Positions 1 through 64,000 of a stretch of 64,000 bases of DNA are shown in pieces; positions within the stretch are counted from its first letter, which is position 1; every line of letters starts with the position of its first letter. The notes beneath the pieces were generated by a model that saw only the letters and a list, made by a program, of their open reading frames with translations, made no database searches and had not been told where the DNA came from. Origin of the DNA: Candidatus Harrisonbacteria bacterium RIFCSPLOWO2_01_FULL_44_18 (lineage in GTDB: Bacteria > Patescibacteriota > Minisyncoccia > UBA6257 > WO2-44-18); contig MHJJ01000014.1 in assembly GCA_001817915.1 (NCBI GenBank), positions 3,695 through 67,694 of the forward strand, given 5' to 3'. The translations under genes and the position numbers were made by a program.

Positions 1-136
1 TGGCGTAGAAGGCGCTAATGATGACGAAAGCCGCCAATGACGACTGAAGAATAATTTTGGATTTGCCTTTTGTTATTTTTAATAATATTCGCGGCGCGGG
101 ATTGTCGTCAGGGACTTCTTTTTTTTGTAACTTCAA
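1..136 (-). CDS. partial CDS (N-terminus only, runs off window start): hypothetical membrane protein
   Basis: Minus-strand frame is open from a possible TTG (134-136) preceded by AAGGAA. It translates to KLQKKEVPDDNPAPRILLKITKGKSKIILQSSLAAFVIISAFYA, which has a hydrophobic stretch. Too short to appear in the ORF track. Confidence 0.3.
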   Translation of the reverse strand, partial: MKLQKKEVPDDNPAPRILLKITKGKSKIILQSSLAAFVIISAFYA

Positions 137-185
137 AAAATTTCCTTTATTCGAAGGGGCTTTGATGTCAACTATGAGCGGCTCG

Positions 186-1337
186 TTATTTTTTGATAAT
201 TTCATTGAATAGTTTTAGAGTTTGGCGCGCCGTGTTCGGCCAATTAAATTTTTGAACATTCCGCAAGCCGGCTTCCTGAAGTCTTTTTTTGAGAGCGGGG
301 TTATCTAAAATTTTTTTAACGGCTTCCGTTAATTCTTCAACCCGCCAGGGGTCTATTAAAATAGCCGATTGACCCAAGATTTCCGGAAGGGAAGCGCGAT
401 CGGCCGCGATTACCGGACAGCCACAGGCCTGAGCTTCAAGCGGCGGGAAGCCGAATCCTTCAAAAAAAGAAGGATAGATAAACACCTCAGCTAAATTATA
501 TAGCAAAACTCGATCTTCGCCGGAAACCGGACCAAAAAGCGCGATATCTTTACCGTAAGACGATTTGCCGATTTCGTTGGCGATGTTTTGATAAAGCCAA
601 CCCGGCCGGCCGGCCAAAATAAGTTTTAAATCTTTGAAACGCGGATTGCTTTTTAGGGCGTTAAAAGCGCGAATGATAGCCGGGATATTTTTTCTCGGTT
701 CCAATGTGCCTAAATATAAAATAAAAGGCGAATCTAGCTTGTGTTTGCCGCGAAAATCTTTTAGGCGCCGATCATCAGCCGACATTTTTTTAAATTGATC
801 ATCAACGCCCGAATAGATGACCGAAATTTTTTCTTCGGGTACGGCCAGCAAGTTTACGAGGTCTGATTTTGTAAATTCGGAAACAGCGATTATTTTTGCC
901 GCTTCCTGGGCTTGCTTTTTGTAATTCTGGAGCCAATGCCAAAATTTTTGTTTTTGGGAAAAGAAATACGGATGGCGCAAAAAAGAAAGATCGTGGAAGG
1001 TAATGACGCGGGGCGTTTCCGTCTTGGCCAATATGTTAAAATGCGGGCTAAAAATTAAATCGGCCTCGATAAAACGATCAAGTTTAGGCCAGGAAAGAAA
1101 GCGGCTTGAAACTTCAAAAATTTTATTCGGAATTTTCCAATCGATAATTTTTAGAGATTGGTAATTGGTAATTGGTAATTGGTAATTTAACGGTTGCTTA
1201 CGTAGGCCGCTGTAAAACAAAAAATAGCGATTAGCCGAATCAACGGCCAAAAGCGTTTTTAATAAATTACGGGCGTATTCTTCAATCCCAGAAAGACCCC
1301 CGCGCGTTAATACCCGCGCGTCAAAGATTATTTTCAT
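186..1337 (-). CDS. glycosyltransferase, GT4 (GT-B fold) family
   Basis: 383 aa. C-terminal PSFFEGFGFPPLEAQACGCPVIA is typical of GT1/GT4 enzymes. Carries a heptamer-repeat insert (ITNYQLPITNYQ). Confidence 0.85.
   Translation of the reverse strand: MKIIFDARVLTRGGLSGIEEYARNLLKTLLAVDSANRYFLFYSGLRKQPLNYQLPITNYQSLKIIDWKIPNKIFEVSSRFLSWPKLDRFIEADLIFSPHFNILAKTETPRVITFHDLSFLRHPYFFSQKQKFWHWLQNYKKQAQEAAKIIAVSEFTKSDLVNLLAVPEEKISVIYSGVDDQFKKMSADDRRLKDFRGKHKLDSPFILYLGTLEPRKNIPAIIRAFNALKSNPRFKDLKLILAGRPGWLYQNIANEIGKSSYGKDIALFGPVSGEDRVLLYNLAEVFIYPSFFEGFGFPPLEAQACGCPVIAADRASLPEILGQSAILIDPWRVEELTEAVKKILDNPALKKRLQEAGLRNVQKFNWPNTARQTLKLFNEIIKK
1160..1187. repeat. heptanucleotide tandem repeat GGTAATT x4 (AATTACC on the coding strand) inside the glycosyltransferase CDS
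   Basis: Read directly: ggtaattggtaattggtaattggtaatt. The same AATTACY heptamer family occurs in leuS at 17049-17076. Confidence 0.9.
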
Positions 1338-1411
1338 ACAATCAATTTTTACTGTATGCTATATTTAGCGATTTGACAAAATAAGTCAGAGACTTTTCAA
1401 GGAGAAAAAAG

Positions 1412-2218
1412 ATGGTCGTTGACGGACGGGCGATAGCGCGAAAGATAATCAAAAGACTGCGCGCTCAAAAAACTCCGGCTAAAACTTTGGTGGCTTTGAT
1501 AGTTGACGGCGCCAGTTCGGCGGAGAAGTTTCTTGTTCAAAAGGAAAAAATCGCGAAAAAGCTCGGAGTGAATTTCAAAATCTGCCGATTTTCCGCTTTG
1601 ACGGCAACCACAGAATCAATTTTGAAATCACTGCGGGATTATTGCGGATCGGAAAATGTCGGCGGCGTGATCATCGAACGGCCATTGCCCGTTTTCATTG
1701 ACGTCAGAATGCTATTGAAAGAAATTACGCCCGCCAAAAATGTGGAAGCAGTTAATGAATTGGCGTTGCTCGTTGAGCCGGCGACCAAAACTTTTTTTAC
1801 CATTTTGAGCGAAATTAAACGCGATCTTGCCGGGCAAAATATCGCGGCGATTGGGAGAAGCGAAACCGTCGCCCTTCCCATCGGCAGATTTTTGAATAAA
1901 GAGAGAGAAAGATTGAAGTACCAATCCTTTACAATTATTCCGGCCAGGGAACTTTATAAACGCGCCTGGACAGAATGCTTGAAAAGCGCGGATATCGTTG
2001 TCGCGGCCGCCCGCATCCCCAATTTGATTACCGAAGAAAAAATAAAAGAAGGAGTGGTAGTCATCGACTTCGGTAAAAATGTTGATTTTGAAAACTGTAA
2101 AAATAGGGCATCTTTCATCACTCCGCCTCACGGAGGCGTTGGCCCGATTCTCGTAGCGCACGTATTTTCTAACTTCTACGCTCTGAATGGATCAACCCCT
2201 TTTTCTCTAATTTGTTAG
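1412..2218 (+). CDS. folD: bifunctional methylenetetrahydrofolate dehydrogenase/cyclohydrolase FolD-like
   Basis: 268 aa. Has an N-terminal DGRAIARKI start, GRSETVALPIG (the GRSxxVGxP-like NADP site) and C-terminal PPHGGVGPILVA, all typical of FolD. Confidence 0.8.
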   Translation: MVVDGRAIARKIIKRLRAQKTPAKTLVALIVDGASSAEKFLVQKEKIAKKLGVNFKICRFSALTATTESILKSLRDYCGSENVGGVIIERPLPVFIDVRMLLKEITPAKNVEAVNELALLVEPATKTFFTILSEIKRDLAGQNIAAIGRSETVALPIGRFLNKERERLKYQSFTIIPARELYKRAWTECLKSADIVVAAARIPNLITEEKIKEGVVVIDFGKNVDFENCKNRASFITPPHGGVGPILVAHVFSNFYALNGSTPFSLIC

Positions 2219-2246
2219 CGCCCCGATTAATCGCCGGGGCGTTTTA
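2219..2246 (+). terminator. intrinsic terminator after folD
   Basis: Stem cgccccg / cggggcg followed by tttt. Confidence 0.7.
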
Positions 2247-2291
2247 TAATTTCTGCCAGAATAACAGCCCATTAGTATTTTATTGATCCCG

Positions 2292-2323
2292 TACTTCTAT
2301 TTCACAATCGGAATATAGAAGTA
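2292..2323. repeat. hairpin repeat family tacttctatttcacaatcgNNNNatagaagta (copy 1)
   Basis: 9-bp arms tacttctat / atagaagta. A near-identical copy lies at 54723-54754. Confidence 0.8.
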
Positions 2324-2456
2324 TTAACTTGAACGGTTATACGCCCCCTTGTAGCCAGTTTATTTTTATAGTAGGATATATCTATTGTTATATTGTATGG
2401 TTTGACGCGGCTCACCATAAAATGGCACGAATGGTAATCATCATGCGAAAAATCTT

Positions 2457-2846
2457 ATGATTGATTCTGAAACTAACAAAAAAATAAAGCCGGGCGCCGT
2501 GGTGCGTGTTTGGGAGAAAATACTCGCCGAGGGCGGGTCTTCGCCCGACGCCTCGTCAAAGGCAAGCGCGTCTCGGGAGCGCGCTTCTAGTGGAAAAGAA
2601 AGCGATAAATTCCGCTTTAGCAAGTTTGAAGGCCTTGTTTTGGCAAGAAAGCACGGCAATGAGTCCGGAGCCAGTTTTATTGTTCGCGCCACCGTTGCCG
2701 GCGTGGGCGTTGAAAAAGTTTATCCTATTCATTCGCCAATGATTGAAAAAGCGGAAATTATCAGTTCGCCTAAAAAAGTGCGCCGCGCCAAACTTTATTA
2801 CGTTCGCGGACTTTCTAAAAAAGAAACACGCCAGAAATTGGGATAA
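2457..2846 (+). CDS. rplS: 50S ribosomal protein L19
   Basis: The C-terminal part FEGLVLARKHGNESGASFIVRATVAGVGVEKVYPIHSPMIEKAEII..VRRAKLYYVR matches the L19 signature. Carries a Ser/Ala-rich insert of about 22 aa after EG. Confidence 0.9.
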   Translation: MIDSETNKKIKPGAVVRVWEKILAEGGSSPDASSKASASRERASSGKESDKFRFSKFEGLVLARKHGNESGASFIVRATVAGVGVEKVYPIHSPMIEKAEIISSPKKVRRAKLYYVRGLSKKETRQKLG

Positions 2847-2876
2847 TGATTGAAAAACGGGATATTTTTAAATCCT

Positions 2877-2958
2877 GCCCAGGTGGAGGAATCGGCAGAC
2901 TCACTACTTTGAGGTGGTAGCGCCGTAAGGCATGCGGGTTCGAATCCCGCCCTGGGCA
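2877..2958 (+). tRNA. tRNA-Leu(GAG)
   Basis: Manual cloverleaf: acceptor GCCCAGG/CCTGGGC, anticodon stem CTACT/GGTAG, loop TTGAGGT, long variable arm, T-arm GGGTTCGAATCCC. No encoded CCA. Confidence 0.85.
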
Positions 2959-2959
2959 C

Positions 2960-2987
2960 TTGACAAATTCTGTGGATATGCTATAAC
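2960..2987 (+). promoter_or_regulatory. sigma70-like promoter TTGACA-16-TATAAC (TGC-extended -10)
   Basis: cTTGACAaattctgtggatatgcTATAAC begins 2 nt after tRNA-Leu. It has the same architecture as the promoters at 13983 and 22190. Confidence 0.6.
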
Positions 2988-3079
2988 AGGGTTATACTTG
3001 AGTTGGGCGAGCTTATCGTGAGCTCGCTTGATAGCTCAAGGAATCAGTTCTTTGGCAAGGTTTTTGAGTAGGAGGCGCT

Positions 3080-3427
3080 ATGAGTGCTCTCACGATCGTT
3101 CTGGCGGCCAGCATTGTCATCATGGTTTTCGCGGCGGCCCTGATCTACAAGAGCAGGAAGTCCGGGAATCGCAGCGGCCTCGCGTCGGCGGATCAGCCCG
3201 CGCGTCCTCGCCCGAAGGTTCGGTTCGGCCAGTTCGAGACCGACCAACGGGTGGCCGTGCGTGGCATCGATCTCTTCGGGCGAGTCGAAGATCGCATGAT
3301 CGGCATGGGCAGGATCGTCGGCTTTGCCAATGGTGGCCGGGCGGTTCTTCAGATGGACAACCATCGGCCCGGCGTGTTCGTACGGCGAGTCATGCGCCGC
3401 CTCCGTTCGCTTGAGGTGCCTCGCTAG
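3080..3427 (+). CDS. hypothetical single-pass membrane protein encoded in a GC-rich island
   Basis: 115 aa. AGGAGG lies 6 nt upstream. N-terminal TM segment LTIVLAASIVIMVFAAALIY. Third codon positions are about 80% G/C in this frame, which favours it over the antisense ORF in the same register. Confidence 0.65.
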   Translation: MSALTIVLAASIVIMVFAAALIYKSRKSGNRSGLASADQPARPRPKVRFGQFETDQRVAVRGIDLFGRVEDRMIGMGRIVGFANGGRAVLQMDNHRPGVFVRRVMRRLRSLEVPR

Positions 3428-3543
3428 TATCTCGGTTCGACGGTAGAAGATCGTGGTTTCCGCTACGGTCGCAGTAACTTCCGTAGCGGACTCCTCGGCC
3501 TTCTGAAAAGGCCGACCACCACTCTCTCGGTTCGTCAGCGGAC

Positions 3544-3583
3544 GGCCGCCCAAGGTAACCCCTTGAGGCGGCCATTTTTTTTT
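3544..3583 (+). terminator. intrinsic terminator closing the GC-rich island
   Basis: Stem ggccgcc / ggcggcc followed by a T9 run. Two more hairpins lie upstream (ccgctacgg/ccgtagcgg at 3461-3491; tcggcc/ggccga). Confidence 0.75.
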
Positions 3584-3603
3584 GATAAAATCATATTACC
3601 GAT

Positions 3604-4119
3604 ATGTATGAATGTTGCACTGAAGCGATAGTTTTAGATAAAGAAGATTTAGGCGAGGCGGACGCCCGAGTTTTTTTATTTACAAAATCGTTAGGTAAAG
3701 TTGTGGCGAAAGTTAAAAGCGCGAAAAAAATAACTTCAAAACTATCTTCGCATTTGGAACCGCTGAATTTAATAACCGTCCGGCTGGTGGAAAAGAACGG
3801 TTTTCAAGTGGTAGATGTTTTATCGAATCGGAAACTCCCGCAATCAGAGCTTCATATTTTAAATATGGTTAATCAGCTAAGCGCCGAGAATCAGCAAGAT
3901 CTTGAACTTTGGTCGGTTTTGACCGGCAGCATTGATTTAAGGCCGGTTGATTTTCAGAAACAAATTTTGAGCGCCTTGGGCTTTGATCCGAAATTCGCGA
4001 GTTGTCAAAATTGCGACAGACCCAGACCAGATTATTTTTCTTTGCTTGATACGAGTTACTTATGCCAAATTTGCGCGTTAAAATCAGGGGTTAGACAAAA
4101 TTGTTTTAAATTAAATTAG
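3604..4119 (+). CDS. recO: DNA repair protein RecO (short form)
   Basis: 171 aa. N-terminal OB-like EAIVLDKEDLGEADARVFLFTK and C-terminal Cys pairs CQNC..CQIC are typical of RecO. Confidence 0.7.
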   Translation: MYECCTEAIVLDKEDLGEADARVFLFTKSLGKVVAKVKSAKKITSKLSSHLEPLNLITVRLVEKNGFQVVDVLSNRKLPQSELHILNMVNQLSAENQQDLELWSVLTGSIDLRPVDFQKQILSALGFDPKFASCQNCDRPRPDYFSLLDTSYLCQICALKSGVRQNCFKLN

Positions 4120-4121
4120 TT

Positions 4122-5840
4122 ATGCTAACGAAACTTTATTGGATTTTAGCAATTGTTTTAATTTTGCTTATCGGTTTAGCCGGATTTTTTTGGTTTCAAT
4201 CCCGTTCAAATCAAGGCTTGGATTTGCAAATTAACGCTCCCGACGAAGTTTTAATTGGAGTGCCTTTTGATTTGGAAATCAACGTAACCAACGATTCCGG
4301 CGGCATTTTAAAAGACAGCAAACTTTCATTGGCCATTCCCGAAGATGTCGTGTTTGTGGGAAGCGCCGTCGGTAAAACCGTGGAATATAAAACATTGGGC
4401 AATTTGGGCGTCGGCAATTTGACCAAAGAAAGTTTTAAACTGATGGCGTTGGGCGAGGAGAATAGCTTGAGGCAAATCGAAGCCACCCTTAGTTATTTGC
4501 CGACTTCTTTGGGATCGCGATTTGAAATCGTAAAAAAAATTGATTTGGAAGCGGGCCAATTCGGCTTAGTTGTTGATTTAACGGCGCCGGAAAAAGTTTT
4601 CAGCGGCGAAGATTTTGAGATCGCCGCTTCTTATAAAAATGTTTCCGGCATTGATCTTTCGGGCCTTATCCTTAAAATGGAATATCCGCCGACGTTTAAT
4701 TTTATAGAATCTTCCTTGGAGCCGGACGCCGGGAACAATGTTTGGAATTTGGGAGATTTGCGGCGAGGTTCGGAAATGGAATTTAAAATAAAAGGAAACC
4801 TTATCGGCCCGGACGATTCATTTTTTGATTTAAGAGCCAGCCTAGAGGCCAATTTTTTGGGTAAAACCTATGTCATCAGCGGTAAATCGGCCAACGTCTC
4901 TATTTCGCCGTCGCCGCTCTCTTTGCGAATTTTCCTAAACGAGGATCCTGATTATGTTGCCGGGCCGGGCGATGTTTTAAATTATTCTCTGGCCTACGCC
5001 AACAACACCGACGTCGCGCTGCGGGACGTTGTTATTGAAGCGAAATTAATCGGTGAAATGTTTGACCTAAAAACTTTAAATACTAACGGAATTACCCGTT
5101 CCGGTGAAAACGCGCTGGTTTGGAACGCGTCAAATTTGCCCGAGCTGGCAGTTTTACCGGTCGGCGCTTCCGGGACAGTGAATTTTCAGACAAAAGTCGC
5201 GAACAGCTACCCCATAAAAAGATTGAGCGATAAAAATTTTGTTCTAAAAGCGGAAGCTCAAATTGAGTCGCCGACTGTGCCGTATTTTGTGGGAGCGCGG
5301 AAAACAGTCGGTCTGGCAAAGCTGGAAACTAAAGTTGCCGGGCAAATAAAAGTTGATACCAAAGTGTATTTTCGAGACGCGGCTTCAGGAATTTTGAATA
5401 AAGGGCCGATGCCTCTTAAAGCGGGGCAACCGACTCAATTTACCGCGCATTGGTTTATTACTAATTTTGGAACAGACGTCAGCGGCGTGGAAGTCAGAGC
5501 ATTTTTGGAAGGAAATGTTAGAATGATAGCAGATAAAACAAAGAGCAATAGCGGCGCTCTTCCGGTTTATAACGAAAGAACGCAGGAAGTGGTTTGGCTG
5601 ATAGATCGGATTCCGGCTACTAAAGGAGTAATCGGCGACCCCCTTGAGGCGATTTTTCAAATTGAGGCAATGCCTTCCGCTAATTTGGCCGGGACTTATA
5701 TGCCGCTTATAAAAAATAGCTCAATAACCGCCACGGACGATTTTACCGGATTAAAATTAAGCGGTTCGGATTTAGCCGCGACCACCGCGCTGCCGGACGA
5801 TCCGACAGTCGGTCCGCAAGGCGGCATCGTTAAGAATTAG
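4122..5840 (+). CDS. hypothetical membrane-anchored surface protein with repeated beta-rich segments
   Basis: 572 aa with an N-terminal TM segment (LYWILAIVLILLIGLAGFFWF). Long ORF, no domain I can name confidently. Confidence 0.6.
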   Translation: MLTKLYWILAIVLILLIGLAGFFWFQSRSNQGLDLQINAPDEVLIGVPFDLEINVTNDSGGILKDSKLSLAIPEDVVFVGSAVGKTVEYKTLGNLGVGNLTKESFKLMALGEENSLRQIEATLSYLPTSLGSRFEIVKKIDLEAGQFGLVVDLTAPEKVFSGEDFEIAASYKNVSGIDLSGLILKMEYPPTFNFIESSLEPDAGNNVWNLGDLRRGSEMEFKIKGNLIGPDDSFFDLRASLEANFLGKTYVISGKSANVSISPSPLSLRIFLNEDPDYVAGPGDVLNYSLAYANNTDVALRDVVIEAKLIGEMFDLKTLNTNGITRSGENALVWNASNLPELAVLPVGASGTVNFQTKVANSYPIKRLSDKNFVLKAEAQIESPTVPYFVGARKTVGLAKLETKVAGQIKVDTKVYFRDAASGILNKGPMPLKAGQPTQFTAHWFITNFGTDVSGVEVRAFLEGNVRMIADKTKSNSGALPVYNERTQEVVWLIDRIPATKGVIGDPLEAIFQIEAMPSANLAGTYMPLIKNSSITATDDFTGLKLSGSDLAATTALPDDPTVGPQGGIVKN

Positions 5841-5971
5841 GATTTTCCGTCAGAGGCGGATTCGCCTTCGGCGGAGGAATACAGAATTTAGGATTTAGGT
5901 ATAGGATTGGATAAATTCTACTTCCCTAAATTCTAAATTCTATATCCTATATTCTATTTTCAAAATCAACT

Positions 5972-7420
5972 ATGGATTTAATGGAAAAAATAGTTAATTT
6001 GTGCAAGCGTCGGGGTTTTATTTTTCCCGGCTCGGAAATTTACGGCGGTCTTGCCAACTCTTGGGATTACGGCCCACTTGGAGTTGAATTAAAAAATAAT
6101 ATCAAAAATGAATGGTGGAAAAGATTTGTGCGTCAGCGGACCGATATTGTCGGCATTGACGCCGCTTTAATGATGAATCCGAAAGTATGGGAAGCAAGCG
6201 GCCATCTCAAAGAATTTTCTGATCCGTTGGTGGAGTGCAAGAGTTGCCATAAGAGATTTAGGGTTGATGAATATGGAGACGAAGGAATGAAGGCGAAAAA
6301 AGAAAACCTTCCTGGTTTTTCTAACAAATCTCACCTTCTTAGTGTTAGAAGCAAAAATGATATTGCTTGTAAAAATTGTGGTTTAAAAGGAACACTTACT
6401 GATTTTCGTATGTTTAATTTAATGTTTAAAACTTTCCTCGGTCCTTCGGAAGACAGCGCCAGCGTCGTATATCTGCGTCCGGAAACGGCGCAGGCGATGT
6501 TTGTGGATTTTAAGCAGGTTTTGGAAACTGTCCGCAAGCGCGTGCCTTTCGGCATAGCTCAAGTCGGCAAAGCGTTTCGCAATGAGATAACGCCCGGCAA
6601 TTTTATTTTCCGTACGCGGGAATTTGAGCAAATGGAAATAGAATATTTTATCCGTCCGCCAGCCGGCGAAGAGTGGAAAAAGTATTTTGATATGTGGCTG
6701 GAAGAGATGAAAAATTGGTTAGTAAATTTAGGTGTTGATTTGAAGAAAATCCATTTTCGGGAAATCCCCGAGGAAGAACGAGCCCATTATTCAAAGCGCA
6801 CCGTGGACATTGACTATGAATTTCCGTTTGGCCAAAGCGAACTTTATGGTTTGGCGTATCGCGGCGATTTTGATTTGAAGAATCATATGGAAAAAAGCGG
6901 TCAGGATTTGCGATATACCGACCCGGATACCGGCGAAAAATTTGTGCCGCATGTTATTGAGCCGACTTGGGGAGTAGATAGATCAGTTTTAGTCGCGATG
7001 CTTGAGGCGTATCGCGAAGAGATAGTCGCGGACTCACGCGGACTGGACGCAGACTCGCGCGGAAAGAGAAGTAATGAGGAAGAAACGCGGGTAGTTATGA
7101 AGTTTCCGAAATGGCTCGCGCCGATAAAAGTCGCGATACTTCCGTTGTCCAAAAAGGAAGAGTTAATAAAAATCGCCAAGCCGCTATACGAACAGTTGGC
7201 TAAAAAATTCGTTTGCGAATATGACGAAACGCAGAGTATCGGCAGACGTTATCGCCGCCAAGACGAAATCGGCACGCCCTATTGCGTTACCGTTGATTTT
7301 GAAACAATAAATGATAAAGCGGTAACTATTCGCGATCGCGATACCATGAAACAGGAAAGAGTCGAGATTTCCGCTCTATCTAAAGTCTTAGAACAATCTA
7401 TTGGTTTCGGGAATCAATAG
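5972..7420 (+). CDS. glyQS: glycine--tRNA ligase (dimeric class II type)
   Basis: 482 aa. KRRGFIFPGSEIYGG..WDYGPLG and FRNEITPGNFIFRTREFEQMEIEYF are GlyRS signatures. Contains the insert ADSRGLDADSRGK. Confidence 0.92.
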   Translation: MDLMEKIVNLCKRRGFIFPGSEIYGGLANSWDYGPLGVELKNNIKNEWWKRFVRQRTDIVGIDAALMMNPKVWEASGHLKEFSDPLVECKSCHKRFRVDEYGDEGMKAKKENLPGFSNKSHLLSVRSKNDIACKNCGLKGTLTDFRMFNLMFKTFLGPSEDSASVVYLRPETAQAMFVDFKQVLETVRKRVPFGIAQVGKAFRNEITPGNFIFRTREFEQMEIEYFIRPPAGEEWKKYFDMWLEEMKNWLVNLGVDLKKIHFREIPEEERAHYSKRTVDIDYEFPFGQSELYGLAYRGDFDLKNHMEKSGQDLRYTDPDTGEKFVPHVIEPTWGVDRSVLVAMLEAYREEIVADSRGLDADSRGKRSNEEETRVVMKFPKWLAPIKVAILPLSKKEELIKIAKPLYEQLAKKFVCEYDETQSIGRRYRRQDEIGTPYCVTVDFETINDKAVTIRDRDTMKQERVEISALSKVLEQSIGFGNQ

Positions 7421-7433
7421 ATTAGAATCCAAA

Positions 7434-8717
7434 ATGGCAAATTTTAAAAAAACAATTCTCAAAAATGGGCTTAGGATAGTTTTGGCGCCCCAGGCCGACA
7501 GTTTAACGGTTACGGTTTTAGTTTTGGTTGCCACCGGTTCAAAGTATGAAACCAAAGAGATCAACGGCATTTCTCATTTTTTAGAGCACCTTTGTTTTAA
7601 GGGCACGAAAAAGCGGCCAACGGCATTGGCCATCACTTCCGAACTTGACGGCATTGGCTCCGAGTACAACGCTTTTACCGGCGAAGAATACACCGGTTAT
7701 CACGCCAAAGTTGAAGCTCGGCATACCGATAAAATTCTGGACATCATTTCGGATCTTTACGTGAATCCGATTTTTGATCCGGCGGAAATTGAAAAAGAAA
7801 AAGGCGTTATCATTGAAGAACTTAATATGTATGAAGACCTGCCGATGCGCAAAGTTCAGGAAGTTTTTACAGAATTGCTTTACGGCGATCAGCCAGCCGG
7901 CTGGCCAATCGGCGGCCGCAAAGAAATTATTCAAAAGATCGCCCACGACGACATTATCAAATATCGTTCTCGGCACTATGTCGCTAATTCGACAGCCGTG
8001 ATAGTCAGCGGCGGCTTTTCCGCCAAAGGCGGAGAAAAATTGCTGGTTTCAAAAATCGAAAAATCTTTTAAAAACGTACTTATAGGAAAAAAGGGAACTA
8101 AAATAAAAACTCAAATTAACCAAACTAGGCCGGCTGTTTCAATTCAGTATAAGGAATCGGATCAAGCTCATTTAGTTTTGGGTTGCCACGCGTATGATAT
8201 TTTTGATAGGCGCCGTCATGCCTTGATGCTTTTGGCGGATATTTTAGGCGGCGGGATGAGTTCTCGTTTGTTTCAAAGAGTCAGAGAACAAATGGGCGCG
8301 GCTTATTATGTAAAAGCCGATCCGGAATTGCATACCGATCACGGGTATTTCGCGGTTTCCGCCGGAGTGGATAATCAAAAATTATTGCCGGTTATTAAAG
8401 CAATTTTGGAGGAACTGGCAAAGATCGGCCAAGGTTTAATTTCTGATAAAGAATTAAAACGAGCCAAAGACCATTTAAGCGGGGGATTGATAATCGGTTT
8501 GGAGACATCGGACGCGCTGGCGATGTTTTATGGCGGTCAGGAGATTTTTAAACGTGAGTTGATGACTCCGCGGGAATTGTTGAAAAAGATTGATTCCGTC
8601 GCGAAAAAAGAAGTAGTGGCCGCAGCCAAAGACATTTTCCAAAACTCAAAATTGAATTTGGCGCTTATCGGCCCTCACAAGAATTCTAAAGACATTGAAA
8701 AAATTTTGAGATTTTAA
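7434..8717 (+). CDS. M16 family zinc peptidase (insulinase-like)
   Basis: Inverted zinc motif HFLEHLCFKG (HxxEH). Start moved to MANFKK, because the longer ORF overlaps the end of glyQS. Confidence 0.85.
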   Translation: MANFKKTILKNGLRIVLAPQADSLTVTVLVLVATGSKYETKEINGISHFLEHLCFKGTKKRPTALAITSELDGIGSEYNAFTGEEYTGYHAKVEARHTDKILDIISDLYVNPIFDPAEIEKEKGVIIEELNMYEDLPMRKVQEVFTELLYGDQPAGWPIGGRKEIIQKIAHDDIIKYRSRHYVANSTAVIVSGGFSAKGGEKLLVSKIEKSFKNVLIGKKGTKIKTQINQTRPAVSIQYKESDQAHLVLGCHAYDIFDRRRHALMLLADILGGGMSSRLFQRVREQMGAAYYVKADPELHTDHGYFAVSAGVDNQKLLPVIKAILEELAKIGQGLISDKELKRAKDHLSGGLIIGLETSDALAMFYGGQEIFKRELMTPRELLKKIDSVAKKEVVAAAKDIFQNSKLNLALIGPHKNSKDIEKILRF

Positions 8718-8822
8718 GCCGTGAAATTCAATTTGACTTATTTGTCGTGGTAAGCTATTCTTTATCGTAACAATTGTCGCCTTTTCGCGGTTCTCTTAAG
8801 TAGAGGACGGTATAAAATAAAA

Positions 8823-9848
8823 ATGGATTTTAAAAATTTCGACATTACTTGGGGAGGCCTTTGGCGGGTCTTTTTTATGGTTCTTTTGGTTTGGGCTTTG
8901 TTTATGGCTCGCGACGTTGTCATAGTTTTATTGCTGGCCATAGTTATTTCTTCCGCCCTTGATCCAATCGTGACATTTTTGCAAAAAAAGAAGATCCCGA
9001 GAATTTTGGGAGCGCTGGCGATTTTTATTTTAGTAATTTTCATTCTGGCGTTAATTTTCTACACCATCATTCCAATCGCCCTTTTTGAATTCAATAATTT
9101 ATTGGGCAGTCTTAGCCAAAGAACGGATTCGGTTTTTGAATTCGTTAAAGCCCCCGAGATTTTAGCTACTATCAATACCAGCCTGGAGAGATTGACCGAT
9201 ATCTTGCTAAGCGGCAGCGCTTCCGTCGTTGATATCGCCAGTAAATTTTTGGGAGGATTGGTTTTGCTGATTTCTGTTTTTGTTCTTTCTTTTTATCTTA
9301 CGGTTGACAAAGACGGCGTAGAAAGATTTCTCATCGCGGTTTTGCCAACGGCCTCCGAGTCCAAATTTTTGGATATTTACGCGCAAACTAAAAAGAAAAT
9401 CGGCGATTGGCTGAAGGGGCAAATATTTTTGAGTCTAACTATGGGCGTCGTGGTATTCGCGGGCTTGAAATTGCTGGGCGTAAAGTACAGTTTAGTTTTG
9501 GCTATCTTGGCCGGCGTTTTAGAACTTATTCCGTACGTCGGCCCTATTTTTAGCGGCACGGTCGCGGTTTTGATCGGTTTGACCGATTCATTTGCTTTAG
9601 GTCTTTATGTTCTTTTATTATTCATTGTTATTCAGCAACTTGAAGGCCATGTTTTAGTGCCGGCGGTTACCCGTTTCACCACCAACCTTAATCCCGTCGT
9701 GGTGTTGGTTAGTTTGATGATCGGCGCGAAAATTTTCGGTTTTGTCGGAGTTATTTTAGCCGTGCCATTGGCAGTAATGGCGCAGGAATTTATTGAGGAG
9801 TTGTCTCAGTCAAAGCAGCGCCGCCGAGACTCAAAACTCATTAGATGA
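8823..9848 (+). CDS. AI-2E family transporter (PerM/UPF0118-like permease)
   Basis: 341 aa polytopic membrane protein. ELIPYVGPI and QQLEGHVLVP are motifs typical of the family. Confidence 0.75.
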   Translation: MDFKNFDITWGGLWRVFFMVLLVWALFMARDVVIVLLLAIVISSALDPIVTFLQKKKIPRILGALAIFILVIFILALIFYTIIPIALFEFNNLLGSLSQRTDSVFEFVKAPEILATINTSLERLTDILLSGSASVVDIASKFLGGLVLLISVFVLSFYLTVDKDGVERFLIAVLPTASESKFLDIYAQTKKKIGDWLKGQIFLSLTMGVVVFAGLKLLGVKYSLVLAILAGVLELIPYVGPIFSGTVAVLIGLTDSFALGLYVLLLFIVIQQLEGHVLVPAVTRFTTNLNPVVVLVSLMIGAKIFGFVGVILAVPLAVMAQEFIEELSQSKQRRRDSKLIR

Positions 9849-11344
9849 AAAAGTTTTATATTACCACTTCCATTGTTTATGTAAACGCGCCTCCGCATGT
9901 CGGTTTCGCGTTAGAATCCATTCAGGCGGATGTGTTAGCTCGGTATCATCGCCAAAAAGGCGATGAGGTTTTTTTTCTGACCGGCGCGGACGAGCATGGC
10001 GCTAAAATTGCGAGAGCCGCCGAGGCAGTCGGTAAAGATTTTCAGTTATTTGTTGACGAAATTGCCGCGAAAGTTAAAAAACTTAAAGACGTCCTGAATT
10101 TATCCTGGGACGATTTTATAAGGACCACTGATAAAAAACGCCATTGGCCCGGCGCTCAAAAATTATGGCGCGACATGGCCGCGGCCGGAGATCTTTATCG
10201 TAGAAAATATCGCGGCCTATATTGCGTTGGACACGAGGCGTTTGTTACCGAAAAAGATTTAATTGACGGCAAATGCCGAGATCATCAGAAGGAGCCGGAA
10301 GTTATTGAAGAGGAAAACTGGTTTTTTCGGTTATCAAAATATCAAAAGAAAATAGAATCAAGCATCAAGAAAAATAAATTAAGAATAATTCCGGAAGGGC
10401 GAAGAACGGAGGTTTTGTCTTTCATTAAAGAAGGCTTGGAGGATGTCAGCTTTTCTCGGCCGCGAAAAGATTTGTCTTGGGGTATCTCCGTGCCGGATGA
10501 CGAAACTAGCACGATGTATGTTTGGTGCGACGCTTTGGCGAATTATATTTCCGCCATCGGCTATGGCCAACAAAAAAGTTCTCCGCCGAAGGCGGATCCG
10601 CCTCAGGCGGAAAAGTTCACGAAATGGTGGCCTGCCGACATTCATTTAATTGGAAAAGATATTTTAAGATTTCACGCTTTGCTTTGGCCGGCGATGCTTC
10701 TTTCGGCAAAATTGCCGCTTCCTAAAAATATCTTTGTTCATGGGCATTTAACCGTTGATGGGCAAAAAATGTCCAAGAGCGTCGGCAATGTAGTAGATCC
10801 ATTTGAATTAGTCGCGAAGTATGGCATTGATCCGGCGCGCTATTATCTTTTGCGTGAGATTCCCAGCGGAGAAGACGGCGATTTTAGCTATAAAAAGCTT
10901 AAAGAAAGATACAACGGCGATTTAGCTAATGGCCTTGGGAATTTTGCCGCGCGCGTTTTAACTTTGGCGGAGAAATTGGGGGAGATAAAAGTTGATTTAA
11001 AAAGCGATGTTGATAAAGCAGTGGCTAAAAAAATCAAGGCGGTTCAAAAGAAAGTTGATGAAAAAATCACCGAATTCAAACTGCACGAGGCTTTAGCGGA
11101 AATTTGGGATTTGATCGCTTTTGGGGATAAATATGTTAATGAGAAAAAACCGTGGAACGCGTCGCTTAGCGTGAATGAAAAAGCGCGAACCATTTTTAAT
11201 TTAATCGCGATCTTGGATAATGTGGCGGCAATGCTATCGCCGTTTTTGCCGGAAACTTCTAAAAAAATTACCGAGAGCATTCATTGGTTATCAAAAAATA
11301 CTTTGAAAATTAAAAAATCCGCGATGCTTTTTCCGCGGATTTAA
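9845..11344 (+). CDS. metG: methionine--tRNA ligase
   Basis: 499 aa. The YVNAPPHVGFA (HIGH-like) and KMSKSVGN motifs are present. ATGA overlap with the upstream gene. Contains the palindrome-encoded insert SPPKADPPQAEK. Confidence 0.92.
   Translation: MKKFYITTSIVYVNAPPHVGFALESIQADVLARYHRQKGDEVFFLTGADEHGAKIARAAEAVGKDFQLFVDEIAAKVKKLKDVLNLSWDDFIRTTDKKRHWPGAQKLWRDMAAAGDLYRRKYRGLYCVGHEAFVTEKDLIDGKCRDHQKEPEVIEEENWFFRLSKYQKKIESSIKKNKLRIIPEGRRTEVLSFIKEGLEDVSFSRPRKDLSWGISVPDDETSTMYVWCDALANYISAIGYGQQKSSPPKADPPQAEKFTKWWPADIHLIGKDILRFHALLWPAMLLSAKLPLPKNIFVHGHLTVDGQKMSKSVGNVVDPFELVAKYGIDPARYYLLREIPSGEDGDFSYKKLKERYNGDLANGLGNFAARVLTLAEKLGEIKVDLKSDVDKAVAKKIKAVQKKVDEKITEFKLHEALAEIWDLIAFGDKYVNEKKPWNASLSVNEKARTIFNLIAILDNVAAMLSPFLPETSKKITESIHWLSKNTLKIKKSAMLFPRI
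10581..10614. repeat. small GC-rich palindromic element (ccgccgaaggcggatccgcctcaggcgg) in frame in metG
   Basis: Related copies occur at 5851-5877 (intergenic) and 25713-25744 (downstream of tRNA-Ser). Confidence 0.75.
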
Positions 11345-11374
11345 TCTATTGCTTCCGGGAAGCAATAGATGGAA

Positions 11375-12031
11375 TCATTCTTCGCCGTTTTTAATAATTT
11401 CAATCAATTCCTCCAGCGAATCAATGATAAAGTCCGGATTGGCGGACATGATGTGCTGTTTTGAATTATATCCCCACGTGCAGCCGACGGTTACAATGCC
11501 TACTTTTTTAGCCGCCAGCATTCCATCAAAGGTGTCATCGGCATAAAAAGAATTTCCAGCCTCAACTTTGAAAAATTCCAATGTTTCTCTTAGGGCGTTT
11601 TCTTTCGGCCAGGCTCCGCCGCGCACGCGGTCAATCAAAGGCAGTAATTTTAATTCAGTTAATCTGCTATTAAGAATCGCGGGCACTTCAGCGCTTACTA
11701 TCGCGGTCAGTATTCGAAGATTTTTGCATTCTAATAACACTTTTTCCGCCGCATCATTTAGAACTGCCCCCTGCCAATGTTGCAGGAAAAATCGTTTTCT
11801 GATTTCATTTAACTTATCATGCGTGATTTCGGGCGGGATGCCGTATTTTCTGTAAAATTCAATGAAATTAGCGCTGATCTCGTCTCTGTAAGTTTCTTCC
11901 GGAGGCGGCGGTAAACTAAACCTTCTAAAAATTTCAACTGCCGAGTTGTAGCTTAGAGTAAAGCTATCAAACAGCGTCCCGTCCCAATCAAACATCGCCA
12001 ATCGCAAGTCAGTTAGTCGCGGATGAGTCAC
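11375..12031 (-). CDS. HAD superfamily hydrolase (phosphatase-like)
   Basis: 218 aa with the motif I sequence MFDWDGTLFDS (DxDGT) and a C-terminal ADDTFDG. Confidence 0.8.
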   Translation of the reverse strand: MTHPRLTDLRLAMFDWDGTLFDSFTLSYNSAVEIFRRFSLPPPPEETYRDEISANFIEFYRKYGIPPEITHDKLNEIRKRFFLQHWQGAVLNDAAEKVLLECKNLRILTAIVSAEVPAILNSRLTELKLLPLIDRVRGGAWPKENALRETLEFFKVEAGNSFYADDTFDGMLAAKKVGIVTVGCTWGYNSKQHIMSANPDFIIDSLEELIEIIKNGEE

Positions 12032-12129
12032 CGGTTTTTCTCCTCGCAGTTTTTGAGTTAGTTCTCAAAGAGCTTTAACACATTATCAGTTAATGACTTA
12101 AGCGTCAATTTGCTATATTCTAAAATCTT

Positions 12130-13155
12130 ATGATACTTATTGATTCTCATACCCATATCCAATTTCCGGTTTATGATAATGATCGGGAGGCGGTTATTGA
12201 ACGCGCGAGAAACGCGGGGGTTTACCCCCACACCAAACGAGCATTGGCGTTAGAAGAAAATGATGCTCGTTATGGTGTGGGGGTAAAAATGATTTGCGTC
12301 GGCACTCAAGCATCAACTTCTGAATCGGCAATTAAGCTCGCGGAAAAATATCCAGAGGATGTTTGGGCGACAATCGGCTACCATCCCAATCATGTTGTGC
12401 CAGCGCAACATGCGCAGACTTTGCGGACTGGACGCAGACTTGCGCAGACAAATTGGTATCATGATCAGAAGGAGCAGAAATCGGCAAATCCGCCGCGATT
12501 TAATATTGAAGAACTGCGCAGGCTTGCTCAGCATCCGAAAGTCGTGGCGATCGGGGAGTGCGGTTTGGATTACTACCGACTAGCCGCTAGCGATTTGCCA
12601 CTAGCCACTAGGGTTAAAGAAAAACAGAAAGAAATTTTTTTGCAGCAAGTCGAACTTGCGCAGGAATTAAATAAAGCATTGATGATCCATTGCCGGCCAT
12701 CCAAAGGCACCAACGACGCCTACGAAGATTTGCTGAAGATTTTACAGGAGATTAAATTTTCTCAGAATGTAATTATTCATTTTTATGTTGGTTCTGTTGA
12801 AATGGCACGAAAATTTTTAGATGCCGGATTTTACCCCCACACCAAACGAGCATTATCGGGGGGCGTCAATGGCGCGAATGCTCGTTATGGTGCGGGGGTT
12901 TATTTTACCTTCGGTGGCGTGATTACATTTTCACGCGACTATGACGAAATTATAAAATACATTCCTCTGGATCGAATTCTTCTGGAAACCGACGCGCCCT
13001 ATGTCGCGCCGGAACCGTATCGCGGCCGCCGCAACGAACCGGCATACATCGTGGAAACCGCTAAAAAACTAGCGGAAGTTAAAAATGTAAGCTTTGAAAA
13101 AGTGGCTGAAATAACTACCAAAACTGCTGGACAGATTTTTAAGTTGCCATTATAA
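12130..13155 (+). CDS. tatD: TatD family metal-dependent hydrolase/DNase with three repeat-derived inserts
   Basis: Begins LIDSHTHIQF and contains GECGLDY, ALMIHCR and ETDAPY motifs. At 341 aa it is larger than a typical TatD, owing to inserts at 12221-12287, 12411-12449 and 12830-12902. Confidence 0.88.
   Translation: MILIDSHTHIQFPVYDNDREAVIERARNAGVYPHTKRALALEENDARYGVGVKMICVGTQASTSESAIKLAEKYPEDVWATIGYHPNHVVPAQHAQTLRTGRRLAQTNWYHDQKEQKSANPPRFNIEELRRLAQHPKVVAIGECGLDYYRLAASDLPLATRVKEKQKEIFLQQVELAQELNKALMIHCRPSKGTNDAYEDLLKILQEIKFSQNVIIHFYVGSVEMARKFLDAGFYPHTKRALSGGVNGANARYGAGVYFTFGGVITFSRDYDEIIKYIPLDRILLETDAPYVAPEPYRGRRNEPAYIVETAKKLAEVKNVSFEKVAEITTKTAGQIFKLPL
12221..12287. repeat. palindromic element family A, copy 1 (in frame in tatD)
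   Basis: Arms tttacccccacaccaaacgagcat / atgctcgttatggtgtgggggtaaa. Encodes YPHTKRALALEENDARYGVGV. Confidence 0.9.
12830..12902. repeat. palindromic element family A, copy 2 (in frame in tatD)
   Basis: Arms tttacccccacaccaaacgagcat / atgctcgttatggtgcgggggttta. Encodes YPHTKRALSGGVNGANARYGAGV. Confidence 0.9.
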
Positions 13156-13182
13156 TCATAATTGGCTTTTTGAGAGGAGAAT

Positions 13183-13575
13183 ATGCGAAAGTACGCCGCA
13201 TTGTTGATGATGGTATCAGCGTTGGGGTTTGGTATTTTGGCATTGTTATCTTTGGCTGGCATCGCGTTATGCGTCACTAAAGGATTGCCAAGAGAGAGTT
13301 TATGGTTCGCGTTGGCTGCATATTTCCCGATATCCGTAGGCGGATTCTTTGTCGTTTTGTTTTTTATATTTATCCTGGCTATGGAAAGCAATGATAATGT
13401 TCTTTTCGGCGCGGCGATTTTTTTAGGCTCTGTTTTTAGCATGTGCGTGACAGTAATTGCTACTGTCTCTGGCGTCCCGATGTTATTATTACCTGCCGCT
13501 ATTGGATGGGGATACGCCGTTGTAACTGTAATAACAGTCATGATACGGCGAAAACATAAAACAAAAGGGAATTAA
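13183..13575 (+). CDS. hypothetical polytopic membrane protein
   Basis: 130 aa with about 4 hydrophobic segments. GAGGAG lies upstream of the ATG. Confidence 0.55.
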   Translation: MRKYAALLMMVSALGFGILALLSLAGIALCVTKGLPRESLWFALAAYFPISVGGFFVVLFFIFILAMESNDNVLFGAAIFLGSVFSMCVTVIATVSGVPMLLLPAAIGWGYAVVTVITVMIRRKHKTKGN

Positions 13576-13619
13576 GCGACGCGCTGCGCTTCATTAAAAG
13601 AGAATTAAAAGAAGCCAAG

Positions 13620-13646
13620 GGCCGATAAAAATCGGCCTTTTGTTTT
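13620..13646 (+). terminator. intrinsic terminator
   Basis: Stem ggccgat / atcggcc with an aaaa loop, then ttttgtttt. A second palindrome (tacctttcaataat/attattgaaaggta) follows. Confidence 0.7.
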
Positions 13647-13798
13647 ACCTTTCAATAATGTAAATTATTGAAAGGTAAAACATTTTTAAAAGATCGTTGA
13701 AAAAAAGCTTGAGATTAATTACTGCGCAACAAATAACACAACAAACAACATCCTTACAAACTTGAGAATGTAAGGATGTTGTGTGGTAAGTGCGGTAA

Positions 13799-13954
13799 GC
13801 TCTGAATTACGAAACTCAGTTTTCCGTCATTGCGAGGAGGCTTTGCGACGCGGCAATCATACGTTGCTATCTGTATAAATGAATAAATAATAAAGTAAGA
13901 TTGCTTCGCGAATCCTCGCAATGACGATAGTTTGATAGTTTCGTAATTCAGAGC
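13799..13954. repeat. compound nested palindrome N1
   Basis: Outer perfect 18-bp arms gctctgaattacgaaact / agtttcgtaattcagagc. Inner perfect 14-bp arms cgtcattgcgagga / tcctcgcaatgacg. Confidence 0.85.
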
Positions 13955-13982
13955 GGTAAGCGTGTTGTGCCAAAAAATTTGC

Positions 13983-14010
13983 TTGACAAATTTTATAGGT
14001 TTGCTATTAT
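13983..14010 (+). promoter_or_regulatory. sigma70-like promoter TTGACA-16-TATTAT
   Basis: cTTGACAaattttataggtttgcTATTAT shares the cTTGACAAATT...TGCTAT pattern with 2960 and 22190. Confidence 0.55.
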
Positions 14011-14061
14011 ATGGGAAGTTCGTTGATTGCTTTTCGAGGGCCATTTTCAGAAGGAGGAGCG

Positions 14062-14652
14062 ATGGAAGCGATGAGTAAGAACCATTGCTGTCTTTGTCAT
14101 AGTAATCCCGCCGAGGGTTTTTGCGTCTGTGATTGCAAGGAGCTGGCGAAGAACGCGCAGGCTGCGCCGGTTGCTTCGCCTGCGAATGCCGTTGCGGTTA
14201 TGCCCGATTTTCGGTTCAGCGTTCTTGAGCAAGCGCTTTTCCCGGTAATTGGTCTTTGGAATATTTTGGTGGGTTTAGTGAGAGGGATTTCCATAGCCTT
14301 GGGGTGTGCGGTAGTTTTGGGTTTGTGTACTTGGGTAATGCCAACTGCCGCGCGTAAGGGTTGTGTCGTTGACCACGCTAGTGCCAGCACGGACTGGAGT
14401 GCCATTTTTTTGGTTGGTTTATTGTTTTATCCGCTCTTTATTGTACTGGTTGTGTTCTTGGTTTTGTCTATTGGCGCGGCAATCGTGAGCGGTGATTGGG
14501 CTGGTTCAACGAAATGGGAGCAAAGCTACGACTATCTATTTAGCTACATTCAGCCCTTTTTAATTCCTCTTGCCGTTACCAACGCCTTGAGTCTCCTCTA
14601 CGAAATCGGCCGCACTAAGAGGAAGTTCGCTCAAGCGCCGATCAAGGTCTAA
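14062..14652 (+). CDS. hypothetical membrane protein with a Cys-rich N-terminus
   Basis: Start chosen at MEAMSKNH, behind AAGGAGGAG. Contains CCLCHSNPAEGFCVCDC followed by about 4 TM segments. Confidence 0.55.
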   Translation: MEAMSKNHCCLCHSNPAEGFCVCDCKELAKNAQAAPVASPANAVAVMPDFRFSVLEQALFPVIGLWNILVGLVRGISIALGCAVVLGLCTWVMPTAARKGCVVDHASASTDWSAIFLVGLLFYPLFIVLVVFLVLSIGAAIVSGDWAGSTKWEQSYDYLFSYIQPFLIPLAVTNALSLLYEIGRTKRKFAQAPIKV

Positions 14653-14670
14653 AGCGCCTAAAGCAAATAC

Positions 14671-14695
14671 ACCCCGATGAGATGTCGGGGTTTTT
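14671..14695 (+). terminator. intrinsic terminator
   Basis: Stem accccgat / gtcggggt followed by ttttt. Confidence 0.75.
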
Positions 14696-14703
14696 GATTT
14701 CTT

Positions 14704-14745
14704 GATTTCGGGAATCGATAGATACTTCTATCGATTCCCGAAATC
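14704..14745. repeat. palindrome of the gatttcgggaatc family
   Basis: Sequence gatttcgggaatcgatagatacttctatcgattcccgaaatc. More arms lie at 14773-14811 and 37541-37598. Confidence 0.85.
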
Positions 14746-14832
14746 GCCAAGTTAATTCAAATCCAAAAAGCCGATTCCCGAAATCACGCCGAACTATTGA
14801 TTTCGGGAATCATAAAAGCCTATAATTTCTAT

Positions 14833-17385
14833 ATGCTGAAGTATAATTTTCGTAAAATAGAAAAAAAGTGGCAAGCCGTCTGGAAGCGCAATAAGTATAA
14901 GGTCTGGCGCGCCGCGGATTTTTCTAAAAATCAAAACCCAAAAGCTAAAAGCTATGTATTGGATATGTTTCCCTATCCCTCCGGCGAAGGACTGCATGTC
15001 GGCCATGTTGAGGGTTATACCGCTTCGGATATCTACGCGCGTTTTTTAAGAATGAACGGCCGTAATGTTTTGCATCCGATGGGATGGGACGCCTTTGGTT
15101 TACCTGCGGAAAATTACGCGATTAAGACAAAAACTCATCCCAGCTTGGTGGTAAAAAAGAATGTAAGGCGATTTAAAGCCCAATTAGACAGCTTGGGATT
15201 CAGCTACGATTGGCAAAGAGAAATTAATACCACCGACCCCGGATATTATAAATGGACGCAGTGGATTTTTCTGCAGATGTTCAAAAACGGCCTTGCTTAT
15301 GAAGCAGAGATGCCGGTTAATTGGTGTCCCTCTTGTAAAACCGTATTAGCCAATGAAGAGGTGATTGACGGCCATTGCGAACGTTGTGACAGCCTCGCAG
15401 AAAGAAAAAGTTTGAAACAATGGATTTTAAAAATTACCGATTACGCCGAGCGTCTGCTGAAGGATCTAGACGGGTTGGATTGGCCGGAGCGAGTAAAAGA
15501 AATGCAAAGAAATTGGATTGGCCGGTCAGAGGGGGTGATCATTAAGTTTCAAGTTTCAAGTTTAAAGTTTCCAATCGAAGTTTTTACGACTCGGCCGGAT
15601 ACTTTGGCCGGCGCCACTTATCTGGTTTTAGCGCCGGAACATCCGCTTATCAAAGACTTACAGCGCAAAATTAGGAATCCTAACGAGGTGACGCGTTATG
15701 TTGAGCAGGCGAGCCATAAATCAGAGCGCGAGCGACTGGCGGAAGTAAAAGAGAAAACCGGAGTCGAGCTTAAGGGCATTAAAGCCGTTAATCCTTTGAC
15801 CAACGAACAAATTCCGATTTGGGTCGCTGATTATGTTTTGGTCCATTATGGCACGGGCGCGATTATGGCAGTGCCGGCCCATGATCAAAGAGACTTTGAA
15901 TTTGCTCAGAAATTTGAGTTGCCGATAAAGATTGTTATTTGCCCGAATTATCCGGAACCCGTTTGCCCGATTTTAGAAAAAGCTTATGAAGGCGATGGAT
16001 ATTTGGTTGGTTCGGGCGAATTTGACGGCCTGCCTAATAACGAAGCTAAAAAAACGATTCTTGAATCGTTGATAAAAAAAGACTTGGCGAAAAAGACTGT
16101 TAATTACAAATTGCGGGATTGGGTTTTTTCCCGTCAGCGTTATTGGGGCGAGCCGATACCTTTGGTTTTTTGTAAAAATTGTAAAAAACAAGTGGAGAAT
16201 TTTAAATCTCAAAACCAAAATTATTCTTTTGATAAATTTAGTTTGGGAGAATTGTTAAATCCCGGTTGGACGGTCATTCCTGATTCAGAATTACCGGTCA
16301 AGTTGCCCAATGTTAAAAATTATCAGCCAACCGGCAAGGCCGAGTCGCCTTTGGCTGGCATTGAAAAATGGACCAAGACGAGTTGTCCCAGATGCGGCGG
16401 GTTAGCTACGCGAGAAACTAATACTATGCCGCAATGGGCGGGGTCTAATTGGTATTATTTGCGATATTTAGATCCCAAGAATAAAGAAGAATTAGTTGAT
16501 CACGACAAAGAAAAATACTGGATGGGAGTGGACTTATACATCGGTGGCGTAGAGCACGCGGTGTTGCATTTGTTGTACGCCCGCTTTTGGCATAAGTTTT
16601 TGTATGATATCGGCATAGTTTCCACCAAAGAACCTTTTGGCAAATTAATTAATCAAGGTTTAATTTTGGGGCCGGATGGCCAGAAAATGTCAAAATCGCG
16701 CGGCAATGTGGCAAATCCCGACGAAATAGTTTCTAAATTTGGCGCGGATTCTTTGCGGCTTTATGAAATGTTTATGGGGCCGTTGGAGGAGGCAAAACCG
16801 TGGGATTCCCGCGGGATCGTGGGAATGCACCGTTTTTTACAAAGAACGTGGAAGTTATTCACGAAACCGGGAATTGAAAAAAATCCGCGTAAATCTGCTT
16901 CTACCGACGCAGAATCCGCGTCAATCCGCGTAGCGAAGCTGTTACACAAAACTATCAAGAAAGTTACCGAAGATGTCAAAAATTTCCGGTTTAATACCGC
17001 TATCAGCGCGCTGATGATTTTAGTTAACGAAATGGAAAAGAATCCTCAATTACTAATTACTAATTACCAATTACTAATAAAATTGTTGTTTCCTTTCGCG
17101 CCGCATTTAGCTCAAGAACTTTGGCAAAAACTAGGAAATAAGAGTTTATTGGATTACGAGCCTTGGCCGGTCTGGGATGAAAAATTAATCCAAGAAGAAG
17201 AGTTTGAGTTAATTATTCAAATCAACGGCAAAATGCGGGGTAAAATTATGACTCAAAAGGGAATTGTCGAAGAAGACGCGAAAAAACTTGCATTCAGCCA
17301 AAATGTTATTAAGAAATGGATCGGCGGCAAAAAAATCAAAAAAACTATTTTCGTGAAAGATAGGTTGATAAATTTTATTGTTTGA
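14833..17385 (+). CDS. leuS: leucine--tRNA ligase
   Basis: FPYPSGEGLHVGH and KMSKSRGN motifs plus a CP1 editing region. Start moved to MLKYNFRKIEKKW. Inserts at 16884-16933 and 17049-17076. Confidence 0.93.
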   Translation: MLKYNFRKIEKKWQAVWKRNKYKVWRAADFSKNQNPKAKSYVLDMFPYPSGEGLHVGHVEGYTASDIYARFLRMNGRNVLHPMGWDAFGLPAENYAIKTKTHPSLVVKKNVRRFKAQLDSLGFSYDWQREINTTDPGYYKWTQWIFLQMFKNGLAYEAEMPVNWCPSCKTVLANEEVIDGHCERCDSLAERKSLKQWILKITDYAERLLKDLDGLDWPERVKEMQRNWIGRSEGVIIKFQVSSLKFPIEVFTTRPDTLAGATYLVLAPEHPLIKDLQRKIRNPNEVTRYVEQASHKSERERLAEVKEKTGVELKGIKAVNPLTNEQIPIWVADYVLVHYGTGAIMAVPAHDQRDFEFAQKFELPIKIVICPNYPEPVCPILEKAYEGDGYLVGSGEFDGLPNNEAKKTILESLIKKDLAKKTVNYKLRDWVFSRQRYWGEPIPLVFCKNCKKQVENFKSQNQNYSFDKFSLGELLNPGWTVIPDSELPVKLPNVKNYQPTGKAESPLAGIEKWTKTSCPRCGGLATRETNTMPQWAGSNWYYLRYLDPKNKEELVDHDKEKYWMGVDLYIGGVEHAVLHLLYARFWHKFLYDIGIVSTKEPFGKLINQGLILGPDGQKMSKSRGNVANPDEIVSKFGADSLRLYEMFMGPLEEAKPWDSRGIVGMHRFLQRTWKLFTKPGIEKNPRKSASTDAESASIRVAKLLHKTIKKVTEDVKNFRFNTAISALMILVNEMEKNPQLLITNYQLLIKLLFPFAPHLAQELWQKLGNKSLLDYEPWPVWDEKLIQEEEFELIIQINGKMRGKIMTQKGIVEEDAKKLAFSQNVIKKWIGGKKIKKTIFVKDRLINFIV
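17049..17076. repeat. heptanucleotide tandem repeat AATTACY x4 inside leuS
   Basis: aattactaattactaattaccaattact encodes LLITNYQLLI. Confidence 0.85.
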
Positions 17386-17400
17386 AGATAAGATGAGAGC

Positions 17401-19206
17401 ATGTGCGGAATTGCCGGTTATATAGGCAAAAAAGAGGGGTTGCCGATTGTATTCGGGACTTTGCGGAAATTAGAGTACAGGGGCTACGACTCGGCAGGCG
17501 TAGCTTATTTTGTTAAAAGACGAAAGTCTGGGGTCAAGGGCGTGAAGGTTGTAAAGACTGTTGGGAAATTAGATAATTTAGAGCAAGCTATTTTTGATAA
17601 AAAGTCTTCATTGGCCGCGGCCGCTATCGGACATACGAGATGGGCTACCCATGGGCCTCCCAATGAAATTAACGCTCATCCCCACTGGGACTGCAAAAAA
17701 GAAATTTTTCTCGTTCATAACGGCATCATTGAAAATTATAAAGAATTAAAAGAAGAATTATTAAAAGCGGGGCATCATTTCCGTTCACAAACCGATACTG
17801 AAGTGGCAGTTCATTTGATTGAAGAATATGGTTTTGAGAAAGCTCTTAAGAAAATAGTTGGAGCTTATGCGTTTGCCATAATTTATAGAAAAGAACCAAA
17901 CAAGATTTATTTTGCTCGCCTGGGAAGTCCATTGGTAGTGGGAGTGGGACAGGAAGAGTATTATTTAGCTTCAGATCCAACGGCATTAGCTGGCTTAGTA
18001 AAGCGAGTTATCTATTTAAAGGATGGGCAAAGAGGGGTTTTGAGTCTCGGCGGATTTAAAATCGGTCCGACTAGACCAAAAGTCGAGCCGCTCGATATTG
18101 ATCCGGAACAGGCCAGAAAAGGCGACTTTCCGCATTTTATGCTCAAGGAAATTTTCGAGGGTCCGGAGGTGGTTAGATCGGCTTTGCGCGGCAGGCTTTT
18201 CCCCGAAAGGAATTTAGTGAAACTCGGCGGCCTAGAAAGCGCGGCGGATAAATTAAAAAAGATTAGACGGTTGGAAATTATTTCATGCGGCACCTCTTAT
18301 TATTCGGGCCTAGCCGGCGAACTGCTGTTTGAAGAGCTGTCTGAATTGCCGGCTGAAATACACCTTGCTTCCGAGTATCGATATCGGAAAGATCCAACCC
18401 AAAAGAGAGCCGCCTGTGTATTTATTTCGCAATCCGGCGAAACCGCCGACACTTTAGCGGCCCTAAAAAAAGCCGGCAGTCGCGGATATTTAACATTGGG
18501 GGTAGTAAATGCCGTCGGCTCAAGCATTGCTCGCGCTACCGAGGCCGGCGTGTACAATCATGCCGGACCGGAAATCGGGGTTGCTTCCACCAAAGCTTTT
18601 TTATCGCAACTCAGCGTTTTGGCGCTTATGTCTTTGTTTTTGTCAAAAAATAAGAAAAGCAAAACGGCTAAAGAAGTAATGAGAGAACTTTCCGCGATTC
18701 CCGGTAAAATTAAATTAATTTTGGCGCAAAGCGATAAAATAAAAGAGCTGGCTAAAAAATATTTAAAATATAAAAACTTTCTATACTTGGGAAGAGGATA
18801 TAATTACCCGACAGCGTTGGAAGGCGCGTTGAAAATAAAAGAAATCGCTTATGTTCATGCCGAAGGATACGCCGGCGGCGAAATGAAACACGGCCCCATC
18901 GCGCTGGTAGATAAAAATTTCCCAATCGTTGCCATCGTCACTCAAAATGGCGTTTATGAAAAAATGATTTCTAACCTGGAAGAAATCAAAGCTCGCGGCG
19001 GCCCCATTTTGGCGATCGCCACCGTCGGGGATAAAAACATCGGCAAGCTGGCTGACGATGTTTTTTATGTTCCAAAAACCGTTAGGCAACTTGAGCCGAT
19101 GTTGAATGTCGTGCCGCTGCAGCTTTTCGCTTATTACTTTGGCGCGCTGAAAGGTTATGATGTAGATAAGCCAAGAAATTTAGCAAAAAGTGTTACAGTA
19201 GAATAA
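17401..19206 (+). CDS. glmS: glutamine--fructose-6-phosphate aminotransferase
   Basis: 601 aa. Begins MCGIAGYIG (N-terminal Cys nucleophile), has two SIS domains, and ends KSVTVE. Confidence 0.93.
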   Translation: MCGIAGYIGKKEGLPIVFGTLRKLEYRGYDSAGVAYFVKRRKSGVKGVKVVKTVGKLDNLEQAIFDKKSSLAAAAIGHTRWATHGPPNEINAHPHWDCKKEIFLVHNGIIENYKELKEELLKAGHHFRSQTDTEVAVHLIEEYGFEKALKKIVGAYAFAIIYRKEPNKIYFARLGSPLVVGVGQEEYYLASDPTALAGLVKRVIYLKDGQRGVLSLGGFKIGPTRPKVEPLDIDPEQARKGDFPHFMLKEIFEGPEVVRSALRGRLFPERNLVKLGGLESAADKLKKIRRLEIISCGTSYYSGLAGELLFEELSELPAEIHLASEYRYRKDPTQKRAACVFISQSGETADTLAALKKAGSRGYLTLGVVNAVGSSIARATEAGVYNHAGPEIGVASTKAFLSQLSVLALMSLFLSKNKKSKTAKEVMRELSAIPGKIKLILAQSDKIKELAKKYLKYKNFLYLGRGYNYPTALEGALKIKEIAYVHAEGYAGGEMKHGPIALVDKNFPIVAIVTQNGVYEKMISNLEEIKARGGPILAIATVGDKNIGKLADDVFYVPKTVRQLEPMLNVVPLQLFAYYFGALKGYDVDKPRNLAKSVTVE

Positions 19207-19212
19207 AGGGCT

Positions 19213-19433
19213 TTGTCTGAAATTTCGAGCCGCAAGCGATGAAATTTCAGGAACAAAACCTTTACCCCCTCACTCATTCTAGTAAAGATATGGCAATAGC
19301 GCCCAATCAGAGACGTAAGTCGGCTTCGCCTCTACTGATTCTGAAATACCGCAATCGTTGCTGGAATGAGTGAGGGGGTGCTCGATTTTGTGGCTAAATT
19401 TTCATCGCCACAAACGGGCTCGAAAATTTAGAC
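19213..19433. repeat. compound nested palindrome N2
   Basis: Outer arms tgtctgaaatttcgagcc / ggctcgaaaatttagaca. Perfect 15-bp inner arms ccccctcactcattc / gaatgagtgaggggg. Confidence 0.85.
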
Positions 19434-19442
19434 AAAATCGGC

Positions 19443-20303
19443 ATGCATAAATTCATCGGTCTAATTTTATTAGTTGTCATAATTGGCTTTGTTTTTTTCG
19501 CGTACAATAAATTGCCGCAGTATTTTGGACGGGATTCTGATAAGAGCGATACGCAAAAGCCGCCGGCTTTTCAGTCAAAGATTAAGCCGGCGCCGGTAAT
19601 TGTCCGTCAGGAAAAAAGCGCCATCTCTGCCGTCGGAACCGTTGTTTCTAATTTAGAAAAAGTGAAAATTTCAGGAATCAGGCCGGCTAGCAGCGGGAGG
19701 AATTACAGCGAAATATCGCTTTCGGCTAATCTTCAAGAAGGAGAAAAAATTAATATTACCGGCTGGCAGATTAAAAGCAATAAAGCATATTTTTTTGTTC
19801 CCAGGGGAGCGGAAATTTATGAACCCGGCGGCTTGTCCGCCCCGAGTGATATTTATTTGCGCCGCGGCGATAAAGCGCGATTATATTCCAACACTAGCCG
19901 AGTGGGTCTCAATTTCAAGTTGAATAAGTGTATTGGTTATTTGGAAACCGCGGGATCGTTTACGCCGTCGCTTCCAAAAAATTGTCCGCGCGCCAATCGT
20001 TCAGAGATTGTCGGTTTTTCCGGCGCTTGCCAGGATTATAGTTTAAGTTTGCGGACTTGCGCGCCGGCTAACGATAATCCGCCGGTTCCTTATAACGATC
20101 AGCCGTGCAGAGATTTCTTAAAAACATTTACTTATCTGGGATGCTTTGAACGATATCAAGATGACGCGGATTTTCTTTCTCGGGAATGGTGGATTTGGCT
20201 GGGCGATTCTTTCGGCAATCAAGCGGATATTTTAGATCCTCGCCACGATCAAGTGCGGCTTTATGATGATAAAGGAAATTTGGTAGACGAGTATACTTAT
20301 TAA
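19443..20303 (+). CDS. hypothetical membrane-anchored protein (possible lamin-tail-like domain)
   Basis: 286 aa with an N-terminal TM segment. The segment EISLSANLQEGEKINITGWQIKS loosely resembles LTD domains; this domain call is weak. Confidence 0.55.
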   Translation: MHKFIGLILLVVIIGFVFFAYNKLPQYFGRDSDKSDTQKPPAFQSKIKPAPVIVRQEKSAISAVGTVVSNLEKVKISGIRPASSGRNYSEISLSANLQEGEKINITGWQIKSNKAYFFVPRGAEIYEPGGLSAPSDIYLRRGDKARLYSNTSRVGLNFKLNKCIGYLETAGSFTPSLPKNCPRANRSEIVGFSGACQDYSLSLRTCAPANDNPPVPYNDQPCRDFLKTFTYLGCFERYQDDADFLSREWWIWLGDSFGNQADILDPRHDQVRLYDDKGNLVDEYTY

Positions 20304-20339
20304 TTTAGTGACATGTTTCATGTGACATGTGCCAGGGTT

Positions 20340-21392
20340 CTATTTTCTCTCGCTTAATATCGCTTTCGCTTCGAATTCTTTGCCTTGTCTCAAGACTTTT
20401 AGTTTTAATACATCGCCGACTTCAAGATTTTCCAGGAAATCCTGAATCGTCTTTTGAGTAGAGATTTTTTCGCCGTTGCATTCCAGAACAATATCTTTTT
20501 CTTTTATGCCTGATTTATCCGCCGGACTATTGTGGATAATGGCGGATGAATGAGGGCCGTGGCTGATAACCAAAGCGCCATAGCCAACCGGCAGATTTAA
20601 TTTTTCCTTAAGATCTTCATCAATGGTAATATAGCGAAGACCAAGAAGCGGCCGGCGGATTCGCCCATGTTCCTTTAGGTCATGAAGGTCTCTTTTTACG
20701 GTATTGATCGGAATAGCAAAGCCGAGATTTTGAGCGCCGAAGACGATAGCCGCGTTGATGCCGATTGCTTCGCCGTCCAGATTAACTAACGGACCGCCGG
20801 AATTCCCCGGATTGATGGCCGCGTCGGTTTGGATCAAGCCGCGCAATTCCTGAAGCGGCTGTTTTGGGCCGATTGCCGCTTGGATTGATCGGGAGAGTCC
20901 GGAAATGATGCCGGCTGAAACTGTATTTTTAAAAAGACCAAGGGCGTTGCCGATAGCCAAAACGGTTTCGCCTAACTCCACCTTCGAAGAATCGCCTAAT
21001 TTAACTATTGGAAGTTTATTGGCCGGCGGATTGATTTTGATGATTGCTACGTCATCGATTGGGTCGCGCGCCAGAATTTGCGCCTTATATTTTTTGTCGT
21101 CATTGGTGATTACGGCATACTCCGCCTCGCCGTCCGAGATGACATGTTTGTTAGTAACAATAATTCCATTGGCATCAACAATAAATCCCGAGCCGCCGCC
21201 GATTTTGACCATCCCGCGCGCGTCAATCATTTCCTCGGGAATTTGAAGATGAGGATCGCCGGAAGGAAATAGCGGCAACAATTCCGGAGGTATTTCTTTT
21301 TCTATCGCCTCAAGACTTTTTGAAATTACAATCGAAACTACCGACGGCATCACTTTTTTAATTGTTTTAGTAAGAGGGGATTTTTCAGCCAT
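20340..21392 (-). CDS. htrA: HtrA/DegP-family serine protease with PDZ domain
   Basis: 350 aa. TNKHV (His), DDVAIIK (Asp) and GNSGGPLVN (Ser) form the catalytic triad. A C-terminal PDZ-like region is present. Confidence 0.88.
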   Translation of the reverse strand: MAEKSPLTKTIKKVMPSVVSIVISKSLEAIEKEIPPELLPLFPSGDPHLQIPEEMIDARGMVKIGGGSGFIVDANGIIVTNKHVISDGEAEYAVITNDDKKYKAQILARDPIDDVAIIKINPPANKLPIVKLGDSSKVELGETVLAIGNALGLFKNTVSAGIISGLSRSIQAAIGPKQPLQELRGLIQTDAAINPGNSGGPLVNLDGEAIGINAAIVFGAQNLGFAIPINTVKRDLHDLKEHGRIRRPLLGLRYITIDEDLKEKLNLPVGYGALVISHGPHSSAIIHNSPADKSGIKEKDIVLECNGEKISTQKTIQDFLENLEVGDVLKLKVLRQGKEFEAKAILSERK

Positions 21393-21424
21393 GTAATAAA
21401 TTATACCATTTCTATATAAAAATT

Positions 21425-21667
21425 TGGACCTAGCCAGAATCCCCTGCCTGCCGGCAGGCAGGGAACTGGCGTTTCCTCATTGTCCCGACAGCAAAGGTGG
21501 ACCCAAGGAGATTCGAACTCCTGACCTCCACATTGCAAATGTGGCGCTCTAGCCAACTGAGCTATGGGCCCACCTTTACTGTCGTGGATCCTCGACTTCA
21601 TTTTATTATATTTTTTAAAAAAGTGCGTCGGGACAAATGAGGTGTTCTGCCACTGAACTATAGGCCC
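21425..21667 (-). pseudogene. interrupted Ala-type tRNA gene (host of the nested tRNA-Ala; also has a T-loop palindrome)
   Basis: Minus strand reads GGGCCTA-TA-GTTC-AGTGGCA-GAAC-A-CCTCA-TTTG, then a 151-nt insert, then CAA-TGAGG-AAAC-GCCAG-TTC, then a 21-22-nt palindrome, then GATT-CTGGC-TAGGTCC-A. G3:U70 is present. Confidence 0.6.
21498..21571 (-). tRNA. tRNA-Ala(UGC)
   Basis: GGGCCCA-TA-GCTC-AGTTGGCTA-GAGC-G-CCACA-TTTGCAA-TGTGG-AGGTC-AGGAG-TTCGAAT-CTCCT-TGGGTCC-A, with G3:U70. Confidence 0.9.
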
Positions 21668-21735
21668 GCCCACTTGATTTATATTATTCGATTGTTTGGA
21701 TTTTCGCCAGACTTTGTTTGCCAATAAAATCTAAC

Positions 21736-21766
21736 GGTTCAACGCGTTGAACCATTAGAGTTTTTT
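21736..21766. terminator. palindromic hairpin ggttcaacgcgttgaacc with a T-run (possible bidirectional terminator)
   Basis: Perfect 18-bp palindrome, followed by tttttt on the plus strand. Confidence 0.4.
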
Positions 21767-21890
21767 GATTCCTCAACATAATATTTATATTTCTAAACTA
21801 GTTATGCGCGGCATAAAGGAACCGGCGTCAAATACTTCGGGCTTCGGCGAGGCGAAGCTTGCTTACGCTAAAGCTTTGACGAAGCGAATG

Positions 21891-21977
21891 CGGAGACGGG
21901 AGGATTCGAACCTCCGATGCCCTTTCGGGCATACCGCATTTCGAGTGCGGCCCATTCAACCACTCTGGCACGTCTCC
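21891..21977 (-). tRNA. tRNA-Ser(CGA)
   Basis: GGAGACG...CCGCA-CTCGAAA-TGCGG, long variable arm TATGCCCGAAAGGGCATC, GGAGG-TTCGAAT-CCTCC-CGTCTCC-G. Confidence 0.9.
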
Positions 21978-21979
21978 AA

Positions 21980-22159
21980 TGCCCTCGGGAAGAATCGAAC
22001 CTCCATCCGCGCGTTAGGAGTGCGCTGTTCCCCGCCTGCCATCGCTTGTGCCCCCAGAAAGAATCGAACTCTCATCTTTCCCTTAGGACGGGATTGCTCG
22101 GTCCATTGAGCTATGGGGGCTCAGGCCATGGCGGGCAGTATCCATTGAACTACGAGGGC
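21980..22159 (-). pseudogene. interrupted tRNA-Arg(CCU)-like gene (host of the nested tRNA-Arg)
   Basis: GCCCTCG-TA-GTTC-AATGGATA, then a 108-nt insert (22031-22138), then GAAC-A-GCGCA-CTCCTAA-CGCGC-GGAT-GGAGG-TTCGATT-CTTCC-CGAGGGC-A. Confidence 0.6.
22049..22120 (-). tRNA. tRNA-Arg(CCU)
   Basis: GCCCCCA-TA-GCTC-AATGGACC-GAGC-A-ATCCC-GTCCTAA-GGGAA-AGAT-GAGAG-TTCGATT-CTTTC-TGGGGGC-A. Confidence 0.85.
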
Positions 22160-22167
22160 ACGCAATT

Positions 22168-22196
22168 ATTATATTCGATCTTCGGCAACTTGACAA
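22168..22196 (-). promoter_or_regulatory. sigma70-like promoter TTGTCA-17-TATAAT driving the minus-strand tRNA cluster
   Basis: Minus strand reads TTGTCAagttgccgaagatcgaaTATAAT and ends 8 nt before the first tRNA nucleotide (22159). Its -35 overlaps the plus-strand -35. Confidence 0.6.
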
Positions 22197-22217
22197 ATTA
22201 TGTAGACCTGCTATAAT
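22190..22217 (+). promoter_or_regulatory. sigma70-like promoter TTGACA-16-TATAAT for the 3D-domain gene
   Basis: cTTGACAaattatgtagacctgcTATAAT. Confidence 0.65.
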
Positions 22218-22258
22218 TTGGTTAAAGTGCGATAGTTCCCCGAAGGGGGATTTTTTTT

Positions 22259-22720
22259 ATGAATAAGAACATAGGCATCATATTCATTTTCGCCTTGACT
22301 CTGCCGACAACTTTCGCGGGGCAGCTTTATATTGTCGCCCCAGTCTTTGGTGAAGAAACTAACATTTTGGACATTCTTAGCAATCAAATAGCCGTTAGTT
22401 CTCTTTCGGGCGACATGCCGTTTTTTAATAATTCGGCGAGGATGAACGTTGTTGTCACCGGTTATTCTTCCACTCATGATCAAACAGACAGCACCCCGTT
22501 TATTACTGCTTCAGGGAAGCGGGTGCGGGACGGAATTATCGCCGCTAATTTTTTGAAGTTTGGCGCTCGGATTCAGATTCCGGAAATCTTCGGCGACAAG
22601 ATTTTTGTTGTTGAAGATCGGATGGCTCGCCGGTTTTCTGATCGGGTTGATATTTGGTTTCCGGACAGGGCGACGGCTTTAAAATTCGGGAAAAAAGAAG
22701 TGGAGATTGTTATACTCTAA
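22259..22720 (+). CDS. 3D domain-containing protein (RlpA/MltA-like DPBB fold), secreted
   Basis: 153 aa with a signal-like N-terminus. VVVTGYSSTHDQTDSTPFITASGKRVRDGIIAAN and VEDRMARRFSDRVDIWF are typical of 3D domains. Confidence 0.75.
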   Translation: MNKNIGIIFIFALTLPTTFAGQLYIVAPVFGEETNILDILSNQIAVSSLSGDMPFFNNSARMNVVVTGYSSTHDQTDSTPFITASGKRVRDGIIAANFLKFGARIQIPEIFGDKIFVVEDRMARRFSDRVDIWFPDRATALKFGKKEVEIVIL

Positions 22721-22735
22721 ATCAGAACCCATTAA

Positions 22736-22759
22736 AAATTCCTCCTAGGGGAGGAATTT
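22736..22759. terminator. bidirectional hairpin between convergent genes
   Basis: aaattcctcc tagg ggaggaattt. Confidence 0.6.
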
Positions 22760-22772
22760 AGAAATGGAGGAA

Positions 22773-23402
22773 TTAGAAATGGAAGGCGGCACCGGTTAAC
22801 AAGAAGAATAAGCCATTTATGGCAAAAGAAATAATCGGACTTAAAAACGGCAAAAGGATTATGACAATCAGCAGGCCGAACATGCCAAGACGGTCAAAGT
22901 TTTGTTGCTGGTGAGGCGAAAGGTTTAAAATTGTCCCCAATAGCTTGGATCCGTCCAAAGGGGGAATGGGTATCAAATTAAACAGGCCGAGGATTAAATT
23001 AATAAAGACCATTAAAGCTAGCAGGGATGTTGCAAGTTCGCCGACGGAAAATAAGAGTAAAAGTCGTAAAATCAATCCGAAGACAATTGCCAAAAGGAAA
23101 TTAGTAGCCACTCCGGCAAATGATACCCAGAACATTCCTTTGCGATAACTGAAAAATCTGCTCGGGTCTATTGGCACCGGTTTTGCTCCGCCGAGAATAA
23201 AAGGCGAGCCCATCAGTATTAGCGCGGCAGGAAGCAAAAGCGACATTAAAGGGTCAATGTGAGGAATCGGATTAAGCGTAAGCCGCCCGGCCAACTTTGC
23301 GGTAGGATCGCCAAATTTCAGCGCCATCCAGCCGTGAGCTATTTCATGTAGAATTGCCGAAAATATGAGGATTGCCAAGACCGTAATCCACCAGACCAGC
23401 AT
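22773..23402 (-). CDS. site-2 protease family (M50) membrane metalloprotease
   Basis: HEIAHGWMA (HExxH) sits in the first TM region; the protein is polytopic. Start moved to MLVWWITV behind AGGAGG; the longer ORF runs into palindrome N3. Confidence 0.8.
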   Translation of the reverse strand: MLVWWITVLAILIFSAILHEIAHGWMALKFGDPTAKLAGRLTLNPIPHIDPLMSLLLPAALILMGSPFILGGAKPVPIDPSRFFSYRKGMFWVSFAGVATNFLLAIVFGLILRLLLLFSVGELATSLLALMVFINLILGLFNLIPIPPLDGSKLLGTILNLSPHQQQNFDRLGMFGLLIVIILLPFLSPIISFAINGLFFLLTGAAFHF

Positions 23403-23404
23403 GA

Positions 23405-23631
23405 GCCACCTCCTTTCATATAAATCTCTGTCTGACTTCCGATGTCCCCAATATTGATAATTTTCCGAAGGGCAATCGGCTGGAAGCCGATCGGACATCG
23501 GAAGTCTCAATATTAGGACATCCGATATCCGTCCCGATGTTCATCGGGATCGCCTGCGGCGAGAATATAATATTTGGGATATCGGATGTCTGCCAGCAGC
23601 GCGACCGAGAGCTTATATGAAAGGAGGTGGC
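23405..23631. repeat. compound nested palindrome N3
   Basis: Perfect 18-bp outer arms gccacctcctttcatata / tatatgaaaggaggtggc. Inner pairs are gacttccgatgtcc/ggacatcggaagtc, catccgatatcc/ggatatcggatg and cccgatg/catcggg. Confidence 0.9.
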
Positions 23632-23761
23632 CGCGCCTCCTCAATTTTCAATGAACCGCAATGTAAGTTAAATTATTGTATAGAATGGTTTCGATGTCAA
23701 AATCAGATAGGTTGTCGCGATTATTGCATATCAGACTTGGATTTATTAAATTATATATTAC

Positions 23762-23835
23762 GGGCCTATAGTGAAGCGGTATCACGGATCCATGGCATGG
23801 ATCAAGTCGGGGTTCGACTCCCCGTAGGTCCACCA
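23762..23835 (+). tRNA. tRNA-Ala(GGC), CCA encoded
   Basis: GGGCCTA-TA-GTGA-AGCGGTA-TCAC-G-GATCC-ATGGCAT-GGATC-AAGT-CGGGG-TTCGACT-CCCCG-TAGGTCC-ACCA, with G3:U70. Confidence 0.9.
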
Positions 23836-23981
23836 GACAGGAAATTGCAAGCGAGGCGACTGCCCCTGTTTTAGGCAGGCACATTTGGCGGGTTTTTATA
23901 TACTAGAGAAACGGGCGCGTTGACTACGCGTCACGGCTTCATATATTATATTTCTGTACGTTGAAAGGGGGTAAGCCGGCT

Positions 23982-24464
23982 ATGATCAAAGTCGCGCTTT
24001 TTAATGAAATTTCCCATGAATTAGGCAATACTCTTCTTGTGGATGTCACAAGCAGGATCGTTGAAAGGATTAATAATCTTTTGAGGCAGTTGTCAGTCAA
24101 CGCTCCATATTGGACTATCGGATGTTTCGCGGAGTTTTTGCGGCAGTCCAATAATCATTTAGTTGTTGCTATTGATGGCAAAATTATTGCTGGTATGGGA
24201 ACGGTTATTTTGAGCTATTCTTTAATGGGCCGTCACGCGAGGATCGAGGATGTGATTGTAGATAAACCATATCTCGGTAAGGGTTTGGGTCGAAAAATTG
24301 TCGAGGAATTAATCAGAATCGCCAACAAGGAAGGAGCAAGATGGATTGATTTAACCAGCAATTCTTCGCGAGTCGGGGCACTGAAGCTTTATAGAAGCTT
24401 GGGATTTAAGGATGTGGCGACAAATTGTTTGCGGCTGGCTTTGGGAGAGCAGGATTCGAGCTAG
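23982..24464 (+). CDS. GNAT family N-acetyltransferase
   Basis: The segment IEDVIVDKPYLGKGLGRKIVEELI is the acetyl-CoA binding motif (Q/RxxGxG/A). Start chosen at MIKVALF. The last codons lie in an arm of N4. Confidence 0.8.
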   Translation: MIKVALFNEISHELGNTLLVDVTSRIVERINNLLRQLSVNAPYWTIGCFAEFLRQSNNHLVVAIDGKIIAGMGTVILSYSLMGRHARIEDVIVDKPYLGKGLGRKIVEELIRIANKEGARWIDLTSNSSRVGALKLYRSLGFKDVATNCLRLALGEQDSS

Positions 24465-24713
24465 CATCAATTTAGTGAGCCAATTCCCGCCCATCTTCTT
24501 TGTTACTCGTCGCTTATGTGCCTATTGGCACACTACGCTCCTCGCGCCTTGAATCTGGACAGGAATTGGCTCACCCGAAGGGAAGAGAGAATTTGAGCCA
24601 AGTTCGAGGAACGACGAGGAGGTTGTGCTGGTAAGCACATCGACGAGGAGTGACAAAGAAATTGGCTCAAATTCTCTCTTCTAAATTTGACGCCAGTTCG
24701 AATCCTGCTCTCC
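24444..24713. repeat. compound nested palindrome N4
   Basis: Outer arms ggagagcaggattcgagctagcatcaatttag / ctaaatttgacgccagttcgaatcctgctctcc. Inner arms tgagccaattcc/ggaattggctca and aagagagaatttgagccaa/ttggctcaaattctctctt. Shares about 60 nt with 48682-48751. Confidence 0.9.
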
Positions 24714-24737
24714 TAGAGAAATAACCGCGGTTTCAAA

Positions 24738-24761
24738 AAATTCCCTCGAATGAGGGAATTT
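24738..24761. terminator. hairpin aaattccctc gaat gagggaattt
   Basis: Lies just 3' of the minus-strand ORF 24760-25464, overlapping its stop codon. Its sequence is similar to the hairpin at 22736. Confidence 0.5.
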
Positions 24762-25464
24762 AAATTGGATTTTGAATAATGTCGGGGATCATTGATGGAA
24801 CCAGTCCCAAGCGGTTACGCGCGGAACGGGGATCGCAAAACATGATCATAATCTTGTTTGTTCTGAAATGAACGTATGCTTGATATTGAGATAGATCGCC
24901 GTCGCCATTATCGGCGCACCAAATCGCCTGTTCATTAAAAATAAGTTTTTTTCTAAGCAAGCGGCGGATCAGCCAAGTGTAGACGTAGACTACGGCCCTT
25001 TCCCGAATTTGCGTTTCTCCAGTGAAGCGTTCTTCTTGATCGAAAAAACTTTTCCGCAAACTGCCGCTTAGAATCGCCTTTCTTAGCAAATACCACTTGA
25101 GTTCGCAGGTCTCGCGCTTCACGAAATCCATTTTTGTAATATCTGCCGCCTCTTCGCTTAAAATCGAGTTTTTCGCCTGGACAAATTTTACCCCCGGAAT
25201 TTTACCGCATAGAAATATAATCCTATTTATTGTGAGCGGGCGATTGGCGCCGTCTTGAGTTAGGCCCGGGAAGAGCACATAGTCGTCTTTACATTCTATG
25301 AGTTTAGCCGGAGAAAAGGGGATGACATCCAGACGCGTTTTTTCTGGAATAGATAATTTTGTTTTCCAAATCTCGCAGACTTCCATATAATCCATAAAAT
25401 TGTTTCCCATTATTTTTCGAGCGCCCCAGCGGGAGGTTCCATCATCTGTCATTTCGCGCCTCAT
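24760..25464 (-). CDS. hypothetical protein, no recognisable family
   Basis: 234-aa ORF. The start may instead be the second ATG (25452), which sits behind GAGG. No motif recognised. Confidence 0.5.
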   Translation of the reverse strand: MRREMTDDGTSRWGARKIMGNNFMDYMEVCEIWKTKLSIPEKTRLDVIPFSPAKLIECKDDYVLFPGLTQDGANRPLTINRIIFLCGKIPGVKFVQAKNSILSEEAADITKMDFVKRETCELKWYLLRKAILSGSLRKSFFDQEERFTGETQIRERAVVYVYTWLIRRLLRKKLIFNEQAIWCADNGDGDLSQYQAYVHFRTNKIMIMFCDPRSARNRLGLVPSMIPDIIQNPI

Positions 25465-25559
25465 TGAATTTTTTGATGAACTGCTTAAACTATAAAGATT
25501 AGTGAAAAATTAGTCAATTAGGGGTAAAATATTTTTAAATTGCCCTAAGAAATAAATTT

Positions 25560-25595
25560 GGAAGCGTTGCAGAGTGGACGAATGCACCATTTGGC
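25560..25595 (+). pseudogene. orphan 5' half of a Ser-type tRNA
   Basis: GGAAGCG-TT-GCAGAGTGGACGAATGC-A-CCATT... has the acceptor 5' strand and a D-arm very like that of the neighbouring tRNA-Ser. I found no matching 3' half. Confidence 0.5.
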
Positions 25596-25607
25596 TCTAT
25601 TCAAAGC

Positions 25608-25694
25608 GGAGGGTTGGCAGAGTGGTCTAACGCGCCGCACTTGAAATGCGGTTTCCCGGAAACGGGATCACAGGTTCGAATCCTGTACCCTCCG
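25608..25694 (+). tRNA. tRNA-Ser(UGA)
   Basis: GGAGGGT-TG-GCAGAGTGGTCTAACGC-G-CCGCA-CTTGAAA-TGCGG, variable arm TTTCCCGGAAACGGGATC, ACAGG-TTCGAAT-CCTGT-ACCCTCC-G. Confidence 0.9.
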
Positions 25695-25765
25695 CTTTGA
25701 ATAGAAACTTGTCCTCCGAAGGAGGATCCGCCTCCGGTGGAAAATGCGGTATCGCAACCAAAAAG

Positions 25766-25790
25766 AAAAACTCCGCGTTGCGGAGTTTTT
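25766..25790. terminator. bidirectional intrinsic terminator
   Basis: aaaaactccgc gtt gcggagttttt, between tRNA-Ser (+) and tdk (-). Confidence 0.8.
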
Positions 25791-26400
25791 ATAATGAGGG
25801 TTTTCCGGGCAATTCATGGCATTTGTAACAACGGACTTCGTAAGTTTCTTTGCCGCCGACCCGGATCAAAGGAGCATGGTAAGCCGCCGGTTTTCCTCTG
25901 ATTAGCCGTTGTGGTAATCTTGCCGGTTTTTTACAGCGGCCGCAGTGGGCGGCATCGCGCCTATCAATGCCGTCAGCCAAGGCCATCAAAAGAGGAGTTG
26001 AACCAAAGGGTTCGCCACGAAAATCCAGATCAAGGCCGGCCGCGATGACATCGTATCCCGCGGCGCAAATTTCACTTACCACCAGGTGTAAATTCGATGC
26101 CGCTGAAAAAAATTGAACTTCGTCCATGGCCGCCACATTAAAATGGCGCGTTCGTCCTAAAATTCGCAGCATTTTTTCCGGCTTATCAGTCTCAATTTCA
26201 TGAGCCGCCATTTTATTGCCATCGGCGCTTTCGATAAAACCTCGTTGACTGCGGGTGTCAATGCTGGGCTTAAACACAATCACTTTTCGCCCGCCATATT
26301 CCCTAAGCCGTTTAATTCGGCGAATAAGCTCATCGGTTTTTCCCGAAAACATTGTGCCGGTGATCACTGTCAACTTTCCTCTTGTGATTTTTTTGTTCAT
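25789..26400 (-). CDS. tdk: thymidine kinase
   Basis: P-loop GTMFSGKTDELIRR and C-terminal zinc ligands CGRC...CYKCH. Start moved to MNKKITRG behind GGGGAG; the 94-codon upstream extension lies in palindrome N5. Confidence 0.88.
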   Translation of the reverse strand: MNKKITRGKLTVITGTMFSGKTDELIRRIKRLREYGGRKVIVFKPSIDTRSQRGFIESADGNKMAAHEIETDKPEKMLRILGRTRHFNVAAMDEVQFFSAASNLHLVVSEICAAGYDVIAAGLDLDFRGEPFGSTPLLMALADGIDRRDAAHCGRCKKPARLPQRLIRGKPAAYHAPLIRVGGKETYEVRCYKCHELPGKPSL

Positions 26401-26440
26401 CGTCTCCCCTCGGAATTTTTCTATCAAGCAGCTGATGTCC

Positions 26441-26715
26441 AGAACCCATCTCAATAATAATCCCCAAACGCGTTCTTGGCTAGGGCCTGTCTGAGTGCGA
26501 GGCTTTCCGACGCAGGCGTACCTGAAAGGTACGTCGAGGAGGAATAACGAAGCAATCGGACAGGATAGCCAGAACCCGAAGGGATATGGCTCTTTTTGTC
26601 CATCGCGGCGTTGTCTCCTTTTCATCGTATTCTTTGAGTACGACTTCGTCGTCGCGCCTTGCGCTGAATGAAAAGAGTTCACATCGCGTTAGGAATTATT
26701 ATTGAGATGGGTTCT
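26441..26715. repeat. compound nested palindrome N5
   Basis: Perfect 21-bp outer arms agaacccatctcaataataat / attattattgagatgggttct, with several inner hairpins (cgtacctgaaaggtacg and others). Confidence 0.9.
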
Positions 26716-26754
26716 CGTATATAATAAAGGTAAAATAATACGCAATTTTAATAA

Positions 26755-29373
26755 ATGATTACCAAAGAAACTTTGCGAAAATCTTTTTGGGCTTTGCCGG
26801 TTCACGAGGCGCTTGACGCGCTTGAAACTACTGCCAGCGGGTTGATGCGGGATGAAGCAGAAGAGCGTCTTAGGGTTTTCGGGAAAAACGTTTTAGCCAA
26901 AAGGATAAGAATAACTAAATTAAAAATTCTTGTCAGGCAGTTCGGAAGCCCGCTGATTTTTCTTTTGTTAATTGCCGGCGGCGTTACTTTGTTTTTGAAG
27001 GATTTTAAGGATGCCGGATTTATTCTTGCCGCCGCTTTAATAAACGCGATTTTGGGATTTTATCAAGAAAGCAAAGCCGAGACGGCGTTGGCGCATTTAA
27101 GAACTTACATCAGAGAACGCAATCGCGTATTTAGAGATAATCACGAGATAGAAGTTGATTCCAGCGAATTAGCGCCGGGAGACGTCATCCATTTATCTCA
27201 AGGGGATCGGATACCCGCGGACTGCCGATTAATTTATGTCAACGATTTTGCCGTTGATCAAGCGATTTTAACCGGCGAATCCCTGCCGGTTTCTAAAGAT
27301 ATCAAGCCCGCCAGTTTTCAGGCAGTCCTCGCGGATCAGAATTCAATGGTCTTTAGCGGCACGGTGGCGGTACAGGGGTTTGCCAATGCCGTTGTTTCCG
27401 CTACCGGCAAATACACCGAATTGGGGAAAATCGCCGCTCTAGTCGCGAGGCCGGAAAAGGAACGCACTCCTCTTCGCGAGGCAATAAATAAATTCAGTAT
27501 TAAGGCCAGCATTATTTTGATCGGATTAACGGCCCTGATTTTTTCGCTCGGCGTTTTGACGGGAAGTTCATTGCTGGATATGTTTTTGATTTCGGTGGCG
27601 ATCGTAGTTTCGGCGATACCGGAAGGATTGCCAATCGCGATGACCGTCATTTTGGCGGTAGGCGTGCAAAGATTGGCGTGGAAAAAAGGAATTGTCCGCA
27701 AATTGCTCGCGGCGGAAACAATGGGCAGCACCTCGGTAATTTTGACTGATAAGACCGGCACCTTGACTGAAGCCAAGATGGAACTTTCGGAAATAAAAGT
27801 TTATAAGGAGGACCGCGCGGAAGAGCGGAAAGAAACGATATTAAAACTCGCCATCCTTAATAGCGACGTGGTGATAGAAAATCCCGGCGATTCGCCTTTT
27901 GACTGGGAAATTATTGGCCGGCCGCTGGAGGTGGCGATTGTCAGATCGGCGGCCAAATTTGATATTTTGGCGCCGGATGTTCGTAAGAAAATGAAAGCCG
28001 TCGATTATCTTCCATTTAGTTCCGTAAATAAATTTTCGGCAAACGTTATTCAGCAAGGTTCGAAATATTTACTTAGCGTGTTCGGCGCGCCGGAAATTTT
28101 ATTAAAATTTTCTAATTTGCCCGATAATTCGCGCCGCCAAATTCATAGAGATGTCGACAAGGTCGCCTATGGCGGCGCGAGAGTTTTAGCAGTCGCGACA
28201 AAAGAATTATCGGGCATTGAAGGAGTTTCGCTTCGCCAGAAAGAAATTTTTAAAGATTTGGATTTTTTGGGAACAATGTCTTTTAGGGACCCGATTCGCA
28301 AAGAAGTCAGAGACGCGGTTAATCGGGTCGCTCAAGCCGGTGTCCGCACTTTAATTGTCACGGGAGATCATCGCGGCACCGCGGAGTTTGTAGCTAAAGA
28401 AGTCGGCATTTCTATTGATGGCGATAGTGTCATTGACGGCGCTGAACTTGACGCGCTGAACGATGAAGATCTTAAAAATAGACTTCCGAATTTAAGGATT
28501 GTTTCGCGGGTAAGTCCGGAAGGAAAATTGAGGATAGTTAAAGCGCTTCAGGGGATAGGGGAGATTGTGGCAATGACCGGCGACGGCGTGAATGACGCCC
28601 CAAGTTTAAAGGAAGCTGATATCGGCGTTAGCATGGGTTCGGGCACCGATGTTGCTAAAGATGTATCGGATTTAGTTTTGCTTGACGATAATTTTGAAAC
28701 CATCGTGGAAGCCGTGGCTGAGGGCCGAAGGATTATACAAAATATCAGAAAAGTAATCGTTTATCTGCTTTCAAATGCTTTGGACGGATTGATTTTAATT
28801 GGCGGGTCCTTGCTTATCGGCTTGAGCTTGCCGTTGAACGCGCTGCAGATTCTTTGGGTTAATTTTTTTACCGATAGTTTTCCGGCAATCGCCTTGGCTT
28901 TTGAAAAAAAGATTGACCATTGGGTTGATCGTCCCGCGCCAATCCATAAAGGATTGCTTGACTCGGAAATGAGATTTTTGATTCAAGTGATCGGAGCGCT
29001 CACGAGTGTTTTGCTTTTGGTTTTATACGTTGGCTTGCTTTATTTGGGTATTGAAGAAAAATTGGTTCACACTTTTATCTTTGCCGCCTTTGGGACATAC
29101 AGTTTGTTTTTGGTTTTCGCGGTTCGAAGTTTGAGACGGAGTATTTTCACTTATAATCCTTTTTCAAACCCCGCGCTTTTGGGAAGCGTGATTTTAGGAT
29201 TGGGATTAATGGCGATCGCGATTTACGTTCCTTTTCTCCAAAAATTATTCGGCACCATGCCCTTGCCGTTAAACTGGCTCTGGGGCATCGTGGGTTTGGG
29301 AATTTTGAATGTCTTCGCGATTGAGTTTGGAAAGTGGGTTTTTAGAAAAAAACAACTAACAACTAACAACTAA
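26755..29373 (+). CDS. cation-transporting P-type ATPase (type II, Ca2+/Mg2+-like)
   Basis: 872 aa. The DKTGTLT phosphorylation site, TGES, TGDGVNDAPSLK and about 10 TM segments are present. Confidence 0.9.
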   Translation: MITKETLRKSFWALPVHEALDALETTASGLMRDEAEERLRVFGKNVLAKRIRITKLKILVRQFGSPLIFLLLIAGGVTLFLKDFKDAGFILAAALINAILGFYQESKAETALAHLRTYIRERNRVFRDNHEIEVDSSELAPGDVIHLSQGDRIPADCRLIYVNDFAVDQAILTGESLPVSKDIKPASFQAVLADQNSMVFSGTVAVQGFANAVVSATGKYTELGKIAALVARPEKERTPLREAINKFSIKASIILIGLTALIFSLGVLTGSSLLDMFLISVAIVVSAIPEGLPIAMTVILAVGVQRLAWKKGIVRKLLAAETMGSTSVILTDKTGTLTEAKMELSEIKVYKEDRAEERKETILKLAILNSDVVIENPGDSPFDWEIIGRPLEVAIVRSAAKFDILAPDVRKKMKAVDYLPFSSVNKFSANVIQQGSKYLLSVFGAPEILLKFSNLPDNSRRQIHRDVDKVAYGGARVLAVATKELSGIEGVSLRQKEIFKDLDFLGTMSFRDPIRKEVRDAVNRVAQAGVRTLIVTGDHRGTAEFVAKEVGISIDGDSVIDGAELDALNDEDLKNRLPNLRIVSRVSPEGKLRIVKALQGIGEIVAMTGDGVNDAPSLKEADIGVSMGSGTDVAKDVSDLVLLDDNFETIVEAVAEGRRIIQNIRKVIVYLLSNALDGLILIGGSLLIGLSLPLNALQILWVNFFTDSFPAIALAFEKKIDHWVDRPAPIHKGLLDSEMRFLIQVIGALTSVLLLVLYVGLLYLGIEEKLVHTFIFAAFGTYSLFLVFAVRSLRRSIFTYNPFSNPALLGSVILGLGLMAIAIYVPFLQKLFGTMPLPLNWLWGIVGLGILNVFAIEFGKWVFRKKQLTTNN

Positions 29374-29457
29374 CAACTAACAACTAACAACTAACAACTA
29401 ACAACTAACAACTAACAACTAACAACTAACAACTAACAACTAACAACTAACAACTAA
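29353..29457. repeat. heptanucleotide tandem repeat (CAACTAA)x15
   Basis: 105 bp of perfect repeat. It overlaps the last 21 nt of the ATPase CDS and abuts the stop codon of comF. Confidence 0.95.
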
Positions 29458-30167
29458 ACCTTGGCTATTACCAGTCCGATGACTCTTGCCGCGCCGGCTT
29501 TTCGTAAAATTTTTACTGCTTCGTTCATAGTACTGCCGGAAGTAAATACGTCATCGATCGGGATTATCTTTTTGCCCTTAATCAACTCCGGATTTTTTAC
29601 CGCGAAGCATCCGGCAATGTTCTCTTGCCTTTTTTCTAATCCTTTTATTTCCGGCTGGGGCTTAGTATTTTTTATTCTGATTAAATTGCCGGTCATCAAT
29701 TTCACGCCAAGGGTTTTGCTGATTTCTTCGGCAATGGCTTCAGATTGATTAAACCCGCGCCCCCTTTCTCGAGAAGGATGAAGCGGGATCGGGATAATCA
29801 AACTTGCGGGACTTATTGGCCTTATAGGCCCTATGTAGGCCAGCAGGATTTTCGCCAGCGGTTTGGCGGCGCATTTTTGTTTTTTGTACTTGAGCCGCCA
29901 AATCAGTTTTTTTACTTTTTCATCGTCATAGGACGTTGCCGCGCCCAATAAGTAGGAGTCTTTTTTGTGGCAGACTTTTTTATTGTCGGCTAATCTTGCC
30001 CGACAGATCGAGCAATACAACGCGGTATTTATAGGAATAGAATTAAAACAAGAAGCGCAGATATATTCTTCCTTTTCGGTTTTTTGAAGAGCTTTTTCGC
30101 AAATCAAACAAATCGGCGGGGAGAGAATATCCAAAACAGCGCCTTTTAATCTTATTAAGTAATTCAT
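29454..30167 (-). CDS. comF: ComF family protein (phosphoribosyltransferase domain, ComFC-like)
   Basis: 237 aa. N-terminal Cys pairs (CLIC..CASC, CSIC) and the PRTase motif IIPIDDVFTSGSTMNEA. Confidence 0.8.
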   Translation of the reverse strand: MNYLIRLKGAVLDILSPPICLICEKALQKTEKEEYICASCFNSIPINTALYCSICRARLADNKKVCHKKDSYLLGAATSYDDEKVKKLIWRLKYKKQKCAAKPLAKILLAYIGPIRPISPASLIIPIPLHPSRERGRGFNQSEAIAEEISKTLGVKLMTGNLIRIKNTKPQPEIKGLEKRQENIAGCFAVKNPELIKGKKIIPIDDVFTSGSTMNEAVKILRKAGAARVIGLVIAKV

Positions 30168-30169
30168 AA

Positions 30170-30329
30170 GACCTCTTGCTTAATAATTTTTCGTTACGAA
30201 ATGGATAAATTTGAGGCGAAACAAAGCGAAAATTTCGAGGCATATACAAGAGTATCTGTCGAGAAATTTTCGCAAAGTTGTAGCCCAAATTTATACATTG
30301 CAGTAGAAAAGGTTATTACGCAAGAGGTC
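30170..30329. repeat. compound nested palindrome N6
   Basis: Outer arms gacctcttgc / gcaagaggtc. Inner arms gcgaaaatttcgag / tcgagaaattttcgc. Confidence 0.75.
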
Positions 30330-30390
30330 TATATTCTGGTATACTAAAGCTAGATTGTCGTTAAGGCAAATTCACTGAACTAAGAACTAA

Positions 30391-31470
30391 ATGGCTTTCG
30401 ATTTTTTTAAATCTTTACTCGGCGCCCAAAATTATTTGGCGGTTGATATCGGCACTACTTCGATAAAGGTTTTAGAATTTTCAAAAAAATCCAACGGCCG
30501 GCCGGCTCTTCGCAATTACGGATTTTTGGAAACCTACGGCTATCTGGAAAGATTTAATGAAGCCCTTCAAACCAGTAGTTTGAAAATGCTTGATGTGGAG
30601 GCGGCGAAGTATTTAAAAATAGTTTTGGATCGCGCCGGAATCAAGTCGCGGTCGGCGGTCGCGTCCATACCCGCCTTTATGGCCTTTACCACTTTAATCG
30701 AACTGCCAATGATGAGCGAAGCTGAAACTTCGCAGACAATGGATTTTCAGGCAAAACAGTATATTCCCATCCCGGTAAAAGCGGCCGCGATTGATTGGAT
30801 AAAGATAGGCGAACGCGAGGACGAAGAGGGGCGAAAGAGACAGCAAGTTTTTTTGATTTCCGTTCCAAAGGAACAAATTGAAAAATATCAAAAGATTTTC
30901 CGGCTAGCCGGTTTGAAATTAGCCGCTTTGGAAATCGAGGGTTTGAGTCTTGCTCGAGCGCTTAGCCGAGGCATTAAAGAGCCGGTTTTGATTGTTGATA
31001 TCGGCGCTCGTTCAACCAGCCTGACCGTCGGAGTAGACGGGCTTTTGAGATTCGCCGGTCAAACCGATTTTGCCGGCGGCTCCTTGACTCAAGCAGTGGC
31101 TTCGGGTTTGGGCATCGCCGCCCGACGAGCTGAAGAATTGAAGTGGCGGAAGGGCTTAATCGCCACCGGCGGCGAGCAAGAGTTATCCACACTGATGCTA
31201 CCGTTTTTAGATGTTATAATTAATGAGGCGAAAAGAGTCAAGCAGAATTACGAAACCAGTTATCAGAATAAGATAGCCGCGGTTATTTTGGCGGGAGGCG
31301 GGGCAAATTTGTTGGGTATAGAGAAATATTTTGGTCAACAGATAGAACTGCCGGCATCTTTAGCCGCTCCCTTCAAAGAGATTGACTATCCGCCGGAGAT
31401 TGCCTCGTTAATCAAAGATTTGGGACCGGCATTTTCAGCCGCGATAGGACTAGGGATGAAAGGGCTATAA
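30391..31470 (+). CDS. pilM: type IV pilus assembly protein PilM (actin-like ATPase fold)
   Basis: 359 aa. Has the YLAVDIGTTSIKVLEF start, and sits first in a pilMNO-pilB-pilT-pilC context. Confidence 0.85.
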   Translation: MAFDFFKSLLGAQNYLAVDIGTTSIKVLEFSKKSNGRPALRNYGFLETYGYLERFNEALQTSSLKMLDVEAAKYLKIVLDRAGIKSRSAVASIPAFMAFTTLIELPMMSEAETSQTMDFQAKQYIPIPVKAAAIDWIKIGEREDEEGRKRQQVFLISVPKEQIEKYQKIFRLAGLKLAALEIEGLSLARALSRGIKEPVLIVDIGARSTSLTVGVDGLLRFAGQTDFAGGSLTQAVASGLGIAARRAEELKWRKGLIATGGEQELSTLMLPFLDVIINEAKRVKQNYETSYQNKIAAVILAGGGANLLGIEKYFGQQIELPASLAAPFKEIDYPPEIASLIKDLGPAFSAAIGLGMKGL

Positions 31471-31612
31471 CGAAGTAATCGCGAACAACGCGAATCTATG
31501 CAAAATAATGCTAATAATTTATTCGCGTTATTTCGAATCAGATTAGCATTATTCGCGATTACTCCGATTCGTGTTATTTTGAAACAAATTAGCATTATTC
31601 GCGATTACTCCG
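31471..31612. repeat. pilus-operon junction repeat, copy 1 (stop of pilM to start of pilN)
   Basis: Starts cgaagtaatcgcgaacaacgcgaa immediately after the TAA and ends attagcattattcgcgattactccg immediately before the ATG. Confidence 0.9.
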
Positions 31613-32146
31613 ATGAATCAAAATCTTGTTGATAAATTTGAAACGGAAAGATTGCCGACCGGGTGGCCATGGCGGTTATTTTTGTTCAGTTTTTTGCTTT
31701 TCGCGGCGACGGTCGTCAGTTATTTTGGTTTGTCATTGGGCTATAAGCCGTTTTTAAACAGGCAAATTGCCGGAAAGGAAGCGGAAGTTAATCAATTGGC
31801 GGCGGCCGTTCCCGAAGCCGAGCAGGAAAATTTTATTAGATTTTATTCTCAATTGGCGAATTTGGAGAAAGTCTTAAACAACCATGTTGTTTCTTCCGCC
31901 CTCTTTCCATTTTTAGAAAGAAATACCAACGTCCAGATATATTACAATATCTTGGATTTCAGCGCTTCGGAGAAGAGATTGACTTTGGATGGCGTTGCTC
32001 AAAACTACGATATTTTAGCGCAGCAGCTCGAGGCTTTCACTCAAGCTAAAGAGGTTGAGCGGTTTTTAATCAATGAATCGCAATTAAGCGAAGGAAAAAT
32101 AAGATTTCGGGTATCGCTATTTTTAGCGCCGCAAGTATTGAGATAA
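31613..32146 (+). CDS. pilN: PilN-like type IV pilus assembly protein
   Basis: 177 aa with a single N-terminal TM segment, located after pilM. Confidence 0.6.
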   Translation: MNQNLVDKFETERLPTGWPWRLFLFSFLLFAATVVSYFGLSLGYKPFLNRQIAGKEAEVNQLAAAVPEAEQENFIRFYSQLANLEKVLNNHVVSSALFPFLERNTNVQIYYNILDFSASEKRLTLDGVAQNYDILAQQLEAFTQAKEVERFLINESQLSEGKIRFRVSLFLAPQVLR

Positions 32147-32147
32147 A

Positions 32148-32717
32148 ATGAAGGCTTCAACTAAAAGAATTTTCAGTTTGTTGGGAATCGCCGCTTTGTT
32201 GGTGGCGACATTGGCGGTTTACGCGAGTTTAATCAGGCCTGAATATGAAATTGTGGCCCAGCTTCGCGGCGTTCTTTCGGCAAAGACCAAATTGCTTGAA
32301 GAACAGGGGCGGGTAATCGCTCAAGTTCAGGATTTGATCGCGCAGTATCAAGGCGCGGCTCAGCTTCAGGAAACTATTTCTCTGGCATTGCCAACGGATG
32401 AAGCAACGGCCTCTATTTTCCAGCAAGTTAACGCCATTGCCAGAGCGAACGGCCAGTCCACTCAGGCTTTTGGTTTAACGGCTTTGGCCATTAAGCCGGC
32501 GTCCAGCGACGCGCCCGGATCCAAAGGATTGGGGACGCTGCGGCTGAACTTCCGCCTTTTGGGTAATTACGGAGGATTTAAGGGATTCTTAAAAGCTCTT
32601 GAGACCAATGTCCGAGTTATGGATTTAGCCGGTTTGAAAATGGAACAGGCCGGTCGCCCCAATCAAGATTTATATTTTTATAATTTAGTGGTCGATACAT
32701 ACTATCAATCACATTAG
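32148..32717 (+). CDS. pilO: PilO-like type IV pilus assembly protein
   Basis: 189 aa with an N-terminal TM segment and a coiled-coil-like segment. The call rests on position. Confidence 0.6.
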   Translation: MKASTKRIFSLLGIAALLVATLAVYASLIRPEYEIVAQLRGVLSAKTKLLEEQGRVIAQVQDLIAQYQGAAQLQETISLALPTDEATASIFQQVNAIARANGQSTQAFGLTALAIKPASSDAPGSKGLGTLRLNFRLLGNYGGFKGFLKALETNVRVMDLAGLKMEQAGRPNQDLYFYNLVVDTYYQSH

Positions 32718-32832
32718 TCTGTTATCGCGAGGCATTTATGCCGAGCTAGTTACCAGTTACCAATTACTTCGTGGAATCGCCGTGTAATCAGTAACTTGCT
32801 CAACATAAAGGTTTCGCGACACAGTTCAAAGT

Positions 32833-33123
32833 ATGGCCATACTTGTCAGCGAGCAAAAAAAACCGATTAACTGGTTCGCCATAATTTTTGTGGTGATTTT
32901 AATCGCGCTAGTCGCGGGCGGCGCCTACTATTTGTTTTTTGCTCCGACGCCGGGTATTGAAATAATCGTGCCTCCATCGCTTCAATCCGTTACTAAAATT
33001 TCCCAGGTTGAATTCGACCCGGCCGCCGTAGTTAACAGCCGGGCATTCAAAGTTTTGCGTTCTTATACCGGCTTGCCAAGTGTCGGAACGTTGGGAAGAG
33101 GTAATCCGTTTATTGGTTTTTAA
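32833..33123 (+). CDS. hypothetical single-pass membrane protein in the pilus operon
   Basis: 96 aa with TM segment WFAIIFVVILIALVAGGAYYLFF. Confidence 0.5.
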   Translation: MAILVSEQKKPINWFAIIFVVILIALVAGGAYYLFFAPTPGIEIIVPPSLQSVTKISQVEFDPAAVVNSRAFKVLRSYTGLPSVGTLGRGNPFIGF

Positions 33124-33223
33124 TAATTGTATAGACCGATGCTAAAAATGCGAAATAAATGCGAATTATGCGAAGTATAAAGTTTTTTCGCAACATTCGC
33201 ATCATCAATTTCGCATCGGTAAC

Positions 33224-34957
33224 ATGAAAGATCAAGACCTCTTAAAATCTTTAATCGAAGCCGGTTTTTTAACTTCCGATCAGGAAGATAAGATTTCCAA
33301 AGAATCAGCCGTTCTTCATAAAAGCGCCGAAGATATTATTTACGGCCGGCATTTGGTTGATGAAGCCGAGGTGGCGAAAATAAAAAGCCGGCTGTTGGGC
33401 GTTCCTTATAAAAAAGTTGATGTTGATGAGCTAGGCGACGAGCTTTTGGGTTTAATCCCGGAAGAAACCGCCCGGACTTATAAAGTTTTTCCGATTTCTC
33501 GGACAAAAGATTTGCTGGTGGTAGGGATGCTTCATCCGGACGATCCGAAGGCCCAAGAAGCCCTTCGTTTTATCGCTAAACAATCGCGCGTCAGTCTCGG
33601 GATTTATTTGGTGACGCCCTCCGACGTGGAATTAGTTTCGCGAAAATACGCTCCTTATAAAAGCGAGGTTCAGGCCGCGCTGCAGTCTTTAAATATAAAA
33701 CCCGGCCAAGGCGTTTCTTCTTTTCAGAGAGTGATAAAACTGGAAGAAGCGGCCGCCGCCGCCGAAGAGGCGCCGGTTATTAGAATTGTAGCTTCGACTC
33801 TGCGCGAAGCGGTTAACGCCAACGCTTCCGACATTCACATTGAGCCGCAGCGCGCTCGGTTAAGAATCAGATTTCGGCTCGATGGCGATCTGCAGGAGGT
33901 TTCTTCTTTGCCCATAGAACTTCATCAGCCCATAATTTCCCGAATTAAAATTTTATCCAGTTTGAAAATTGATGAAACGCGCGTTCCTCAAGACGGGCGT
34001 TTTAGGACTGTTATTTATGACCGCGAGATAGATTTTCGCGTTTCCACTTTTCCGACGCCGGCCGGCGAAAAAGCGGCTCTGCGGGTTCTTGACCCGACTA
34101 TCGGTTTGCGAAGTCTTGATGATTTGGGTTTGATCGGAAGAAATTTAGACATCGCTAAGGAAGCAATTGAAAAACCTTACGGCATGGTCTTGATTACCGG
34201 TCCGACCGGATCCGGCAAAACAACAACGCTTTACGCTTTGATGCAGGTTCTTAATAAAGAAAGCGTCAATGTCGTGAGCCTTGAAGACCCGGTGGAATAT
34301 ACGATTGACGGCGTCAATCAATCGCAGGTTCGTCCGGAGATCGGCTATGATTTTGCCTCGGGCCTGCGCCAGATTTTGCGCCAAGATCCGGACATTATGA
34401 TGGTCGGCGAGATTCGCGACAGCGAAACCGCCGCTTTGGCGATTCACGCGGCTCTGACGGGGCACATCGTGCTTTCAACTTTGCATACCAATAATGCCGT
34501 CGCCGTTATTCCGCGCTTAACAGATATGAAAGTCGAGCCGTTTTTATTGCCGAGTTCTTTAAATTTAATGATATCTCAACGTTTGGTTTCTCGGCTTTGC
34601 CAGCGCTGTAAAAAAGCCGAGGATCCCTCGCCGAAAATTCTGGAAGAAATTAAAAAAGAAATTGAGAAACTTCCGGCCGTTGTCAGGGTCAAGTACCGGG
34701 AACCGTATAAAATTCATCATTCGCCGGGATGCAAGTTCTGCAATAACAAGGGGTTTGTCGGCCGAATAGCCCTGTTTGAAGTTCTTCAGATGACTCCGGA
34801 ATTGGCGGAGATAATAGCCGCCGGGATCAATGAGGCAAAAATTTTAGCCGAAGCCAAGCGGCAAGGGATGATTAGTTTGCGCCAGGACGGCGTGGTAAAA
34901 GCGCTAGACGGTTTGGTGAGCGTGGAAGAAGTATTAAGAGAAACAGAAGAACTGTGA
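33224..34957 (+). CDS. pilB: type IV pilus assembly ATPase PilB (GspE family)
   Basis: 577 aa. Walker A GPTGSGKTTT, the Asp box, a His box and a tetracysteine motif (CQRC..CKFC) are present. Confidence 0.92.
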   Translation: MKDQDLLKSLIEAGFLTSDQEDKISKESAVLHKSAEDIIYGRHLVDEAEVAKIKSRLLGVPYKKVDVDELGDELLGLIPEETARTYKVFPISRTKDLLVVGMLHPDDPKAQEALRFIAKQSRVSLGIYLVTPSDVELVSRKYAPYKSEVQAALQSLNIKPGQGVSSFQRVIKLEEAAAAAEEAPVIRIVASTLREAVNANASDIHIEPQRARLRIRFRLDGDLQEVSSLPIELHQPIISRIKILSSLKIDETRVPQDGRFRTVIYDREIDFRVSTFPTPAGEKAALRVLDPTIGLRSLDDLGLIGRNLDIAKEAIEKPYGMVLITGPTGSGKTTTLYALMQVLNKESVNVVSLEDPVEYTIDGVNQSQVRPEIGYDFASGLRQILRQDPDIMMVGEIRDSETAALAIHAALTGHIVLSTLHTNNAVAVIPRLTDMKVEPFLLPSSLNLMISQRLVSRLCQRCKKAEDPSPKILEEIKKEIEKLPAVVRVKYREPYKIHHSPGCKFCNNKGFVGRIALFEVLQMTPELAEIIAAGINEAKILAEAKRQGMISLRQDGVVKALDGLVSVEEVLRETEEL

Positions 34958-34966
34958 TATAATTAA

Positions 34967-35108
34967 CGAAGTAATCGCGAACAACGCGAACCTATGCAAA
35001 ATAATGCTAATAATTTATTCGCGTTATTTCGAATCAAATTAGCATTATTCACGATTACTCCGATTCGTGTTATTTTGAAACAAATTAGCATTATTCGCGA
35101 TTACTCCG
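34967..35108. repeat. pilus-operon junction repeat, copy 2 (pilB to pilT)
   Basis: More than 90% identical to copy 1 by eye and ends directly at the pilT ATG. Confidence 0.9.
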
Positions 35109-36182
35109 ATGGACGATTACAAACAAAAACTAGATGAATTACTGTTGACTACGGCGAAACAGAACGCTTCGGATCTTCATTTGGCCGTCGGTCGCCGTCC
35201 GACTTTAAGGATTGACGGCGCTTTAGTGCCTTTGCAAAAAGAGACGATATTAACTCCCGAGTCAGCCGAGGGTTTGATCAGCGCCTTTTTAACGCCGGAG
35301 CAAAAGGAAGAATTTCTAAAAAATAAGGAGCACGATCTTTCCTATTCTTTTGAAGACAAAGCCCGGTTTCGCGTCAATGTTTTTTATCAGCGGGGATTTA
35401 TGGCCGCCGCTTTGCGCTTGATACCGGCTCAAATAAGGACAGTCGAAGAACTTAATTTGCCGCCAGTCTTGCACGATTTTACCCGTCTTTCTCAAGGTTT
35501 TGTTTTACTTGTCGGTCCGGCCGGCCACGGCAAATCTACAACGATGGCCGCGCTGGCGGATGAAATCAATCATCAGCGCACCGCTCATATCATTAGCATT
35601 GAAGATCCCATTGAGTATTTATTTTCTCAAGATCGGAGCATTATTTCTCAAAGAGAGGTGAGAAATGATACGCCGGATTTTCACAAAGCGCTCCGTTCTG
35701 TTTTAAGACAAGACCCGGATGTGGTGATAATCGGCGAAATGCGCGACCCGGAGTCAATCTCAACGGCGCTGACGGCCGCCGAAACCGGCCACTTGGTTTT
35801 TTCAACGCTTCATACCAATTCCGCCTCCCAAACGATAGATAGAATTATTGATAGTTTTCCGCCCGCCCAACAGAGCCAGATTACATCTCAATTATCCGCC
35901 ACATTAGTCGGCATTGTTTCTCAACGTTTAATTCCGCGGGTTGACGGCGGCCGTATGCCGGCTTGCGAAGTAATGCTCGTTAATTCGGCGATCAGAAATT
36001 TGATCCGCGAGAGAAAGGCGTATCAAATTGATTTGGTGATTGAAACCAGCATGCAGGAAGGAATGTTAACTCTTAACCGTTCTTTAATCGGTTTGGTGAA
36101 AAAGAGGCAGATTTCAATTGAAAACGCGGAGCTTTATTCATTGAACCCGAGCGAGTTGAGGATATTATTGGAGAGAACATAA
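35109..36182 (+). CDS. pilT: twitching-motility / retraction ATPase PilT
   Basis: 357 aa. Walker A GPAGHGKST and ASDLHL motifs are present. PilT-size hexameric ATPase. Confidence 0.9.
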   Translation: MDDYKQKLDELLLTTAKQNASDLHLAVGRRPTLRIDGALVPLQKETILTPESAEGLISAFLTPEQKEEFLKNKEHDLSYSFEDKARFRVNVFYQRGFMAAALRLIPAQIRTVEELNLPPVLHDFTRLSQGFVLLVGPAGHGKSTTMAALADEINHQRTAHIISIEDPIEYLFSQDRSIISQREVRNDTPDFHKALRSVLRQDPDVVIIGEMRDPESISTALTAAETGHLVFSTLHTNSASQTIDRIIDSFPPAQQSQITSQLSATLVGIVSQRLIPRVDGGRMPACEVMLVNSAIRNLIRERKAYQIDLVIETSMQEGMLTLNRSLIGLVKKRQISIENAELYSLNPSELRILLERT

Positions 36183-36331
36183 CGAAGTAATCGCGAACAA
36201 CGCGAACCTATGCAAAATAATGCGAATACTGTTAACGGAGCAATCGCTAATAATGCGAATTTTGGCAAAATAATGCTAATAATTTATTCGCGTTATTTTG
36301 AATCAGATTAGCATTATTAGCGATTACTTCG
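36183..36331. repeat. pilus-operon junction repeat, copy 3 (pilT to pilC)
   Basis: Has the same termini as copies 1 and 2, with a different internal segment. Confidence 0.9.
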
Positions 36332-37540
36332 ATGAAATATAGATACAGCGCCAGAACTAAAGTTGGGGATTTGCAGGTGGGATTTGTCGAGGCCGTTAAT
36401 CGCGACGCCGCGGCCAATATTTTAATTAGCCACGATCTTTTTGTTTTGAGTTTGGAATCGGCGGAGGCGTCAAGGTGGTTTGGCTGGATTTTGGGTTTTT
36501 TCCGACGAGTAAAAAAGATTGACCTGATGATTTTTACCCGCCAATTCGCCACCATGCTTGAAGCAAAAATTCCCTTAGGCGATTCCCTGAAAAGTCTTTA
36601 CGCTCAAACTAAGAATGTCGCTTTGAAAGAAACAATTTTTGAAATTTCTTCGGATATTGACGCCGGCCTTTCGCTTTCTCAATCTTTAAGCCGCCACGCC
36701 AATATCTTTTCGGAATTTTACATTAATTTGGTGCAGGCTTCGGAAGTGACCGGCCGCATTGAAGAGGCGGTTGGTTTTTTGGCAGACTATCTAGACAAGG
36801 AAATCTCTTTATTGGGACGCGTCCGCAGCGCCCTTATCTATCCGGTTTTTGTTATCGGCTTATTCATAGTCGTGGTTGGCGTTATGGTCGGCACGGTCTT
36901 CCCTCAGCTTTTGCCGATTTTTGAGGAGTCGGCGGCGGAGCTGCCTTTAATCACCAGCCTGCTTTTAAATTCCGGAAATTTCATCGCTGATTGGTGGTTG
37001 GCGATTCTGGTTATTCTGGCAATTCTTATCACTGTTTTGGTTGATTATTTCCGCACCGAAGAGGGCAGAATTATTCAGGATCAGTTGCTTATTAACACAC
37101 CGGTTGTGGGAGGCTTATTTAGAAAAATGTATGTCGCGAGATTCGCGGAGGCGGTCAGCGTTTTAATAAAAGGAGGAATTCCGATTGCTCAAGCAATGGA
37201 AATAAGCAGTCATACTGTTGGAAGTTTTGTTTATCGCGAGGCATTGCATGAGGTGGCGGAAGCTATCCGCGGGGGCGAGTTGCTGTCGCAAGCCTTGTCG
37301 CGCGACACGAATTATTTTCCGCCGATCGTCAGCCAAATGGTGGCGGTAGGCGAACGCACCGGCAAGCTGGACGAGATGTTTGGACGCGTAGCCAAATTTT
37401 ATACGCGCGAGGTTGATGCCACAGTGGGTAATTTAGTAGAATTAGTTCAGCCGACTCTTATGGTGGTTATCGGCTTAGGAGTGGGATTGCTTTTTGCGGC
37501 TGTATTGTTACCGATTTACAATTTGGCAGCAACATTTTAG
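36332..37540 (+). CDS. pilC: type IV pilus platform protein PilC (GspF family)
   Basis: 402 aa with two GspF-type repeats and 3-4 TM segments. Confidence 0.9.
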   Translation: MKYRYSARTKVGDLQVGFVEAVNRDAAANILISHDLFVLSLESAEASRWFGWILGFFRRVKKIDLMIFTRQFATMLEAKIPLGDSLKSLYAQTKNVALKETIFEISSDIDAGLSLSQSLSRHANIFSEFYINLVQASEVTGRIEEAVGFLADYLDKEISLLGRVRSALIYPVFVIGLFIVVVGVMVGTVFPQLLPIFEESAAELPLITSLLLNSGNFIADWWLAILVILAILITVLVDYFRTEEGRIIQDQLLINTPVVGGLFRKMYVARFAEAVSVLIKGGIPIAQAMEISSHTVGSFVYREALHEVAEAIRGGELLSQALSRDTNYFPPIVSQMVAVGERTGKLDEMFGRVAKFYTREVDATVGNLVELVQPTLMVVIGLGVGLLFAAVLLPIYNLAATF

Positions 37541-37640
37541 GATTTCGATTCCCGAAACCGATAGTGGATTTCGGGAATCCAGCGGATTCCCGAAATCCCA
37601 AATTTAGGACTTATTATTGAAATATGCTATACTTAAATAT

Positions 37641-38111
37641 ATGAAAAAGGGTTTTACTTTAATTGAAGTTTTAATCGTTGTTTCCATCATTGGACTTTTG
37701 GCTTCGGTGATTTTGGTCGGCTTAGGCGGCTTTCGAGCGCGCGGCCGAGACGCTCGCCGAGTGGCGGATTTAAGACAAGCCCAGAATGGTTTGGAACTTT
37801 ATTACACTAAATTTGGCGTTTACCCTGATTCAACTACTTGGCAGACATTGGGCGGCGCCTTAATTAGCGCGGGAATCGGAGTTAATGCCGTTCCTAACGA
37901 TCCTACTGCCAACTGGAATTATGGGTATTGCCGCTTCAATACCGACAGTTATGTGGTGGCGGCTTATTCGGAAGACATCGGCAATCCAAATTTGAAGCAA
38001 TATCCGCAAGCCACGACTTTTCCTTGCGATCCCGTTCTTTCCGGAACTCCGGGAAATCCCAGCTGCAGCAAAGAAGGCACAGTCACCAATAAATTTTGCT
38101 TAATATTTTAA
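37641..38111 (+). CDS. type IV pilin (major pilin candidate)
   Basis: Prepilin signal MKKG/FTLIEVLIVVSIIGLLA with Glu5. Start moved to MKKGFTLIE. Confidence 0.85.
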   Translation: MKKGFTLIEVLIVVSIIGLLASVILVGLGGFRARGRDARRVADLRQAQNGLELYYTKFGVYPDSTTWQTLGGALISAGIGVNAVPNDPTANWNYGYCRFNTDSYVVAAYSEDIGNPNLKQYPQATTFPCDPVLSGTPGNPSCSKEGTVTNKFCLIF

Positions 38112-39010
38112 TAATTCAATCCGTTTTGCCATCTGTTTTTTTATTTGTTTTTGGCCTTGGCATCGGTAGTTTTTTGAATGTTGTGGTTTTGCGTTACCAA
38201 GTTAACCAGCGGCTTTTTGATTTTAAAATCATTGGCGGCCGCTCTTACTGCCCGTTTTGTCAAAAAAAATTATCTTGGTATGAGTTAATCCCGCTGGCGA
38301 GTTTTTTGATTCAAAAAGGCCGCTGCCGGAGTTGCGGTCAGAAGATCTCTTGGCAATATCCGCTGGTTGAATTAGCAACCGGTTTGGCTTTCGCGTTTAT
38401 TCCAAATTATCTATACAAATTCTACGGCGTAGCAACAACGCTTTTAGCCAATCAAACAATAGCTTGGTATTATCTCTTGTTGGTAATCTGGATTTTAGCG
38501 GCCTTGGCTTTAATTTTGCTTTCGGTAATTGATTTCCGGCTTTCGATAATTCCCGATCAGATAAATTTATTCTTGGGTCTTTTGGGAATCGCGTCCATTT
38601 TTATAAAAGATCTTTTTGATAAATTCGGCCTGTTGGAAGGGTCGTTTCTAAAAAATTACGCTTTATTTTTCGGATTACGGGATAATATCTGGCTCAATCA
38701 TTTGTTTGCCGCGTTTTTGGCGGCGGCGATTTTTGGCGCGATAATTTTTTTGAGCCGCGGACGAGGAATGGGGATGGGGGATTTAAAATTAGGAACGGCG
38801 CTTGGCTTGTTGTTGGGCTGGCCGGATATTTTATTGGCGTTGATTCTGGCGTTTGTTATCGGCGGAATTTTTGGCGCGGCTCTGATTTTGACTCGCAAAA
38901 AAACTATGAAAAGCAGTATTCCATTCGGCCCATTTATAGTTGCGGGCGTTTTTTTGGCAATCTTTTTCGGCCATCAAATTCTGGAATGGTACCTACATTT
39001 ATTGAATTGA
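38096..39010 (+). CDS. pilD: prepilin peptidase (A24 family) PilD
   Basis: 304 aa polytopic protein with Cys pairs CPFC..CRSC and a GMGMGDLKL aspartyl motif. Confidence 0.88.
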   Translation: MLNILIIQSVLPSVFLFVFGLGIGSFLNVVVLRYQVNQRLFDFKIIGGRSYCPFCQKKLSWYELIPLASFLIQKGRCRSCGQKISWQYPLVELATGLAFAFIPNYLYKFYGVATTLLANQTIAWYYLLLVIWILAALALILLSVIDFRLSIIPDQINLFLGLLGIASIFIKDLFDKFGLLEGSFLKNYALFFGLRDNIWLNHLFAAFLAAAIFGAIIFLSRGRGMGMGDLKLGTALGLLLGWPDILLALILAFVIGGIFGAALILTRKKTMKSSIPFGPFIVAGVFLAIFFGHQILEWYLHLLN

Positions 39011-39331
39011 TTTTGGGTTTGATTTTTGATGATTGAATGCGGGGTGTTTATTTCTGTTCACTACTATCTCATAAGATAGTGATAAGATAGCGATGCTTAG
39101 AGTATTTGTTTATGCTTACCACTATCTCGCGAGATAGTGGTGGGTGTGAAATACCATGATTTCACGTAATGGTCATATACGATTACCGCGAAAAATCCAC
39201 AGCCAACATTAGGTAAATTCGGTTTCGGCTATGACTGCGATGTCAAATCTTGTCGACAAAATCGCCAAGAGCAATATGGTTCCGAGCGACCCCGCGCAAT
39301 AATAGGCGGCGATGCGGAATCTAACGCCAAT

Positions 39332-39361
39332 CAAGCGCTTGTGGAAACACAAGCGCTTTTT
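39332..39361 (+). terminator. intrinsic terminator in the pilD to minor-pilin gap
   Basis: Stem aagcgcttgtg / cacaagcgctt followed by ttttt. Confidence 0.7.
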
Positions 39362-39399
39362 ATTTGTTTAGTCGCGTGAATTCAGTTAAAATTATAGTA

Positions 39400-39915
39400 A
39401 TGTCTCAAAAAACTTCCGCAGGCTTCACAATTCTTGAAATGCTGGTGATTGTCAGCGTGATGGCTTTGCTTTCGGCGATGCTTTTGGTTTATAACCGCTC
39501 CGGCGAAAAACAGATTTCTTTATTTAAAGAACAAGCCAAAGTGATAAGCGTGATTTTGCGAAGCAAAGCTCTTGCGATTCAGACATTTCAGCAAGCAACG
39601 CCGGGCTGCGGATACGGCGTTCATTTTGAAGCCGGAAAGTATTGGATTTTCCGCGATCTGCCCGATCCGACAACCGGATGCAGCGGCAGTGACAGAAAAT
39701 ATTCCGGTTCGGCCGAGAATTTTGAAGTATTTACGCTGGAGTCCGGACTTTATTTTTCCGAACTGACGCTTTCCGATATTCTTTTTGTGCCGCCAGACCC
39801 GCGAGTATTTTTAAATCCGGATCAAGCCGAAGCAACTATAACCCTTTCCACATCAGATAACGCTTCCCAAGTGAATATAAAAATCAATGACGCCGGACAA
39901 GTTACAACGCAATAA
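39400..39915 (+). CDS. minor pilin / pseudopilin
   Basis: MSQKTSAG/FTILEMLVIVSVMALL prepilin motif. Confidence 0.75.
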   Translation: MSQKTSAGFTILEMLVIVSVMALLSAMLLVYNRSGEKQISLFKEQAKVISVILRSKALAIQTFQQATPGCGYGVHFEAGKYWIFRDLPDPTTGCSGSDRKYSGSAENFEVFTLESGLYFSELTLSDILFVPPDPRVFLNPDQAEATITLSTSDNASQVNIKINDAGQVTTQ

Positions 39916-40387
39916 CGGCCAGGTGATGGTTGAGGCGATGTTGGCGATTACCATCGCGGTTATCGGGCTTTTGGGGATTTTTTCTTTGGTGTCCAGATCG
40001 TTGAGTCTCAACAGGGTAGTGTTAGACAGATACATCGGAACTTATTTGGCGGCGGAAGGAATTGAAATCGTGAAAAATATGATTGACGCCAATGTTATTC
40101 AGGCCAAGCCCTGGAATGTTGATCTCGCGTCCGGCAGTTACGAAGTTGATTATAATGATTCAACATTACAGCCGGGCAGCAATCGATTTATTTCGCACGA
40201 TTCGGCTAGCGGTTTTTATAGCTATGATTCCGGCGAGCCAACCCGCTTTAAGCGGTCTGTGACCATTGAATATCCGGGCGCGGGCGCGGGCGAGAAAATG
40301 AAAGTTAATTCAGTCGTCAAATGGACCACTCGCGGCGGCGGCAATTTCGAAGTTAATCTTGAAGATCATTTTTTTAACTGGCGATAG
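39887..40387 (+). CDS. minor pilin-like protein
   Basis: Leader ..QRNNG/QVMVEAMLAITIAVIG with Glu5. Overlaps the upstream gene by 29 nt. Confidence 0.6.
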   Translation: MTPDKLQRNNGQVMVEAMLAITIAVIGLLGIFSLVSRSLSLNRVVLDRYIGTYLAAEGIEIVKNMIDANVIQAKPWNVDLASGSYEVDYNDSTLQPGSNRFISHDSASGFYSYDSGEPTRFKRSVTIEYPGAGAGEKMKVNSVVKWTTRGGGNFEVNLEDHFFNWR

Positions 40388-40444
40388 TATAAGCAGAAAT
40401 ACGCGGATTTATGCAAAAATTAGAAGCGGATACACGCAGAAAAT

Positions 40445-40945
40445 ATGGCAACTAAAAGAAGCGGTTTTACGGTGGTTGAGCTACTCGTGGCAATGACGGT
40501 GTTTGCCGTTGTCATTACGATTGCCACCGGCAGTTTTATTCGGGCTTTAAGAACCCAGCAAGGAACGGCGGCTTTAATCGCGGTTAATGACAATGCCAAT
40601 TTGACTTTAGAACAAATGGCCCGAGAAATTAGAACCGGGCAGAATTTTACTTCGCCAAATCCGCAGCAGCTTGATTTTACCAGCGCCTTAGCGCATCAAA
40701 TTACCTACCGACTGGATTTGATCAATCAAGCGATTGAACGGACAGACAACGGCGTAGCGCGTCCGATTACCGCCAGCAATGTCAAAGTTAAAAAACTATC
40801 TTTTGTTTTGATCGGCGATCAACTTACCGATGGCCGGCCGCCGCGAGTGACGATTACGCTCACGGTCGGAACTGACGCGCGCAATCTTCAAGATGTTACT
40901 GCCACGCTTCAAACAACCGTTAGTTCCAGAATACTCGATGGATAA
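40445..40945 (+). CDS. minor pilin / pseudopilin
   Basis: MATKRSG/FTVVELLVAMTVFAVV prepilin motif. Confidence 0.75.
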   Translation: MATKRSGFTVVELLVAMTVFAVVITIATGSFIRALRTQQGTAALIAVNDNANLTLEQMAREIRTGQNFTSPNPQQLDFTSALAHQITYRLDLINQAIERTDNGVARPITASNVKVKKLSFVLIGDQLTDGRPPRVTITLTVGTDARNLQDVTATLQTTVSSRILDG

Positions 40946-40972
40946 ATCGAATGTGTTATAATAAAAATAACG

Positions 40973-43489
40973 ATGGATAAATGGCTTAAATTATTATCTA
41001 TAGTTTTAATTATTGCCGTTTCGGTTTATTTGATTTCGGCTAAAACCGCGCAAGCGGCTTCTTTCCTGCAAATCATTGCCGGAGTATTCGCGGTTGTTTT
41101 TTCCGTGGCTCTTATCGCGCTTACCGGCGGCCTTGGGGCCGCGGCGGTATGCACTGTTACTTGTGGCGTTGTCGGAGGTTTCGCGTCCGGCGCGGTAGGC
41201 ACCGGCATTGTTGGCGCGGTTAACGCCGGCGCTATCGCTTGCGCCACCGGTTTGATTTGTTCAAGCGGAACAGCCGGGCCGGTCGCGGTTTATGCGCCGC
41301 AAACCGACGAAACCTGCGCTTATCAAGTTAATGTTGCTTTTTATAATACCGATCCTAAACTGCCGGATGATGAATCAGCTCAAGTGGCCATTTACCGTAT
41401 AGATGGGATAAGCACGGAAACATATATTCATGAGTATCATAAAGTTGCTTGGTTGTTAGGCGCTCCGGAAAAAACAGGACCGGGTTTATACAGCTATAGA
41501 TGGGGTGATGGATATTATTCTTACGCCGAATCCGGCCAACTTGGGCTTAATGCCGTAAGCGATTTTTACGGATCTCTTGGCAAAGACTATTACGATCATC
41601 CATGGACTTATAGTCCTTCAGCCAGCCCTCTGGCTATAGTCCCTTATAATAATATCTGTGACGATCAAGGAATGTGCCGATTTATAGACGCCAATCCTCC
41701 GTCCAATCAGTACGTGATTTATATGGCGAAATTGATGAGGAATTATACTCAAGGTGTCGTTAAGGAGTCGGGCGGATTAAAATTTTATAATCCGGATTCG
41801 TCTCTTGCAGATGCAATCGCGGCTGTGCCCGCTAACGCTCAACATAAGACCGCCACCTCTGAAGTTTTTTCCAAGCCGAGCGGTGTTGGAGGAGGGCCTG
41901 GATTTGGAGGAGCAGGGCAGCAGCCGATGCTTCTTTATAAACTATCAGACCCAGCCGGCAAAATAACAAGTAAATTCTTATCGGCAAAACCCGGGGAGCA
42001 AGCGACATTAACAACCGTAACTTATGACAGCGACGATCGTCCGACAAATGTAAATCTCGGCTCGGCGCTTTACTTTTTCGCGATTAAGGGGACGCCTGAT
42101 CCGACATTGTGCGCCATTACGATTACGGGGACGCCGCCTACGACGCCAACCTCCGCGCCGTTTTCCGTTGATTGTTCGGTTTCGCCTTCCAGCGCGGTTG
42201 TTAATCAAAATGTAAATTGGTCAGCTTCGGCTTCCGGAGGAAGCGCTCCTTATGCTTATTCATGGTCAGGCACGGATGGACTTTCCAGTAATTATTCTTC
42301 ATTTAATGTTTCTTATGCCGGTGAAGGCAGTAAAACCGCTTCCGTTACTGCTAATTCGTCAGATGGACAAACGGCGACAGCGAATTGCGGCAGTGTGGCG
42401 ATAGTCCCGGCGCTTTCGGCGAGTTGTTCGGTTTCTCCGACAACGGCAGTGGTTAATCAGTCGGTAACTTGGGACGCGACCGCGTCCGGCGGCGCCGGGT
42501 CTTATGTTTATAGTTGGTCAGGCACCGACGGATTAACCGGCAATAATTCTTTGGTTACGACATCGTATTCAACCTCCGGATTAAAAACCGGAAGCGTGAC
42601 CGTGGGTTCTGGCGGGCAAACCGTAACTGTTAATTGCGCCGGCGGGCCGGGAGGCGGAGTACAGGTGTTTCCGGCGCAGTTGATTGTGGCGCCGCCATCG
42701 GCCACTGTGGATATCAATGAAACGTTACAATTTAACGCGATATACGAACTGGGATCATTTGATTCTCAAGTGGTGACTGCGTCGGCGAATTGGTCTTCAG
42801 ATAATTCGGGCATCGCGGCAGTCAATAATTCCGGTCAAAGGGGCTTAGCTACTGGCGTTTCCGGCGGTTCGGCAAACATCACCGCGAATTATACCGACGC
42901 TTTTGGCAATACTTTTTCAGCCGCTTCCAACATTACCGTGCCTCCCGCGCCTACGGTCAACGTAACTCCGGTGCCTACGGGAGGAGGCGGAGCCGGCGGG
43001 GGAGCAGGCGAATATTGCGGTTCGGTAACGCTTTCTATTGATGTTTCAAATGCGGCTACTTATGACATTCTCCGAAACGGCGTACAAATCGCGTCTGATC
43101 TTTCTCCGTCGCAAACATCTTATACTGATACCAATGTCGCGTTGCACTCCAGTTATCAATATCAAGTCATTGCCGAAAGACCGACAGTTTCCACCGTTTC
43201 CGCGCCGGTTAACGTGTATACCAATTGCCTTCCTCAATGTAGTTTCAGCGCCCAGCCGGCCAGTATTGTAAAATTTGACGATACGGATCTTATTTGGGAT
43301 TGTCAGTACGCGAGCGCTTGTTCGATTTCGCCGACAGTAGGGCCGGTTTCTCCGACCAGCGGCACCAGTAAAGTTTTTCCGGAGAGCGCGATAACTTATA
43401 CGCTGTCCTGCAGCAATGCTGACGGCGCGCGAAATTGGCCAGCCACGGTTAATGTCACCGAACCGGCGATTATTGAAGTAATCCCATAG
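40973..43489 (+). CDS. large secreted repeat protein in the pilus operon (putative pilus-associated adhesin)
   Basis: 838 aa. Signal-like N-terminus ending AQA, then a Gly/Ala/Cys-rich hydrophobic stretch. Two paralogous ~80-aa repeats (CSVSP..VVNQ.V.W.A.ASGG...Y.YSWSGTDGL) and a Big_2-like segment. The function is inferred from context only. Confidence 0.6.
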   Translation: MDKWLKLLSIVLIIAVSVYLISAKTAQAASFLQIIAGVFAVVFSVALIALTGGLGAAAVCTVTCGVVGGFASGAVGTGIVGAVNAGAIACATGLICSSGTAGPVAVYAPQTDETCAYQVNVAFYNTDPKLPDDESAQVAIYRIDGISTETYIHEYHKVAWLLGAPEKTGPGLYSYRWGDGYYSYAESGQLGLNAVSDFYGSLGKDYYDHPWTYSPSASPLAIVPYNNICDDQGMCRFIDANPPSNQYVIYMAKLMRNYTQGVVKESGGLKFYNPDSSLADAIAAVPANAQHKTATSEVFSKPSGVGGGPGFGGAGQQPMLLYKLSDPAGKITSKFLSAKPGEQATLTTVTYDSDDRPTNVNLGSALYFFAIKGTPDPTLCAITITGTPPTTPTSAPFSVDCSVSPSSAVVNQNVNWSASASGGSAPYAYSWSGTDGLSSNYSSFNVSYAGEGSKTASVTANSSDGQTATANCGSVAIVPALSASCSVSPTTAVVNQSVTWDATASGGAGSYVYSWSGTDGLTGNNSLVTTSYSTSGLKTGSVTVGSGGQTVTVNCAGGPGGGVQVFPAQLIVAPPSATVDINETLQFNAIYELGSFDSQVVTASANWSSDNSGIAAVNNSGQRGLATGVSGGSANITANYTDAFGNTFSAASNITVPPAPTVNVTPVPTGGGGAGGGAGEYCGSVTLSIDVSNAATYDILRNGVQIASDLSPSQTSYTDTNVALHSSYQYQVIAERPTVSTVSAPVNVYTNCLPQCSFSAQPASIVKFDDTDLIWDCQYASACSISPTVGPVSPTSGTSKVFPESAITYTLSCSNADGARNWPATVNVTEPAIIEVIP

Positions 43490-43543
43490 GCGGAAGCGCG
43501 CTATTCGGATGCATAAGGTCGAAAAAATGTTATAATTTTAATT

Positions 43544-43843
43544 ATGGAAGATAAATTTCAGCTTTATAGAAAATGGTTTTGGGTCGGGATTGCTGTCGGG
43601 GCCTTGAATATGCTGTTGGGGATAATATACGGGATAGCCGTTTGGACGGAGCCGCCCGGGCATCGCAAGGAAGGAGTAATAATTATTTTTTGGTCAGTTC
43701 TGGCGTTTCTATTCCTGTATTATGTTGTCGGTCCTTGGTTGGCTGAATTGGGAGTTTTGCCGAATTTAGTTCTTGTCCCGGAACAAGTCGGTCAGCAACC
43801 CGGAGTCGTGCCGACATTGCCTACTTTGCCAGCCGCGCAATAG
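43544..43843 (+). CDS. hypothetical membrane protein
   Basis: 99 aa with 2 TM segments. Confidence 0.5.
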   Translation: MEDKFQLYRKWFWVGIAVGALNMLLGIIYGIAVWTEPPGHRKEGVIIIFWSVLAFLFLYYVVGPWLAELGVLPNLVLVPEQVGQQPGVVPTLPTLPAAQ

Positions 43844-43847
43844 AGTT

Positions 43848-44225
43848 ATGAATAGGGGGCAAGTTATGTTAATGACGGTGCTGGTTTTGAGCGGCACTAT
43901 TTTAGTAGCCACCACAATCGCGGGGCTTCTAATGCTTTATCAAATCAGGCAATCGGTTAATGTCAGCCAATCGGCGCAGGCGATTTTTGCCGCCGATGCC
44001 GGTTTGGAATGGGAATTGTACCGACATTACAGGGATCCCGTCTATCAGAGGCCCAGCTTGACTAACGGAGCTGATTTTACAACGACTTTAATTCCTGACG
44101 GCATTCCTTCATTAGCCAATGTTTCGGTAAAATCTGTCGGAAAGGCGGGCGCGACTGGTCAAACAGCCAGAGCTTTTCAGCTTTTATTTTCGGCATTTCC
44201 GGCTACTACGCCGCCGACGCCTTAG
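43848..44225 (+). CDS. PilX-like minor pilin candidate
   Basis: MNRG/QVMLMTVLVLSGTILVATTIAG has a hydrophobic N-terminus but no Glu5. Start chosen inside the longer ORF. Confidence 0.5.
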   Translation: MNRGQVMLMTVLVLSGTILVATTIAGLLMLYQIRQSVNVSQSAQAIFAADAGLEWELYRHYRDPVYQRPSLTNGADFTTTLIPDGIPSLANVSVKSVGKAGATGQTARAFQLLFSAFPATTPPTP

Positions 44226-44263
44226 TCGCCGAGCTATCGCATTATCTAGATTCATAATTTTCC

Positions 44264-44433
44264 GTTCTCACCAGATATTTTTCTCTTGCCCTCGCGACCT
44301 GCTTCGCGCGTTTAACGCCGCTATTTCCGGCCCTCCCGACGCGTATCGGGAGAAGGACGTTTCGCTCCCGAAAATAGCGGCTACGCGCTCGCGGTATCCC
44401 GCTCGGGTCGCGTTCAGAAAATCTGGTGGGAAC
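44264..44433. repeat. compound nested palindrome N7
   Basis: Arms gttctcaccagat../..atctggtgggaac, gccgctattt/aaatagcggc and ctcccga/tcgggag. Confidence 0.75.
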
Positions 44434-44467
44434 TAACCACTCCACGTTTTATCCATAAACCTGCTAA

Positions 44468-46531
<2,064 letters not shown>

Positions 46532-46581
46532 TTACAACCGGGTATATTTATTTAGTTCATTGAAATCTTTTAGGAGCTACC

Positions 46582-46932
46582 GTGCGCATTGTAGGTCTAG
46601 GCAGACGGGCTTTGTTTCTTATCCCTTCAGTAAAAGTTTATAATCCGAAACATTCTAAGACTCGTCAAAGTATTGCCAAGACAATTCATAATTTCTTATT
46701 GGCGACATTCGGGGGTTATACTTGCGCCTCCGGAAATATTTACGGCTATTATAGTTCAGAGGCCGCGGAGTATGACGAATTGCGGGAGTTTCGAGTAGGA
46801 TTTAAAGAAGACGAAAAGAAAACAAAAGTTCCGCTTCTTCAAGAGTTTCTTGCAAAAATTTGTGAAGATATTGGCGAAGAGTGTATTTATTTGGAGTGCG
46901 GCGAAGACGCGATGTTGGTTTATCCGAGGTGA
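46582..46932 (+). CDS. hypothetical protein (first gene of an orphan pair)
   Basis: 116 aa with a GTG start behind AGGAG. No recognisable family. Confidence 0.45.
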   Translation: MRIVGLGRRALFLIPSVKVYNPKHSKTRQSIAKTIHNFLLATFGGYTCASGNIYGYYSSEAAEYDELREFRVGFKEDEKKTKVPLLQEFLAKICEDIGEECIYLECGEDAMLVYPR

Positions 46933-46934
46933 CT

Positions 46935-47378
46935 ATGGCTTTCTTGATTCAGTTTCAGCGTCGGGCGATTGAAAGCTTGAAATCGCATCTTTTTCGGCCG
47001 CGGCACGCGATTGAAGATATTCATCACTTGCGGTCAGTTATTTCGGGCAATTTCACCTGTGACGGAGTATCGCTTGACATACTGGGCGTGAGCAAGGGAG
47101 TCGGTACCTGCTCGGATATTCACGGAATGGATGTTTTGGTTTTGGGATGGAGTAAAAGTCATAGATGCCGCGCGGCCAACGAGATATCGCTTGAGAAGAT
47201 CAAGCGTTGCGCTTACGCGGTTCTATTGCGCCAAGCAACCGAAGAGGAAGCGAAAAGCCAGCATTTTGCTCCCGATGTCGCTGTTTTATGCGTTGAATTA
47301 TTGAGAATAACAGATATCGCGTCCGACTATACCAATTTTCAATCAACCGGCCTTTACGCTTGCTATGCCGCGATATAG
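46935..47378 (+). CDS. hypothetical protein (second gene of an orphan pair)
   Basis: 147 aa. The ATG lies 2 nt after the upstream stop and behind GAGGTG. No recognisable family. Confidence 0.45.
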   Translation: MAFLIQFQRRAIESLKSHLFRPRHAIEDIHHLRSVISGNFTCDGVSLDILGVSKGVGTCSDIHGMDVLVLGWSKSHRCRAANEISLEKIKRCAYAVLLRQATEEEAKSQHFAPDVAVLCVELLRITDIASDYTNFQSTGLYACYAAI

Positions 47379-47385
47379 TTTTTGC

Positions 47386-47447
47386 TAAACCCCCACACCA
47401 AATGAGTTTCAAGATTCTATAAAAACTCGTTATGGTGTGGGGGTAAA
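47386..47447. repeat. palindromic element family A, copy 3 (intergenic)
   Basis: taaacccccacaccaaatgagttt...aaactcgttatggtgtgggggtaaa has the same arms as the two tatD inserts. Confidence 0.9.
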
Positions 47448-47468
47448 CCCGCCTTCGAGCGGGTTTTA
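47446..47468 (+). terminator. intrinsic terminator
   Basis: Stem aacccgc / gcgggtt followed by tttt. Confidence 0.65.
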
Positions 47469-47509
47469 TTATTATTGACTAGTATCGCGGCTGGGAGTAT
47501 TTTTAAGAC

Positions 47510-48664
47510 ATGTTTATCACTTCGGAATCAGTTACCGAAGGCCATCCCGACAAGATGGCCGATCAGATTTCCGATGCCATTTTAGACGAAGTTTTAAGGC
47601 GCGACCCTTATGGCCGCGTGGCTGTTGAAACTCTTCTTACTAAAAATTTAGCGGTTATTGCCGGCGAGGTGACCACGCGCCATCGTTTTGACGCTGAAAA
47701 AATCGCGCGCAAAGTTATCAAAGAAATTGGCTATATCGATTCTGCCTATGGTTTTGATTCCAAGACTTCAAAAGTCCAAGTATTTTTAAATCAGCAATCG
47801 CCGGATATTGCTCAAGGAGTAAGTCAATATCGCGAGGAAAAACCGGAAAGCGTGGGCGCCGGCGATCAGGGCATTATGTATGGCTATGCCACGAATGAGA
47901 CGCCGGCTCTAATGCCGCTGCCGATTTTTTTAGCCCATAATTTAACTCGCCGTTTAGCCGAGGTTAGAAAAAAGGGAATTTTGAAATATTTAAGGCCAGA
48001 TGGTAAGGCGCAGGTAACAATTGAATATCAAAACGGCCGGCCCCGGCGAGCGCATACGATCTTGATCTCAACTCAGCACGCGCCGGAAGTGAAGCACGAG
48101 CAGATTAAAAAAGATGTTATCAATAAAGTAGTGGGCGCGGTTTTGTCAAAGAAATTAGTTGATAAAAATACGCGATTTTTGGTTAATCCGACCGGCCGTT
48201 TCGTAATCGGCGGGCCGGAAGGGGACACCGGTCTTACGGGGCGAAAAATAATCGTTGATACTTATGGTGGAGTTGCTTCTCATGGCGGCGGCGCTTTTTC
48301 CGGCAAGGATCCGACAAAAGTTGATCGCTCCGCCGCTTACGCCGCGCGATGGGTGGCTAAAAATATCATTGCCGCCGGTTTAGCCGATAAAGTCCAAACG
48401 CAAGTGGCTTATGCCATTGGCATTCCAGAGCCGTTGGCGGTGAATATTGATACTTTTGGCACGGGTAAAATACCAGACGAGAAATTGTCCGGAGTTGTCG
48501 CCGAAGTTTTTGATTTGCGCCCCGGAATGATTATTAAAAACCTGCGGCTCCGCCGGCCAATTTATCGCCAAGTGGCCGCTTATGGACATTTTGGAAGAAT
48601 TGATCTTGATTTACCCTGGGAAAAAACCGATAAAGTAGGGGAGCTGAAAAGACGGTTAAAGTAG
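47510..48664 (+). CDS. metK: S-adenosylmethionine synthetase
   Basis: 384 aa with the [30 protein letters not shown] and GGGAFSGKD motifs. Confidence 0.95.
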
Positions 48665-48681
48665 CGTCAATCCCGCGCCTA

Positions 48682-48751
48682 GGAGAGCAGGATTCGAACT
48701 AGCGTCAAATTTAGAAGAGAGAATTTGAGCCAAGTTCGAATCCTGCTCTCC
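48682..48751. repeat. 19-bp-stem hairpin related to N4 (probable metK terminator)
   Basis: Stem ggagagcaggattcgaact / agttcgaatcctgctctcc. The loop shares sequence with 24444-24713. Confidence 0.85.
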
Positions 48752-48810
48752 TATTATCCGCCTAAATGGCGGATTTTTGTTTTTGAATAAACAAGTTATA
48801 ATTAAACTTA

Positions 48811-49110
48811 ATGGCTGAAATTAACAAAAAATCCTTGGAGCATTTGGCCGATTTGGCGCGGTTGGAGCTTTCCGGAAAAGAAAGCGAGAGTTTTTTAGTT
48901 GATCTGCAAAAAATTCTTGATCATTTTAATGAATTGCAAGAACTAAACACCGAAGAGGTTCAGCCGATGACTGGAGGGACAATGTCTAAAAATGTTATGC
49001 GCGAAGACGAAATTTTTAAAGAAGACCATTACACTGATGCCGGAAAGTTGGCCGAGCAATTTCCTGAACGCCAAGACGGGTTTTTGAAAATACCCCCGGT
49101 GTTTGAATAA
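48811..49110 (+). CDS. gatC: Asp/Glu-tRNA(Asn/Gln) amidotransferase subunit C
   Basis: 99 aa. Contains LADLARLELSGKE...LQKILDHFNEL, typical of GatC, and sits upstream of gatA. Confidence 0.85.
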   Translation: MAEINKKSLEHLADLARLELSGKESESFLVDLQKILDHFNELQELNTEEVQPMTGGTMSKNVMREDEIFKEDHYTDAGKLAEQFPERQDGFLKIPPVFE

Positions 49111-49196
49111 ACTCCACCAATATGACTAATCAAGCACCAATATGCCAATATGCGAATTCGTATATTCGCGCTATATTCGTATATTAGTGAAGTTTT
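49111..49196. repeat. stop-to-start junction repeat (actccaccaatat family), copy 1
   Basis: Shares actccaccaatat..ctaatcaagcaccaatat...attcgtatattcgcgctatattcg with 63817-63893. Confidence 0.85.
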
Positions 49197-50672
49197 ATGC
49201 ACTTACACGATTTAACAATCAAAAAGTTCCACGAAGGTTTACTAAAAAAAGATTTTTCCGCGCTGGAAATAACGAAGGAATTTTTTGATTACATTGAAGT
49301 TAAGGATAAAGAAATTGGGGCTTATCTTTCCTTGGCCAAAGACGAAGCATTTTTGCGGGCCGAAAAAGCAGATTTAAAAATTGCCAAAGACGAACCGATG
49401 GACGCGCTGAGCGGGGTGCCGCTCGCGATCAAAGACAATATTTTGATTGATGGCCAGCCGGCTACTGCCGCATCTAAAATTTTGGAAAATTATAAGGCGG
49501 TTTATGACGCAACGGTAATTAAGAAATTAAAAGCCGTTGGAGCGGTTTTCCTTGGCAAAACTAATATGGACGAGTTTGCCATGGGTTCTTCGACAGAAAA
49601 TTCCGGATTTAAATTAACTAAGAATCCTTATGATTTGGAACGAGTTCCGGGAGGGTCTTCCGGCGGTTCGGCAGCCGCGGTTGCCGCCCATATGGCAGTG
49701 GCCGCCTTTGGTTCTGATACCGGCGGTTCAATTCGACAGCCAGCCAGTTTCTGCGGTGTTGTCGGATTAAAGCCGACTTATGGAGCGGTTTCTCGACATG
49801 GATTGATCGCGATGGCTTCAAGCTTGGATCAGATCGGCCCTTTTACGAAAACCGTTGAAGACGCGGCGATTTTATTTAAAACTATTGCCGGAAAAGATCA
49901 GTTTGATTCTACCAGCGTTGAAACAAATTATAATGATGAATTATTAAATCCAAAGCTTGAAGATGTTAAAAAACTGACCGTCGGTCTGCCGGAAGAATAT
50001 TTTATAAGCGGCGTTGAGCCAGGCGTCATTAAAGCAGTTGAATCGGCAATCAATCAATTCAAAAGTTTGGGGATTAATTTTAAAAAAATCAGTTTGCCGC
50101 ACACCAAATACGCCTTATCTTGCTACTATATCATTATGCCCGCGGAAGTTAGCGCCAATTTAGCTCGTTTTGATGGTATAAGATATTCCAAAATCCAAAA
50201 TCCAAAATCCAAAATCCAAAACTTGCTGGAATTGTATAAAAGACAGCGCAGCGAAGGATTCGGGCCGGAAGTGAAGCGAAGAATTATTCTGGGAACTTTT
50301 GTTTTATCATCCGGATATTACGATGCTTACTATGCCAAAGCGCAGAAGGCGCGCGCGCTGATCAAAAAAGATTTTGATGAAGCATTCAAAGAAGTAGATG
50401 TTATTCTTACTCCGGTCGCGCCAACGCCGGCATTCAAATTCGGAGAAAAAACCAGCGACCCATTGGCGATGTACCTTTCTGACATATTTACCATTCCAGT
50501 CAATCTTGCTGGCTTACCCGCTATTTCGATACCAGTGAAACAAGCGACAAGCGACATGTCGCGCGTCACAAGTCATAAGCCACTGCCTATCGGTTTTCAA
50601 TTGATTGGCAAACATTGGCGAGAGGCCGATATTTTGGGGATGGGGATGTTTTATGAAAGATTACAAATTTAA
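49197..50672 (+). CDS. gatA: Asp/Glu-tRNA(Asn/Gln) amidotransferase subunit A
   Basis: 491 aa with the amidase signature GGSSGGSAAAVAA..GSDTGGSIRQPA. Inserts at 50187-50221 and 50544-50570. Confidence 0.93.
   Translation: MHLHDLTIKKFHEGLLKKDFSALEITKEFFDYIEVKDKEIGAYLSLAKDEAFLRAEKADLKIAKDEPMDALSGVPLAIKDNILIDGQPATAASKILENYKAVYDATVIKKLKAVGAVFLGKTNMDEFAMGSSTENSGFKLTKNPYDLERVPGGSSGGSAAAVAAHMAVAAFGSDTGGSIRQPASFCGVVGLKPTYGAVSRHGLIAMASSLDQIGPFTKTVEDAAILFKTIAGKDQFDSTSVETNYNDELLNPKLEDVKKLTVGLPEEYFISGVEPGVIKAVESAINQFKSLGINFKKISLPHTKYALSCYYIIMPAEVSANLARFDGIRYSKIQNPKSKIQNLLELYKRQRSEGFGPEVKRRIILGTFVLSSGYYDAYYAKAQKARALIKKDFDEAFKEVDVILTPVAPTPAFKFGEKTSDPLAMYLSDIFTIPVNLAGLPAISIPVKQATSDMSRVTSHKPLPIGFQLIGKHWREADILGMGMFYERLQI
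50187..50221. repeat. heptanucleotide tandem repeat TCCAAAA x5 inside gatA
   Basis: Read directly; encodes SKIQNPKSKIQN. The same heptamer occurs x4 in pheT. Confidence 0.95.
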
Positions 50673-50688
50673 TTAAATTTGTAAAAAT

Positions 50689-51219
50689 ATGACAAACAAA
50701 GTTATTCAATTTTCAATTCAAGCCAGCGGGATTATTGGGAATTTTTTAGATGAAAATCTTCTCTGGCTGCGGATCGTTTCGTTTATTATTTCCGGCCTGC
50801 TTTTGTGGGGAATTATTTATTGTATTTTAGGCAGCAGTTATCTTAAAACTAAAACCGATCAGTGGATGGATTTTTTGGGAGTGGGAGACGTAGGCCGCCG
50901 CAGGCAGTTGCGCGGATGGAGACAAATTAAAAAGCGATTGAAAACCGACGAAATGACAAATTGGAAATTAGCGATAGCAGAAGCGGATAAAATTCTAGAC
51001 GAGATTTTTAAAATGAGCGGTCTGCGCGGGGAAACGACGGAAGATCGTTTTAAGCAAGTCGCGCCAACCCAACTTTCTAACATTGAAGAGATTATGCAAG
51101 CTCATAAATTGCGCGATCGGGTTATGCGCGAGCCGGATTTTGTTATTAGTCAGGAGGAAGCTGGAGCCGCCATTGCTATTTATCAAAAAGCTTTCAAGAA
51201 ACTTGGTTTGCTTGACTAA
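50689..51219 (+). CDS. hypothetical membrane protein
   Basis: 176 aa with one TM segment (WLRIVSFIISGLLLWGIIYCIL). Confidence 0.55.
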   Translation: MTNKVIQFSIQASGIIGNFLDENLLWLRIVSFIISGLLLWGIIYCILGSSYLKTKTDQWMDFLGVGDVGRRRQLRGWRQIKKRLKTDEMTNWKLAIAEADKILDEIFKMSGLRGETTEDRFKQVAPTQLSNIEEIMQAHKLRDRVMREPDFVISQEEAGAAIAIYQKAFKKLGLLD

Positions 51220-51296
51220 TATATAATAATTCCGCTAAAATTTCTAAAGTTCCTTAGTTCCTTGCGTCAAAGATTTATATAAAGGGAGGTGGCAGG

Positions 51297-51557
51297 ATGG
51301 CCGAGGACAGACCAGTGAATGTTGGTGTTACTATTATGGTTTTTTGTCAATTTAAGGGAAAACTTGCTCGCGCCTTTGTGTCCGAGGAAACGCATACGAG
51401 ATTAAGAAAGATAATTAATTATGGCCGGTTTGACGGCCGGAAAGAATGGAGTTTGGTAGGGATTTTGCGAAGGGCATTTACGTTATATGGCATTTCTGAA
51501 AACGCGATCAAAAAATATCTTGATGAGCTTGAAAGGAAGATAAGAGACGATAAATGA
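51297..51557 (+). CDS. hypothetical small protein
   Basis: 86 aa with a strong RBS, AAGGGAGGTGGCAGG-ATG. A terminator hairpin (cacccTAACgggtg + T-run) follows at about 51588-51610. Confidence 0.5.
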   Translation: MAEDRPVNVGVTIMVFCQFKGKLARAFVSEETHTRLRKIINYGRFDGRKEWSLVGILRRAFTLYGISENAIKKYLDELERKIRDDK

Positions 51558-51623
51558 GCGATGAACAGGGCCCAGCCGTAATTTCAAAACACCCTAACGG
51601 GTGCTTTTTGTTTCAGCAGTCTG

Positions 51624-51698
51624 CGCGGGCGGCCGGATTTGAACCGGTGACCTTCCGCGTGACAGGCGGACGCTCTAACCAGACTGAGCTACGCCCGC
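51624..51698 (-). tRNA. tRNA-Asp(GUC)
   Basis: GCGGGCG-TA-GCTC-AGTCTGGTTA-GAGC-G-TCCGC-CTGTCAC-GCGGA-AGGTC-ACCGG-TTCAAAT-CCGGC-CGCCCGC-G. Flanked by an 11-bp inverted repeat. Confidence 0.88.
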
Positions 51699-51728
51699 GC
51701 AGATTGCTGGAATACCTTTGTTAATATA

Positions 51729-53078
51729 CTATTTTTTAATTTGTTTTACAATTTTTTTGAATTTTCTTCCGCGATCTTTATAATCTTTGAACATGTCAAA
51801 ACTGGCGGCGCCGGGAGAAAAGACGATAGTAACTGGCAATCGGTAATCGGCAATTAGAGACTTCGCAGTTTTATATGCAATTTTAATAGCAGATTCTAAA
51901 TTGCCGCCTTTTCTAATTACTATTTTCTGGTTACTAATTACTGAGGCTATTTTATTTTTATTTTCGCCAAAAAGCATAACAGCTTTGACATTGCAGGCTT
52001 TTTTAATGGCATCGGCAAGAGGTTTATAATTGAGATTTTTATCTTTTCCGCCGGCAATCAAAATGGTTAATTGGTTTGTTGATTGGCTGGTTATTTGGTT
52101 ATTAGAAAAGGAAAGAACGGCGGCGGCGGAAGTTTGCGGATTGGTGCTCGCGGAATCATTGTAAAAATCTATTCTAGAATTCATTCCAACGTTCTTAAGA
52201 ACGTTGGAATGAATTTTTATACCGCGGACGAATTCCAGCCGATGCTCTATTCCTTTAAATTCCGCGATTGTTTTATCAATGATATGGTCGGGACAGTCCA
52301 GATTTTGGGCGATTGCTTTTGCCATCGCGGCGTTTTTTTGATTATGATCGCCCGGGATTTGCAGACCGGGTAGGCCAATGTTTTCCGGAGAAACGGGGAT
52401 TTTTCGAGCAGGCGATTGATCGGCAATCCATTTTGAAAACTTGTTATCAGAGGAATAAAATATCTTATCTTGTTTTGAATTCTGAAAACGGCCGATGTTA
52501 GCTTTGGCATTAATATATTCTTTGAAATTTTTGTGACTATCTAGGTGATCGGGGAAAATATCTAAAATCGCCGCCAATCGCGGAGATTTCGCGAGGTCTT
52601 GGAGTTGAAAACTAGAGAGTTCCAGAATAACCATTGTTCGAGAATCAATTTTTGGCAATATTTCCAGCGCCGACTTGCCGATATTTCCAGCCAAGGCCGC
52701 CTTAAATCCGGAGTTTTTGAGAATTTGATAAAGCAATGTGGCAGTTGTGCCCTTCCCCTTGGTGCCCGTTATTCCGATGACGATTTGTCCGTGATGTCCG
52801 TGTTCAGTCCGCGTGGTTCCGTGAAGTTGTTCAAAGAACAACTTAGTGGCGCTGGAGAAACGAATCCCTTTTTTGATGGCGCGCTGAATCTGCGGTAAAT
52901 TGTACGGCACTCCCGGCGAGCGAAAAACAACATCAAACTTGTCGAGATTTTTTAAATAATTTTTGTCCCGTTTTTGATCCAGAATTTCAATTTTTGCTCC
53001 GCCATAAATCGGCGAGCGTTTCAAGAATTTGAGCGTTGATTTTCCTTCTATTCCAAAGCCCAGAATCGCGATCTTCAT
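51729..53078 (-). CDS. murD: UDP-N-acetylmuramoylalanine--D-glutamate ligase
   Basis: 449 aa with the Mur ligase P-loop GITGTKGKGTTATLL. Contains a 36-bp perfect palindrome in frame. Confidence 0.88.
   Translation of the reverse strand: MKIAILGFGIEGKSTLKFLKRSPIYGGAKIEILDQKRDKNYLKNLDKFDVVFRSPGVPYNLPQIQRAIKKGIRFSSATKLFFEQLHGTTRTEHGHHGQIVIGITGTKGKGTTATLLYQILKNSGFKAALAGNIGKSALEILPKIDSRTMVILELSSFQLQDLAKSPRLAAILDIFPDHLDSHKNFKEYINAKANIGRFQNSKQDKIFYSSDNKFSKWIADQSPARKIPVSPENIGLPGLQIPGDHNQKNAAMAKAIAQNLDCPDHIIDKTIAEFKGIEHRLEFVRGIKIHSNVLKNVGMNSRIDFYNDSASTNPQTSAAAVLSFSNNQITSQSTNQLTILIAGGKDKNLNYKPLADAIKKACNVKAVMLFGENKNKIASVISNQKIVIRKGGNLESAIKIAYKTAKSLIADYRLPVTIVFSPGAASFDMFKDYKDRGRKFKKIVKQIKK
52179..52214. 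repeat. 36-bp perfect palindrome inside murD
   Basis: attcattccaacgttctt|aagaacgttggaatgaat is 12 codons and encodes IHSNVLKNVGMN. A diverged copy lies at about 54665-54700. Confidence 0.95.
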
Positions 53079-53131
53079 ATTTACACAATATACAAAAAAC
53101 TCGCCCGTGGCGAGTTAGAGATAGCTAGAAT

Positions 53132-53566
53132 CTAGATAATTCTTTTTACTAAAACCACCGGATGTTTTGTTCCGGGAACGGGTTTTATTTCTACGCCTCT
53201 TTTGCTTGAACAATGAGTCATGTGCCTGTTTCCGATATATATTGCCACGTGGCCAATCAGCAATTCCCGATTGTCTAGAATAACTGTCCGAGGTCTGTGT
53301 CCTTTGAAAAACAATAAATCGCCGATTTCCCAAAGTTCGGGATTGCCAACCGCGACTTCTTTTCCGCAAAGTGCCTGAAGATTGGAACTGCGCGCCAGAT
53401 TGATTCCGAATTTTCCAAATATATATTTTACGAACAAGGAGCAATCGAAATAATTTGGCGTATCCTCGTTTTTCGCGCCGTATTTATAAGGCCTACCTAA
53501 CAGCTTAACTGATTCCAGGATTATTTTTTTCTGGATATTTCGTTTCGGCTTTTCGCTGGGCGTCAC
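53132..53566 (-). CDS. NlpC/P60 (C40) family peptidoglycan peptidase
   Basis: 144 aa. The nucleophile context is YFDCSLFVKYIF, followed by IGHVAIYIG..H. Confidence 0.8.
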   Translation of the reverse strand: MTPSEKPKRNIQKKIILESVKLLGRPYKYGAKNEDTPNYFDCSLFVKYIFGKFGINLARSSNLQALCGKEVAVGNPELWEIGDLLFFKGHRPRTVILDNRELLIGHVAIYIGNRHMTHCSSKRGVEIKPVPGTKHPVVLVKRII

Positions 53567-53616
53567 CGGTGCCTCTTTAAAGGGCTAATTATCATTTTAT
53601 CGAGACCCCATAAGGC

Positions 53617-53646
53617 TTGTCAATCGCAAGGATAGTTTGATATAAT
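53617..53646 (+). promoter_or_regulatory. sigma70-like promoter TTGTCA-18-TATAAT for the tRNA-fMet/Met cluster
   Basis: TTGTCAatcgcaaggatagtttgaTATAAT ends 5 nt before the tRNA 5' end. Confidence 0.6.
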
Positions 53647-53651
53647 ATTCT

Positions 53652-53723
53652 CGCGGGGTAGAGAAGTAGTATCTCGCAAGGCCCATAACCTTGAGATCGT
53701 TGGTGCAATTCCAACCCCCGCAA
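53652..53723 (+). tRNA. initiator tRNA-fMet(CAU)
   Basis: CGCGGGG...CCCCGCA-A with the C1:A72 mismatch and loop CCCATAA. The D-loop (AGTAGTA) and T-loop (TGCAATT) are atypical. Confidence 0.8.
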
Positions 53724-53742
53724 CAAAATTTTTACTTTAATT

Positions 53743-53809
53743 GCCGGCGTAGCTCAGCGGCACCCCGCACTAAAACAAGTTTAGTACGGGGCAAGGAGCG
53801 AGCCAAGAT
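53743..53809 (+). pseudogene. orphan tRNA 5' half with a hairpin inserted in the D-loop
   Basis: GCCGGCG-TA-GCTC-AGCGGCA, then hairpin ccccgcactaaa/tttagtacgggg, then CAAG-GAGC-G-AGCCA... No 3' half was found downstream. Confidence 0.45.
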
Positions 53810-53884
53810 GGCTGGGTAGCTCAGTGGTAGAGCAGGCGTTTCATAAGCGCCAGGTCGCGAGTTCGATCCTCGCCCCAGCCACCA
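53810..53884 (+). tRNA. tRNA-Met(CAU) elongator type (or Ile2, if the anticodon is modified), CCA encoded
   Basis: GGCTGGG-TA-GCTC-AGTGGTA-GAGC-A-GGCGT-TTCATAA-GCGCC-AGGTC-GCGAG-TTCGATC-CTCGC-CCCAGCC-ACCA. Confidence 0.88.
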
Positions 53885-53966
53885 AAATTTGTGATGCCCC
53901 CTTGTTTTATTGCTGTCAGTCTACTAATCTAAGTCCGTACTTTGAAAAGTCATTTTTGGAGGGAAC

Positions 53967-54317
53967 GTGGCGGAGCAATTGGTGTGGGTAGGATTTACGG
54001 CCATCCTTTTTCTTGTCGGACTTTGTGTATTGGGCGCCATTTTGTCAATTGAGAAAAAGTCAAAGCGATACGCATCTTTGGCCGCCCTTTATTTTTTTGT
54101 TTGCGGTATGGTATGCGTTTTCGCGGGATTAGTAACTGCGATGCCCTGGTTTAAATTTTTTATGATGTTGGCGGCCGGGTGTAATCTTATTTGGGGGATA
54201 GAATATGTGCGGCAATATCATAAGGAAAGTAAAAAGGCTTCGCTACCATGTCCCGAGGAAAACCGCGAAAAGCAAAAGACGAATCAGGGCGCGGAGCATT
54301 TTGATAGATACGCGTAA
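53967..54317 (+). CDS. hypothetical membrane protein
   Basis: 116 aa with a GTG start behind GGAGGG and 3 TM segments. Confidence 0.5.
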   Translation: MAEQLVWVGFTAILFLVGLCVLGAILSIEKKSKRYASLAALYFFVCGMVCVFAGLVTAMPWFKFFMMLAAGCNLIWGIEYVRQYHKESKKASLPCPEENREKQKTNQGAEHFDRYA

Positions 54318-54356
54318 GCTTGGAAAGGAGGTGGGATCATAACAGCCACGACTGCT

Positions 54357-54542
54357 ATGGCCGTTTCAGTTGCAGTGATTCTCGTTATATCTATCGCGGC
54401 AACCTTACTTTTCAGACATAGTCGCAGATTACACCTTTTTTGCGGTGTTCGGGATTTGATGTTTGCCGGTTTGTCTTTTCTGTCATTCGCGATTCATAAT
54501 TTTCACTGGCTTTGGTCTTGGGTCCCTTTATATTTTTTTTGA
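54357..54542 (+). CDS. hypothetical small membrane protein
   Basis: 61 aa with 2 TM segments. AAAGGAGGTGGG lies upstream, with a spacing of about 20 nt. Confidence 0.4.
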   Translation: MAVSVAVILVISIAATLLFRHSRRLHLFCGVRDLMFAGLSFLSFAIHNFHWLWSWVPLYFF

Positions 54543-54625
54543 TATCAGGCTTACTGCAGTTGCGTAAAGGAATGGAATCTCCACCAGTATGCGCAGTATG
54601 CAAAGAGTGCACCGACGGTAAAATT

Positions 54626-54649
54626 AATCCCCCTAATTAGGGGGATTTT
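54626..54649 (+). terminator. intrinsic terminator
   Basis: Perfect palindrome aatccccctaattagggggatt followed by a T-run. Confidence 0.75.
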
Positions 54650-54831
54650 ATAATTTTGGAAAATGACTTCGGTGTTTATTCCAATGTTCTTAAGAACTTG
54701 AGAATAACCTTTAATTTCTATATACTTCTATTTCACAATCGAGACATAGAAGTACAGCTTATAATATAAAGAAAAATAATTTATCATCAGAAGAATTCGT
54801 ATTTTCCTCCAAAAATGTTAAAATAATAAGC

Positions 54832-55977
54832 ATGGATATTCAAGATTTACGACATTCTTTTCATCACGAGATCAAAGGCGTTAAAGACGCAAAAACCCTT
54901 GAGGGGTTTAGAATAAAGTATTTAGGGCGCAAAGACGGCGAGCTTACTAAAATTTTGCGTTCACTGAAAGATTTGCCGTTGGCAAAAAAGAGAAAAATTG
55001 GTCCTGCCGCCAATAATTTGCGAAAGGAAATCGAAGTCGCTTTAGAAGCAAAACTTAAGGAGCTACAAACTACAAACTACAAACTACAAACTAGAATTGA
55101 TGTTACTATGCCCGGCAAAAAGATTCCGGTCGGGCATCTTCACCCGCTGACTTTGATGGAAAATAGAATTCGGGAAATTTTCCGCGGTTTGAATTTTTCC
55201 GTTGTTGAAGGCCCGGAGATAGAAACCGAACATTATAATTTTGACGCTTTAAATATTCCGGCTAATCATCCAGCTAGGGATATGTGGGACACCTTTTGGT
55301 TAAAACTTTCTGCCAACGGCGGAAAGTTCGCCCAACCAGATTTGCGAAGCAAATCTGGTTTAGGGCTAAAAACGCAGACTAACGCAGAAAAAATTCCGCG
55401 TGAGTCCGCGTCAAGTCCGCGTGTGTCTGCGCTGTTAAGAACTCACACCAGTCCGATGCAGATTCGTTATATGGAAACGCATCGGCCGCCGTTTCAGATA
55501 ATTGTGCCCGGACGAGTATTTCGTTATGAGGCTACTGACGCTTCCCACGAAATCAATTTTCATCAAGTTGAGGGTTTGATGGTCGGAGAAAATATCAATC
55601 TGGCTAATTTTAAATATATTATTGAGGAATTTTTCCGCCAGCTTTTCGGCGCCGGCACGCATATCCGTTTTCGCCCAAGTTATTTTCCGTTTGTCGAACC
55701 CGGTTTGGAAATAGACATTCTCCTTGACAGGAGCGCAGAAGAACGCGGACTATACGCAGACCAACGTGGAAAAAGTCTGCGTGAATCCGCGTGGTTGGAG
55801 GTGATGGGCGCGGGAATGGTGCATCCCAATGTTTTTCGAGCCGTTGGTTATGATTCCAGAAAGGTCCAGGGTTTTGCTTTCGGTTTGGGCATAGAAAGGC
55901 TGGCGATGATTAAATATAAGATCCCCGATATACGATTGTTCTACTCGGGAGACCTGCGTTTCATTAACCAGTTTTGA
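54832..55977 (+). CDS. pheS: phenylalanine--tRNA ligase alpha subunit
   Basis: 381 aa. Class II motifs include HPARDMWDTF, LLRTHTSPMQIR and FPFVEPGLEID..GAGMVHPNV. Three repeat-derived inserts. Confidence 0.93.
   Translation: MDIQDLRHSFHHEIKGVKDAKTLEGFRIKYLGRKDGELTKILRSLKDLPLAKKRKIGPAANNLRKEIEVALEAKLKELQTTNYKLQTRIDVTMPGKKIPVGHLHPLTLMENRIREIFRGLNFSVVEGPEIETEHYNFDALNIPANHPARDMWDTFWLKLSANGGKFAQPDLRSKSGLGLKTQTNAEKIPRESASSPRVSALLRTHTSPMQIRYMETHRPPFQIIVPGRVFRYEATDASHEINFHQVEGLMVGENINLANFKYIIEEFFRQLFGAGTHIRFRPSYFPFVEPGLEIDILLDRSAEERGLYADQRGKSLRESAWLEVMGAGMVHPNVFRAVGYDSRKVQGFAFGLGIERLAMIKYKIPDIRLFYSGDLRFINQF
55063..55090. repeat. heptanucleotide tandem repeat CTACAAA x4 inside pheS
   Basis: ctacaaactacaaactacaaactacaaa encodes LQTTNYKLQT. 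Confidence 0.9.
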
Positions 55978-56084
55978 TGAATGCCACGATGAATTATGAG
56001 GCACGAATTATGAATTATGCAGCATGAATTTTAGCCGAAGGCCATCCTTGATTCATAATTCCTAATTCATAATTCAACAAAACA

Positions 56085-58055
56085 ATGAAATTTTCCTACA
56101 CATTATTAAAAAAACTGGCGCCCGTTATAAAAAGCTCCGAGCAACTGATGGAAGCCTTAGCTTTTCATGCTTTTGAAGTTGAAAAAGTTGATGGCGATGT
56201 TATAGACATCGTCATTCCTGCTAATCGTTATTCTGATGCCGCCTCGCATTATGGGATGGCCGTGGTAGTGTCGGCAATTTTAGGCAAAAAAACGCCAGAA
56301 TTAAAACTGCCGGCGCTAAAGTCTAAAGCGCAAAGTTTAAACTTCAAAGTTGGCATTGATTCCAAAAAGCTTTGTCCGCGTTACAGCGGACTTTATGCCG
56401 AGATTAACAAGATTGGTAAATCTCCCGAGTGGATGCAAAAAATTTTAATTTCCTGCGGTTTGCGTCCAATTAACAACATCGTTGACGTGATGAATTATGT
56501 GATGCTGGAAATAGGACAACCATTACACGCTTTCGATTTTGACGAAATAGAAAGCGTGAAATCCAAAATCCAAAATCCAAAATCCAAAAATATTGTCGTT
56601 AGATTAGCAAAAGAAGGCGAAAAAATTGAAACAATTGATGGTGGCAAATATGACCTCGATGTAAATGATTTAGTAATAGCGGATGAAAAAGGGGCATTAG
56701 CGATTGCCGGGGTAAAAGGCGGAAAGCGCGCCGAGGTTTCTTTAAAAACTAAACGTATTATTGTTGAGGCGGCGAATTTCGATTCGGTTAGCGTTTACAA
56801 AACTTCTCGGCGGCTCAATTTATTCACTGATGCTTCGGCGCGCTTTTCTCATGGACTAGCACCCGTGTTAGTTGAAAAGGGGATTAAGAGAGCGGCTCAG
56901 CTTTTGAAAGAAGTTTGCGGCGCCAGATTGGGCGATTGGCTCGATGTGAACTATGTGAAGCCGAGTAAAACGATTATCAAGTTTGACGTGGAAAGATTTA
57001 ATAAGTTGACCGGACTTAGTTTAAGCGAAAAAGCGTGTTTGGAATATCTTAAAAAATTAGGATTTCAAGCAAGGGGCAAATTTATTGAGCCGCCGGCTGA
57101 ACGGACCGACATTTTGATTTTCGAGGATTTAGCCGAGGAAATTGTTAATCTTTATGGGTATGACCGGTTGCTTTCGGTTGTCCCGCGCGCGCTCTTGAGC
57201 CCTTCTGGAGCGGAAGATCAAATAGTTCTTAAAGATAAAATCAGAAGCATTCTAACCGGCTTTGGCTTGAGTGAAGTTTATAATTATTCTTTCATCGGAG
57301 AGCCTGATCCGAATCTACAAAATAAATTTTCATTGGTGGAGCTGGTAAATCCAATTGCCGATGATAAGAAATACCTGCGGCCCAGTTTATTTCCTCACTT
57401 GACTAGAAATATCGAAGAGAATTTTCGGTTTTACGATGAAGTAAGGATTTTTGAAATCGGTCGCGTTTTTGCGAAGGCAAGCGGCAAGAACGGTATAGCA
57501 AGCGGCATTAATGAGCAATTGAGTTTGGGGATCGCATTGGGGCTTAAAAAAGGCGCGCCATTTTTGGAGTTGAAAGGAATTGTTGAACAAATGCTCGGAC
57601 AAGCGGGCTTAGTTGATTATTTTACAAAAGAAGACGGCGAAGGTCGTTTACGGCTTGAATCCGATCATCGCACGCTCGGGTATTTAATTGCCAAAGACAA
57701 TAAAGCCCTTGCGGAAATTAATCTTGATGAATTGCTTCAATTGGTGGTCGGCGAAAAAGAATATAGGCCATTGCCGAAATATCCATCGGCGACGCGCGAT
57801 CTTTCATTTATGGTTGACGCTGAAGCGAGAGTAGCCGCGATTCAAAATATTATTGAAAATACCAGCCATTTACTCGATGACGCCGACTTATTGGATTGGT
57901 ACGAAGACCCGAAACTTGGCCCGAATAGAAAAAGTCTTACTTTTCGATTAGTTTTCCAAGCCGAAGATCGAACTTTAACCGATGAGGAAGTCGATCAAGA
58001 GTTAGGCAAAATTGTAGCCAGTTTGAAGGAGAAGTTTGATGTAGAATTAAGATAA
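56085..58055 (+). CDS. pheT: phenylalanine--tRNA ligase beta subunit (short form)
   Basis: 656 aa with B3/4, B5, core and C-terminal FDX-ACB-like regions. Directly follows pheS. Confidence 0.9.
   Translation: MKFSYTLLKKLAPVIKSSEQLMEALAFHAFEVEKVDGDVIDIVIPANRYSDAASHYGMAVVVSAILGKKTPELKLPALKSKAQSLNFKVGIDSKKLCPRYSGLYAEINKIGKSPEWMQKILISCGLRPINNIVDVMNYVMLEIGQPLHAFDFDEIESVKSKIQNPKSKNIVVRLAKEGEKIETIDGGKYDLDVNDLVIADEKGALAIAGVKGGKRAEVSLKTKRIIVEAANFDSVSVYKTSRRLNLFTDASARFSHGLAPVLVEKGIKRAAQLLKEVCGARLGDWLDVNYVKPSKTIIKFDVERFNKLTGLSLSEKACLEYLKKLGFQARGKFIEPPAERTDILIFEDLAEEIVNLYGYDRLLSVVPRALLSPSGAEDQIVLKDKIRSILTGFGLSEVYNYSFIGEPDPNLQNKFSLVELVNPIADDKKYLRPSLFPHLTRNIEENFRFYDEVRIFEIGRVFAKASGKNGIASGINEQLSLGIALGLKKGAPFLELKGIVEQMLGQAGLVDYFTKEDGEGRLRLESDHRTLGYLIAKDNKALAEINLDELLQLVVGEKEYRPLPKYPSATRDLSFMVDAEARVAAIQNIIENTSHLLDDADLLDWYEDPKLGPNRKSLTFRLVFQAEDRTLTDEEVDQELGKIVASLKEKFDVELR
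56562..56589. repeat. heptanucleotide tandem repeat TCCAAAA x4 inside pheT
   Basis: tccaaaatccaaaatccaaaatccaaaa encodes SKIQNPKSK. Confidence 0.95.
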
Positions 58056-59104
58056 TGAAAACATTACGACTAGTTTTACTTCTGGTGTCAGTTGGCATAC
58101 TGGCTTTGGCTGGGGGAGTGTTCGCGCGGTATGGCTATGAAAAGGTTTCGGTGGCGCGCGCGCAAAAGATAGTTCAAAAATCAACCGAGCGTTTGTCGGA
58201 AATTAAGTCTTTTGAATACTCGGCTAAAGCAAAAATTGAGCAAGCTGGGCCCCCGCTTCCTGGGACTTCGGCAGTAATCGCGATAGACGGCGTTTCGGAT
58301 TTTAGTAGCGCGCAGAATCCAAAAAGCCGTTCTCTCTTGACTGTAATGCCCGAAAGTTTTCAGACGACCCTTTTGCCAAAAGACGCAGTTATAAGTTTAG
58401 AAACTAGACATTTGGGGAAAATTTATTATTTGAGACTAGCAATATCACCAGAGCTACTTCCCTTCTTACCACTCCAACTTCCCAAAGATTGGATTAAAAT
58501 TGATTTCGAAGAAGCGCGAAAATCACTTTTACCAAGTTTACCGGGCGTCCCGAAGGGCGCGGAGCAGGTGCGATTGTCCGAAGAGCAAAAAGCTAAACTT
58601 AAAGAGATTATTATCAAAGCCAAGCTTTTAAAGATAACGGCGGTTTTGCCCGGCGAAAAATTGGACGACATAGACACCTACCGCTATGGATTTGTAATAG
58701 ACAAAAACGCCCTTATAGATTTTGCCTGGCAGTTAATAGCATTACAGTTAGAGCTTATGCAGCAAATACAACCAGATCAGCCGGTTGATAAAGAAGCCCT
58801 GGGAAAAGCCAATGCCGATTTTAGAAAAAAGCTGGAAGAGCAGTTAGCGCTAATTGTAATGCCTAAAGGTGAAATATGGATAAGCAAAGCTGATCTTTTG
58901 CCCCGCAAAATATCTTTAGTTTGGGAGCCGACATTTCTTGGACAGACTACACCGACCGGTAAACTGGGCATAGAATTTATCTTTAAAAGTTTTAACCAAC
59001 CCGTAGAAGTACAAATTCCTTTTCCGACGAAATCACTTGAAGAAGTTATGGGGGCGCTTTTTGGCGATTTCTTTGGAGGTATTCCAGCCCCATTAGTAAA
59101 ATAG
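58055..59104 (+). CDS. hypothetical membrane-anchored protein
   Basis: 349 aa with an N-terminal TM segment. ATGA overlap with the pheT stop. Confidence 0.6.
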   Translation: MKTLRLVLLLVSVGILALAGGVFARYGYEKVSVARAQKIVQKSTERLSEIKSFEYSAKAKIEQAGPPLPGTSAVIAIDGVSDFSSAQNPKSRSLLTVMPESFQTTLLPKDAVISLETRHLGKIYYLRLAISPELLPFLPLQLPKDWIKIDFEEARKSLLPSLPGVPKGAEQVRLSEEQKAKLKEIIIKAKLLKITAVLPGEKLDDIDTYRYGFVIDKNALIDFAWQLIALQLELMQQIQPDQPVDKEALGKANADFRKKLEEQLALIVMPKGEIWISKADLLPRKISLVWEPTFLGQTTPTGKLGIEFIFKSFNQPVEVQIPFPTKSLEEVMGALFGDFFGGIPAPLVK

Positions 59105-59157
59105 TCCATAGTTTGTAAACTAATTTTGACATAGAATTGCGACAGAGAGTTGTCGTT

Positions 59158-59216
59158 TCCCAATATCCTTGAGTTGTCATCGAGTTGCCATCTCCCAATA
59201 TCCTTGAGTTGTCATC
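59158..59216. repeat. 24-bp direct repeat x2 (tcccaatatccttgagttgtcatc), 11-bp spacer
   Basis: Copies at 59158-59181 and 59193-59216. The spacer gagttgccatc resembles the end of the repeat. Confidence 0.9.
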
Positions 59217-59251
59217 TCCCGTTATGCGCGCTATAGCGCGCATAACGGGAG
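59214..59251 (+). terminator. 38-bp perfect palindrome plus T-run (terminator-like)
   Basis: tctcccgttatgcgcgcta|tagcgcgcataacgggaga followed by tttt. A second hairpin (gccgcca/tggcggc + tttt) lies at about 59271-59294. Confidence 0.65.
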
Positions 59252-59303
59252 ATTTTAAGTAAATTAATTTAGCCGCCAATTCTGGCGGCTTTTGCGTTAA
59301 TCA

Positions 59304-59549
59304 TCATTCGCGTTCATCATCGGATTTTTCTTGTTCTTCGGGATCAATTCCAATTAGTTCAAACTTCCTTTTTTCAAGCTTTTCCAGCGCCTCAATCAAC
59401 GGCATATCCATTTGTAAAAATCCTTTTTCAATGTGCCCTGCGCAGATTTTAAGAAATCTATCAATCCATAAGGCTTCATGGAGGGCGTCTACCGCTTTTT
59501 CTTCTTCTTGCTTAAAAAATTCATCCGCTTCGCGATCTATGTTGCCCAT
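59304..59549 (-). CDS. hypothetical acidic small protein
   Basis: 81 aa. RBS GGAGGTGGCAG sits before the ATG. Confidence 0.5.
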   Translation of the reverse strand: MGNIDREADEFFKQEEEKAVDALHEALWIDRFLKICAGHIEKGFLQMDMPLIEALEKLEKRKFELIGIDPEEQEKSDDERE

Positions 59550-59688
59550 CTGCCACCTCCTTTCTATACCTATAGTCTAGTTTAATCCATTATAACTCAT
59601 AAAATCAAACGGAATTAAAATCTTGCATTATTGCGTTAATTATGTAAAATTATCACAGTTCTTTACAACCACAATTTAGAGGTCAACG

Positions 59689-59949
59689 ATGCATTTCAAA
59701 ACCGCGTGTCTGCTGGCAGTCGGCCTTATGGACGTTGTTACTTTTAGCTGGGCGATACATATTCATAGAACCGAACTCCATTCTTTCAAAGAAGATTTGT
59801 TATTCGGCGCCGCCGCGTTTTTTGCCCTGTTATTTTTCGCGATTATGTCCAGCCATAGATGTTGTAGGTCAAGGTGGAGGTCAAGCAAGAATACAGAGAA
59901 TACAATCGGCCGCGACGAGTTTTGCCGCGTGGAGAGTAAATATGGCTAA
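59689..59949 (+). CDS. hypothetical small membrane protein
   Basis: 86 aa with 2 TM segments. Confidence 0.4.
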   Translation: MHFKTACLLAVGLMDVVTFSWAIHIHRTELHSFKEDLLFGAAAFFALLFFAIMSSHRCCRSRWRSSKNTENTIGRDEFCRVESKYG

Positions 59950-60232
59950 GAGATCAGGTGGTCAAAGGCTTTGTTTGCGTTGCGGCAAAGCAAAAGTCGC
60001 TTCTTGCAGAATTACTCGTGACCTCTGTTTGGAAATTGAATTGATTTTAAGGCGAGATCCTCAGTTGCCGCAGAGAGTCAAGAGATCATTGAACGAGATA
60101 GATAAAAGATTTTATTGGACTCTTAAAAATGGTGTTTTATACCCCTCCGAGAAGCTGGCAAAAAGAGGCGAAAAACCTCACAAATTGCTTAGCGGCGGCC
60201 GCGCTTCCAAGAAAAGATCGCCAAAACACTAG
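59942..60232 (+). CDS. hypothetical basic protein with a CxxC pair
   Basis: 96 aa beginning MAKRSGGQRLCLRCGKAKVASC. Start chosen inside the longer ORF 59735-60232. Confidence 0.4.
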   Translation: MAKRSGGQRLCLRCGKAKVASCRITRDLCLEIELILRRDPQLPQRVKRSLNEIDKRFYWTLKNGVLYPSEKLAKRGEKPHKLLSGGRASKKRSPKH

Positions 60233-60319
60233 CCAGCCAAATCAGGTTGGTTTTTTATTTGTTTTTGACGATGAAATTTGCTATAATTAAATAGTCTTAA
60301 AAGAGGTCTATTTATTAAA

Positions 60320-63300
60320 ATGGCTAAAACAAAAGCAAAAAAAGCGAGTAAAAATGAGGAGAAACAGCCTTCTTATACTGCCAAAGACATTTATGTTTTG
60401 GAAGGATTGGAGCCGGTTCGAAAGCGGCCGGGGATGTATATTGGCACAACTGATGTTGCTGGCCTACACCACCTAATTTATGAAGTCGTTGATAATTCAA
60501 TTGACGAGGCGATGGCCGGATACGCGAAAAATATTCAAGTTGAGTTTTTGCCGGGCAATCGGATAGCGGTAACCGATGATGGCCGCGGCATTCCGGTAGA
60601 GATTCATAAACAAACCAAAAAATCCGCGCTTGAAACCGTGATGACAACTTTGCATGCCGGAGGGAAATTTGGCGGCGAATCTTATAAAGTCTCCGGCGGC
60701 TTGCATGGCGTCGGCGTTTCGGTAGTTTGCGCCCTCTCAAAGTGGATGAAAGCGGAGGTTTGCCGCGATAAAGGACTTTATGTTCAAGAATATGAGCGCG
60801 GTAAACCGCAATATAAAGTTAAAAAAATAGCAAAGTGCGATAGTACCGGCACTAAAGTAACTTTTGAGCCGGATCCGGAAATTTTTAAAACGATTGAATT
60901 CGACCGCAAGCGCGTCTTGGATCATTTGCGCCAGCAAGCTTTTCTTACTAAAGGCGCAAGAATCGAAGTCATCGATATTCGCGAAAAAACGCCTTTTTAC
61001 CACGCCTTCTATTTTGACGGCGGACTTTTATCATTTATCAAATTTCTTAACCGCAGCGAAAAACCGCTGCAAGAGACGCCTTTTTACATTAATAAAACCT
61101 CGGAGGGCGTGGAGGTTGAGGCGGTTTTTACTTATAATAACGAATTGGAAATTCAGGAATTGAGCTTTGCCAATAATATTTATACTCCTGATGGCGGGAT
61201 GCATTTGACCGGTTTTCGTTCGGCCTTAACCCGCACTTTAAATGATTATGCTCGCGGCAACGATTATGTTAAAAAAGATGAAGATAATTTGACTGGTGAT
61301 GATGTGAGGGAGGGTCTTGTTGCCATTGTTTCGGTGAAAATTCGCGAGCCGCAATTTGAAGGCCAGACTAAGGCAAGGTTAGGAAATTCTGAAGCCAGGA
61401 CGGCGGTTGAGGGCGTTATCGGTGAAGCGCTTAAGGAATTTTTGGAAAGAAATTCTGTCGATGCCAGGCGTATCATGGAAAAATGCCTGTTGGCCGCTAA
61501 GGCCAGGAAAGCGGCTAAAGCGGCGAAAGAAACCGTGCTACGCAAGGGGATTTTAGAAGGATTAACTCTGCCCGGAAAATTAGCCGATTGTAGTTCAAGA
61601 AACCCCGAAGAATCGGAGTTGTTTATCGTGGAAGGAGATAGCGCCGGTGGGTGTTTTTTCGGTGAAACAAAAGTAGCTTTATTAGATGGAAGGAATATCT
61701 CGTTTAAAGATTTAGTTGAGGAAGAAAAAAAAGGAAAGAAAAATTTTTGTTATACCATAAAAAAAGATGGCCATATTGGCGTTGCTCCTATTTTAAATCC
61801 AAGAATAACCAGGCAGAATGCTAAAGTGGCTAAGGTTATTTTGGATAATGGTCAAGAAATTATATGTACGCCAGGTCATAAGTTTATGCTTAGAGATGGC
61901 ACTTTTAGAGAGGCCAAAGATTTAAATTGCAGAGATTCTTTAATGCCTTTATATCGAAAAAAATCGGAGATTGGAGGGCGAATAACAATTGATGGGTATG
62001 AAATGGTCTACAATCCTAAAGAAAATTTTTGGAGGTTTACTCATGTTTTATCAGATGGGCTTAATTTAGAAAATAAAACGTATTTTGAAACTAATGGACC
62101 ACAAAGGCACCATAAAGATTTTAATAAATTAAATAATAATCCGAATAATATTACCCGACTATCCAAAGAAGATCATTTTAGAATCCATCAAGAAATTGCC
62201 CTGACCGTATTGAGAAGCCCAGAGGTTTTAGAAAAATTAAGGAAAATAAGGCAATCCCCCGAATATAGAAATAGGATAAGCAAAAAAATGCGCGAGCCCA
62301 GAATGAGAGCCATACTTAGCGAAAGAGCCAAAAAACAATGGGAAAACGAGAATTATAAAAAATTTATGGCTCAGAAGTTTTTAGGATTTTATAAAAATAA
62401 TGAGGAATACAGAAATAAAAATAAAAAATTACTGTACAAAAGCCAGATGGAGTATTGGAACAACGAAGACAACAGAAAGAAACAAGCCGAAAGGGTTAGA
62501 AATTATTTCCATAAAAATTTAGTCATAAGGTCTTGGCTTTCTCAAATCGCGAAACAGCAGTGGGATGATTCAGCTCTAATAAAATGGAGGGCGAACAAAA
62601 CCAAAGAACAATGGACTCAAGCATTTAGAATTAAAAGGAGCATGGCTTATAGCAAGACATATAAAGAGAAGGCCCTGAAATTGCTAAAAGAACTTTTTGA
62701 TGGAAATGGGAAAATTGAAAAAGGAGAATATACACGGGAAAGACTTATTAGAAAAGACAAATCTATCCTTAGATATGAAACCATTTGTGAAAGATTTTTT
62801 GATAGTGATGAAAATAAATTGAAAGAAGCCGTAATAAATTACAATCATAAAATTAAAGCAGTGATTCCATTAGAAGAAAAGATGGACGTATACGATATAG
62901 AGGTTCCCAATACTCACAATTTTGCTCTTGCTTCTGGAGTTTTTGTTCATAATAGTAGTAAGCAAGGACGTGACCGGCGAACTCAAGCAATTCTTCCGCT
63001 TAAGGGCAAGATTTTGAATGTGGAAAAATCAAGGATTGATAAAATGCTTTTGAACAAAGAGATTAAAGCGTTAGTGGTTGCCATAGGAACGGCGATAGCC
63101 GAGTCGTTCGATATCAATAAATTGCGCTACCATAAAGTGATTTTAATGACTGACGCCGATGTTGACGGATCGCATATCCGGACTTTGCTTTTGACTCTTT
63201 TTTATCGCTACTTTCCCCAAATTATTGACGAAGGCCATCTTTACATCGCCCAACCCCCGCTTTATCGCGTTCAAAAAGGCAAAGAAATAAGCTATATTTA

Positions 63301-63553
63301 CAGAGAAGAAGAAAGAGAAAAATTACCGAAAGAGGGGATTAATTTACAGCGCTATAAAGGTCTTGGCGAAATGAATCCGGAACAGCTTTGGGAAACGACC
63401 ATGGATCCGGCCAAAAGAGCATTGAGGATAGTGAAGGTGGATGATGTCGAAGAGGCTGATAGAATGTTTGATGTTTTGATGGGTGAAGACGTTGAGCCGA
63501 GGAAAAATTTTATACAAGCCCACGCTCTTTCAGTTAAAAACTTCGATATATAA
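60320..63553 (+). CDS. gyrB: DNA gyrase subunit B, interrupted by an intein
   Basis: 1077 aa. The exteins total 643 aa and carry the GLHHLIYEVVDNSIDEA, EGDSAGG / S-KQGRDR, PLKGKILNVEK and LMTDADVDGSHI motifs. Confidence 0.95.
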   Translation: MAKTKAKKASKNEEKQPSYTAKDIYVLEGLEPVRKRPGMYIGTTDVAGLHHLIYEVVDNSIDEAMAGYAKNIQVEFLPGNRIAVTDDGRGIPVEIHKQTKKSALETVMTTLHAGGKFGGESYKVSGGLHGVGVSVVCALSKWMKAEVCRDKGLYVQEYERGKPQYKVKKIAKCDSTGTKVTFEPDPEIFKTIEFDRKRVLDHLRQQAFLTKGARIEVIDIREKTPFYHAFYFDGGLLSFIKFLNRSEKPLQETPFYINKTSEGVEVEAVFTYNNELEIQELSFANNIYTPDGGMHLTGFRSALTRTLNDYARGNDYVKKDEDNLTGDDVREGLVAIVSVKIREPQFEGQTKARLGNSEARTAVEGVIGEALKEFLERNSVDARRIMEKCLLAAKARKAAKAAKETVLRKGILEGLTLPGKLADCSSRNPEESELFIVEGDSAGGCFFGETKVALLDGRNISFKDLVEEEKKGKKNFCYTIKKDGHIGVAPILNPRITRQNAKVAKVILDNGQEIICTPGHKFMLRDGTFREAKDLNCRDSLMPLYRKKSEIGGRITIDGYEMVYNPKENFWRFTHVLSDGLNLENKTYFETNGPQRHHKDFNKLNNNPNNITRLSKEDHFRIHQEIALTVLRSPEVLEKLRKIRQSPEYRNRISKKMREPRMRAILSERAKKQWENENYKKFMAQKFLGFYKNNEEYRNKNKKLLYKSQMEYWNNEDNRKKQAERVRNYFHKNLVIRSWLSQIAKQQWDDSALIKWRANKTKEQWTQAFRIKRSMAYSKTYKEKALKLLKELFDGNGKIEKGEYTRERLIRKDKSILRYETICERFFDSDENKLKEAVINYNHKIKAVIPLEEKMDVYDIEVPNTHNFALASGVFVHNSSKQGRDRRTQAILPLKGKILNVEKSRIDKMLLNKEIKALVVAIGTAIAESFDINKLRYHKVILMTDADVDGSHIRTLLLTLFYRYFPQIIDEGHLYIAQPPLYRVQKGKEISYIYREEEREKLPKEGINLQRYKGLGEMNPEQLWETTMDPAKRALRIVKVDDVEEADRMFDVLMGEDVEPRKNFIQAHALSVKNFDI
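61652..62953 (+). mobile_element. GyrB intein (434 aa) with an HNH-type endonuclease motif
   Basis: Starts at Cys (CFFGETKVALLDG), has block B TPGHKF, and ends VFVHN followed by Ser. Inserted within EGDSAGG|SxKQGRDR. The internal segment HHKDFNKLNNNPNNITRLSKEDHFRIH looks HNH-like. Confidence 0.88.
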
Positions 63554-63630
63554 GAACGGAGAGGTTAGATGCGACAGATGGGGGTTGGGGGTTGACAATT
63601 CATCAAAAATTTACTAAAATATAAAATAAT

Positions 63631-63816
63631 ATGTTAGCTAAATTTCAGGCGTTCCTACAAGAATCGAAACAAGAATTTAAGAGAATCAACTGGCCGGATT
63701 TTCAGGAAACCAGGCGTTTAACTTTAATCGTTATAGGGTTGTCGCTCGGGGTAGCAATTTTTCTGGGCTTGCTGGATTTTATATTCAGCAGTTTATTGCA
63801 GAAATTGATTTTATAA
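63631..63816 (+). CDS. secE: preprotein translocase subunit SecE
   Basis: 61 aa. Contains EFKRINWPDFQETRRLTLIVIGLSLGVAIFLGLLD, a single TM segment, and sits upstream of nusG. Confidence 0.85.
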   Translation: MLAKFQAFLQESKQEFKRINWPDFQETRRLTLIVIGLSLGVAIFLGLLDFIFSSLLQKLIL

Positions 63817-63893
63817 CTCCACCAATATACTAATCAAGCACCAATATACAAATTCGTATATTCGCGCTATATTCGCCATATTGGCGAAGTAAC
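63817..63893. repeat. stop-to-start junction repeat (actccaccaatat family), copy 2
   Basis: Begins right after the secE TAA and ends right before the nusG ATG. Shares long blocks with 49111-49196. Confidence 0.85.
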
Positions 63894-64000
63894 ATGAAGA
63901 CTGAAGAAAAAAAATTAACTAGACATTGGTATGCCATTCATACTTATTCCGGATATGAAGACGCAGTGTCTCGTTATTTAAAACAAAGGGTTGAGTCGTT
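63894..64000 (+). CDS. nusG: transcription antitermination factor NusG (5' partial, runs off window end)
   Basis: MKTEEKKLTRHWYAIHTYSGYEDAVSRYLKQRVE is a typical NusG NGN start. Conserved secE-nusG synteny. Confidence 0.85.
   Translation, partial: MKTEEKKLTRHWYAIHTYSGYEDAVSRYLKQRVES

Follow-up and report, generated by a model that had tools for sequence, protein, structure and literature searches.

Organization of the tRNA-Ser locus

The locus consists of an intact tRNA-Ser(UGA) gene enclosed between the two arms of a perfect inverted repeat, designated the 'clamp', and preceded by a short 5' piece of a tRNA-Ser gene, designated the 'stub'. A promoter-like site lies upstream, and an intrinsic terminator closes the locus on the side of the thymidine kinase (TK) gene (Table 1). 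The whole stretch of DNA analysed, called 'the window' below, is 64 kb long, and the analysis of this locus and of the other nested tRNA genes of this genome covers these 64 kb. This DNA belongs to the chromosome of a groundwater CPR bacterium; its TK and HtrA proteins are 100% identical to those of Candidatus Harrisonbacteria RIFCSPHIGHO2_01_FULL, and other genes of the segment are housekeeping genes (GlmS, LeuRS, MetRS, PheRS, LigA, GyrB, type IV pilus genes).

Table 1. Features of the tRNA-Ser(UGA) locus, in window coordinates
Feature	Positions	Strand	Evidence and remarks
Promoter-like site: GTGAAA, 17-nt spacer, TAAAAT	25502..25530	+	9/12 matches; 30 nt upstream of the stub; putative function
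Stub of the resident tRNA-Ser(UGA): acceptor 5' strand, D arm, first 3-4 nt of the anticodon stem	25560..25589	+	L103 match, nhmmer
Junction of 6 nt between stub and cassette, TTTGGC	25590..25595	+	Alignment; assignment uncertain
Clamp 5' arm, TCTATTCAAAGC, left end of the 110-nt cassette	25596..25607	+	12 contiguous pairs from -1:73
Intact replacement tRNA-Ser(UGA)	25608..25694	+	Class II, long variable arm, G73, no encoded CCA
Clamp 3' arm, GCTTTGAATAGA, right end of the cassette; its first G is the discriminator G73	25694..25705	+	
Native intergenic segment with two small hairpins, TCCTCC-GAA-GGAGGA and TCCGCC-TCC-GGTGGA	25705..25752	+	L101 alignment
Bidirectional intrinsic terminator, common to the tRNA unit (+) and thymidine kinase (-)	25766..25790	.	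Conserved in L101

Nine tRNA genes, tRNA-Ser(UGA) among them, were found concordantly by ARAGORN and Rfam, and Rfam searches of isolated fragments and of the whole window at relaxed E-values returned nothing beyond these nine. A tRNA-Lys with a 307-nt intron that ARAGORN reported at 53977-54373 was set aside as a false positive; it has no Rfam support and overlaps an open reading frame (ORF). Eight full-length contigs, obtained from different samples with different assemblers, carry the Ser locus with 100% identity, base for base, which rules out an assembly artefact; contigs of the same population showed zero variation at the locus.

The orphan ORF noted earlier beside the locus (24760-25464) is present and encodes a lineage-restricted hypothetical protein. 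It was considered as a nuclease or transposase and rejected: no Pfam domain was detected in it, and its related clusters number only five. A domain scan of the ORFs of the 64-kb window detected no transposase, integrase or homing endonuclease.

The intact tRNA gene and its clamp

A sequence-only reading of this DNA had described an intact tRNA-Ser(UGA), and both programs recover it, Rfam (RF00005) at 25608-25694 and ARAGORN, as Ser(tga), at 25608-25695. Its Rfam score of 56.6 bits (E = 1.6e-9) lies well above the gathering score of 29 and places it in the tRNA family; the long variable arm and G73 are read directly from the sequence. The gene is 68% identical to the native type of tRNA-Ser(UGA) described below and 76% identical to the tRNA-Ser(CGA) of the same genome, with which it has the anticodon stem in common.

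The same reading had reported a perfect inverted repeat abutting the tRNA ends. Its arms, 25596-25614 and 25687-25705, are 19 nt long and 100% complementary (TCTATTCAAAGC+GGAGGGT against ACCCTCC+GCTTTGAATAGA), that is, 12 flanking base pairs added to the 7-bp acceptor stem, with the discriminator G73 paired to base -1. The 12-mer arm is unique in the window, and the chance of a perfect 12-bp repeat placed at both ends of a tRNA is about 4^-12. It had also been proposed that the repeat adds 12 bp to the acceptor stem of a precursor transcript, and the predicted transcript does fold with a continuous 19-bp helix, which closes the inner tRNA and leaves the stub as a leader (minimum free energy -105.1 kcal/mol, z = -6.75). 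A 12-bp helix between leader and trailer is expected to hinder RNase P.

Clamp strength was compared with a background. Leader/trailer duplex energies are -24.8 kcal/mol for tRNA-Ala, -23.9 for tRNA-Arg, -16.7 for tRNA-Ser and -15.2 for tRNA-Asp, against a background (n = 194) with a median of -5.0 and a 5th percentile of -12.9 kcal/mol. A contiguous clamp of at least 7 bp was present in only two of 191 background tRNAs, which are mostly non-CPR, and both of these are from CPR genomes. Strong duplex energies in L117, L137, L166 and L110 were not retained as clamps; they are composition effects in genomes of 62-70% GC. The clamped tRNA-Asp of the window is free-standing, so that clamping is a property of the tRNA unit rather than of nesting.

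Considered as a miniature inverted-repeat element (MITE), the Ser unit does have terminal inverted repeats (12-nt arms, or 19 nt with the acceptor stem); no target-site duplication was found (the flanks are GGC and AAC), and the unit is single-copy in the 64 kb. No donor was detected in viral, phage or plasmid collections. A phage or plasmid origin was likewise discarded, as there was no exact match in viral contigs and the phage and plasmid Blast matches were generic tRNA-Ser only (76-81%). No direct sign of mobility of the Ser unit was seen in the window.

The stub is a remnant of the resident tRNA-Ser(UGA)

The stub reads GGAAGCG TT GCAGAGTGGACGAATGC A CCA. It had been taken for the orphan 5' part of a Ser-type tRNA, and this is confirmed by a match of 28 out of 30 nt with the tRNA-Ser(UGA) of a related Harrisonbacterium (L103), a gene that was reached by synteny through TK, independently of the stub sequence. 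The fragment had been delimited as 25560-25595; its sequence is as quoted, but the tRNA-derived part ends near 25589 and covers about 30 nt, not 36. Nor does it come from 'another' Ser tRNA in the sense of a different isoacceptor: to judge from the alignment, the stub corresponds to the 5' third of the tRNA-Ser(UGA) native to this lineage, a gene whose anticodon is also that of the intact neighbour. The first bases of the junction, TTTG, may be what remains of the native anticodon loop TTTGAAA. Compared with the start of the inner tRNA-Ser downstream, the stub is 72% identical over 29 nt.

An nhmmer profile of 81 metagenomic tRNA-Ser(UGA) genes aligned the stub to profile positions 1-30 (E = 3.3e-4, whole window), a value that is partly circular because the 81 members had been chosen by a pattern taken from the first 18 nt of the stub. 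More than 120 metagenomic tRNA-Ser(UGA) genes have the acceptor and D-arm type of the stub. The general Rfam tRNA model gave no match, either on the isolated fragment (E up to 10) or on the whole window (E up to 5). The sequence-only reading had held that lack of similarity to tRNA covariance models would speak against a tRNA origin; formally this is the outcome, but 30 nt are too short to reach significance with such a model, and the stub is classed as a tRNA remnant because of its orthology with the L103 gene (28/30), not on the covariance model.

The comparison with related genomes advocated in that reading has thus yielded an uninterrupted tRNA-Ser(UGA) of ancestral type beside TK. In L103, whose TK is 61% identical, this gene lies 45 nt from TK (GGAAGCGTGGCAGAGTGGACGAATGCACCGGTTTTGAAAACCGGAAGGTCCGAAAGGGCCTCGGAGGTTCGAATC) and is uninterrupted through the anticodon and variable arms, the contig ending after the T loop. 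The -10 element GGTAAAAT is also found just upstream of it; from this conservation, the site at 25502-25530 is probably the promoter of the resident tRNA-Ser, now driving the replacement tRNA. In L101, whose TK is 89% identical, the matching tRNA 3' end (GGAGGTTCAAATCCTCCCGCTTCCG / ...GGAGGTTCAAATCCTCCCGCTTCCGCA) closes the contig, and about 940 nt separate it from the start of collinearity between L101 and the window. Both comparison tRNAs are therefore cut by contig ends.

A tRNA-Ser beside TK is recurrent (L021, L022, L103); relatives with a TK of 66%, 64% and 54% identity had no tRNA next to it. A search for TK relatives in GTDB genomes had little yield, the nearest being 49% identical and most belonging to Chloroflexi, and HtrA relatives (L224-L228) were without the Ala/Ser/Arg tRNA cluster. 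No close relative with the same locus minus the cassette was found, L101 differing over about 900 nt at this place.

The 3' half is missing from the window and native intergenic DNA resumes at the clamp

That the stub has no matching 3' half, as first reported, was borne out within the 64 kb by three approaches. The motif CGCTTCC following a T arm occurs nowhere in the window, the tRNA-Ser(UGA) profile detected no orphan 3' half there, and deletion of the inner tRNA-Ser together with 0-99 nt on each side restored no tRNA, in a scan that did recover the outer tRNA-Arg described below. The 60 nt past the repeat, aligned with the native 3' half, score no higher than the mean of shuffled sequences. 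A degenerate 3' half made of CGCAACCA (25753-25760) and a hairpin resembling a variable arm was also considered and rejected, its score being the shuffle mean and the segment being homologous to intergenic DNA of L101.

The GGATCC-centred palindrome described next to the repeat is real and extends over 25709-25744, but it is imperfect (81%) and better described as two adjacent hairpins. By alignment, it is native intergenic sequence common to L101, not tRNA debris: the segment 25705-25752 scores 34 against the L101 intergenic region, while shuffled sequences score 21.4 +/- 3.1 and none of 300 reaches 34. Homology with L101 restarts precisely where the 3' arm has its last base (25705), so that the 110-nt unit formed by arm, tRNA and arm has discrete ends. 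Relative to L101, the rest of the native tRNA gene and the DNA up to 25705 are missing from the window. L101, homologous over this intergenic stretch, also has its own tRNA 3' end.

Other tRNA genes nested within tRNA genes

The Ser locus had been likened to a more decayed version of two nested arrangements in the same window, and this view holds: the outer tRNA-Arg and tRNA-Ala are perfect, the outer tRNA-Ser is truncated. The outer tRNA-Arg(CCU) (22159-21980, minus strand) contains, at the end of its D loop, a 108-nt insert (22138-22031) made of 18 nt, an intact tRNA-Arg(CCU) and again 18 nt. The outer tRNA-Ala(UGC) (21667-21425, minus strand) is interrupted between positions 35 and 36 by a 150-nt insert containing an intact tRNA-Ala(UGC), and it also carries a perfect palindrome of 21-22 nt in its T loop. 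Once the inserts are removed in silico, both outer genes fold as perfect ARAGORN cloverleaves. The flanks of the inner tRNAs pair in each case, over 13 contiguous bp for Ala and over 14 bp with four 1-nt mismatches for Arg.

Further nests were found in L120, a metagenomic contig from a distant Parcubacteria-like organism that has the same neighbourhood, with PilM and ComF 31% and about 42% identical, respectively, to those of the window. An intact tRNA-Ser(UGA) with a 12-bp clamp starting from -1:73 lies there inside an outer tRNA-Ser(UGA), which has decayed: its acceptor stem contains the pairs G.T, G.T and A.C, its T stem a mismatch, and its T loop is the non-canonical TTAGAGT. An inverted duplication of outer D-arm sequence is found at the junction of this nest. 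The inner gene is of the GGAAGCG type, which is the type of the resident gene, and hence of the stub, in the window; as the same type is inner in one genome and resident in the other, no tRNA type is fixed as the invader.

A tRNA-Val(GAC) nested in a Val-like outer gene was found in L120 as well, and a third 3' half, an orphan, comes after it. The 10-mer ACGGGGCAAG is present at the 3' edge of both Val inserts of L120, and in the window it edges a 33-nt hairpin located in the D loop of an orphan 5' tRNA piece upstream of tRNA-Met (53743-53805). Occurrences of a CCCCG..ACGGGGCAAG motif in viral contigs were examined and dismissed: they proved to be fortuitous or to be hairpins resembling terminators, and none was associated with a tRNA.

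All four scorable nests (Arg, Ala, and Ser twice) are like-into-like, and the Val nest of L120 is also in a Val-like outer gene. This match can be explained in either of two ways: rescue of a single-copy gene requires a cargo with the same anticodon, or the units find their target through homology or homing. The outer copies form a series of decay, from the perfect Arg and Ala genes through the degraded Ser of L120 to the truncated Ser of the window, the piece upstream of tRNA-Met and the third Val fragment of L120. This series indicates that outer copies are not maintained, and it counts against their routine splicing. Such decay is expected if a cargo of the same anticodon releases the outer gene from selection.

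Origin of the locus

The explanation that we favour, with moderate confidence, is that a clamped replacement tRNA entered the resident tRNA-Ser(UGA) and took over its promoter, and that the old gene decayed. The clamped unit would have inserted in or near the anticodon loop of the resident gene; cleaner examples of such an event would be the insertions in the D loop of tRNA-Arg(CCU) and at 35/36 of tRNA-Ala(UGC), as well as that in the tRNA-Ser(UGA) of L120. The interrupted gene, presumably single-copy, would be dispensable because the cargo decodes the same codons, and it would have lost its 3' two-thirds in the same event or later. The unit would now be transcribed from the resident promoter, with the dead stub in the 5' leader. 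Once transcribed, the arms would extend the acceptor stem to a helix of 19 bp (24 bp if stacked on the T stem), which would most likely be opened, or cut by a double-strand-specific RNase (RNase III type), ahead of the action of RNase P and RNase Z; CCA would be added after trimming of the ends, since the gene encodes none. Perfect arms starting from -1:73 would also fit fold-back (snap-back) synthesis primed from the inverted repeat of the acceptor stem, and the inverted D-arm duplication at the L120 junction may be an analogue of such an origin.

A wider interpretation can be put forward tentatively, and we hold it to be possible rather than probable. CPR genomes may harbour an undescribed class of small hairpin-ended units, each with a complete tRNA gene, either mobile cassettes or tRNA-bearing introns, which would insert without target-site duplication into the D loop, 35/36 or 37/38 of a resident gene of the same isoacceptor, take over its promoter and replace it functionally, so that resident tRNA genes would be overwritten in series and decay. 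The Ser locus would be an end stage of this process, and related hairpin inserts would share the edge motif ACGGGGCAAG across distant genomes.

The most serious competitor, which we nevertheless consider rather unlikely, is a one-step allelic replacement. The TK-adjacent tRNA-Ser(UGA) of a divergent strain would have been acquired through homology on the TK side and an illegitimate join inside the resident tRNA, as in homology-facilitated illegitimate recombination (or, in a variant, tandem duplicates would have been followed by a deletion), the repeat arising by fold-back at the repair junction. For the Ser locus alone this accounts for the data about as well, since it leads to the same end state with no cassette insertion: the restart of L101 homology exactly at the end of the 3' arm and the loss of the native 3' half with everything up to 25705 are both consistent with it. 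The recurrence of tRNA-Ser next to TK in L021, L022 and L103 means that a donor would naturally carry the same isoacceptor, and the window encodes competence and pilus genes (ComF, PilM, T2SSE/F, prepilin peptidase). What tells against it are the other nests: those of Arg, Ala and L120 Ser keep both outer halves with no base lost or duplicated, which one-sided illegitimate joining does not produce, and clamps also flank the inner tRNAs at these sites without deletion.

Much less plausible, and in our opinion quite improbable, is a functional interrupted or split tRNA-Ser, in which the outer gene would still be used. Its 5' part would be ligated, in cis or in trans, with a 3' half encoded at another place; the repeat helix would play the role of a splicing motif or of the leader helices of archaeal split tRNAs, and the inner tRNA would be a by-product. 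Two kinds of precedent give it some appeal. The closest published work describes group I introns that interrupt tRNA genes of Patescibacteria, some of them at 35/36 (2026, PMC13011429). The resemblance extends to the phylum, to interruption in the anticodon loop, with 35/36 being the exact site of the Ala nest, and to the fact that the interrupted genes are missed by standard annotation (PMC13011429); tRNA introns are thus tolerated in Patescibacteria, including at this position (PMC13011429). No group I intron was found here by Rfam, however, at gathering or relaxed thresholds; the insert is instead a helix of 108-150 nt with a complete tRNA, and inserts are also present in D and T loops. A group I intron would have its ribozyme core (P3-P9) between two exon halves; at the Ser locus itself, there was no Intron_gpI match, the 110-nt insert is a tRNA, and the 3' exon is absent.

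The second precedent is archaeal: non-canonical introns and split tRNAs are known from Thermoproteales, and from Nanoarchaeum equitans and Caldivirga. As here, the breaks lie in the D, anticodon and T loops, complementary flanks of the break form a helix, and some halves have no adjacent partner; the flawless outer Arg and Ala genes, interrupted only in loops (D, 35/36, T), follow the same pattern, and helix-forming sequence comes directly after the stub. The host here is bacterial, in contrast, the intervening sequence is a tRNA of the same anticodon, and the outer copies decay, visibly so in L120. Archaeal exon-intron boundaries are marked by the bulge-helix-bulge motif, two 3-nt bulges separated by a 4-bp helix; the helices predicted for the nests are continuous, and no bulge or mismatch at the boundaries exceeds 1 nt. 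A split gene of the Nanoarchaeum type would have its 3' half elsewhere, with a leader complementary to the sequence past the 5' half, yet none is present within the 64 kb; the arm next to the stub finds its complement immediately past the inner tRNA, with no 3' half joined to it. In the stub, both the anticodon loop and the 3' side of the anticodon stem are lacking; being truncated, the Ser gene cannot be spliced back together. No splicing endonuclease (EndA included) or RNA ligase was found among the genes of the window.

The last possibility, the scar of an integrase-type island that integrated in tRNA-Ser, duplicated part of it and was later lost, seems hardly credible, even though tRNA genes are classic integration sites and partial tRNA copies do lie beside intact ones in ordinary bacteria (in L166, for example, a piece of tRNA-Ser precedes the complete gene). 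The scar of an integrase is normally a 3' part whose sequence equals that of the intact gene and which the element separates from it, whereas the remnant here is a 5' part at 18 nt from its neighbour, with only 72% identity between the two, and the window shows neither such a direct repeat nor an integrase domain in the ORFs scanned. The Ser locus does resemble islands and prophages with a tRNA-targeting tyrosine integrase in that a tRNA gene receives an insert, a replacement segment keeps its function and a partial copy is left behind. The differences are that such islands restore only the 3' part, measure kilobases, and come with an integrase and direct repeats, while the unit found here is a whole tRNA of 110 nt with inverted-repeat ends that leaves a 5' remnant.

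Relation to known elements and significance

Replacement by a clamped unit also recalls two systems that are not confined to tRNA genes. Correia elements of Neisseria and other MITEs are short, non-coding and bounded by inverted repeats, which give long helices once transcribed, and in the leader/trailer stems of rRNA, processed by RNase III, flanking complementarity extends the terminal helix of a stable RNA. The Ser unit differs from both: it has no target-site duplication, it is single-copy in the window, its cargo is a tRNA predicted to be functional, and its helix abuts the acceptor stem.

Transfer RNA genes are among the most conserved and least rearranged bacterial genes. A full-text literature search, the coverage of which was incomplete so that its silence is only absence of evidence, returned no description of bacterial tRNA genes lying within other tRNA genes. 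Taken by itself, the Ser locus is a decayed remnant; what looks new is the phenomenon behind the nests. The finding combines known kinds of event, namely displacement of tRNA genes with remnants left behind and hairpin-ended insertions, and there is a real possibility that the underlying unit constitutes a new class of element.

If the process is general, reduced CPR genomes would renew their single-copy tRNA genes by overwriting them: a foreign copy of the same anticodon would enter the old gene, exploit its promoter and remain surrounded by a decaying shell. The process would then represent a new route for the turnover and horizontal exchange of tRNA genes, and a new kind of gene disruption, compensated by the functional copy that the insert brings with it. 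It would also be a source of annotation errors, outer genes and stubs being invisible to tRNA finders. Two questions are raised by the nests: how a pre-tRNA with a leader/trailer helix of 12-14 bp is matured, and whether the perfect outer Arg and Ala genes are spliced. The particular value of the Ser locus is that relatives make it possible to tell the resident copy from the newcomer, which gives the process a direction.

Nested tRNA genes in the window and in a distant relative

Two tRNA genes of the window carry an intact tRNA gene of the same anticodon inside them; a tRNA gene within another is here called a nest, and coordinates are listed in the table. At the tRNA-Arg(CCU) nest, a strong promoter is predicted immediately 5' of the outer gene (22196-22168), which is followed, after a gap of 2 nt, by tRNA-Ser(CGA). 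At the tRNA-Ala(UGC) nest, the clamp, that is, the complementary leader and trailer flanks that extend the acceptor stem, has its 5' arm interrupted by a 45-nt AT-rich piece, which has TATAAT inside it and CGAC direct repeats at its edges.

Coordinates of nested, clamped and fragmentary tRNA genes (window positions unless L120 is stated)
Feature	Position	Strand	Remarks
Outer tRNA-Arg(CCU)	22159-21980	minus	Otherwise perfect; interrupted at D loop end
Insert in outer tRNA-Arg(CCU)	22138-22031	minus	Inner tRNA-Arg(CCU) plus 18-nt flanks
Inner tRNA-Arg(CCU)	22120-22049	minus	Intact; the 18-nt flanks pair with each other
Outer tRNA-Ala(UGC)	21667-21425	minus	Otherwise perfect; G3:U70
Insert in outer tRNA-Ala(UGC)	21633-21484	minus	Intact tRNA-Ala(UGC) between positions 35 and 36
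Perfect 22-nt palindrome CCCTGCCTGCCGGCAGGCAGGG	21442-21463		T loop of outer tRNA-Ala(UGC)
tRNA-Asp(GUC)	51613-51709	minus	Free-standing, with clamp
Second orphan 5' tRNA piece of the window	53743-53809		5' of tRNA-Met (53810-53881)
Ser nest of L120	L120 9620-9300	minus	Intact inner tRNA-Ser(UGA) in degraded outer tRNA-Ser(UGA)
Val nest of L120	L120 1990-1730	minus	tRNA-Val(GAC) in anticodon loop of Val-like outer gene

Nests were also found on L120, the metagenome contig Ga0155240_151 of a distant CPR relative. The Ser nest of this contig lies downstream of ComF, and its inner gene has a 12-bp clamp; at the 5' junction, the D-arm sequence of the outer gene is duplicated in inverted orientation, forming a perfect 12-bp hairpin. 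At the Val nest, the inner gene is enclosed by an 11-bp stem (CCCCGTTAGAC / GTCTAACGGGG), and the anticodon loop of the outer gene resists clean reconstruction. A third, orphan 3' half follows on the 3' side, with GTAACGGGGCAAGT ahead of it, which suggests successive rounds of overwriting at this locus, in which an inserted tRNA gene replaces the resident one.

Clamps and tRNA pieces outside the nests

The clamp is not confined to nested tRNAs, since the free-standing tRNA-Asp(GUC), which is flanked by its own promoter region and a terminator, also has one: leader and trailer (CAGCAATCTGC / GCAGACTGCTG) pair over 11 bp with one mismatch, starting from -1:73 (the base before the tRNA paired with the discriminator).

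The orphan piece upstream of tRNA-Met reads GCCGGCG TA GCTC AGCGGCA ... GAGC G AGCCA, and no matching 3' half was found nearby. Its D loop contains a 33-nt hairpin insert, CCCCGCACTAAAACAAGTTTAGTACGGGGCAAG, at the end of which stands ACGGGGCAAG, the same motif as at the insert edges in L120. ARAGORN, run with introns allowed, places a further candidate at 53977-54373, namely tRNA-Lys(CUU) split by an intron of 307 nt. This is probably a false positive, because it lacks Rfam support and overlaps an ORF (53967-54317).

Additional observations

Beside the thymidine kinase gene of another CPR genome (MAG contig L021, 8700-8810; kinase 49% identical), a tRNA-Ser(UGA) with encoded CCA shows a 7-bp leader/trailer pairing, TTGTCAT / ATGACAA, in which the last A of CCA is paired and G73-C-C is unpaired. 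In another Harrisonbacterium (contig L225, 8231-8974), rplS and tRNA-Leu(GAG) are separated by an ORF that faintly matches LAGLIDADG_3 and stops 1 nt short of the tRNA; rplS and tRNA-Leu are paired in the window as well, but this ORF is missing there.

Elsewhere in the window, the intergenic segment 5' of the M50 peptidase gene (23410-23600) is dense in inverted repeats (GACTTCCGATGTCC / GGACATCGGAAGTC and GGACATCCGATATCC / GGATATCGGATGTC). In the GyrB gene (60320-63553), an intein, whose Intein_splicing domain spans residues 454-878, separates the GyrB domain from the Toprim domain.

Follow-up and report, generated by a model that had tools for sequence, protein, structure and literature searches.

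Imperfectly palindromic repeats at stop-to-start junctions in operons of Patescibacteria, including a type IV pilus operon

Several families of short palindromic repeats are dispersed through bacterial genomes and operons. REP/BIME and REPIN repeats (RAYT-mobilised, in Proteobacteria) are abundant, short, extragenic and imperfect palindromes composed of inverted sub-repeats, which lie within operons, are co-transcribed, leave no target-site duplication and carry conserved mismatches and a strand asymmetry. Correia elements (CREE/NEMIS) of Neisseria are inverted-repeat elements of 100–155 bp, present in hundreds of copies next to or inside operons, that are co-transcribed as hairpins, processed by RNase III and able to alter the expression of neighbouring genes; their insertion duplicates TA, and they have an IHF site as well as defined promoter-forming ends. 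The head of the REP/REPIN palindrome is given as the tetranucleotide GTAG or CGTC in one report (PMC3733652).

Here we analyse a 64,000-nt stretch of a Candidatus Harrisonbacteria genome (the window), in which a sequence-only reading had described a structured repeat of about 140 nt at three junctions of a type IV pilus operon. We find that these repeats belong to a dispersed family that persists almost solely in the few non-coding nucleotides before start codons. The family is not pilus-specific and is apparently undescribed: our search of the literature found no published account of it, and its motif strings occur there only in 16S sequences or unrelated primers.

Composite repeats in the pilus operon

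Three structured repeats lie at the pilM/pilN, pilB/pilT and pilT/pilC junctions, as the sequence-only reading had placed them, and a fourth, diverged relative precedes pilB.

31468-31470: pilM stop codon TAA; the pilN ATG is at 31613
31471-31612, + strand: copy 1, pilM/pilN junction; core unit 31471-31566, duplicated 3' half-unit 31567-31612
31472-31565: covariance-model match in copy 1, 93 bits
33124-33223, + strand: diverged relative at the orfX/pilB junction, a palindrome of ATGCGAA and TTCGCAT words
34934-34963, + strand: best sigma-70-like site of the operon (TTAAGA, 18 nt, TG-a-TATAAT), overlapping the pilB stop
34955-34966, + strand: end of pilB before copy 2; stop TGA 34955-34957, TATAAT, in-frame TAA 34964-34966
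34967-35108, + strand: copy 2, pilB/pilT junction; core unit 34967-35062, duplicated 3' half-unit 35063-35108; the pilT ATG at 35109 directly adjoins it
34968-35061: covariance-model match in copy 2, 85 bits
36180-36182: pilT stop codon TAA; the pilC ATG is at 36332
36183-36331, + strand: copy 3, pilT/pilC junction; 5' half-unit 36183-36235, then core unit 36236-36331
36237-36330: covariance-model match in copy 3, 92.5 bits

The 5' 24-mer CGAAGTAATCGCGAACAACGCGAA occurs exactly three times in the 64 kb (expected 0, from 100 shuffles), and the 3' 22-mer and the inverted partners are likewise confined to these loci, which hold all nine repeat termini of the window. Copies 1 and 2 share 98% identity over 148 nt, a span that takes in the flanking TAA and ATG. 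All six contigs from this organism have the same sequence in the three elements, with no polymorphism seen between strains. The length of about 140 nt is that of a composite, because each copy comprises one and a half units: a core of about 96 nt with its right half (copies 1 and 2) or its left half (copy 3) duplicated. An exact span from stop to start, which had been proposed for all three, holds for copies 1 and 3 but not for copy 2, where pilB ends at a TGA followed by TATAAT and the in-frame TAA. That TAA is itself part of the repeated unit, as TAACG begins all four left ends. The called starts of PilN, PilT and PilC are supported, because alignments with homologues begin at residues 1–4. 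The promoter-like site before copy 2 has 10 of 12 consensus matches plus the TG extension, and the predicted transcription start falls near the first base of the repeat, so that copy 2 would be the 5' leader of a pilT transcript.

The repeated unit is an imperfect palindrome of about 95 nt, in which a variable centre separates two inverted arms, each about 45 nt long and made up of a 22-nt terminal block (AGTAATCGCGAATAATGCGAAT), a variable spacer of 8–10 nt and a 12-nt block (AATAATGCGAAT). The 22-nt termini are imperfectly inverted (AGTAATCGCGAATAATGCGAAT and ATTCGCATTATTCGCGATTACT), as are the terminal inverted repeats of MITEs, and the head of the palindrome is (R)GAGTAATCGC. In the three window copies, the 8–10-nt segments are nearly identical, both on one side (CTATGCAA, CTATGCAA and TTTGGCAA) and on the other (TCGAATCAG, TCGAATCAA and TTGAATCAG). 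The terminal 15 nt pair at 14 of 15 positions with an A.C mismatch in copies 1 and 2, in agreement with the sequence-only reading, and copy 3 also pairs at 14 rather than 15 positions, with a G.A mismatch at position 13; the inner arms aataatgctaat and attagcattatt pair throughout (12/12).

Predicted sense-strand folds of copies 1–3 have energies of −42.1, −38.6 and −51.1 kcal/mol (z from −4.3 to −6.6), and the antisense folds −53.8, −54.9 and −51.5 kcal/mol. The diverged orfX/pilB palindrome has minimum free energies of −29.9 (sense) and −34.6 (antisense), with z of −4.4 and −5.6. Of the five junctions with a hairpin in the operon, four have the weaker fold on the sense strand, and the difference is marginal for copy 3; the sense hairpin is also the weaker one in 31 of 44 family elements (p = 0.006), with A.C outnumbering G.U on the sense strand. 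This is the opposite of what would be predicted for a selected mRNA helix. Covariation analysis, which had been proposed as a check, revealed no compensatory changes: 88.8% of cells were paired, compared with 89.4% when partners were shuffled. The mismatches of family elements occupy fixed positions, and distant lineages keep the block words almost base for base, with variable spacers and centres. An intrinsic terminator has a U tract after a G+C-rich stem; a scan of the window detected no terminator-like site at any copy, the stems being followed by CCGAUG or UCGAUG. Searching the whole window against Rfam 15 returned only tRNAs and no match to the repeats at the gathering score. At permissive E-values, copy 1 matched generic miRNA-precursor hairpins at no more than 24 bits, compared with cut-offs of 56–211 bits.

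A family anchored to start codons

A covariance-model search identified 79 distinct full elements in 36 other assemblies of Patescibacteria, the ultra-small CPR bacteria. A degenerate 21-mer had over 116 matching stretches in species-representative genomes, nearly all in Patescibacteria, against about 17 expected by chance on our own estimate, which assumes uniform composition. Family members precede core genes, among them those for SecY, L14, S8, L6, L24, SSB, GroEL, ClpP, MreB and PilB-like ATPases, and the same gene junctions are occupied in distant genomes. In one spc operon (L059) no ribosomal-protein gene has a Shine–Dalgarno (SD) sequence and most are preceded by such elements; elsewhere (L119), the spacer behind a 16S gene holds a full element, 36 nt past that gene. 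Carriage by phages was rejected, with one match in 2.9 million viral contigs. Direct repeats of 2–8 nt at the boundaries of 76 elements (offsets 0–5) were no commoner than in shuffled pairings, the three window copies have no target-site duplication, and no parent insertion sequence or transposase was seen, with no 8-kb stretch showing two ends that enclose an ORF. As a separate observation, a deletion between TCGCGAAT direct repeats is predicted at one junction, TAAagAGCAATCGCGAATACTttATG (L126).

Among copies sampled through an intact terminal motif, in 8-kb stretches and with one genome per species, a design that carries ascertainment bias, and with the surrounding ORFs called crudely, 44 of 71 usable elements fill a co-directional stop-to-start junction, with the stop at the 5' base of the stem and the start at its 3' base. 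The start codon lies 2–3 nt past ...GATTACT at 35 of 56 start-side ends and 0–4 nt past it at 42, with a mode of 3 nt past the stem. On the stop side, 37 of 66 ends have the upstream stop between −3 and +5 relative to the motif, most often at −1 or +5, and the TAA inside AGTAATC serves as the stop 11 times; the start-codon anchor is the tighter of the two. Elements are also polar: 41 of 44 have a canonical 5' arm, and 23 of 44 carry a stem-weakening variant on the start-side arm. Half elements that have no inverted partner, and so no hairpin, likewise span stop to start, and single arms lie directly beside start codons in either orientation, with the ATG immediately after ...AATAATGCGAAT in three cases (L121, L122 and L013). 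Some other copies sit behind a promoter-like site, as copy 2 does. A role as a divergent promoter was dismissed when six initial start/start configurations fell to one once stops within the motif were allowed.

In about 70 syntenic relatives, whose PilT is 72–80% identical, the covariance model matched no element at the pil junctions, which had been suggested as a place to look; instead they read TAAtATG or TAAaATG, overlap, or hold other hairpins or palindromes. The empty orthologous junctions are 1–12 nt long. Ahead of pilT, relatives carry a TGnTATAAT or ggTATAAT box 6–10 nt before the ATG and, where this junction is expanded, unrelated hairpins between box and ATG. Many unrelated palindromes and heptamer arrays occupy the same places, and one such array differs in copy number between assemblies. 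Homology of copy 3 with the pilT/pilC palindromes of relatives was considered and rejected, as they have in common only words of about 9–10 nt ending in AAT and give no convincing alignment.

The absence of an SD sequence before the three ATGs, also remarked on from the sequence, is real but ordinary here, because an SD-like tetramer precedes only about 12 of the 57 long ORFs of the window. In relatives that bear the element, namely a Harrisonbacteria genome (L037), L040 and L119, the 16S rRNA 3' ends have no CCUCC. In the window, which is 87% coding, a −10-like box lies 6–11 nt upstream of 10 of 39 ATG genes, a signature of the leaderless type. Without SD/anti-SD pairing, some coupling or 5'-end mechanism is needed in the host clade. 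The terminal stem does not mimic an SD:anti-SD helix or pair with the 16S tail, because tails differ by lineage (GGAUUAUUUACAUU, GGACUAAUUAAAUU and GGAUCAAUUAAUCUAG) and the words are constant. An origin in helix 43 of 16S rRNA is improbable too: the match of the 13-mer AGTAATCGCGAAT to Pseudomonas 16S is probably coincidental, as the CPR 16S genes here read AGTAATCGCGCAT or AGTAATCGTGGGT.

Explanations for the flush position

Our preferred explanation, to which we give somewhat less than even odds (about 0.45), is that a non-autonomous, imperfectly palindromic REPIN/MITE-like repeat invades CPR operons and is kept only flush with start codons, where coupled, SD-independent translation would be preserved. 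An operon-invading palindromic element was one of the three possibilities raised by the sequence-only reading, and it is well supported by the near-identical copies, their absence from the roughly 70 syntenic relatives and their presence in many unrelated operons of the 36 assemblies. Entry into the Harrisonbacteria pilus operon was probably recent, by a spread at the DNA level that would leave no target-site duplication. The preservation of coupling probably accounts for the tolerance of flush insertions only. The element would be transcribed within the operon mRNA and, in a clade that does not use SD/anti-SD pairing, the downstream cistron would be reached through coupling to the upstream ORF or through 5'-end-dependent initiation. 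TAA triplets occur in the 5' arm, where the upstream ORF terminates at the opening bases or slightly further in. If the hairpin folds in vivo, a terminating ribosome would melt the 5' arm and free the AU-rich 3' arm, with its abutting AUG, for re-initiation; only flush insertions would keep this coupling intact, and a stop-to-start rule would follow.

Termination–reinitiation across a structured bridge, another of the earlier proposals, may operate: the outcome that was to refute it, copies elsewhere without a tie to stop/start junctions, did not occur, the association there being strong. Against a required RNA bridge stand the lack of covariation, the weaker sense hairpin, the halves without a hairpin and the promoter-like site before copy 2; on transcripts starting there, and at some other copies, no upstream ribosome would open the hairpin. 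The third proposal, that the element sets the ATPase/platform stoichiometry, finds no support, because the family is not pilus-specific. A more ambitious version, which we regard as possible but doubtful, holds that the repeat is a portable intercistronic expression cassette for bacteria that have lost SD/anti-SD pairing, in which the 5' arm closes the upstream frame, the 3' arm delivers the ribosome to the AUG and a CPR-wide factor reads the words. For this delivery, ribosomes could re-initiate across the hairpin or pass through it, or RNase III could punctuate the transcript to give leaderless mRNAs.

A repeat that is purely selfish or neutral, with no role in expression, would owe its flush position to near-zero spacer DNA, ancestral junctions of 0–10 nt and a search for intact copies only. 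The short empty junctions of relatives, the high coding density and the missing covariation fit this account, as do the unrelated palindromes and arrays of relatives, one of them variable in copy number, and the sense-strand excess of A.C over G.U, which suggests that the cell pays for an RNA hairpin rather than gaining from it. We nevertheless judge it unlikely, as copies hold to the spacing of 2–3 nt before the ATG also where their other side has room, are almost lacking 20–50 nt upstream, where random insertion into promoter-bearing spacers would be expected to leave them, show strong polarity relative to the downstream gene, precede essential, highly expressed genes in ribosomal-protein operons, and keep their words across distant lineages. 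RNA punctuation would assign a function to the hairpin itself: placed flush, it would be an RNase III substrate, possibly with RNase J trimming, whose removal from the polycistronic or 5'-extended transcript would leave a downstream mRNA that begins at or near the AUG and is translated as leaderless by the SD-independent ribosomes of the clade; since any long palindrome would suffice, insertion directly against a start codon would do no damage. This agrees with the leaderless-type boxes of the window, with the pilT boxes of relatives and their intervening hairpins, with the same box–hairpin–ATG layout at copy 2, with the tighter start-codon anchor and with the element past the 16S gene; moreover, CPR genomes retain RNase III, RNase J and PNPase (PMC12641178). 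Halves without a hairpin are equally flush, however, the sense hairpin is weakened, and a role in structure only leaves the strong conservation of the words unexplained. RNase III also normally cuts inside a stem rather than at its base, and overall we find punctuation quite unlikely.

Conservation of words with variable spacers and centres and no covariation could also reflect a cis element acting in DNA, in which the arm of about 45 nt, with three GCGAAT boxes about 9 and 21 bp apart, is a binding array for a conserved DNA-binding protein or a portable promoter and the palindrome two modules back to back. Single arms beside start codons in either orientation, the ATG directly following ...AATAATGCGAAT and a word spacing of about two helical turns are compatible with this, and in the promoter version the AATAAT within GAATAATGCGAAT would serve as the −10 box of a leaderless ATG that lies 6 nt further on. 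In the window copies, however, the consensus scan found no promoter-like site directed at the downstream gene and gave no support to a promoter inside the 3' arm; often, the first word reads AATAAC or AACAAC and lacks the invariant T of a −10 box; the usual orientation puts the −10-like CATTAT at least 14 nt from the ATG; and most copies are inside operons, where a promoter before every gene should be needless. These points make a cis element distinctly improbable. A small RNA gene or guide-RNA unit, such as a TIGR-Tas stem-loop tigRNA with the 8–10-nt internal-loop segments as guides, has a similar architecture of a stem, two segments of 8–12 nt and an inner hairpin, and stem-loop tigRNAs are common in CPR, in flexible positions (PMC12045711; bioRxiv 10.64898/2026.09.09.750476). 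We rejected it because the 'spacers' hardly differ between the three copies and are alike within other genomes too. Furthermore, the stems are conserved here and the loops are not, the reverse of published tigRNAs, no Nop-domain gene is present among the Pfam-annotated genes within about 10 kb (a 21-kb neighbourhood), and Rfam gave no match; the guide-RNA reading is largely refuted and has only a very slight chance of being right.

If the position rule holds genome-wide, the family would be an abundant new dispersed repeat of CPR bacteria, of use in annotation, start-codon calling and strain marking, and a handle on how internal start codons are found in lineages whose 16S lacks an anti-Shine–Dalgarno. 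SecY and the spc ribosomal-protein genes illustrate the problem: they are essential, have no SD and begin 2–3 nt behind a predicted stable hairpin. On the same condition, words that are conserved without covariation would point to a sequence-specific protein, with a transposase or a host factor as candidates. For the pilus operon, the finding implies that its junction elements are no regulatory device peculiar to pili. Were the cassette reading true, these lineages would generally build their start sites as a hairpin followed by an AUG.

Comparison with known systems

An integron attC site goes with an IntI integrase, with mobile promoterless cassettes and with R''/R' core sites of the form GTTRRRY. 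The window repeats are not attC sites: they are flanked by a core pil operon that is syntenic in about 70 relatives, the neighbourhood has no integrase and the ends have no GTTRRRY. For the punctuation reading, T7 intercistronic RNase III sites and mitochondrial tRNA punctuation work in a similar way, in that a structured RNA exactly between cistrons is removed to give mature mRNAs. The mitochondrial mRNAs that result are leaderless, and the marks there are tRNAs, unlike the window repeats; the downstream genes of T7 keep an SD, and processing of the window repeats is only proposed. Coupling hairpins and shunts (RNA-phage long-distance pairings, the T4 gene 38/25 leader hairpins and the CaMV shunt) are also comparable in their working alone, with a stop at or in the 5' side of the stem and a start at its 3' base. 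They are single, locus-specific structures kept by covariation, whereas the present family is dispersed, has no covariation and includes hairpin-less halves in the same position.

MITEs derived from DDE insertion sequences resemble the family in their terminal inverted repeats, small size, several near-identical copies and patchy presence among relatives. The window family differs in having no target-site duplication and no visible parent insertion sequence, in its orientation bias to the downstream gene and in words conserved across very distant lineages. With Correia elements it shares an inverted-repeat build and insertion next to or inside operons; it is unrelated to them in sequence, does not duplicate its target and has modular 22-nt and 12-nt words, variable spacers and a position fixed by codons. 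REP/BIME and REPIN repeats are similar in their abundance, in being short, extragenic, imperfect palindromes of inverted sub-repeats, in their place within operons, in the absence of target-site duplication and in conserved mismatches and strand asymmetry, co-transcription being predicted for the window family. Their sequence is unrelated, however: the family has the head (R)GAGTAATCGC in place of GTAG or CGTC, its arms are not themselves palindromic and its host range is CPR. Anchoring to start and stop codons at the level of single nucleotides is a feature of this family rather than a REP property.

Palindromic repeats in the pilus operon

The sequence-only reading had placed three copies of a structured repeat in the type IV pilus operon, at 31471-31612 (copy 1, pilM/pilN), 34967-35108 (copy 2, pilB/pilT) and 36183-36331 (copy 3, pilT/pilC), and these coordinates were recovered from the window sequence. 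The window belongs to a Candidatus Harrisonbacteria genome. Its 64 kb contain the 5′ 24-mer of the repeats exactly three times (shuffles expect 0), and all nine arm ends matching the degenerate terminal 21-mer AGYAATCGYKAAYAAYGCKAA lie at the three copy junctions. Over 148 nt, counting the flanking TAA and ATG, copy 1 shares 98% identity with copy 2.

Genes flanking the repeats in the window (ORF calls; Pfam domains)
30391-31470, pilM: PilM_2
31613-32146, pilN-like: no Pfam domain
33224-34957, pilB: MshEN and T2SSE
35109-36182, pilT (OGY63095.1): T2SSE
36332-37540, pilC: T2SSF

The homologues of PilN, PilT and PilC align from residue 1-4, so the start codons are sound. The reported exact stop-to-start span fails only for copy 2, which begins 9 nt past the true pilB stop (TGA, TATAAT, in-frame TAA, element), and the terminal pairing noted for copies 1 and 2 extends to copy 3, likewise at 14 of 15 nt. 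When aligned with copies found in other genomes, the repeats show a canonical unit of RG-AGTAATCGCGAATAATGCGAAT, an 8-10-nt spacer, AATAATGCGAAT, a variable centre, ATTCGCATTATT, a 7-11-nt spacer and ATTCGCATTATTCGCGATTACT-CY. Each window copy joins a duplicated half to a ~96-nt core and so comprises 1.5 units; such composites also occur in two stretches from elsewhere (L024, 5900-6044; L055, 5621-5765). The orfX/pilB junction of the window is occupied by a diverged relative of the element and the pilO/orfX junction by an unrelated hairpin. All six contigs of the window's organism agree with one another across the elements.

Around 70 loci encode a PilT 72-80% identical to that of the window and share the order pilM-N-O-X-B-T-C-pilin-pilD; a covariance-model search found the element in none of them. 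Their junctions are either minimal (overlap, TAAtATG, TAAaATG, TAAttATG or TGAccATG) or expanded to 60-210 nt and occupied by other palindromes, and 38 of 64 expanded junctions have a fold z < -3. Several pilT/pilC junctions hold cousin palindromes built from ~9-10-nt words that end in AAT. In one locus (L126), the pilT/pilC junction at 1160-1181 reads TAAagAGCAATCGCGAATACTttATG, which looks like a collapsed element with its two termini joined at the direct repeat TCGCGAAT. A deletion may have left this footprint at what is the copy 3 junction in the window. Unrelated hairpins of inverted heptamer runs, such as (TTTAGGG)n...(CCCTAAA)n and (GAGGTAT)n...(CATCTCC)n, fill these same pil junctions in relatives (L166, 5906-6001; L143, 2342-2552; L145, 5339-5420; L171, 3399-3485; three junctions of L165).

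The window holds further repeats. A 160-nt imperfect palindrome (30169-30330; 79-nt arms, 72% complementary) lies upstream of the pilM promoter-like tggTATACT and begins 1-2 nt away from where the minus-strand gene 29454-30167 has its start codon. Between two convergent genes, there is a tandem array of (AACAACT)n (29351-29457). Its unit count is ~15 both here and in three other contigs of the organism, against 4 in a further contig (L003, 3390-3430), reflecting either real copy-number polymorphism or assembly collapse. Units of 7 nt, among them ATTGGTA, AGCGACA, AAATCCA and CTACAAA, form short runs within intergenic spacers at 1157-1187, 17048-17078, 32746-32768, 46277-46307, 50177-50221, 55061-55091 and 56545-56589, and some return inverted at distant sites. 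Near-identical inverted fragments with tRNA-like T-arm sequence (GTTCGAATCCTGCTCTCC) at 24439-24473, 24582-24718 and 48679-48753 (97% complementarity across 59 nt between 24658-24716 and 48679-48737) may derive from partial duplication of a tRNA or be remnants of attachment sites.

Placement of the family across Patescibacteria

A 21-mer scan that covered one genome per species returned more than 116 stretches among the matches listed, nearly all from Patescibacteria (CPR) MAGs labelled in database records as Harrison-, Lipton-, Wolfe- and Colwellbacteria, Paceibacterota and ‘Saccharibacteria’; the few listed matches outside Patescibacteria were single motifs. A covariance model (R1) found 79 distinct full elements in 36 assemblies and the window. 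Viral contigs gave one match to the family, no matching Rfam family was found and a literature search found no description of the element. Copies were detected by an intact terminal motif in 8-kb stretches, one genome per species, with ORFs and start codons called mechanically.

Among the 71 full elements with sufficient flank, 44 occupy co-directional stop-to-start junctions. Of 56 start-side ends, scored against ORFs of at least 70 codons, 35 have the start codon 2-3 nt past ...GATTACT and 42 have it 0-4 nt past. Of 66 stop-side ends, 37 have the upstream stop between -3 and +5 relative to the first base of the motif, the TAA within AGTAATC serving as that stop 11 times; most of the remaining upstream ORFs stop no more than 35 nt into the arm. 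Downstream ORFs are core genes (SecY, L14, S8, L6, L24, L18, S11, SSB, GroEL, ClpP, MreB, RRF and PilB-like ATPases), and the element recurs at the same junctions in distant genomes. A Liptonbacteria spc operon carries four canonical copies and several cousins ahead of ribosomal-protein genes, none of which has a Shine-Dalgarno (SD) sequence. Given these counts, the stop-to-start placement proposed earlier stands, as a property of the whole family and not of pilus operons.

Initiation signals in the host

An SD-like tetramer precedes only ~12 of 57 long ORFs in the window. In 10 of its 39 ATG-start ORFs, a -10-like TATAAT-type box, often TGn-extended, ends 6-11 nt before the ATG, a spacing that suggests leaderless or near-leaderless mRNAs.

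Examples of -10-like boxes in the window
Upstream of 20340-21392, minus strand
Upstream of 40973
Upstream of 44477
Upstream of 48811
Upstream of 51729-53078, minus strand
Upstream of 54832

Within the pil operon, the best promoter-like site is TTAAGA-18-TGaTATAAT (34934-34963). It stops 6 nt short of the AGTAATC motif in copy 2 and 3 nt short of the delimited element (34967), and relatives have the same box 6-10 nt ahead of the pilT ATG.

The anti-SD sequence CCUCC is absent from the 16S 3′ ends on three element-bearing Parcubacteria loci.

16S rRNA genes examined
L037, 158-1764
L119, 1-294
L040, 3′ end near 3381-3440

Their 3′ ends read ...GGAUUAUUUACAUU (a Harrisonbacteria genome), ...GGACUAAUUAAAUU and ...GGAUCAAUUAAUCUAG, with tails of TTATTTACATT (the Harrisonbacteria genome), CTAATTAAATT and TCAATTAATCTAG past the conserved ...GTAACAAGGCACGCGTAGCGGAAGCTGYGCGTGGA. 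The Rfam alignment of the L037 and L119 genes extends to the end of the SSU model, and we found no paper connecting CPR with anti-SD loss. The 16S gene of L040, a Liptonbacteria MAG, gives split Rfam matches (1-657, 1791-2393, ~3381) consistent with a large insertion within the gene, and departs from the model after ...GTACTCAC.

Polarity, pairing and origin of the element

We have good confidence that the element is an operon-invading, non-autonomous palindromic repeat that arrived recently in this pil operon. The sequence-only reading had listed such an element among its options, and the CPR-wide family and the absence from syntenic relatives bear it out. Its picture of a required RNA bridge fared worse. 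Among 44 elements oriented by the downstream start, 41 have the canonical 5′ arm, 23 carry GCGAA(C/T)ACT in the start-side arm, disrupting stem pairs 4-5, and 31 fold more weakly in sense than in antisense (p = 0.006). In the window operon, copies 1 and 2 and the two other hairpin junctions have the weaker fold in sense, copy 3 only marginally so (-51.1 versus -51.5). Pairing shows no covariation across element copies (88.8% paired cells versus 89.4% with shuffled partners), and mismatches sit at fixed positions. No target-site duplication was found at the elements. Half elements with a single arm likewise span stop to start or sit directly 5′ of a start, so the hairpin is unnecessary for placement. 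The missing covariation, weaker sense hairpin and flush half elements argue against the bridge. RNase III punctuation yielding leaderless mRNAs is doubtful.

Unlikely, if somewhat less so, is that the repeats are purely neutral selfish DNA within a spacer-free genome. Start-codon anchoring is not explicable by DNA target choice alone, since it persists where the other side is free, the elements are polar and they lie ahead of essential genes. Anchoring this tight thus points to selection acting on expression. A DNA-level module, acting through protein binding or as a promoter, is slightly less credible than RNase III punctuation. A guide RNA or small RNA is very improbable.

Selection on expression leads us to favour, at a probability of about 0.45, an account in which flush copies are tolerated. 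The element would be co-transcribed, with the 5′ arm closing the reading frame before it and the 3′ arm abutting the next AUG; this arrangement would keep coupled, SD-independent initiation working, and other placements would not be tolerated.

Two further observations concern ribosomal RNA. The 13-mer AGTAATCGCGAAT in the element terminus (for example, 31474-31486) exactly matches the 5′ strand of Pseudomonas 16S rRNA helix 43 (PMC8388859). This is probably coincidence, because the CPR 16S genes examined have only 8-11 nt in common with it. At L119, a full element (314-406) lies 36 nt 3′ of the 16S rRNA gene end, in the spacer that is the usual seat of rRNA processing stems.

Follow-up and report, generated by a model that had tools for sequence, protein, structure and literature searches.

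The stretch of 64,000 nucleotides that we analysed, hereafter the window, comes from Candidatus Harrisonbacteria, a tiny CPR bacterium of groundwater. It carries tandem arrays of seven-base units inside essential genes, and we consider that these arrays are probably heptanucleotide microsatellites that are made and homogenised by replication slippage and filtered by selection on reading frame, stop codons, and loop length. The comparison of strains shows that the gain and loss of whole units at the arrays far outpaces base substitution. Our results also show that the survival of arrays in genes is limited to a few loops or linkers of housekeeping proteins where they are tolerated, to orientations and sequences that are free of stops in all three sense frames, and to total lengths that preserve the frame.

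Period-7 arrays in the window and in other CPR loci

Seven is the only tandem period that is over-represented in the 64-kb window. Exact arrays of at least three copies number five at period 7 and zero at periods 5 and 8 to 15; a mismatch-tolerant scan finds seven arrays at period 7 and none at other periods, except for period 14, which is a multiple of 7; and 50 third-order Markov simulations of the window give an expectation close to zero. Across the CPR loci there are 16 period-7 arrays and between 0 and 4 for each other period. The density of arrays is about tenfold that of non-CPR bacteria, which are represented here by loci mostly from distant phyla, obtained in a contig search with GatA that was dominated by a universal motif. 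In the 400 kb of CPR DNA that was scanned, 27 of the 30 arrays (about 90%) lie within open reading frames; these coding arrays are 20 to 45 nt long, and the arrays of the window, too, are mostly intragenic. The host genes in the window, whose identities were checked with NCBIfam, are leuS, ligA, gatA, pheS, pheT, and one glycosyltransferase gene.

The first-pass annotation had described in-frame heptamer repeats in essential genes. All of its arrays are present, displaced by 0 to 1-3 nt, and they are genuine in leuS, ligA, gatA, pheS, and pheT. Table 1 compiles these arrays together with others, of which those at 5886-5961, 15544-15571, 29351-29457, 46074-46100, 51835-51854, and 55989-56076 were absent from that list. 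One more array was suspected in a length-variable spacer directly upstream of the window and was rejected, since the spacer corresponds to a tRNA duplication or a scaffold gap.

Table 1. Heptamer arrays of the window, with their units, copy numbers, and locations. A dot in the strand column marks intergenic features.
Position	Strand	Unit and copies	Location	Remarks
1157..1187	-	AATTACC x4.4, perfect on the coding strand	GT4 glycosyltransferase gene	NYQLPITNYQ
5886..5961	.	(ATTTAGG)n / (CTAAATT)n, inverted pair	upstream of glyS	hairpin
12579..12611	+	ACTAGCC-type, 69% matches	TatD-like gene	weak array
15544..15571	+	AAGTTTC x4.0, 90% matches	leuS, aa 250	hot spot
17048..17078	+	AATTACT/AATTACC x4.4	leuS, aa 751	QLLITNYQLLI; one T to C
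29351..29457	.	AACAACT x15.3, perfect	between convergent P-type ATPase and comF genes	
32748..32767	.	AGTTACC x2.9	intergenic	short; unit one base off AATTACC
46074..46100	+	GTAAAAT-type, 80% matches	ligA, aa 535	degenerate
46277..46306	+	GCGACAA GCGACAA GTAACAA GCGACAA (x4.3)	ligA, aa 601	HhH-BRCT linker
50187..50221	+	TCCAAAA x5.0, perfect	gatA, aa 331-342	SKIQNPKSKIQN; GatA hot-spot site 1, coil loop
50540..50556	+	GCGACAA x2.4	gatA, aa 448-461	followed by palindrome GCGACATGTCGC; GatA hot-spot site 2
51835..51854	-	GGCAATC x2.9 (sense GATTGCC)	MurD-like ligase gene	
55063..55093	+	CTACAAA x4.4, perfect	pheS, aa 78-87	
55989..56076	.	(ATGAATT)n / (AATTCAT)n, inverted pair	between pheS and pheT	hairpin
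56559..56589	+	TCCAAAA x4.4, perfect	pheT, aa 159	KSKIQNPKSK; hot spot

The longest array in the window, with 15 AACAACT units, is intergenic; it provides the stop codons of both flanking genes and is predicted to be unstructured. The inverted pair upstream of glyS is predicted to fold with a dG of -28.9 kcal/mol (z -4.5) and the pair between pheS and pheT with a dG of -26.3 kcal/mol (z -3.6). The Rfam search returned tRNAs and nothing else, so these two hairpins belong to no known RNA family.

Unit sequences and their recurrence among genes

The sense strand of the units is rich in A and poor in G. All sense frames are free of stops in 25 of the 27 coding arrays, and the antisense strand would hold stops in 17 of them. 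The leuS array at residue 751 illustrates this constraint, as its sole off-consensus base, a T to C change, abolishes an in-frame TAA.

At least eight distinct units occur in the 64 kb and 34 in the clade. Some are common to different genes of the window, namely TCCAAAA (gatA and pheT), AATTACY (the glycosyltransferase gene and leuS), and GCGACAA (ligA and gatA), and the first-pass annotation took this sharing to imply the spread of a repeat. The argument is weak: within the window, sharing is marginal against a composition-matched null (P ~0.06; P ~0.14 for near-matches), and same-unit arrays, which are not palindromic, were searched for flanking similarity, terminal repeats, and target duplications, and none were found. 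Across the clade, the recurrence of units is significant, with 10 identical unit pairs among the 27 coding arrays against 1.4 expected (P ~0.001), and 14 orthologs contain the GCGACAA peptide, for which controls give 0.03; the permuted-unit controls for this cross-species vocabulary are contaminated, as permuting A-rich units gives other real units. Recurrence is also seen within single genomes, as both ligA sites carry GTATCAA in the contig L007 and GCGACAA-like units in L005. The TCCAAAA word family is about fourfold over-represented as single words, which makes local seeding from common words plausible.

Spread by a mobile element was considered and is unsupported, given that same-unit arrays share no common flanks. 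The heptamer arrays lack the features of RPE/MITE-like elements, that is, dispersed full-length copies, terminal inverted repeats or a palindrome, and target duplications, and no gene for a reverse transcriptase, integrase, transposase, or other mobile element was found in the window. The array-bearing genes also contain a separate class of GC-rich repeats and palindromes, and this class may qualify as miniature mobile elements of the RPE/MITE-like type.

Arrays at orthologous sites

A perfect heptamer array is encoded in 13% of the 357 GatA, PheT, and LeuS orthologs. An exhaustive necklace census of units identified 60 heptamer-encoded sites in orthologous proteins, against 0, 0, 3, and 0 sites for periods 4, 5, 8, and 10, respectively, and the reversed-protein control yielded none. 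The arrays fall at only 14 hot spots across the three proteins, all five window sites in those proteins included, and the array sites are rich in indels in the alignments.

In related species, arrays occupy the same positions in the proteins; they are often equal in length and register but are built from lineage-specific units. At residue 601 of LigA, where the four-unit array is orthologous across species, the units GCGACAA, GTATCAA, GCGTCAA, and GAGACAA occur in arrays of equal length and register; unit identity in LigA is 0.74 within arrays and 0.40 between species, with 0.38 and 0.39 in controls. The corresponding values for GatA are 0.83 and 0.57. Orthologous arrays made of other units are likewise found at GatA site 1, and the site in the MurD-like gene carries three copies of CTCATCA in L007. 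The peptides encoded at one site can differ wholly between species, as in SKIQNPK, GIRNQEL, and RISNLKS. In the predicted GatA model, sites 1 and 2 are both coil with a pLDDT below 50, and the array-bearing GatA loops are scattered over a rough NJ tree, so that their origin may be recurrent or shared. The weak array in the TatD-like gene of the window encodes a peptide similar to AASHLPLATR, which another species has at GatA site 2.

The arrays had been expected to be insertions, and this holds for only part of them. The pheT array is a lineage-specific insertion of 11 amino acids at a position where most relatives have a single Gly, so that the whole array was inserted; GatA site 2 corresponds to an insertion of 10 amino acids, and residue 535 of LigA to a clade-specific insertion of about 14, with perfect arrays at that place in other species. 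The loop of GatA site 1 is three residues longer than that of Aquifex GatA. Conversely, both leuS arrays are free of indels relative to orthologs, and there is no net insertion relative to relatives at residue 601 of LigA or in pheS, whose array is located where the N-terminal coiled coil ends. The peptide class at leuS residue 751, Q/K-L-x-I-x-N-W/Y, is similar in many orthologs, which could have indicated a peptide conserved without nucleotide periodicity; however, the ortholog peptides are heptamer-encoded too, by other units.

A simple rule was also tried, in which an array of 4.4 copies consists of one older unit plus an in-frame gain of three units, predicting an addition of seven amino acids compared with relatives. 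It fits GatA site 2 in L104 and, perhaps, PheT in P0139, but it fails as a general rule, as the additions are 11 amino acids in pheT, three to four at GatA site 1, and zero in leuS and at residue 601 of LigA.

Variation among close strains

Over about 150 kb of near-identical strain contigs, there are 14 substitutions and two indels, both of which are whole-unit changes. The contig L087 matches the window over 18.9 kb with zero mismatches and one 7-nt gap, which is exactly one CTACAAA unit; its pheS array is left with 3.4 copies and pheS is split, just as the first-pass annotation had anticipated for the loss of a single unit. This shifted allele is present in the assembled consensus of one metagenome sample, so that frameshifting length variants, whose frequent occurrence would have marked the genes as decaying, do exist but are rare, at 1 of about 16 pheS contigs. 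L121 is 100% identical to the window over 6.7 kb except for having 4 instead of 15 AACAACT units. Five contigs end within this array. At least four assemblies agree on 15 units, which indicates that its instability is not extreme.

Origin of the arrays

We infer replication slippage as the source of the arrays from the whole-unit indels between strains. Homogenisation at constant length would proceed by compensating slippage, either as -1/+1 pairs that pass through transient frameshift alleles or as in-frame jumps of three units in either direction, and short-tract conversion within or between arrays may add to it. The preference for period 7 would, in line with a published proposal, come from some property of the replication machinery, and the arrays would have no selected protein function except as flexible hydrophilic spacers. 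Slippage alone leaves two observations unexplained: the recurrence of units across genes and species above the composition-matched null, and homogenisation at constant length, given that each single-unit step in an essential gene is a frameshift. Perfect arrays must burden essential genes with a mutational load, and that they nevertheless persist there could be a hint that they are selected for.

The idea of the first-pass annotation, that ectopic gene conversion, template switching, or a small mobile element copies arrays between loci and thereby seeds a small per-genome vocabulary of units into permissive loops, is in our opinion unlikely. It would account for units that different genes of a genome have in common, in the window and at the ligA sites of L007 and L005, for the clade-wide excess of identical unit pairs and of the GCGACAA peptide, and for the insertion of a whole array in pheT; nevertheless, same-unit arrays are alike within the array only, the units are many, sharing in the window is marginal, the abundance of TCCAAAA words makes local seeding plausible, and no mobile-element genes were found in the window. 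The assumption that the 7-nt periodicity is a by-product of heptad-like peptides and biased codon usage agrees with the similar, indel-free peptides at leuS residue 751, yet it is highly improbable in view of the perfect unit identity at synonymous positions, the wholly unlike peptides found at one site in different species, the arrays in intergenic DNA, the whole-unit indels between strains, and the absence of matches in the reversed-protein control. That the arrays are artefacts of assembly or sequencing, as the contigs ending in the long AACAACT array and the single contig with the pheS variant might suggest, is scarcely conceivable: independent JGI, ENA, NCBI, and Logan assemblies agree (17 contigs for gatA, 16 for glyS, and 22 for comF), the coding arrays, at most 35 nt long, are far shorter than reads and k-mers, and arrays occur in many other species.

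Classical contingency loci belong to surface or restriction-modification genes that the cell can do without, and their repeats usually count more units. If the arrays were selected switches of this kind, reversible one-unit frameshifts would toggle essential translation and replication genes and give stochastic growth arrest, as bet-hedging or dormancy, in an episymbiotic bacterium. The unit is indeed a non-triplet SSR inside open reading frames, one sample has a frameshifted pheS in its assembled consensus, and perfect arrays, although costly, are kept in different species at the same sites. Nonetheless, we regard such switches as quite improbable, as the host genes include leuS, pheS, pheT, gatA, and ligA, the shifted pheS is a rarity among the contigs, and the loops that hold the arrays are generic and permissive and belong to many unrelated proteins, as mutation and tolerance predict. 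The tetra- and heptanucleotide SSRs of Haemophilus (PMC2651432, PMC8262952) resemble the arrays of the window in being non-triplet repeats within frames that are shifted by slippage, and differ from them in that their genes are dispensable and environment-facing, with a demonstrated adaptive ON/OFF role, whereas the hosts in the window are essential.

Comparison with known repeats

Heptanucleotides are the most abundant class of long SSRs in most prokaryotic genomes, and polymerase slippage has been proposed as their origin, according to the summaries of Mrazek, Guo and Shah 2007 in PMC4679880 and PMC4692102. Heptamer repeats are documented in Xanthomonas and Nostoc (PMC4692102) and in Beggiatoaceae and Bacteroidetes (PMC4679880), so the statement of the first-pass annotation that they are known mainly from heterocystous cyanobacteria is incomplete. 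Its author knew of no description in this kind of genome, and our literature search likewise found no description of heptamer arrays in CPR genomes. The arrays of the window resemble prokaryotic long SSRs as summarised in these two sources (PMC4679880, PMC4692102) in their tandem 7-nt units, the preference for period 7 over neighbouring periods, and whole-unit change among close strains; their head-to-tail copies, of a unit within the range of 5-11 nt, extend beyond chance length. The described SSRs come mainly from large or high-GC genomes, are mainly intergenic, and favour triplet-multiple units in genes; the present arrays differ from them in belonging to an ultra-small CPR genome, in lying largely in open reading frames, essential genes included, and in the reuse of orthologous sites with lineage-specific units.

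The canonical STRR units of heterocystous cyanobacteria are CCCCAGT, TTGGTCA, and CAACAGT. None of them is present here, where the units are TCCAAAA, CTACAAA, AATTACC, GCGACAA, AACAACT, and others, and where most arrays are coding rather than intergenic. Like the STRR and the GGGNATC repeats of Xanthomonas and Nostoc (PMC4692102), the arrays of the window are dispersed heptamer arrays, typically of about four units, some of which overlap stop codons and some of which are paired as inverted repeats; unlike them, they have A-rich, G-poor sense units of many different sequences. With such units, the preference for 4-5 copies is not attributable to G-quadruplexes and argues for the dynamics of heptamer repeats instead of G4 formation. 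The TAACTGA repeats of marine Beggiatoaceae, cyanobacteria, and Bacteroidetes (PMC4679880) are also direct heptamer repeats, of 2-6 copies, in which stop codons in the unit constrain orientation and the three-frame translation gives a 7-amino-acid repeat, but they use a single favoured unit and are mostly intergenic, upstream of start codons. The tandem repeats of Borgs (PMC9879509) are similar in being fast-evolving, perfect, A-biased repeats within open reading frames that add hydrophilic disordered segments, arise in particular genomes or lineages, and break assemblies; their units within open reading frames are all divisible by three, whereas a 7-nt unit makes every protein segment run through all three frames of that unit and turns the gain or loss of a single unit into a frameshift.

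Biological implications

While heptanucleotide repeats are known as a class, the intragenic arrays of CPR genomes, the whole-unit indels between strains, and the sharing of sites with different units are new. On the practical side, the arrays serve as strain markers, and in CPR metagenome-assembled genomes they lead to contig breaks and to split-gene calls. It is improbable that they are maintained as reversible frameshift switches or are written by a clade-specific heptamer-generating mechanism with a limited vocabulary of units; if the switch reading were true for pheS, pheT, leuS, gatA, and ligA, each population would contain a standing fraction of growth-arrested cells.

The proteins of CPR/Patescibacteria are known for lineage-specific insertions of unclear origin, and the arrays give a concrete example of mutation at work, by which short stretches in the loops and linkers of core enzymes are written and rewritten. 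This process, probably period-7 slippage filtered by frame and stops, has a recognisable signature in peptides that run through the three frames of a heptamer. The arrays offer a natural system for the concerted evolution of microsatellites under a strict length constraint, for the mutational load of frameshift-prone tracts in the essential genes of minimal genomes, and for the long-noted preference of prokaryotic repeats for a 7-nt unit.

Period-7 arrays in the window

The arrays listed in the first-pass annotation were all recovered, at coordinates that were exact or off by 1-3 nt, and their host genes were identified by NCBIfam as leuS, ligA, gatA, pheS, pheT and a GT4 glycosyltransferase gene. 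Several further arrays were found, among them a second one in leuS, a second one in ligA and a perfect intergenic AACAACT array that holds the stop codons of both neighboring genes. Period 7 is singular among the tandem periods of the window: exact arrays of at least three copies numbered five at period 7 and none at periods 5 and 8-15, a mismatch-tolerant scan gave seven at period 7, none at other periods and about 0 in 50 third-order Markov simulations of the window, and Tandem Repeats Finder reported about 18 period-7 arrays in the 64 kb. By their defining features, these arrays are heptanucleotide long simple sequence repeats (SSRs), a class that two papers (PMC4679880, PMC4692102) describe as the predominant long SSRs in many prokaryotes.

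The source of the window is a metagenome-assembled genome of Candidatus Harrisonbacteria (CPR/Patescibacteria), recovered from the Rifle aquifer. Identical gatA, glyS and comF genes recur on 17, 16 and 22 independently assembled contigs, respectively (JGI, ENA, NCBI, Logan), so the arrays are not assembly artefacts.

Repeat arrays and other features of the window, with units at the same protein sites in contigs of related species (L005, L007, L100-L119)
Feature	Position	Location	Details
TCCAAAA x5.0	50187-50221	GatA site 1, loop after DGIRY	
GCGACAA x2.4 + palindrome	50540-50556 (array)	GatA site 2, loop between SIPVK and LPIGFQ	L104 AAAGCTC x3.9 (+7 aa); L100 AAGTATC x4.3
GCGACAA	aa601	LigA, HhH-BRCT linker	L005 GCGACAA; L007 GTATCAA; L100 GCGTCAA/GCTTCAA; L108 GAGACAA-like
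CTACAAA	55063-55093	pheS	
TCCAAAA	56559-56589	pheT	
AACAACT x15.3, perfect	29351-29457	between convergent P-type ATPase and comF genes	
Inverted heptamer-array pair, long AU-rich hairpin	5886-5961	upstream of glyS	dG -28.9 kcal/mol, z -4.5
Inverted heptamer-array pair, long AU-rich hairpin	55989-56076	between pheS and pheT	dG -26.3 kcal/mol, z -3.6
GCGGAC/GTCCGC repeats	7027-7063; 55395-55431	glyS; pheS	opposite orientations; also GatA site 2 of L005 and L105
46-nt unit, two tandem copies	31521-31614; 35017-35110		91% matches; 3.5 kb apart
59-nt segment, two inverted copies	48679-48737; 24658-24716		96.6% identity
Longer tandem duplications	36180-36281; 59147-59216		53-nt unit x1.9; 35-nt unit x2.0

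Whole-unit changes between strains

Strain contigs nearly identical to the window, about 150 kb in all, were aligned to its positions 1-17420, 23458-39373 and 45101-64000; they show 14 substitutions and only 2 indels. Both indels are whole units in heptamer arrays, and the arrays are therefore hypermutable in unit number. One strain contig, L087, differs from the window at a single place in 18.9 kb, where one CTACAAA unit is missing, and this breaks pheS into ORFs of 103 aa and 289 aa; the frameshift that had been predicted for a one-unit change thus occurs. In the other, L121, 6.7 kb agree with the window at 100% identity outside the AACAACT array, which has 4 units versus 15 in the window. 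This array is also the end point of five further contigs.

Recurrence at the same protein sites

Among 357 GatA, PheT and LeuS orthologs from related species, we searched for stretches of at least nine residues that are exact three-frame translations of a perfect heptamer array. At least one was present in 46 (13%), amounting to 60 sites with 34 units; reversed sequences gave none, and the same census gave no sites at periods 4, 5 and 10 and three at period 8. The 60 sites collapse to 14 hot spots, which include all five window sites in these proteins, and the hot spot at LeuS aa559 shows 10 units in 12 species. Per 100 kb, the window holds 12.5 arrays, the Harrisonbacteria-like clade 8.6, other CPR loci 4.0 and non-CPR bacteria 0.9, the last sampled over 1.14 Mb around the same gene.

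At GatA site 1, period-7 arrays lie at identical codons in four other species, three of them with the 35-nt length and register of the window and with units TCCAAAG (degenerate), TCAGGAA/TTAGGAA and TCTCAAA, and in the fourth the loop is shorter by 6 nt and its unit is of the GCGACAA type; in non-CPR bacteria the loop is aperiodic and 27 nt long. The basal state of GatA site 2 is about 5 aa. The LigA aa601 linker is constant in length across all species examined and consists of four in-register heptamer units, which are unrelated in L106, L107 and L115. Unit identity inside arrays was 0.74 for LigA and 0.83 for GatA, versus 0.40 and 0.57 at matching unit positions across species, with no such difference in array-free controls (0.38 and 0.39). 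Homogenisation is required because three positions changed in all four units, which implies concerted evolution at constant length within an essential gene.

The proposal that the arrays are insertions holds for pheT (+11 aa, in place of a single Gly in most relatives), gatA site 2 (+10 aa versus Aquifex GatA) and ligA aa535 (inside an insertion of about 14 aa specific to the clade), but not for either of the leuS arrays, ligA aa601 or pheS, which show no net insertion versus relatives. Nor are ortholog peptides conserved without the nucleotide periodicity at leuS aa751: the seemingly conserved KLEIGNWKL, SLVIGHWSLV and QLSVVSCQL are exact three-frame translations of other heptamers.

Other repeats and gene features

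Besides 7, the orthologs show a single non-triplet period, 8; in L100 and L109, GatA site 1 holds AACTTAAA x3.6, three units of which make 24 nt, in frame. In a second class of non-triplet in-frame repeats, the units are GC-rich, some 10-11 nt long and based on GCGGAC/GTCCGC. Its pheS copy, EKIPRESASSPRVSAL, lies within an insertion of about 24 aa versus T. thermophilus PheS, and a near-identical peptide, EKIPRESAAGPRQSA, is inserted in another species' GatA. GC-rich palindromes or hairpins, reminiscent of Rickettsia palindromic elements, are inserted in frame at heptamer loop hot spots, namely GatA site 2 of L102 (GCCTGCCTGCCGGTAGGCAGGGCCTGCC), L106 (CCCCGTTAGAAAT...ATTTCTAACGGGG), L107, L109, L111, L115 and L119, and PheS aa78 of L107; in the window, positions 10582-10611 carry TCCGCCGAAGGCGGA x2 inside the ORF 9845-11344.

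Neither intergenic array hairpin has an Rfam match. In the pilus gene cluster, each 46-nt tandem pair immediately precedes a type II/IV secretion ATPase-like gene, and one copy of the 59-nt segment is located downstream of the gene for SAM synthetase. The gyrB gene (60320-63553) encodes 1077 aa and contains an intein, annotated as Pfam Intein_splicing in the L087 gene table, and PheT (56085-58055) lacks an N-terminal domain of some 155 aa, its start corresponding to position 156 in the model of bacterial PheT. Outside the window, some 2.4-2.8 kb upstream of its position 1, the spacer between an NYN-domain gene and a HAD hydrolase gene varies among strain contigs L090-L093; the cause is a duplicated or inserted tRNA gene in L092, or a gap in the scaffold in L090, rather than an array.

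Selection, probable slippage and possible copying

In 400 kb of CPR DNA, 27 of 30 arrays lie inside ORFs. These coding arrays measure 20-45 nt (mode 31-32), and on the sense strand A makes up 48% of their units and G 10%; 25 of the 27 have no stops in any of the three sense frames, and the opposite strand would hold stops in 17. In the leuS AATTACT array, a single off-consensus base turns a would-be in-frame TAA into CAA. Both GatA sites are coil with pLDDT <50 in the AlphaFold model (mean pLDDT 80.5).

The observations made here, namely hypermutability by whole units, specificity for one period, a filter on stop codons and orientation, hot spots of position and homogenisation within arrays, fit a model in which heptanucleotide microsatellites change by replication slippage and selection then acts on the reading frame, on stop codons and on the length of the loop. 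As to period 7, the literature includes a proposal based on a polymerase contact of 7 nt (PMC4679880, PMC4692102). Spread of a unit by copying, which the first-pass annotation read from units shared by unrelated genes, is weakly supported: same-unit arrays do not share flanks, the TCCAAAA word family is frequent as single words, and unit sharing inside the window is marginal. However, identical unit pairs across the clade number 10 versus 1.4 under a composition-matched null, GCGACAA being especially frequent, so conversion between arrays, or a preference for certain sequences that goes beyond composition, may contribute. The window encodes no reverse transcriptase, integrase or transposase, and no Rfam family overlaps the arrays. 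Under slippage, homogenisation at constant length would proceed by compensating events, either -1/+1 pairs through transient frameshift alleles like that of L087 or in-frame multi-unit jumps; large jumps do occur, since L121 differs by 11 units.

The heptamers detailed for Xanthomonas and Nostoc (GGGNATC; PMC4692102) and for Beggiatoaceae (TAACTGA; PMC4679880) are mostly intergenic and depleted in genes. In Borg elements every in-ORF repeat unit is a multiple of three (PMC9879509), whereas the unit here is 7 nt. The window arrays are not STRR elements, triplet amino-acid repeats or mobile elements, and they match contingency loci in formal features only. Our literature search returned no paper joining CPR with simple sequence repeats. 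New here are the lineage, the intragenic position in essential genes, the recurrence at hot spots with lineage-specific units and the observed pheS frameshift allele.
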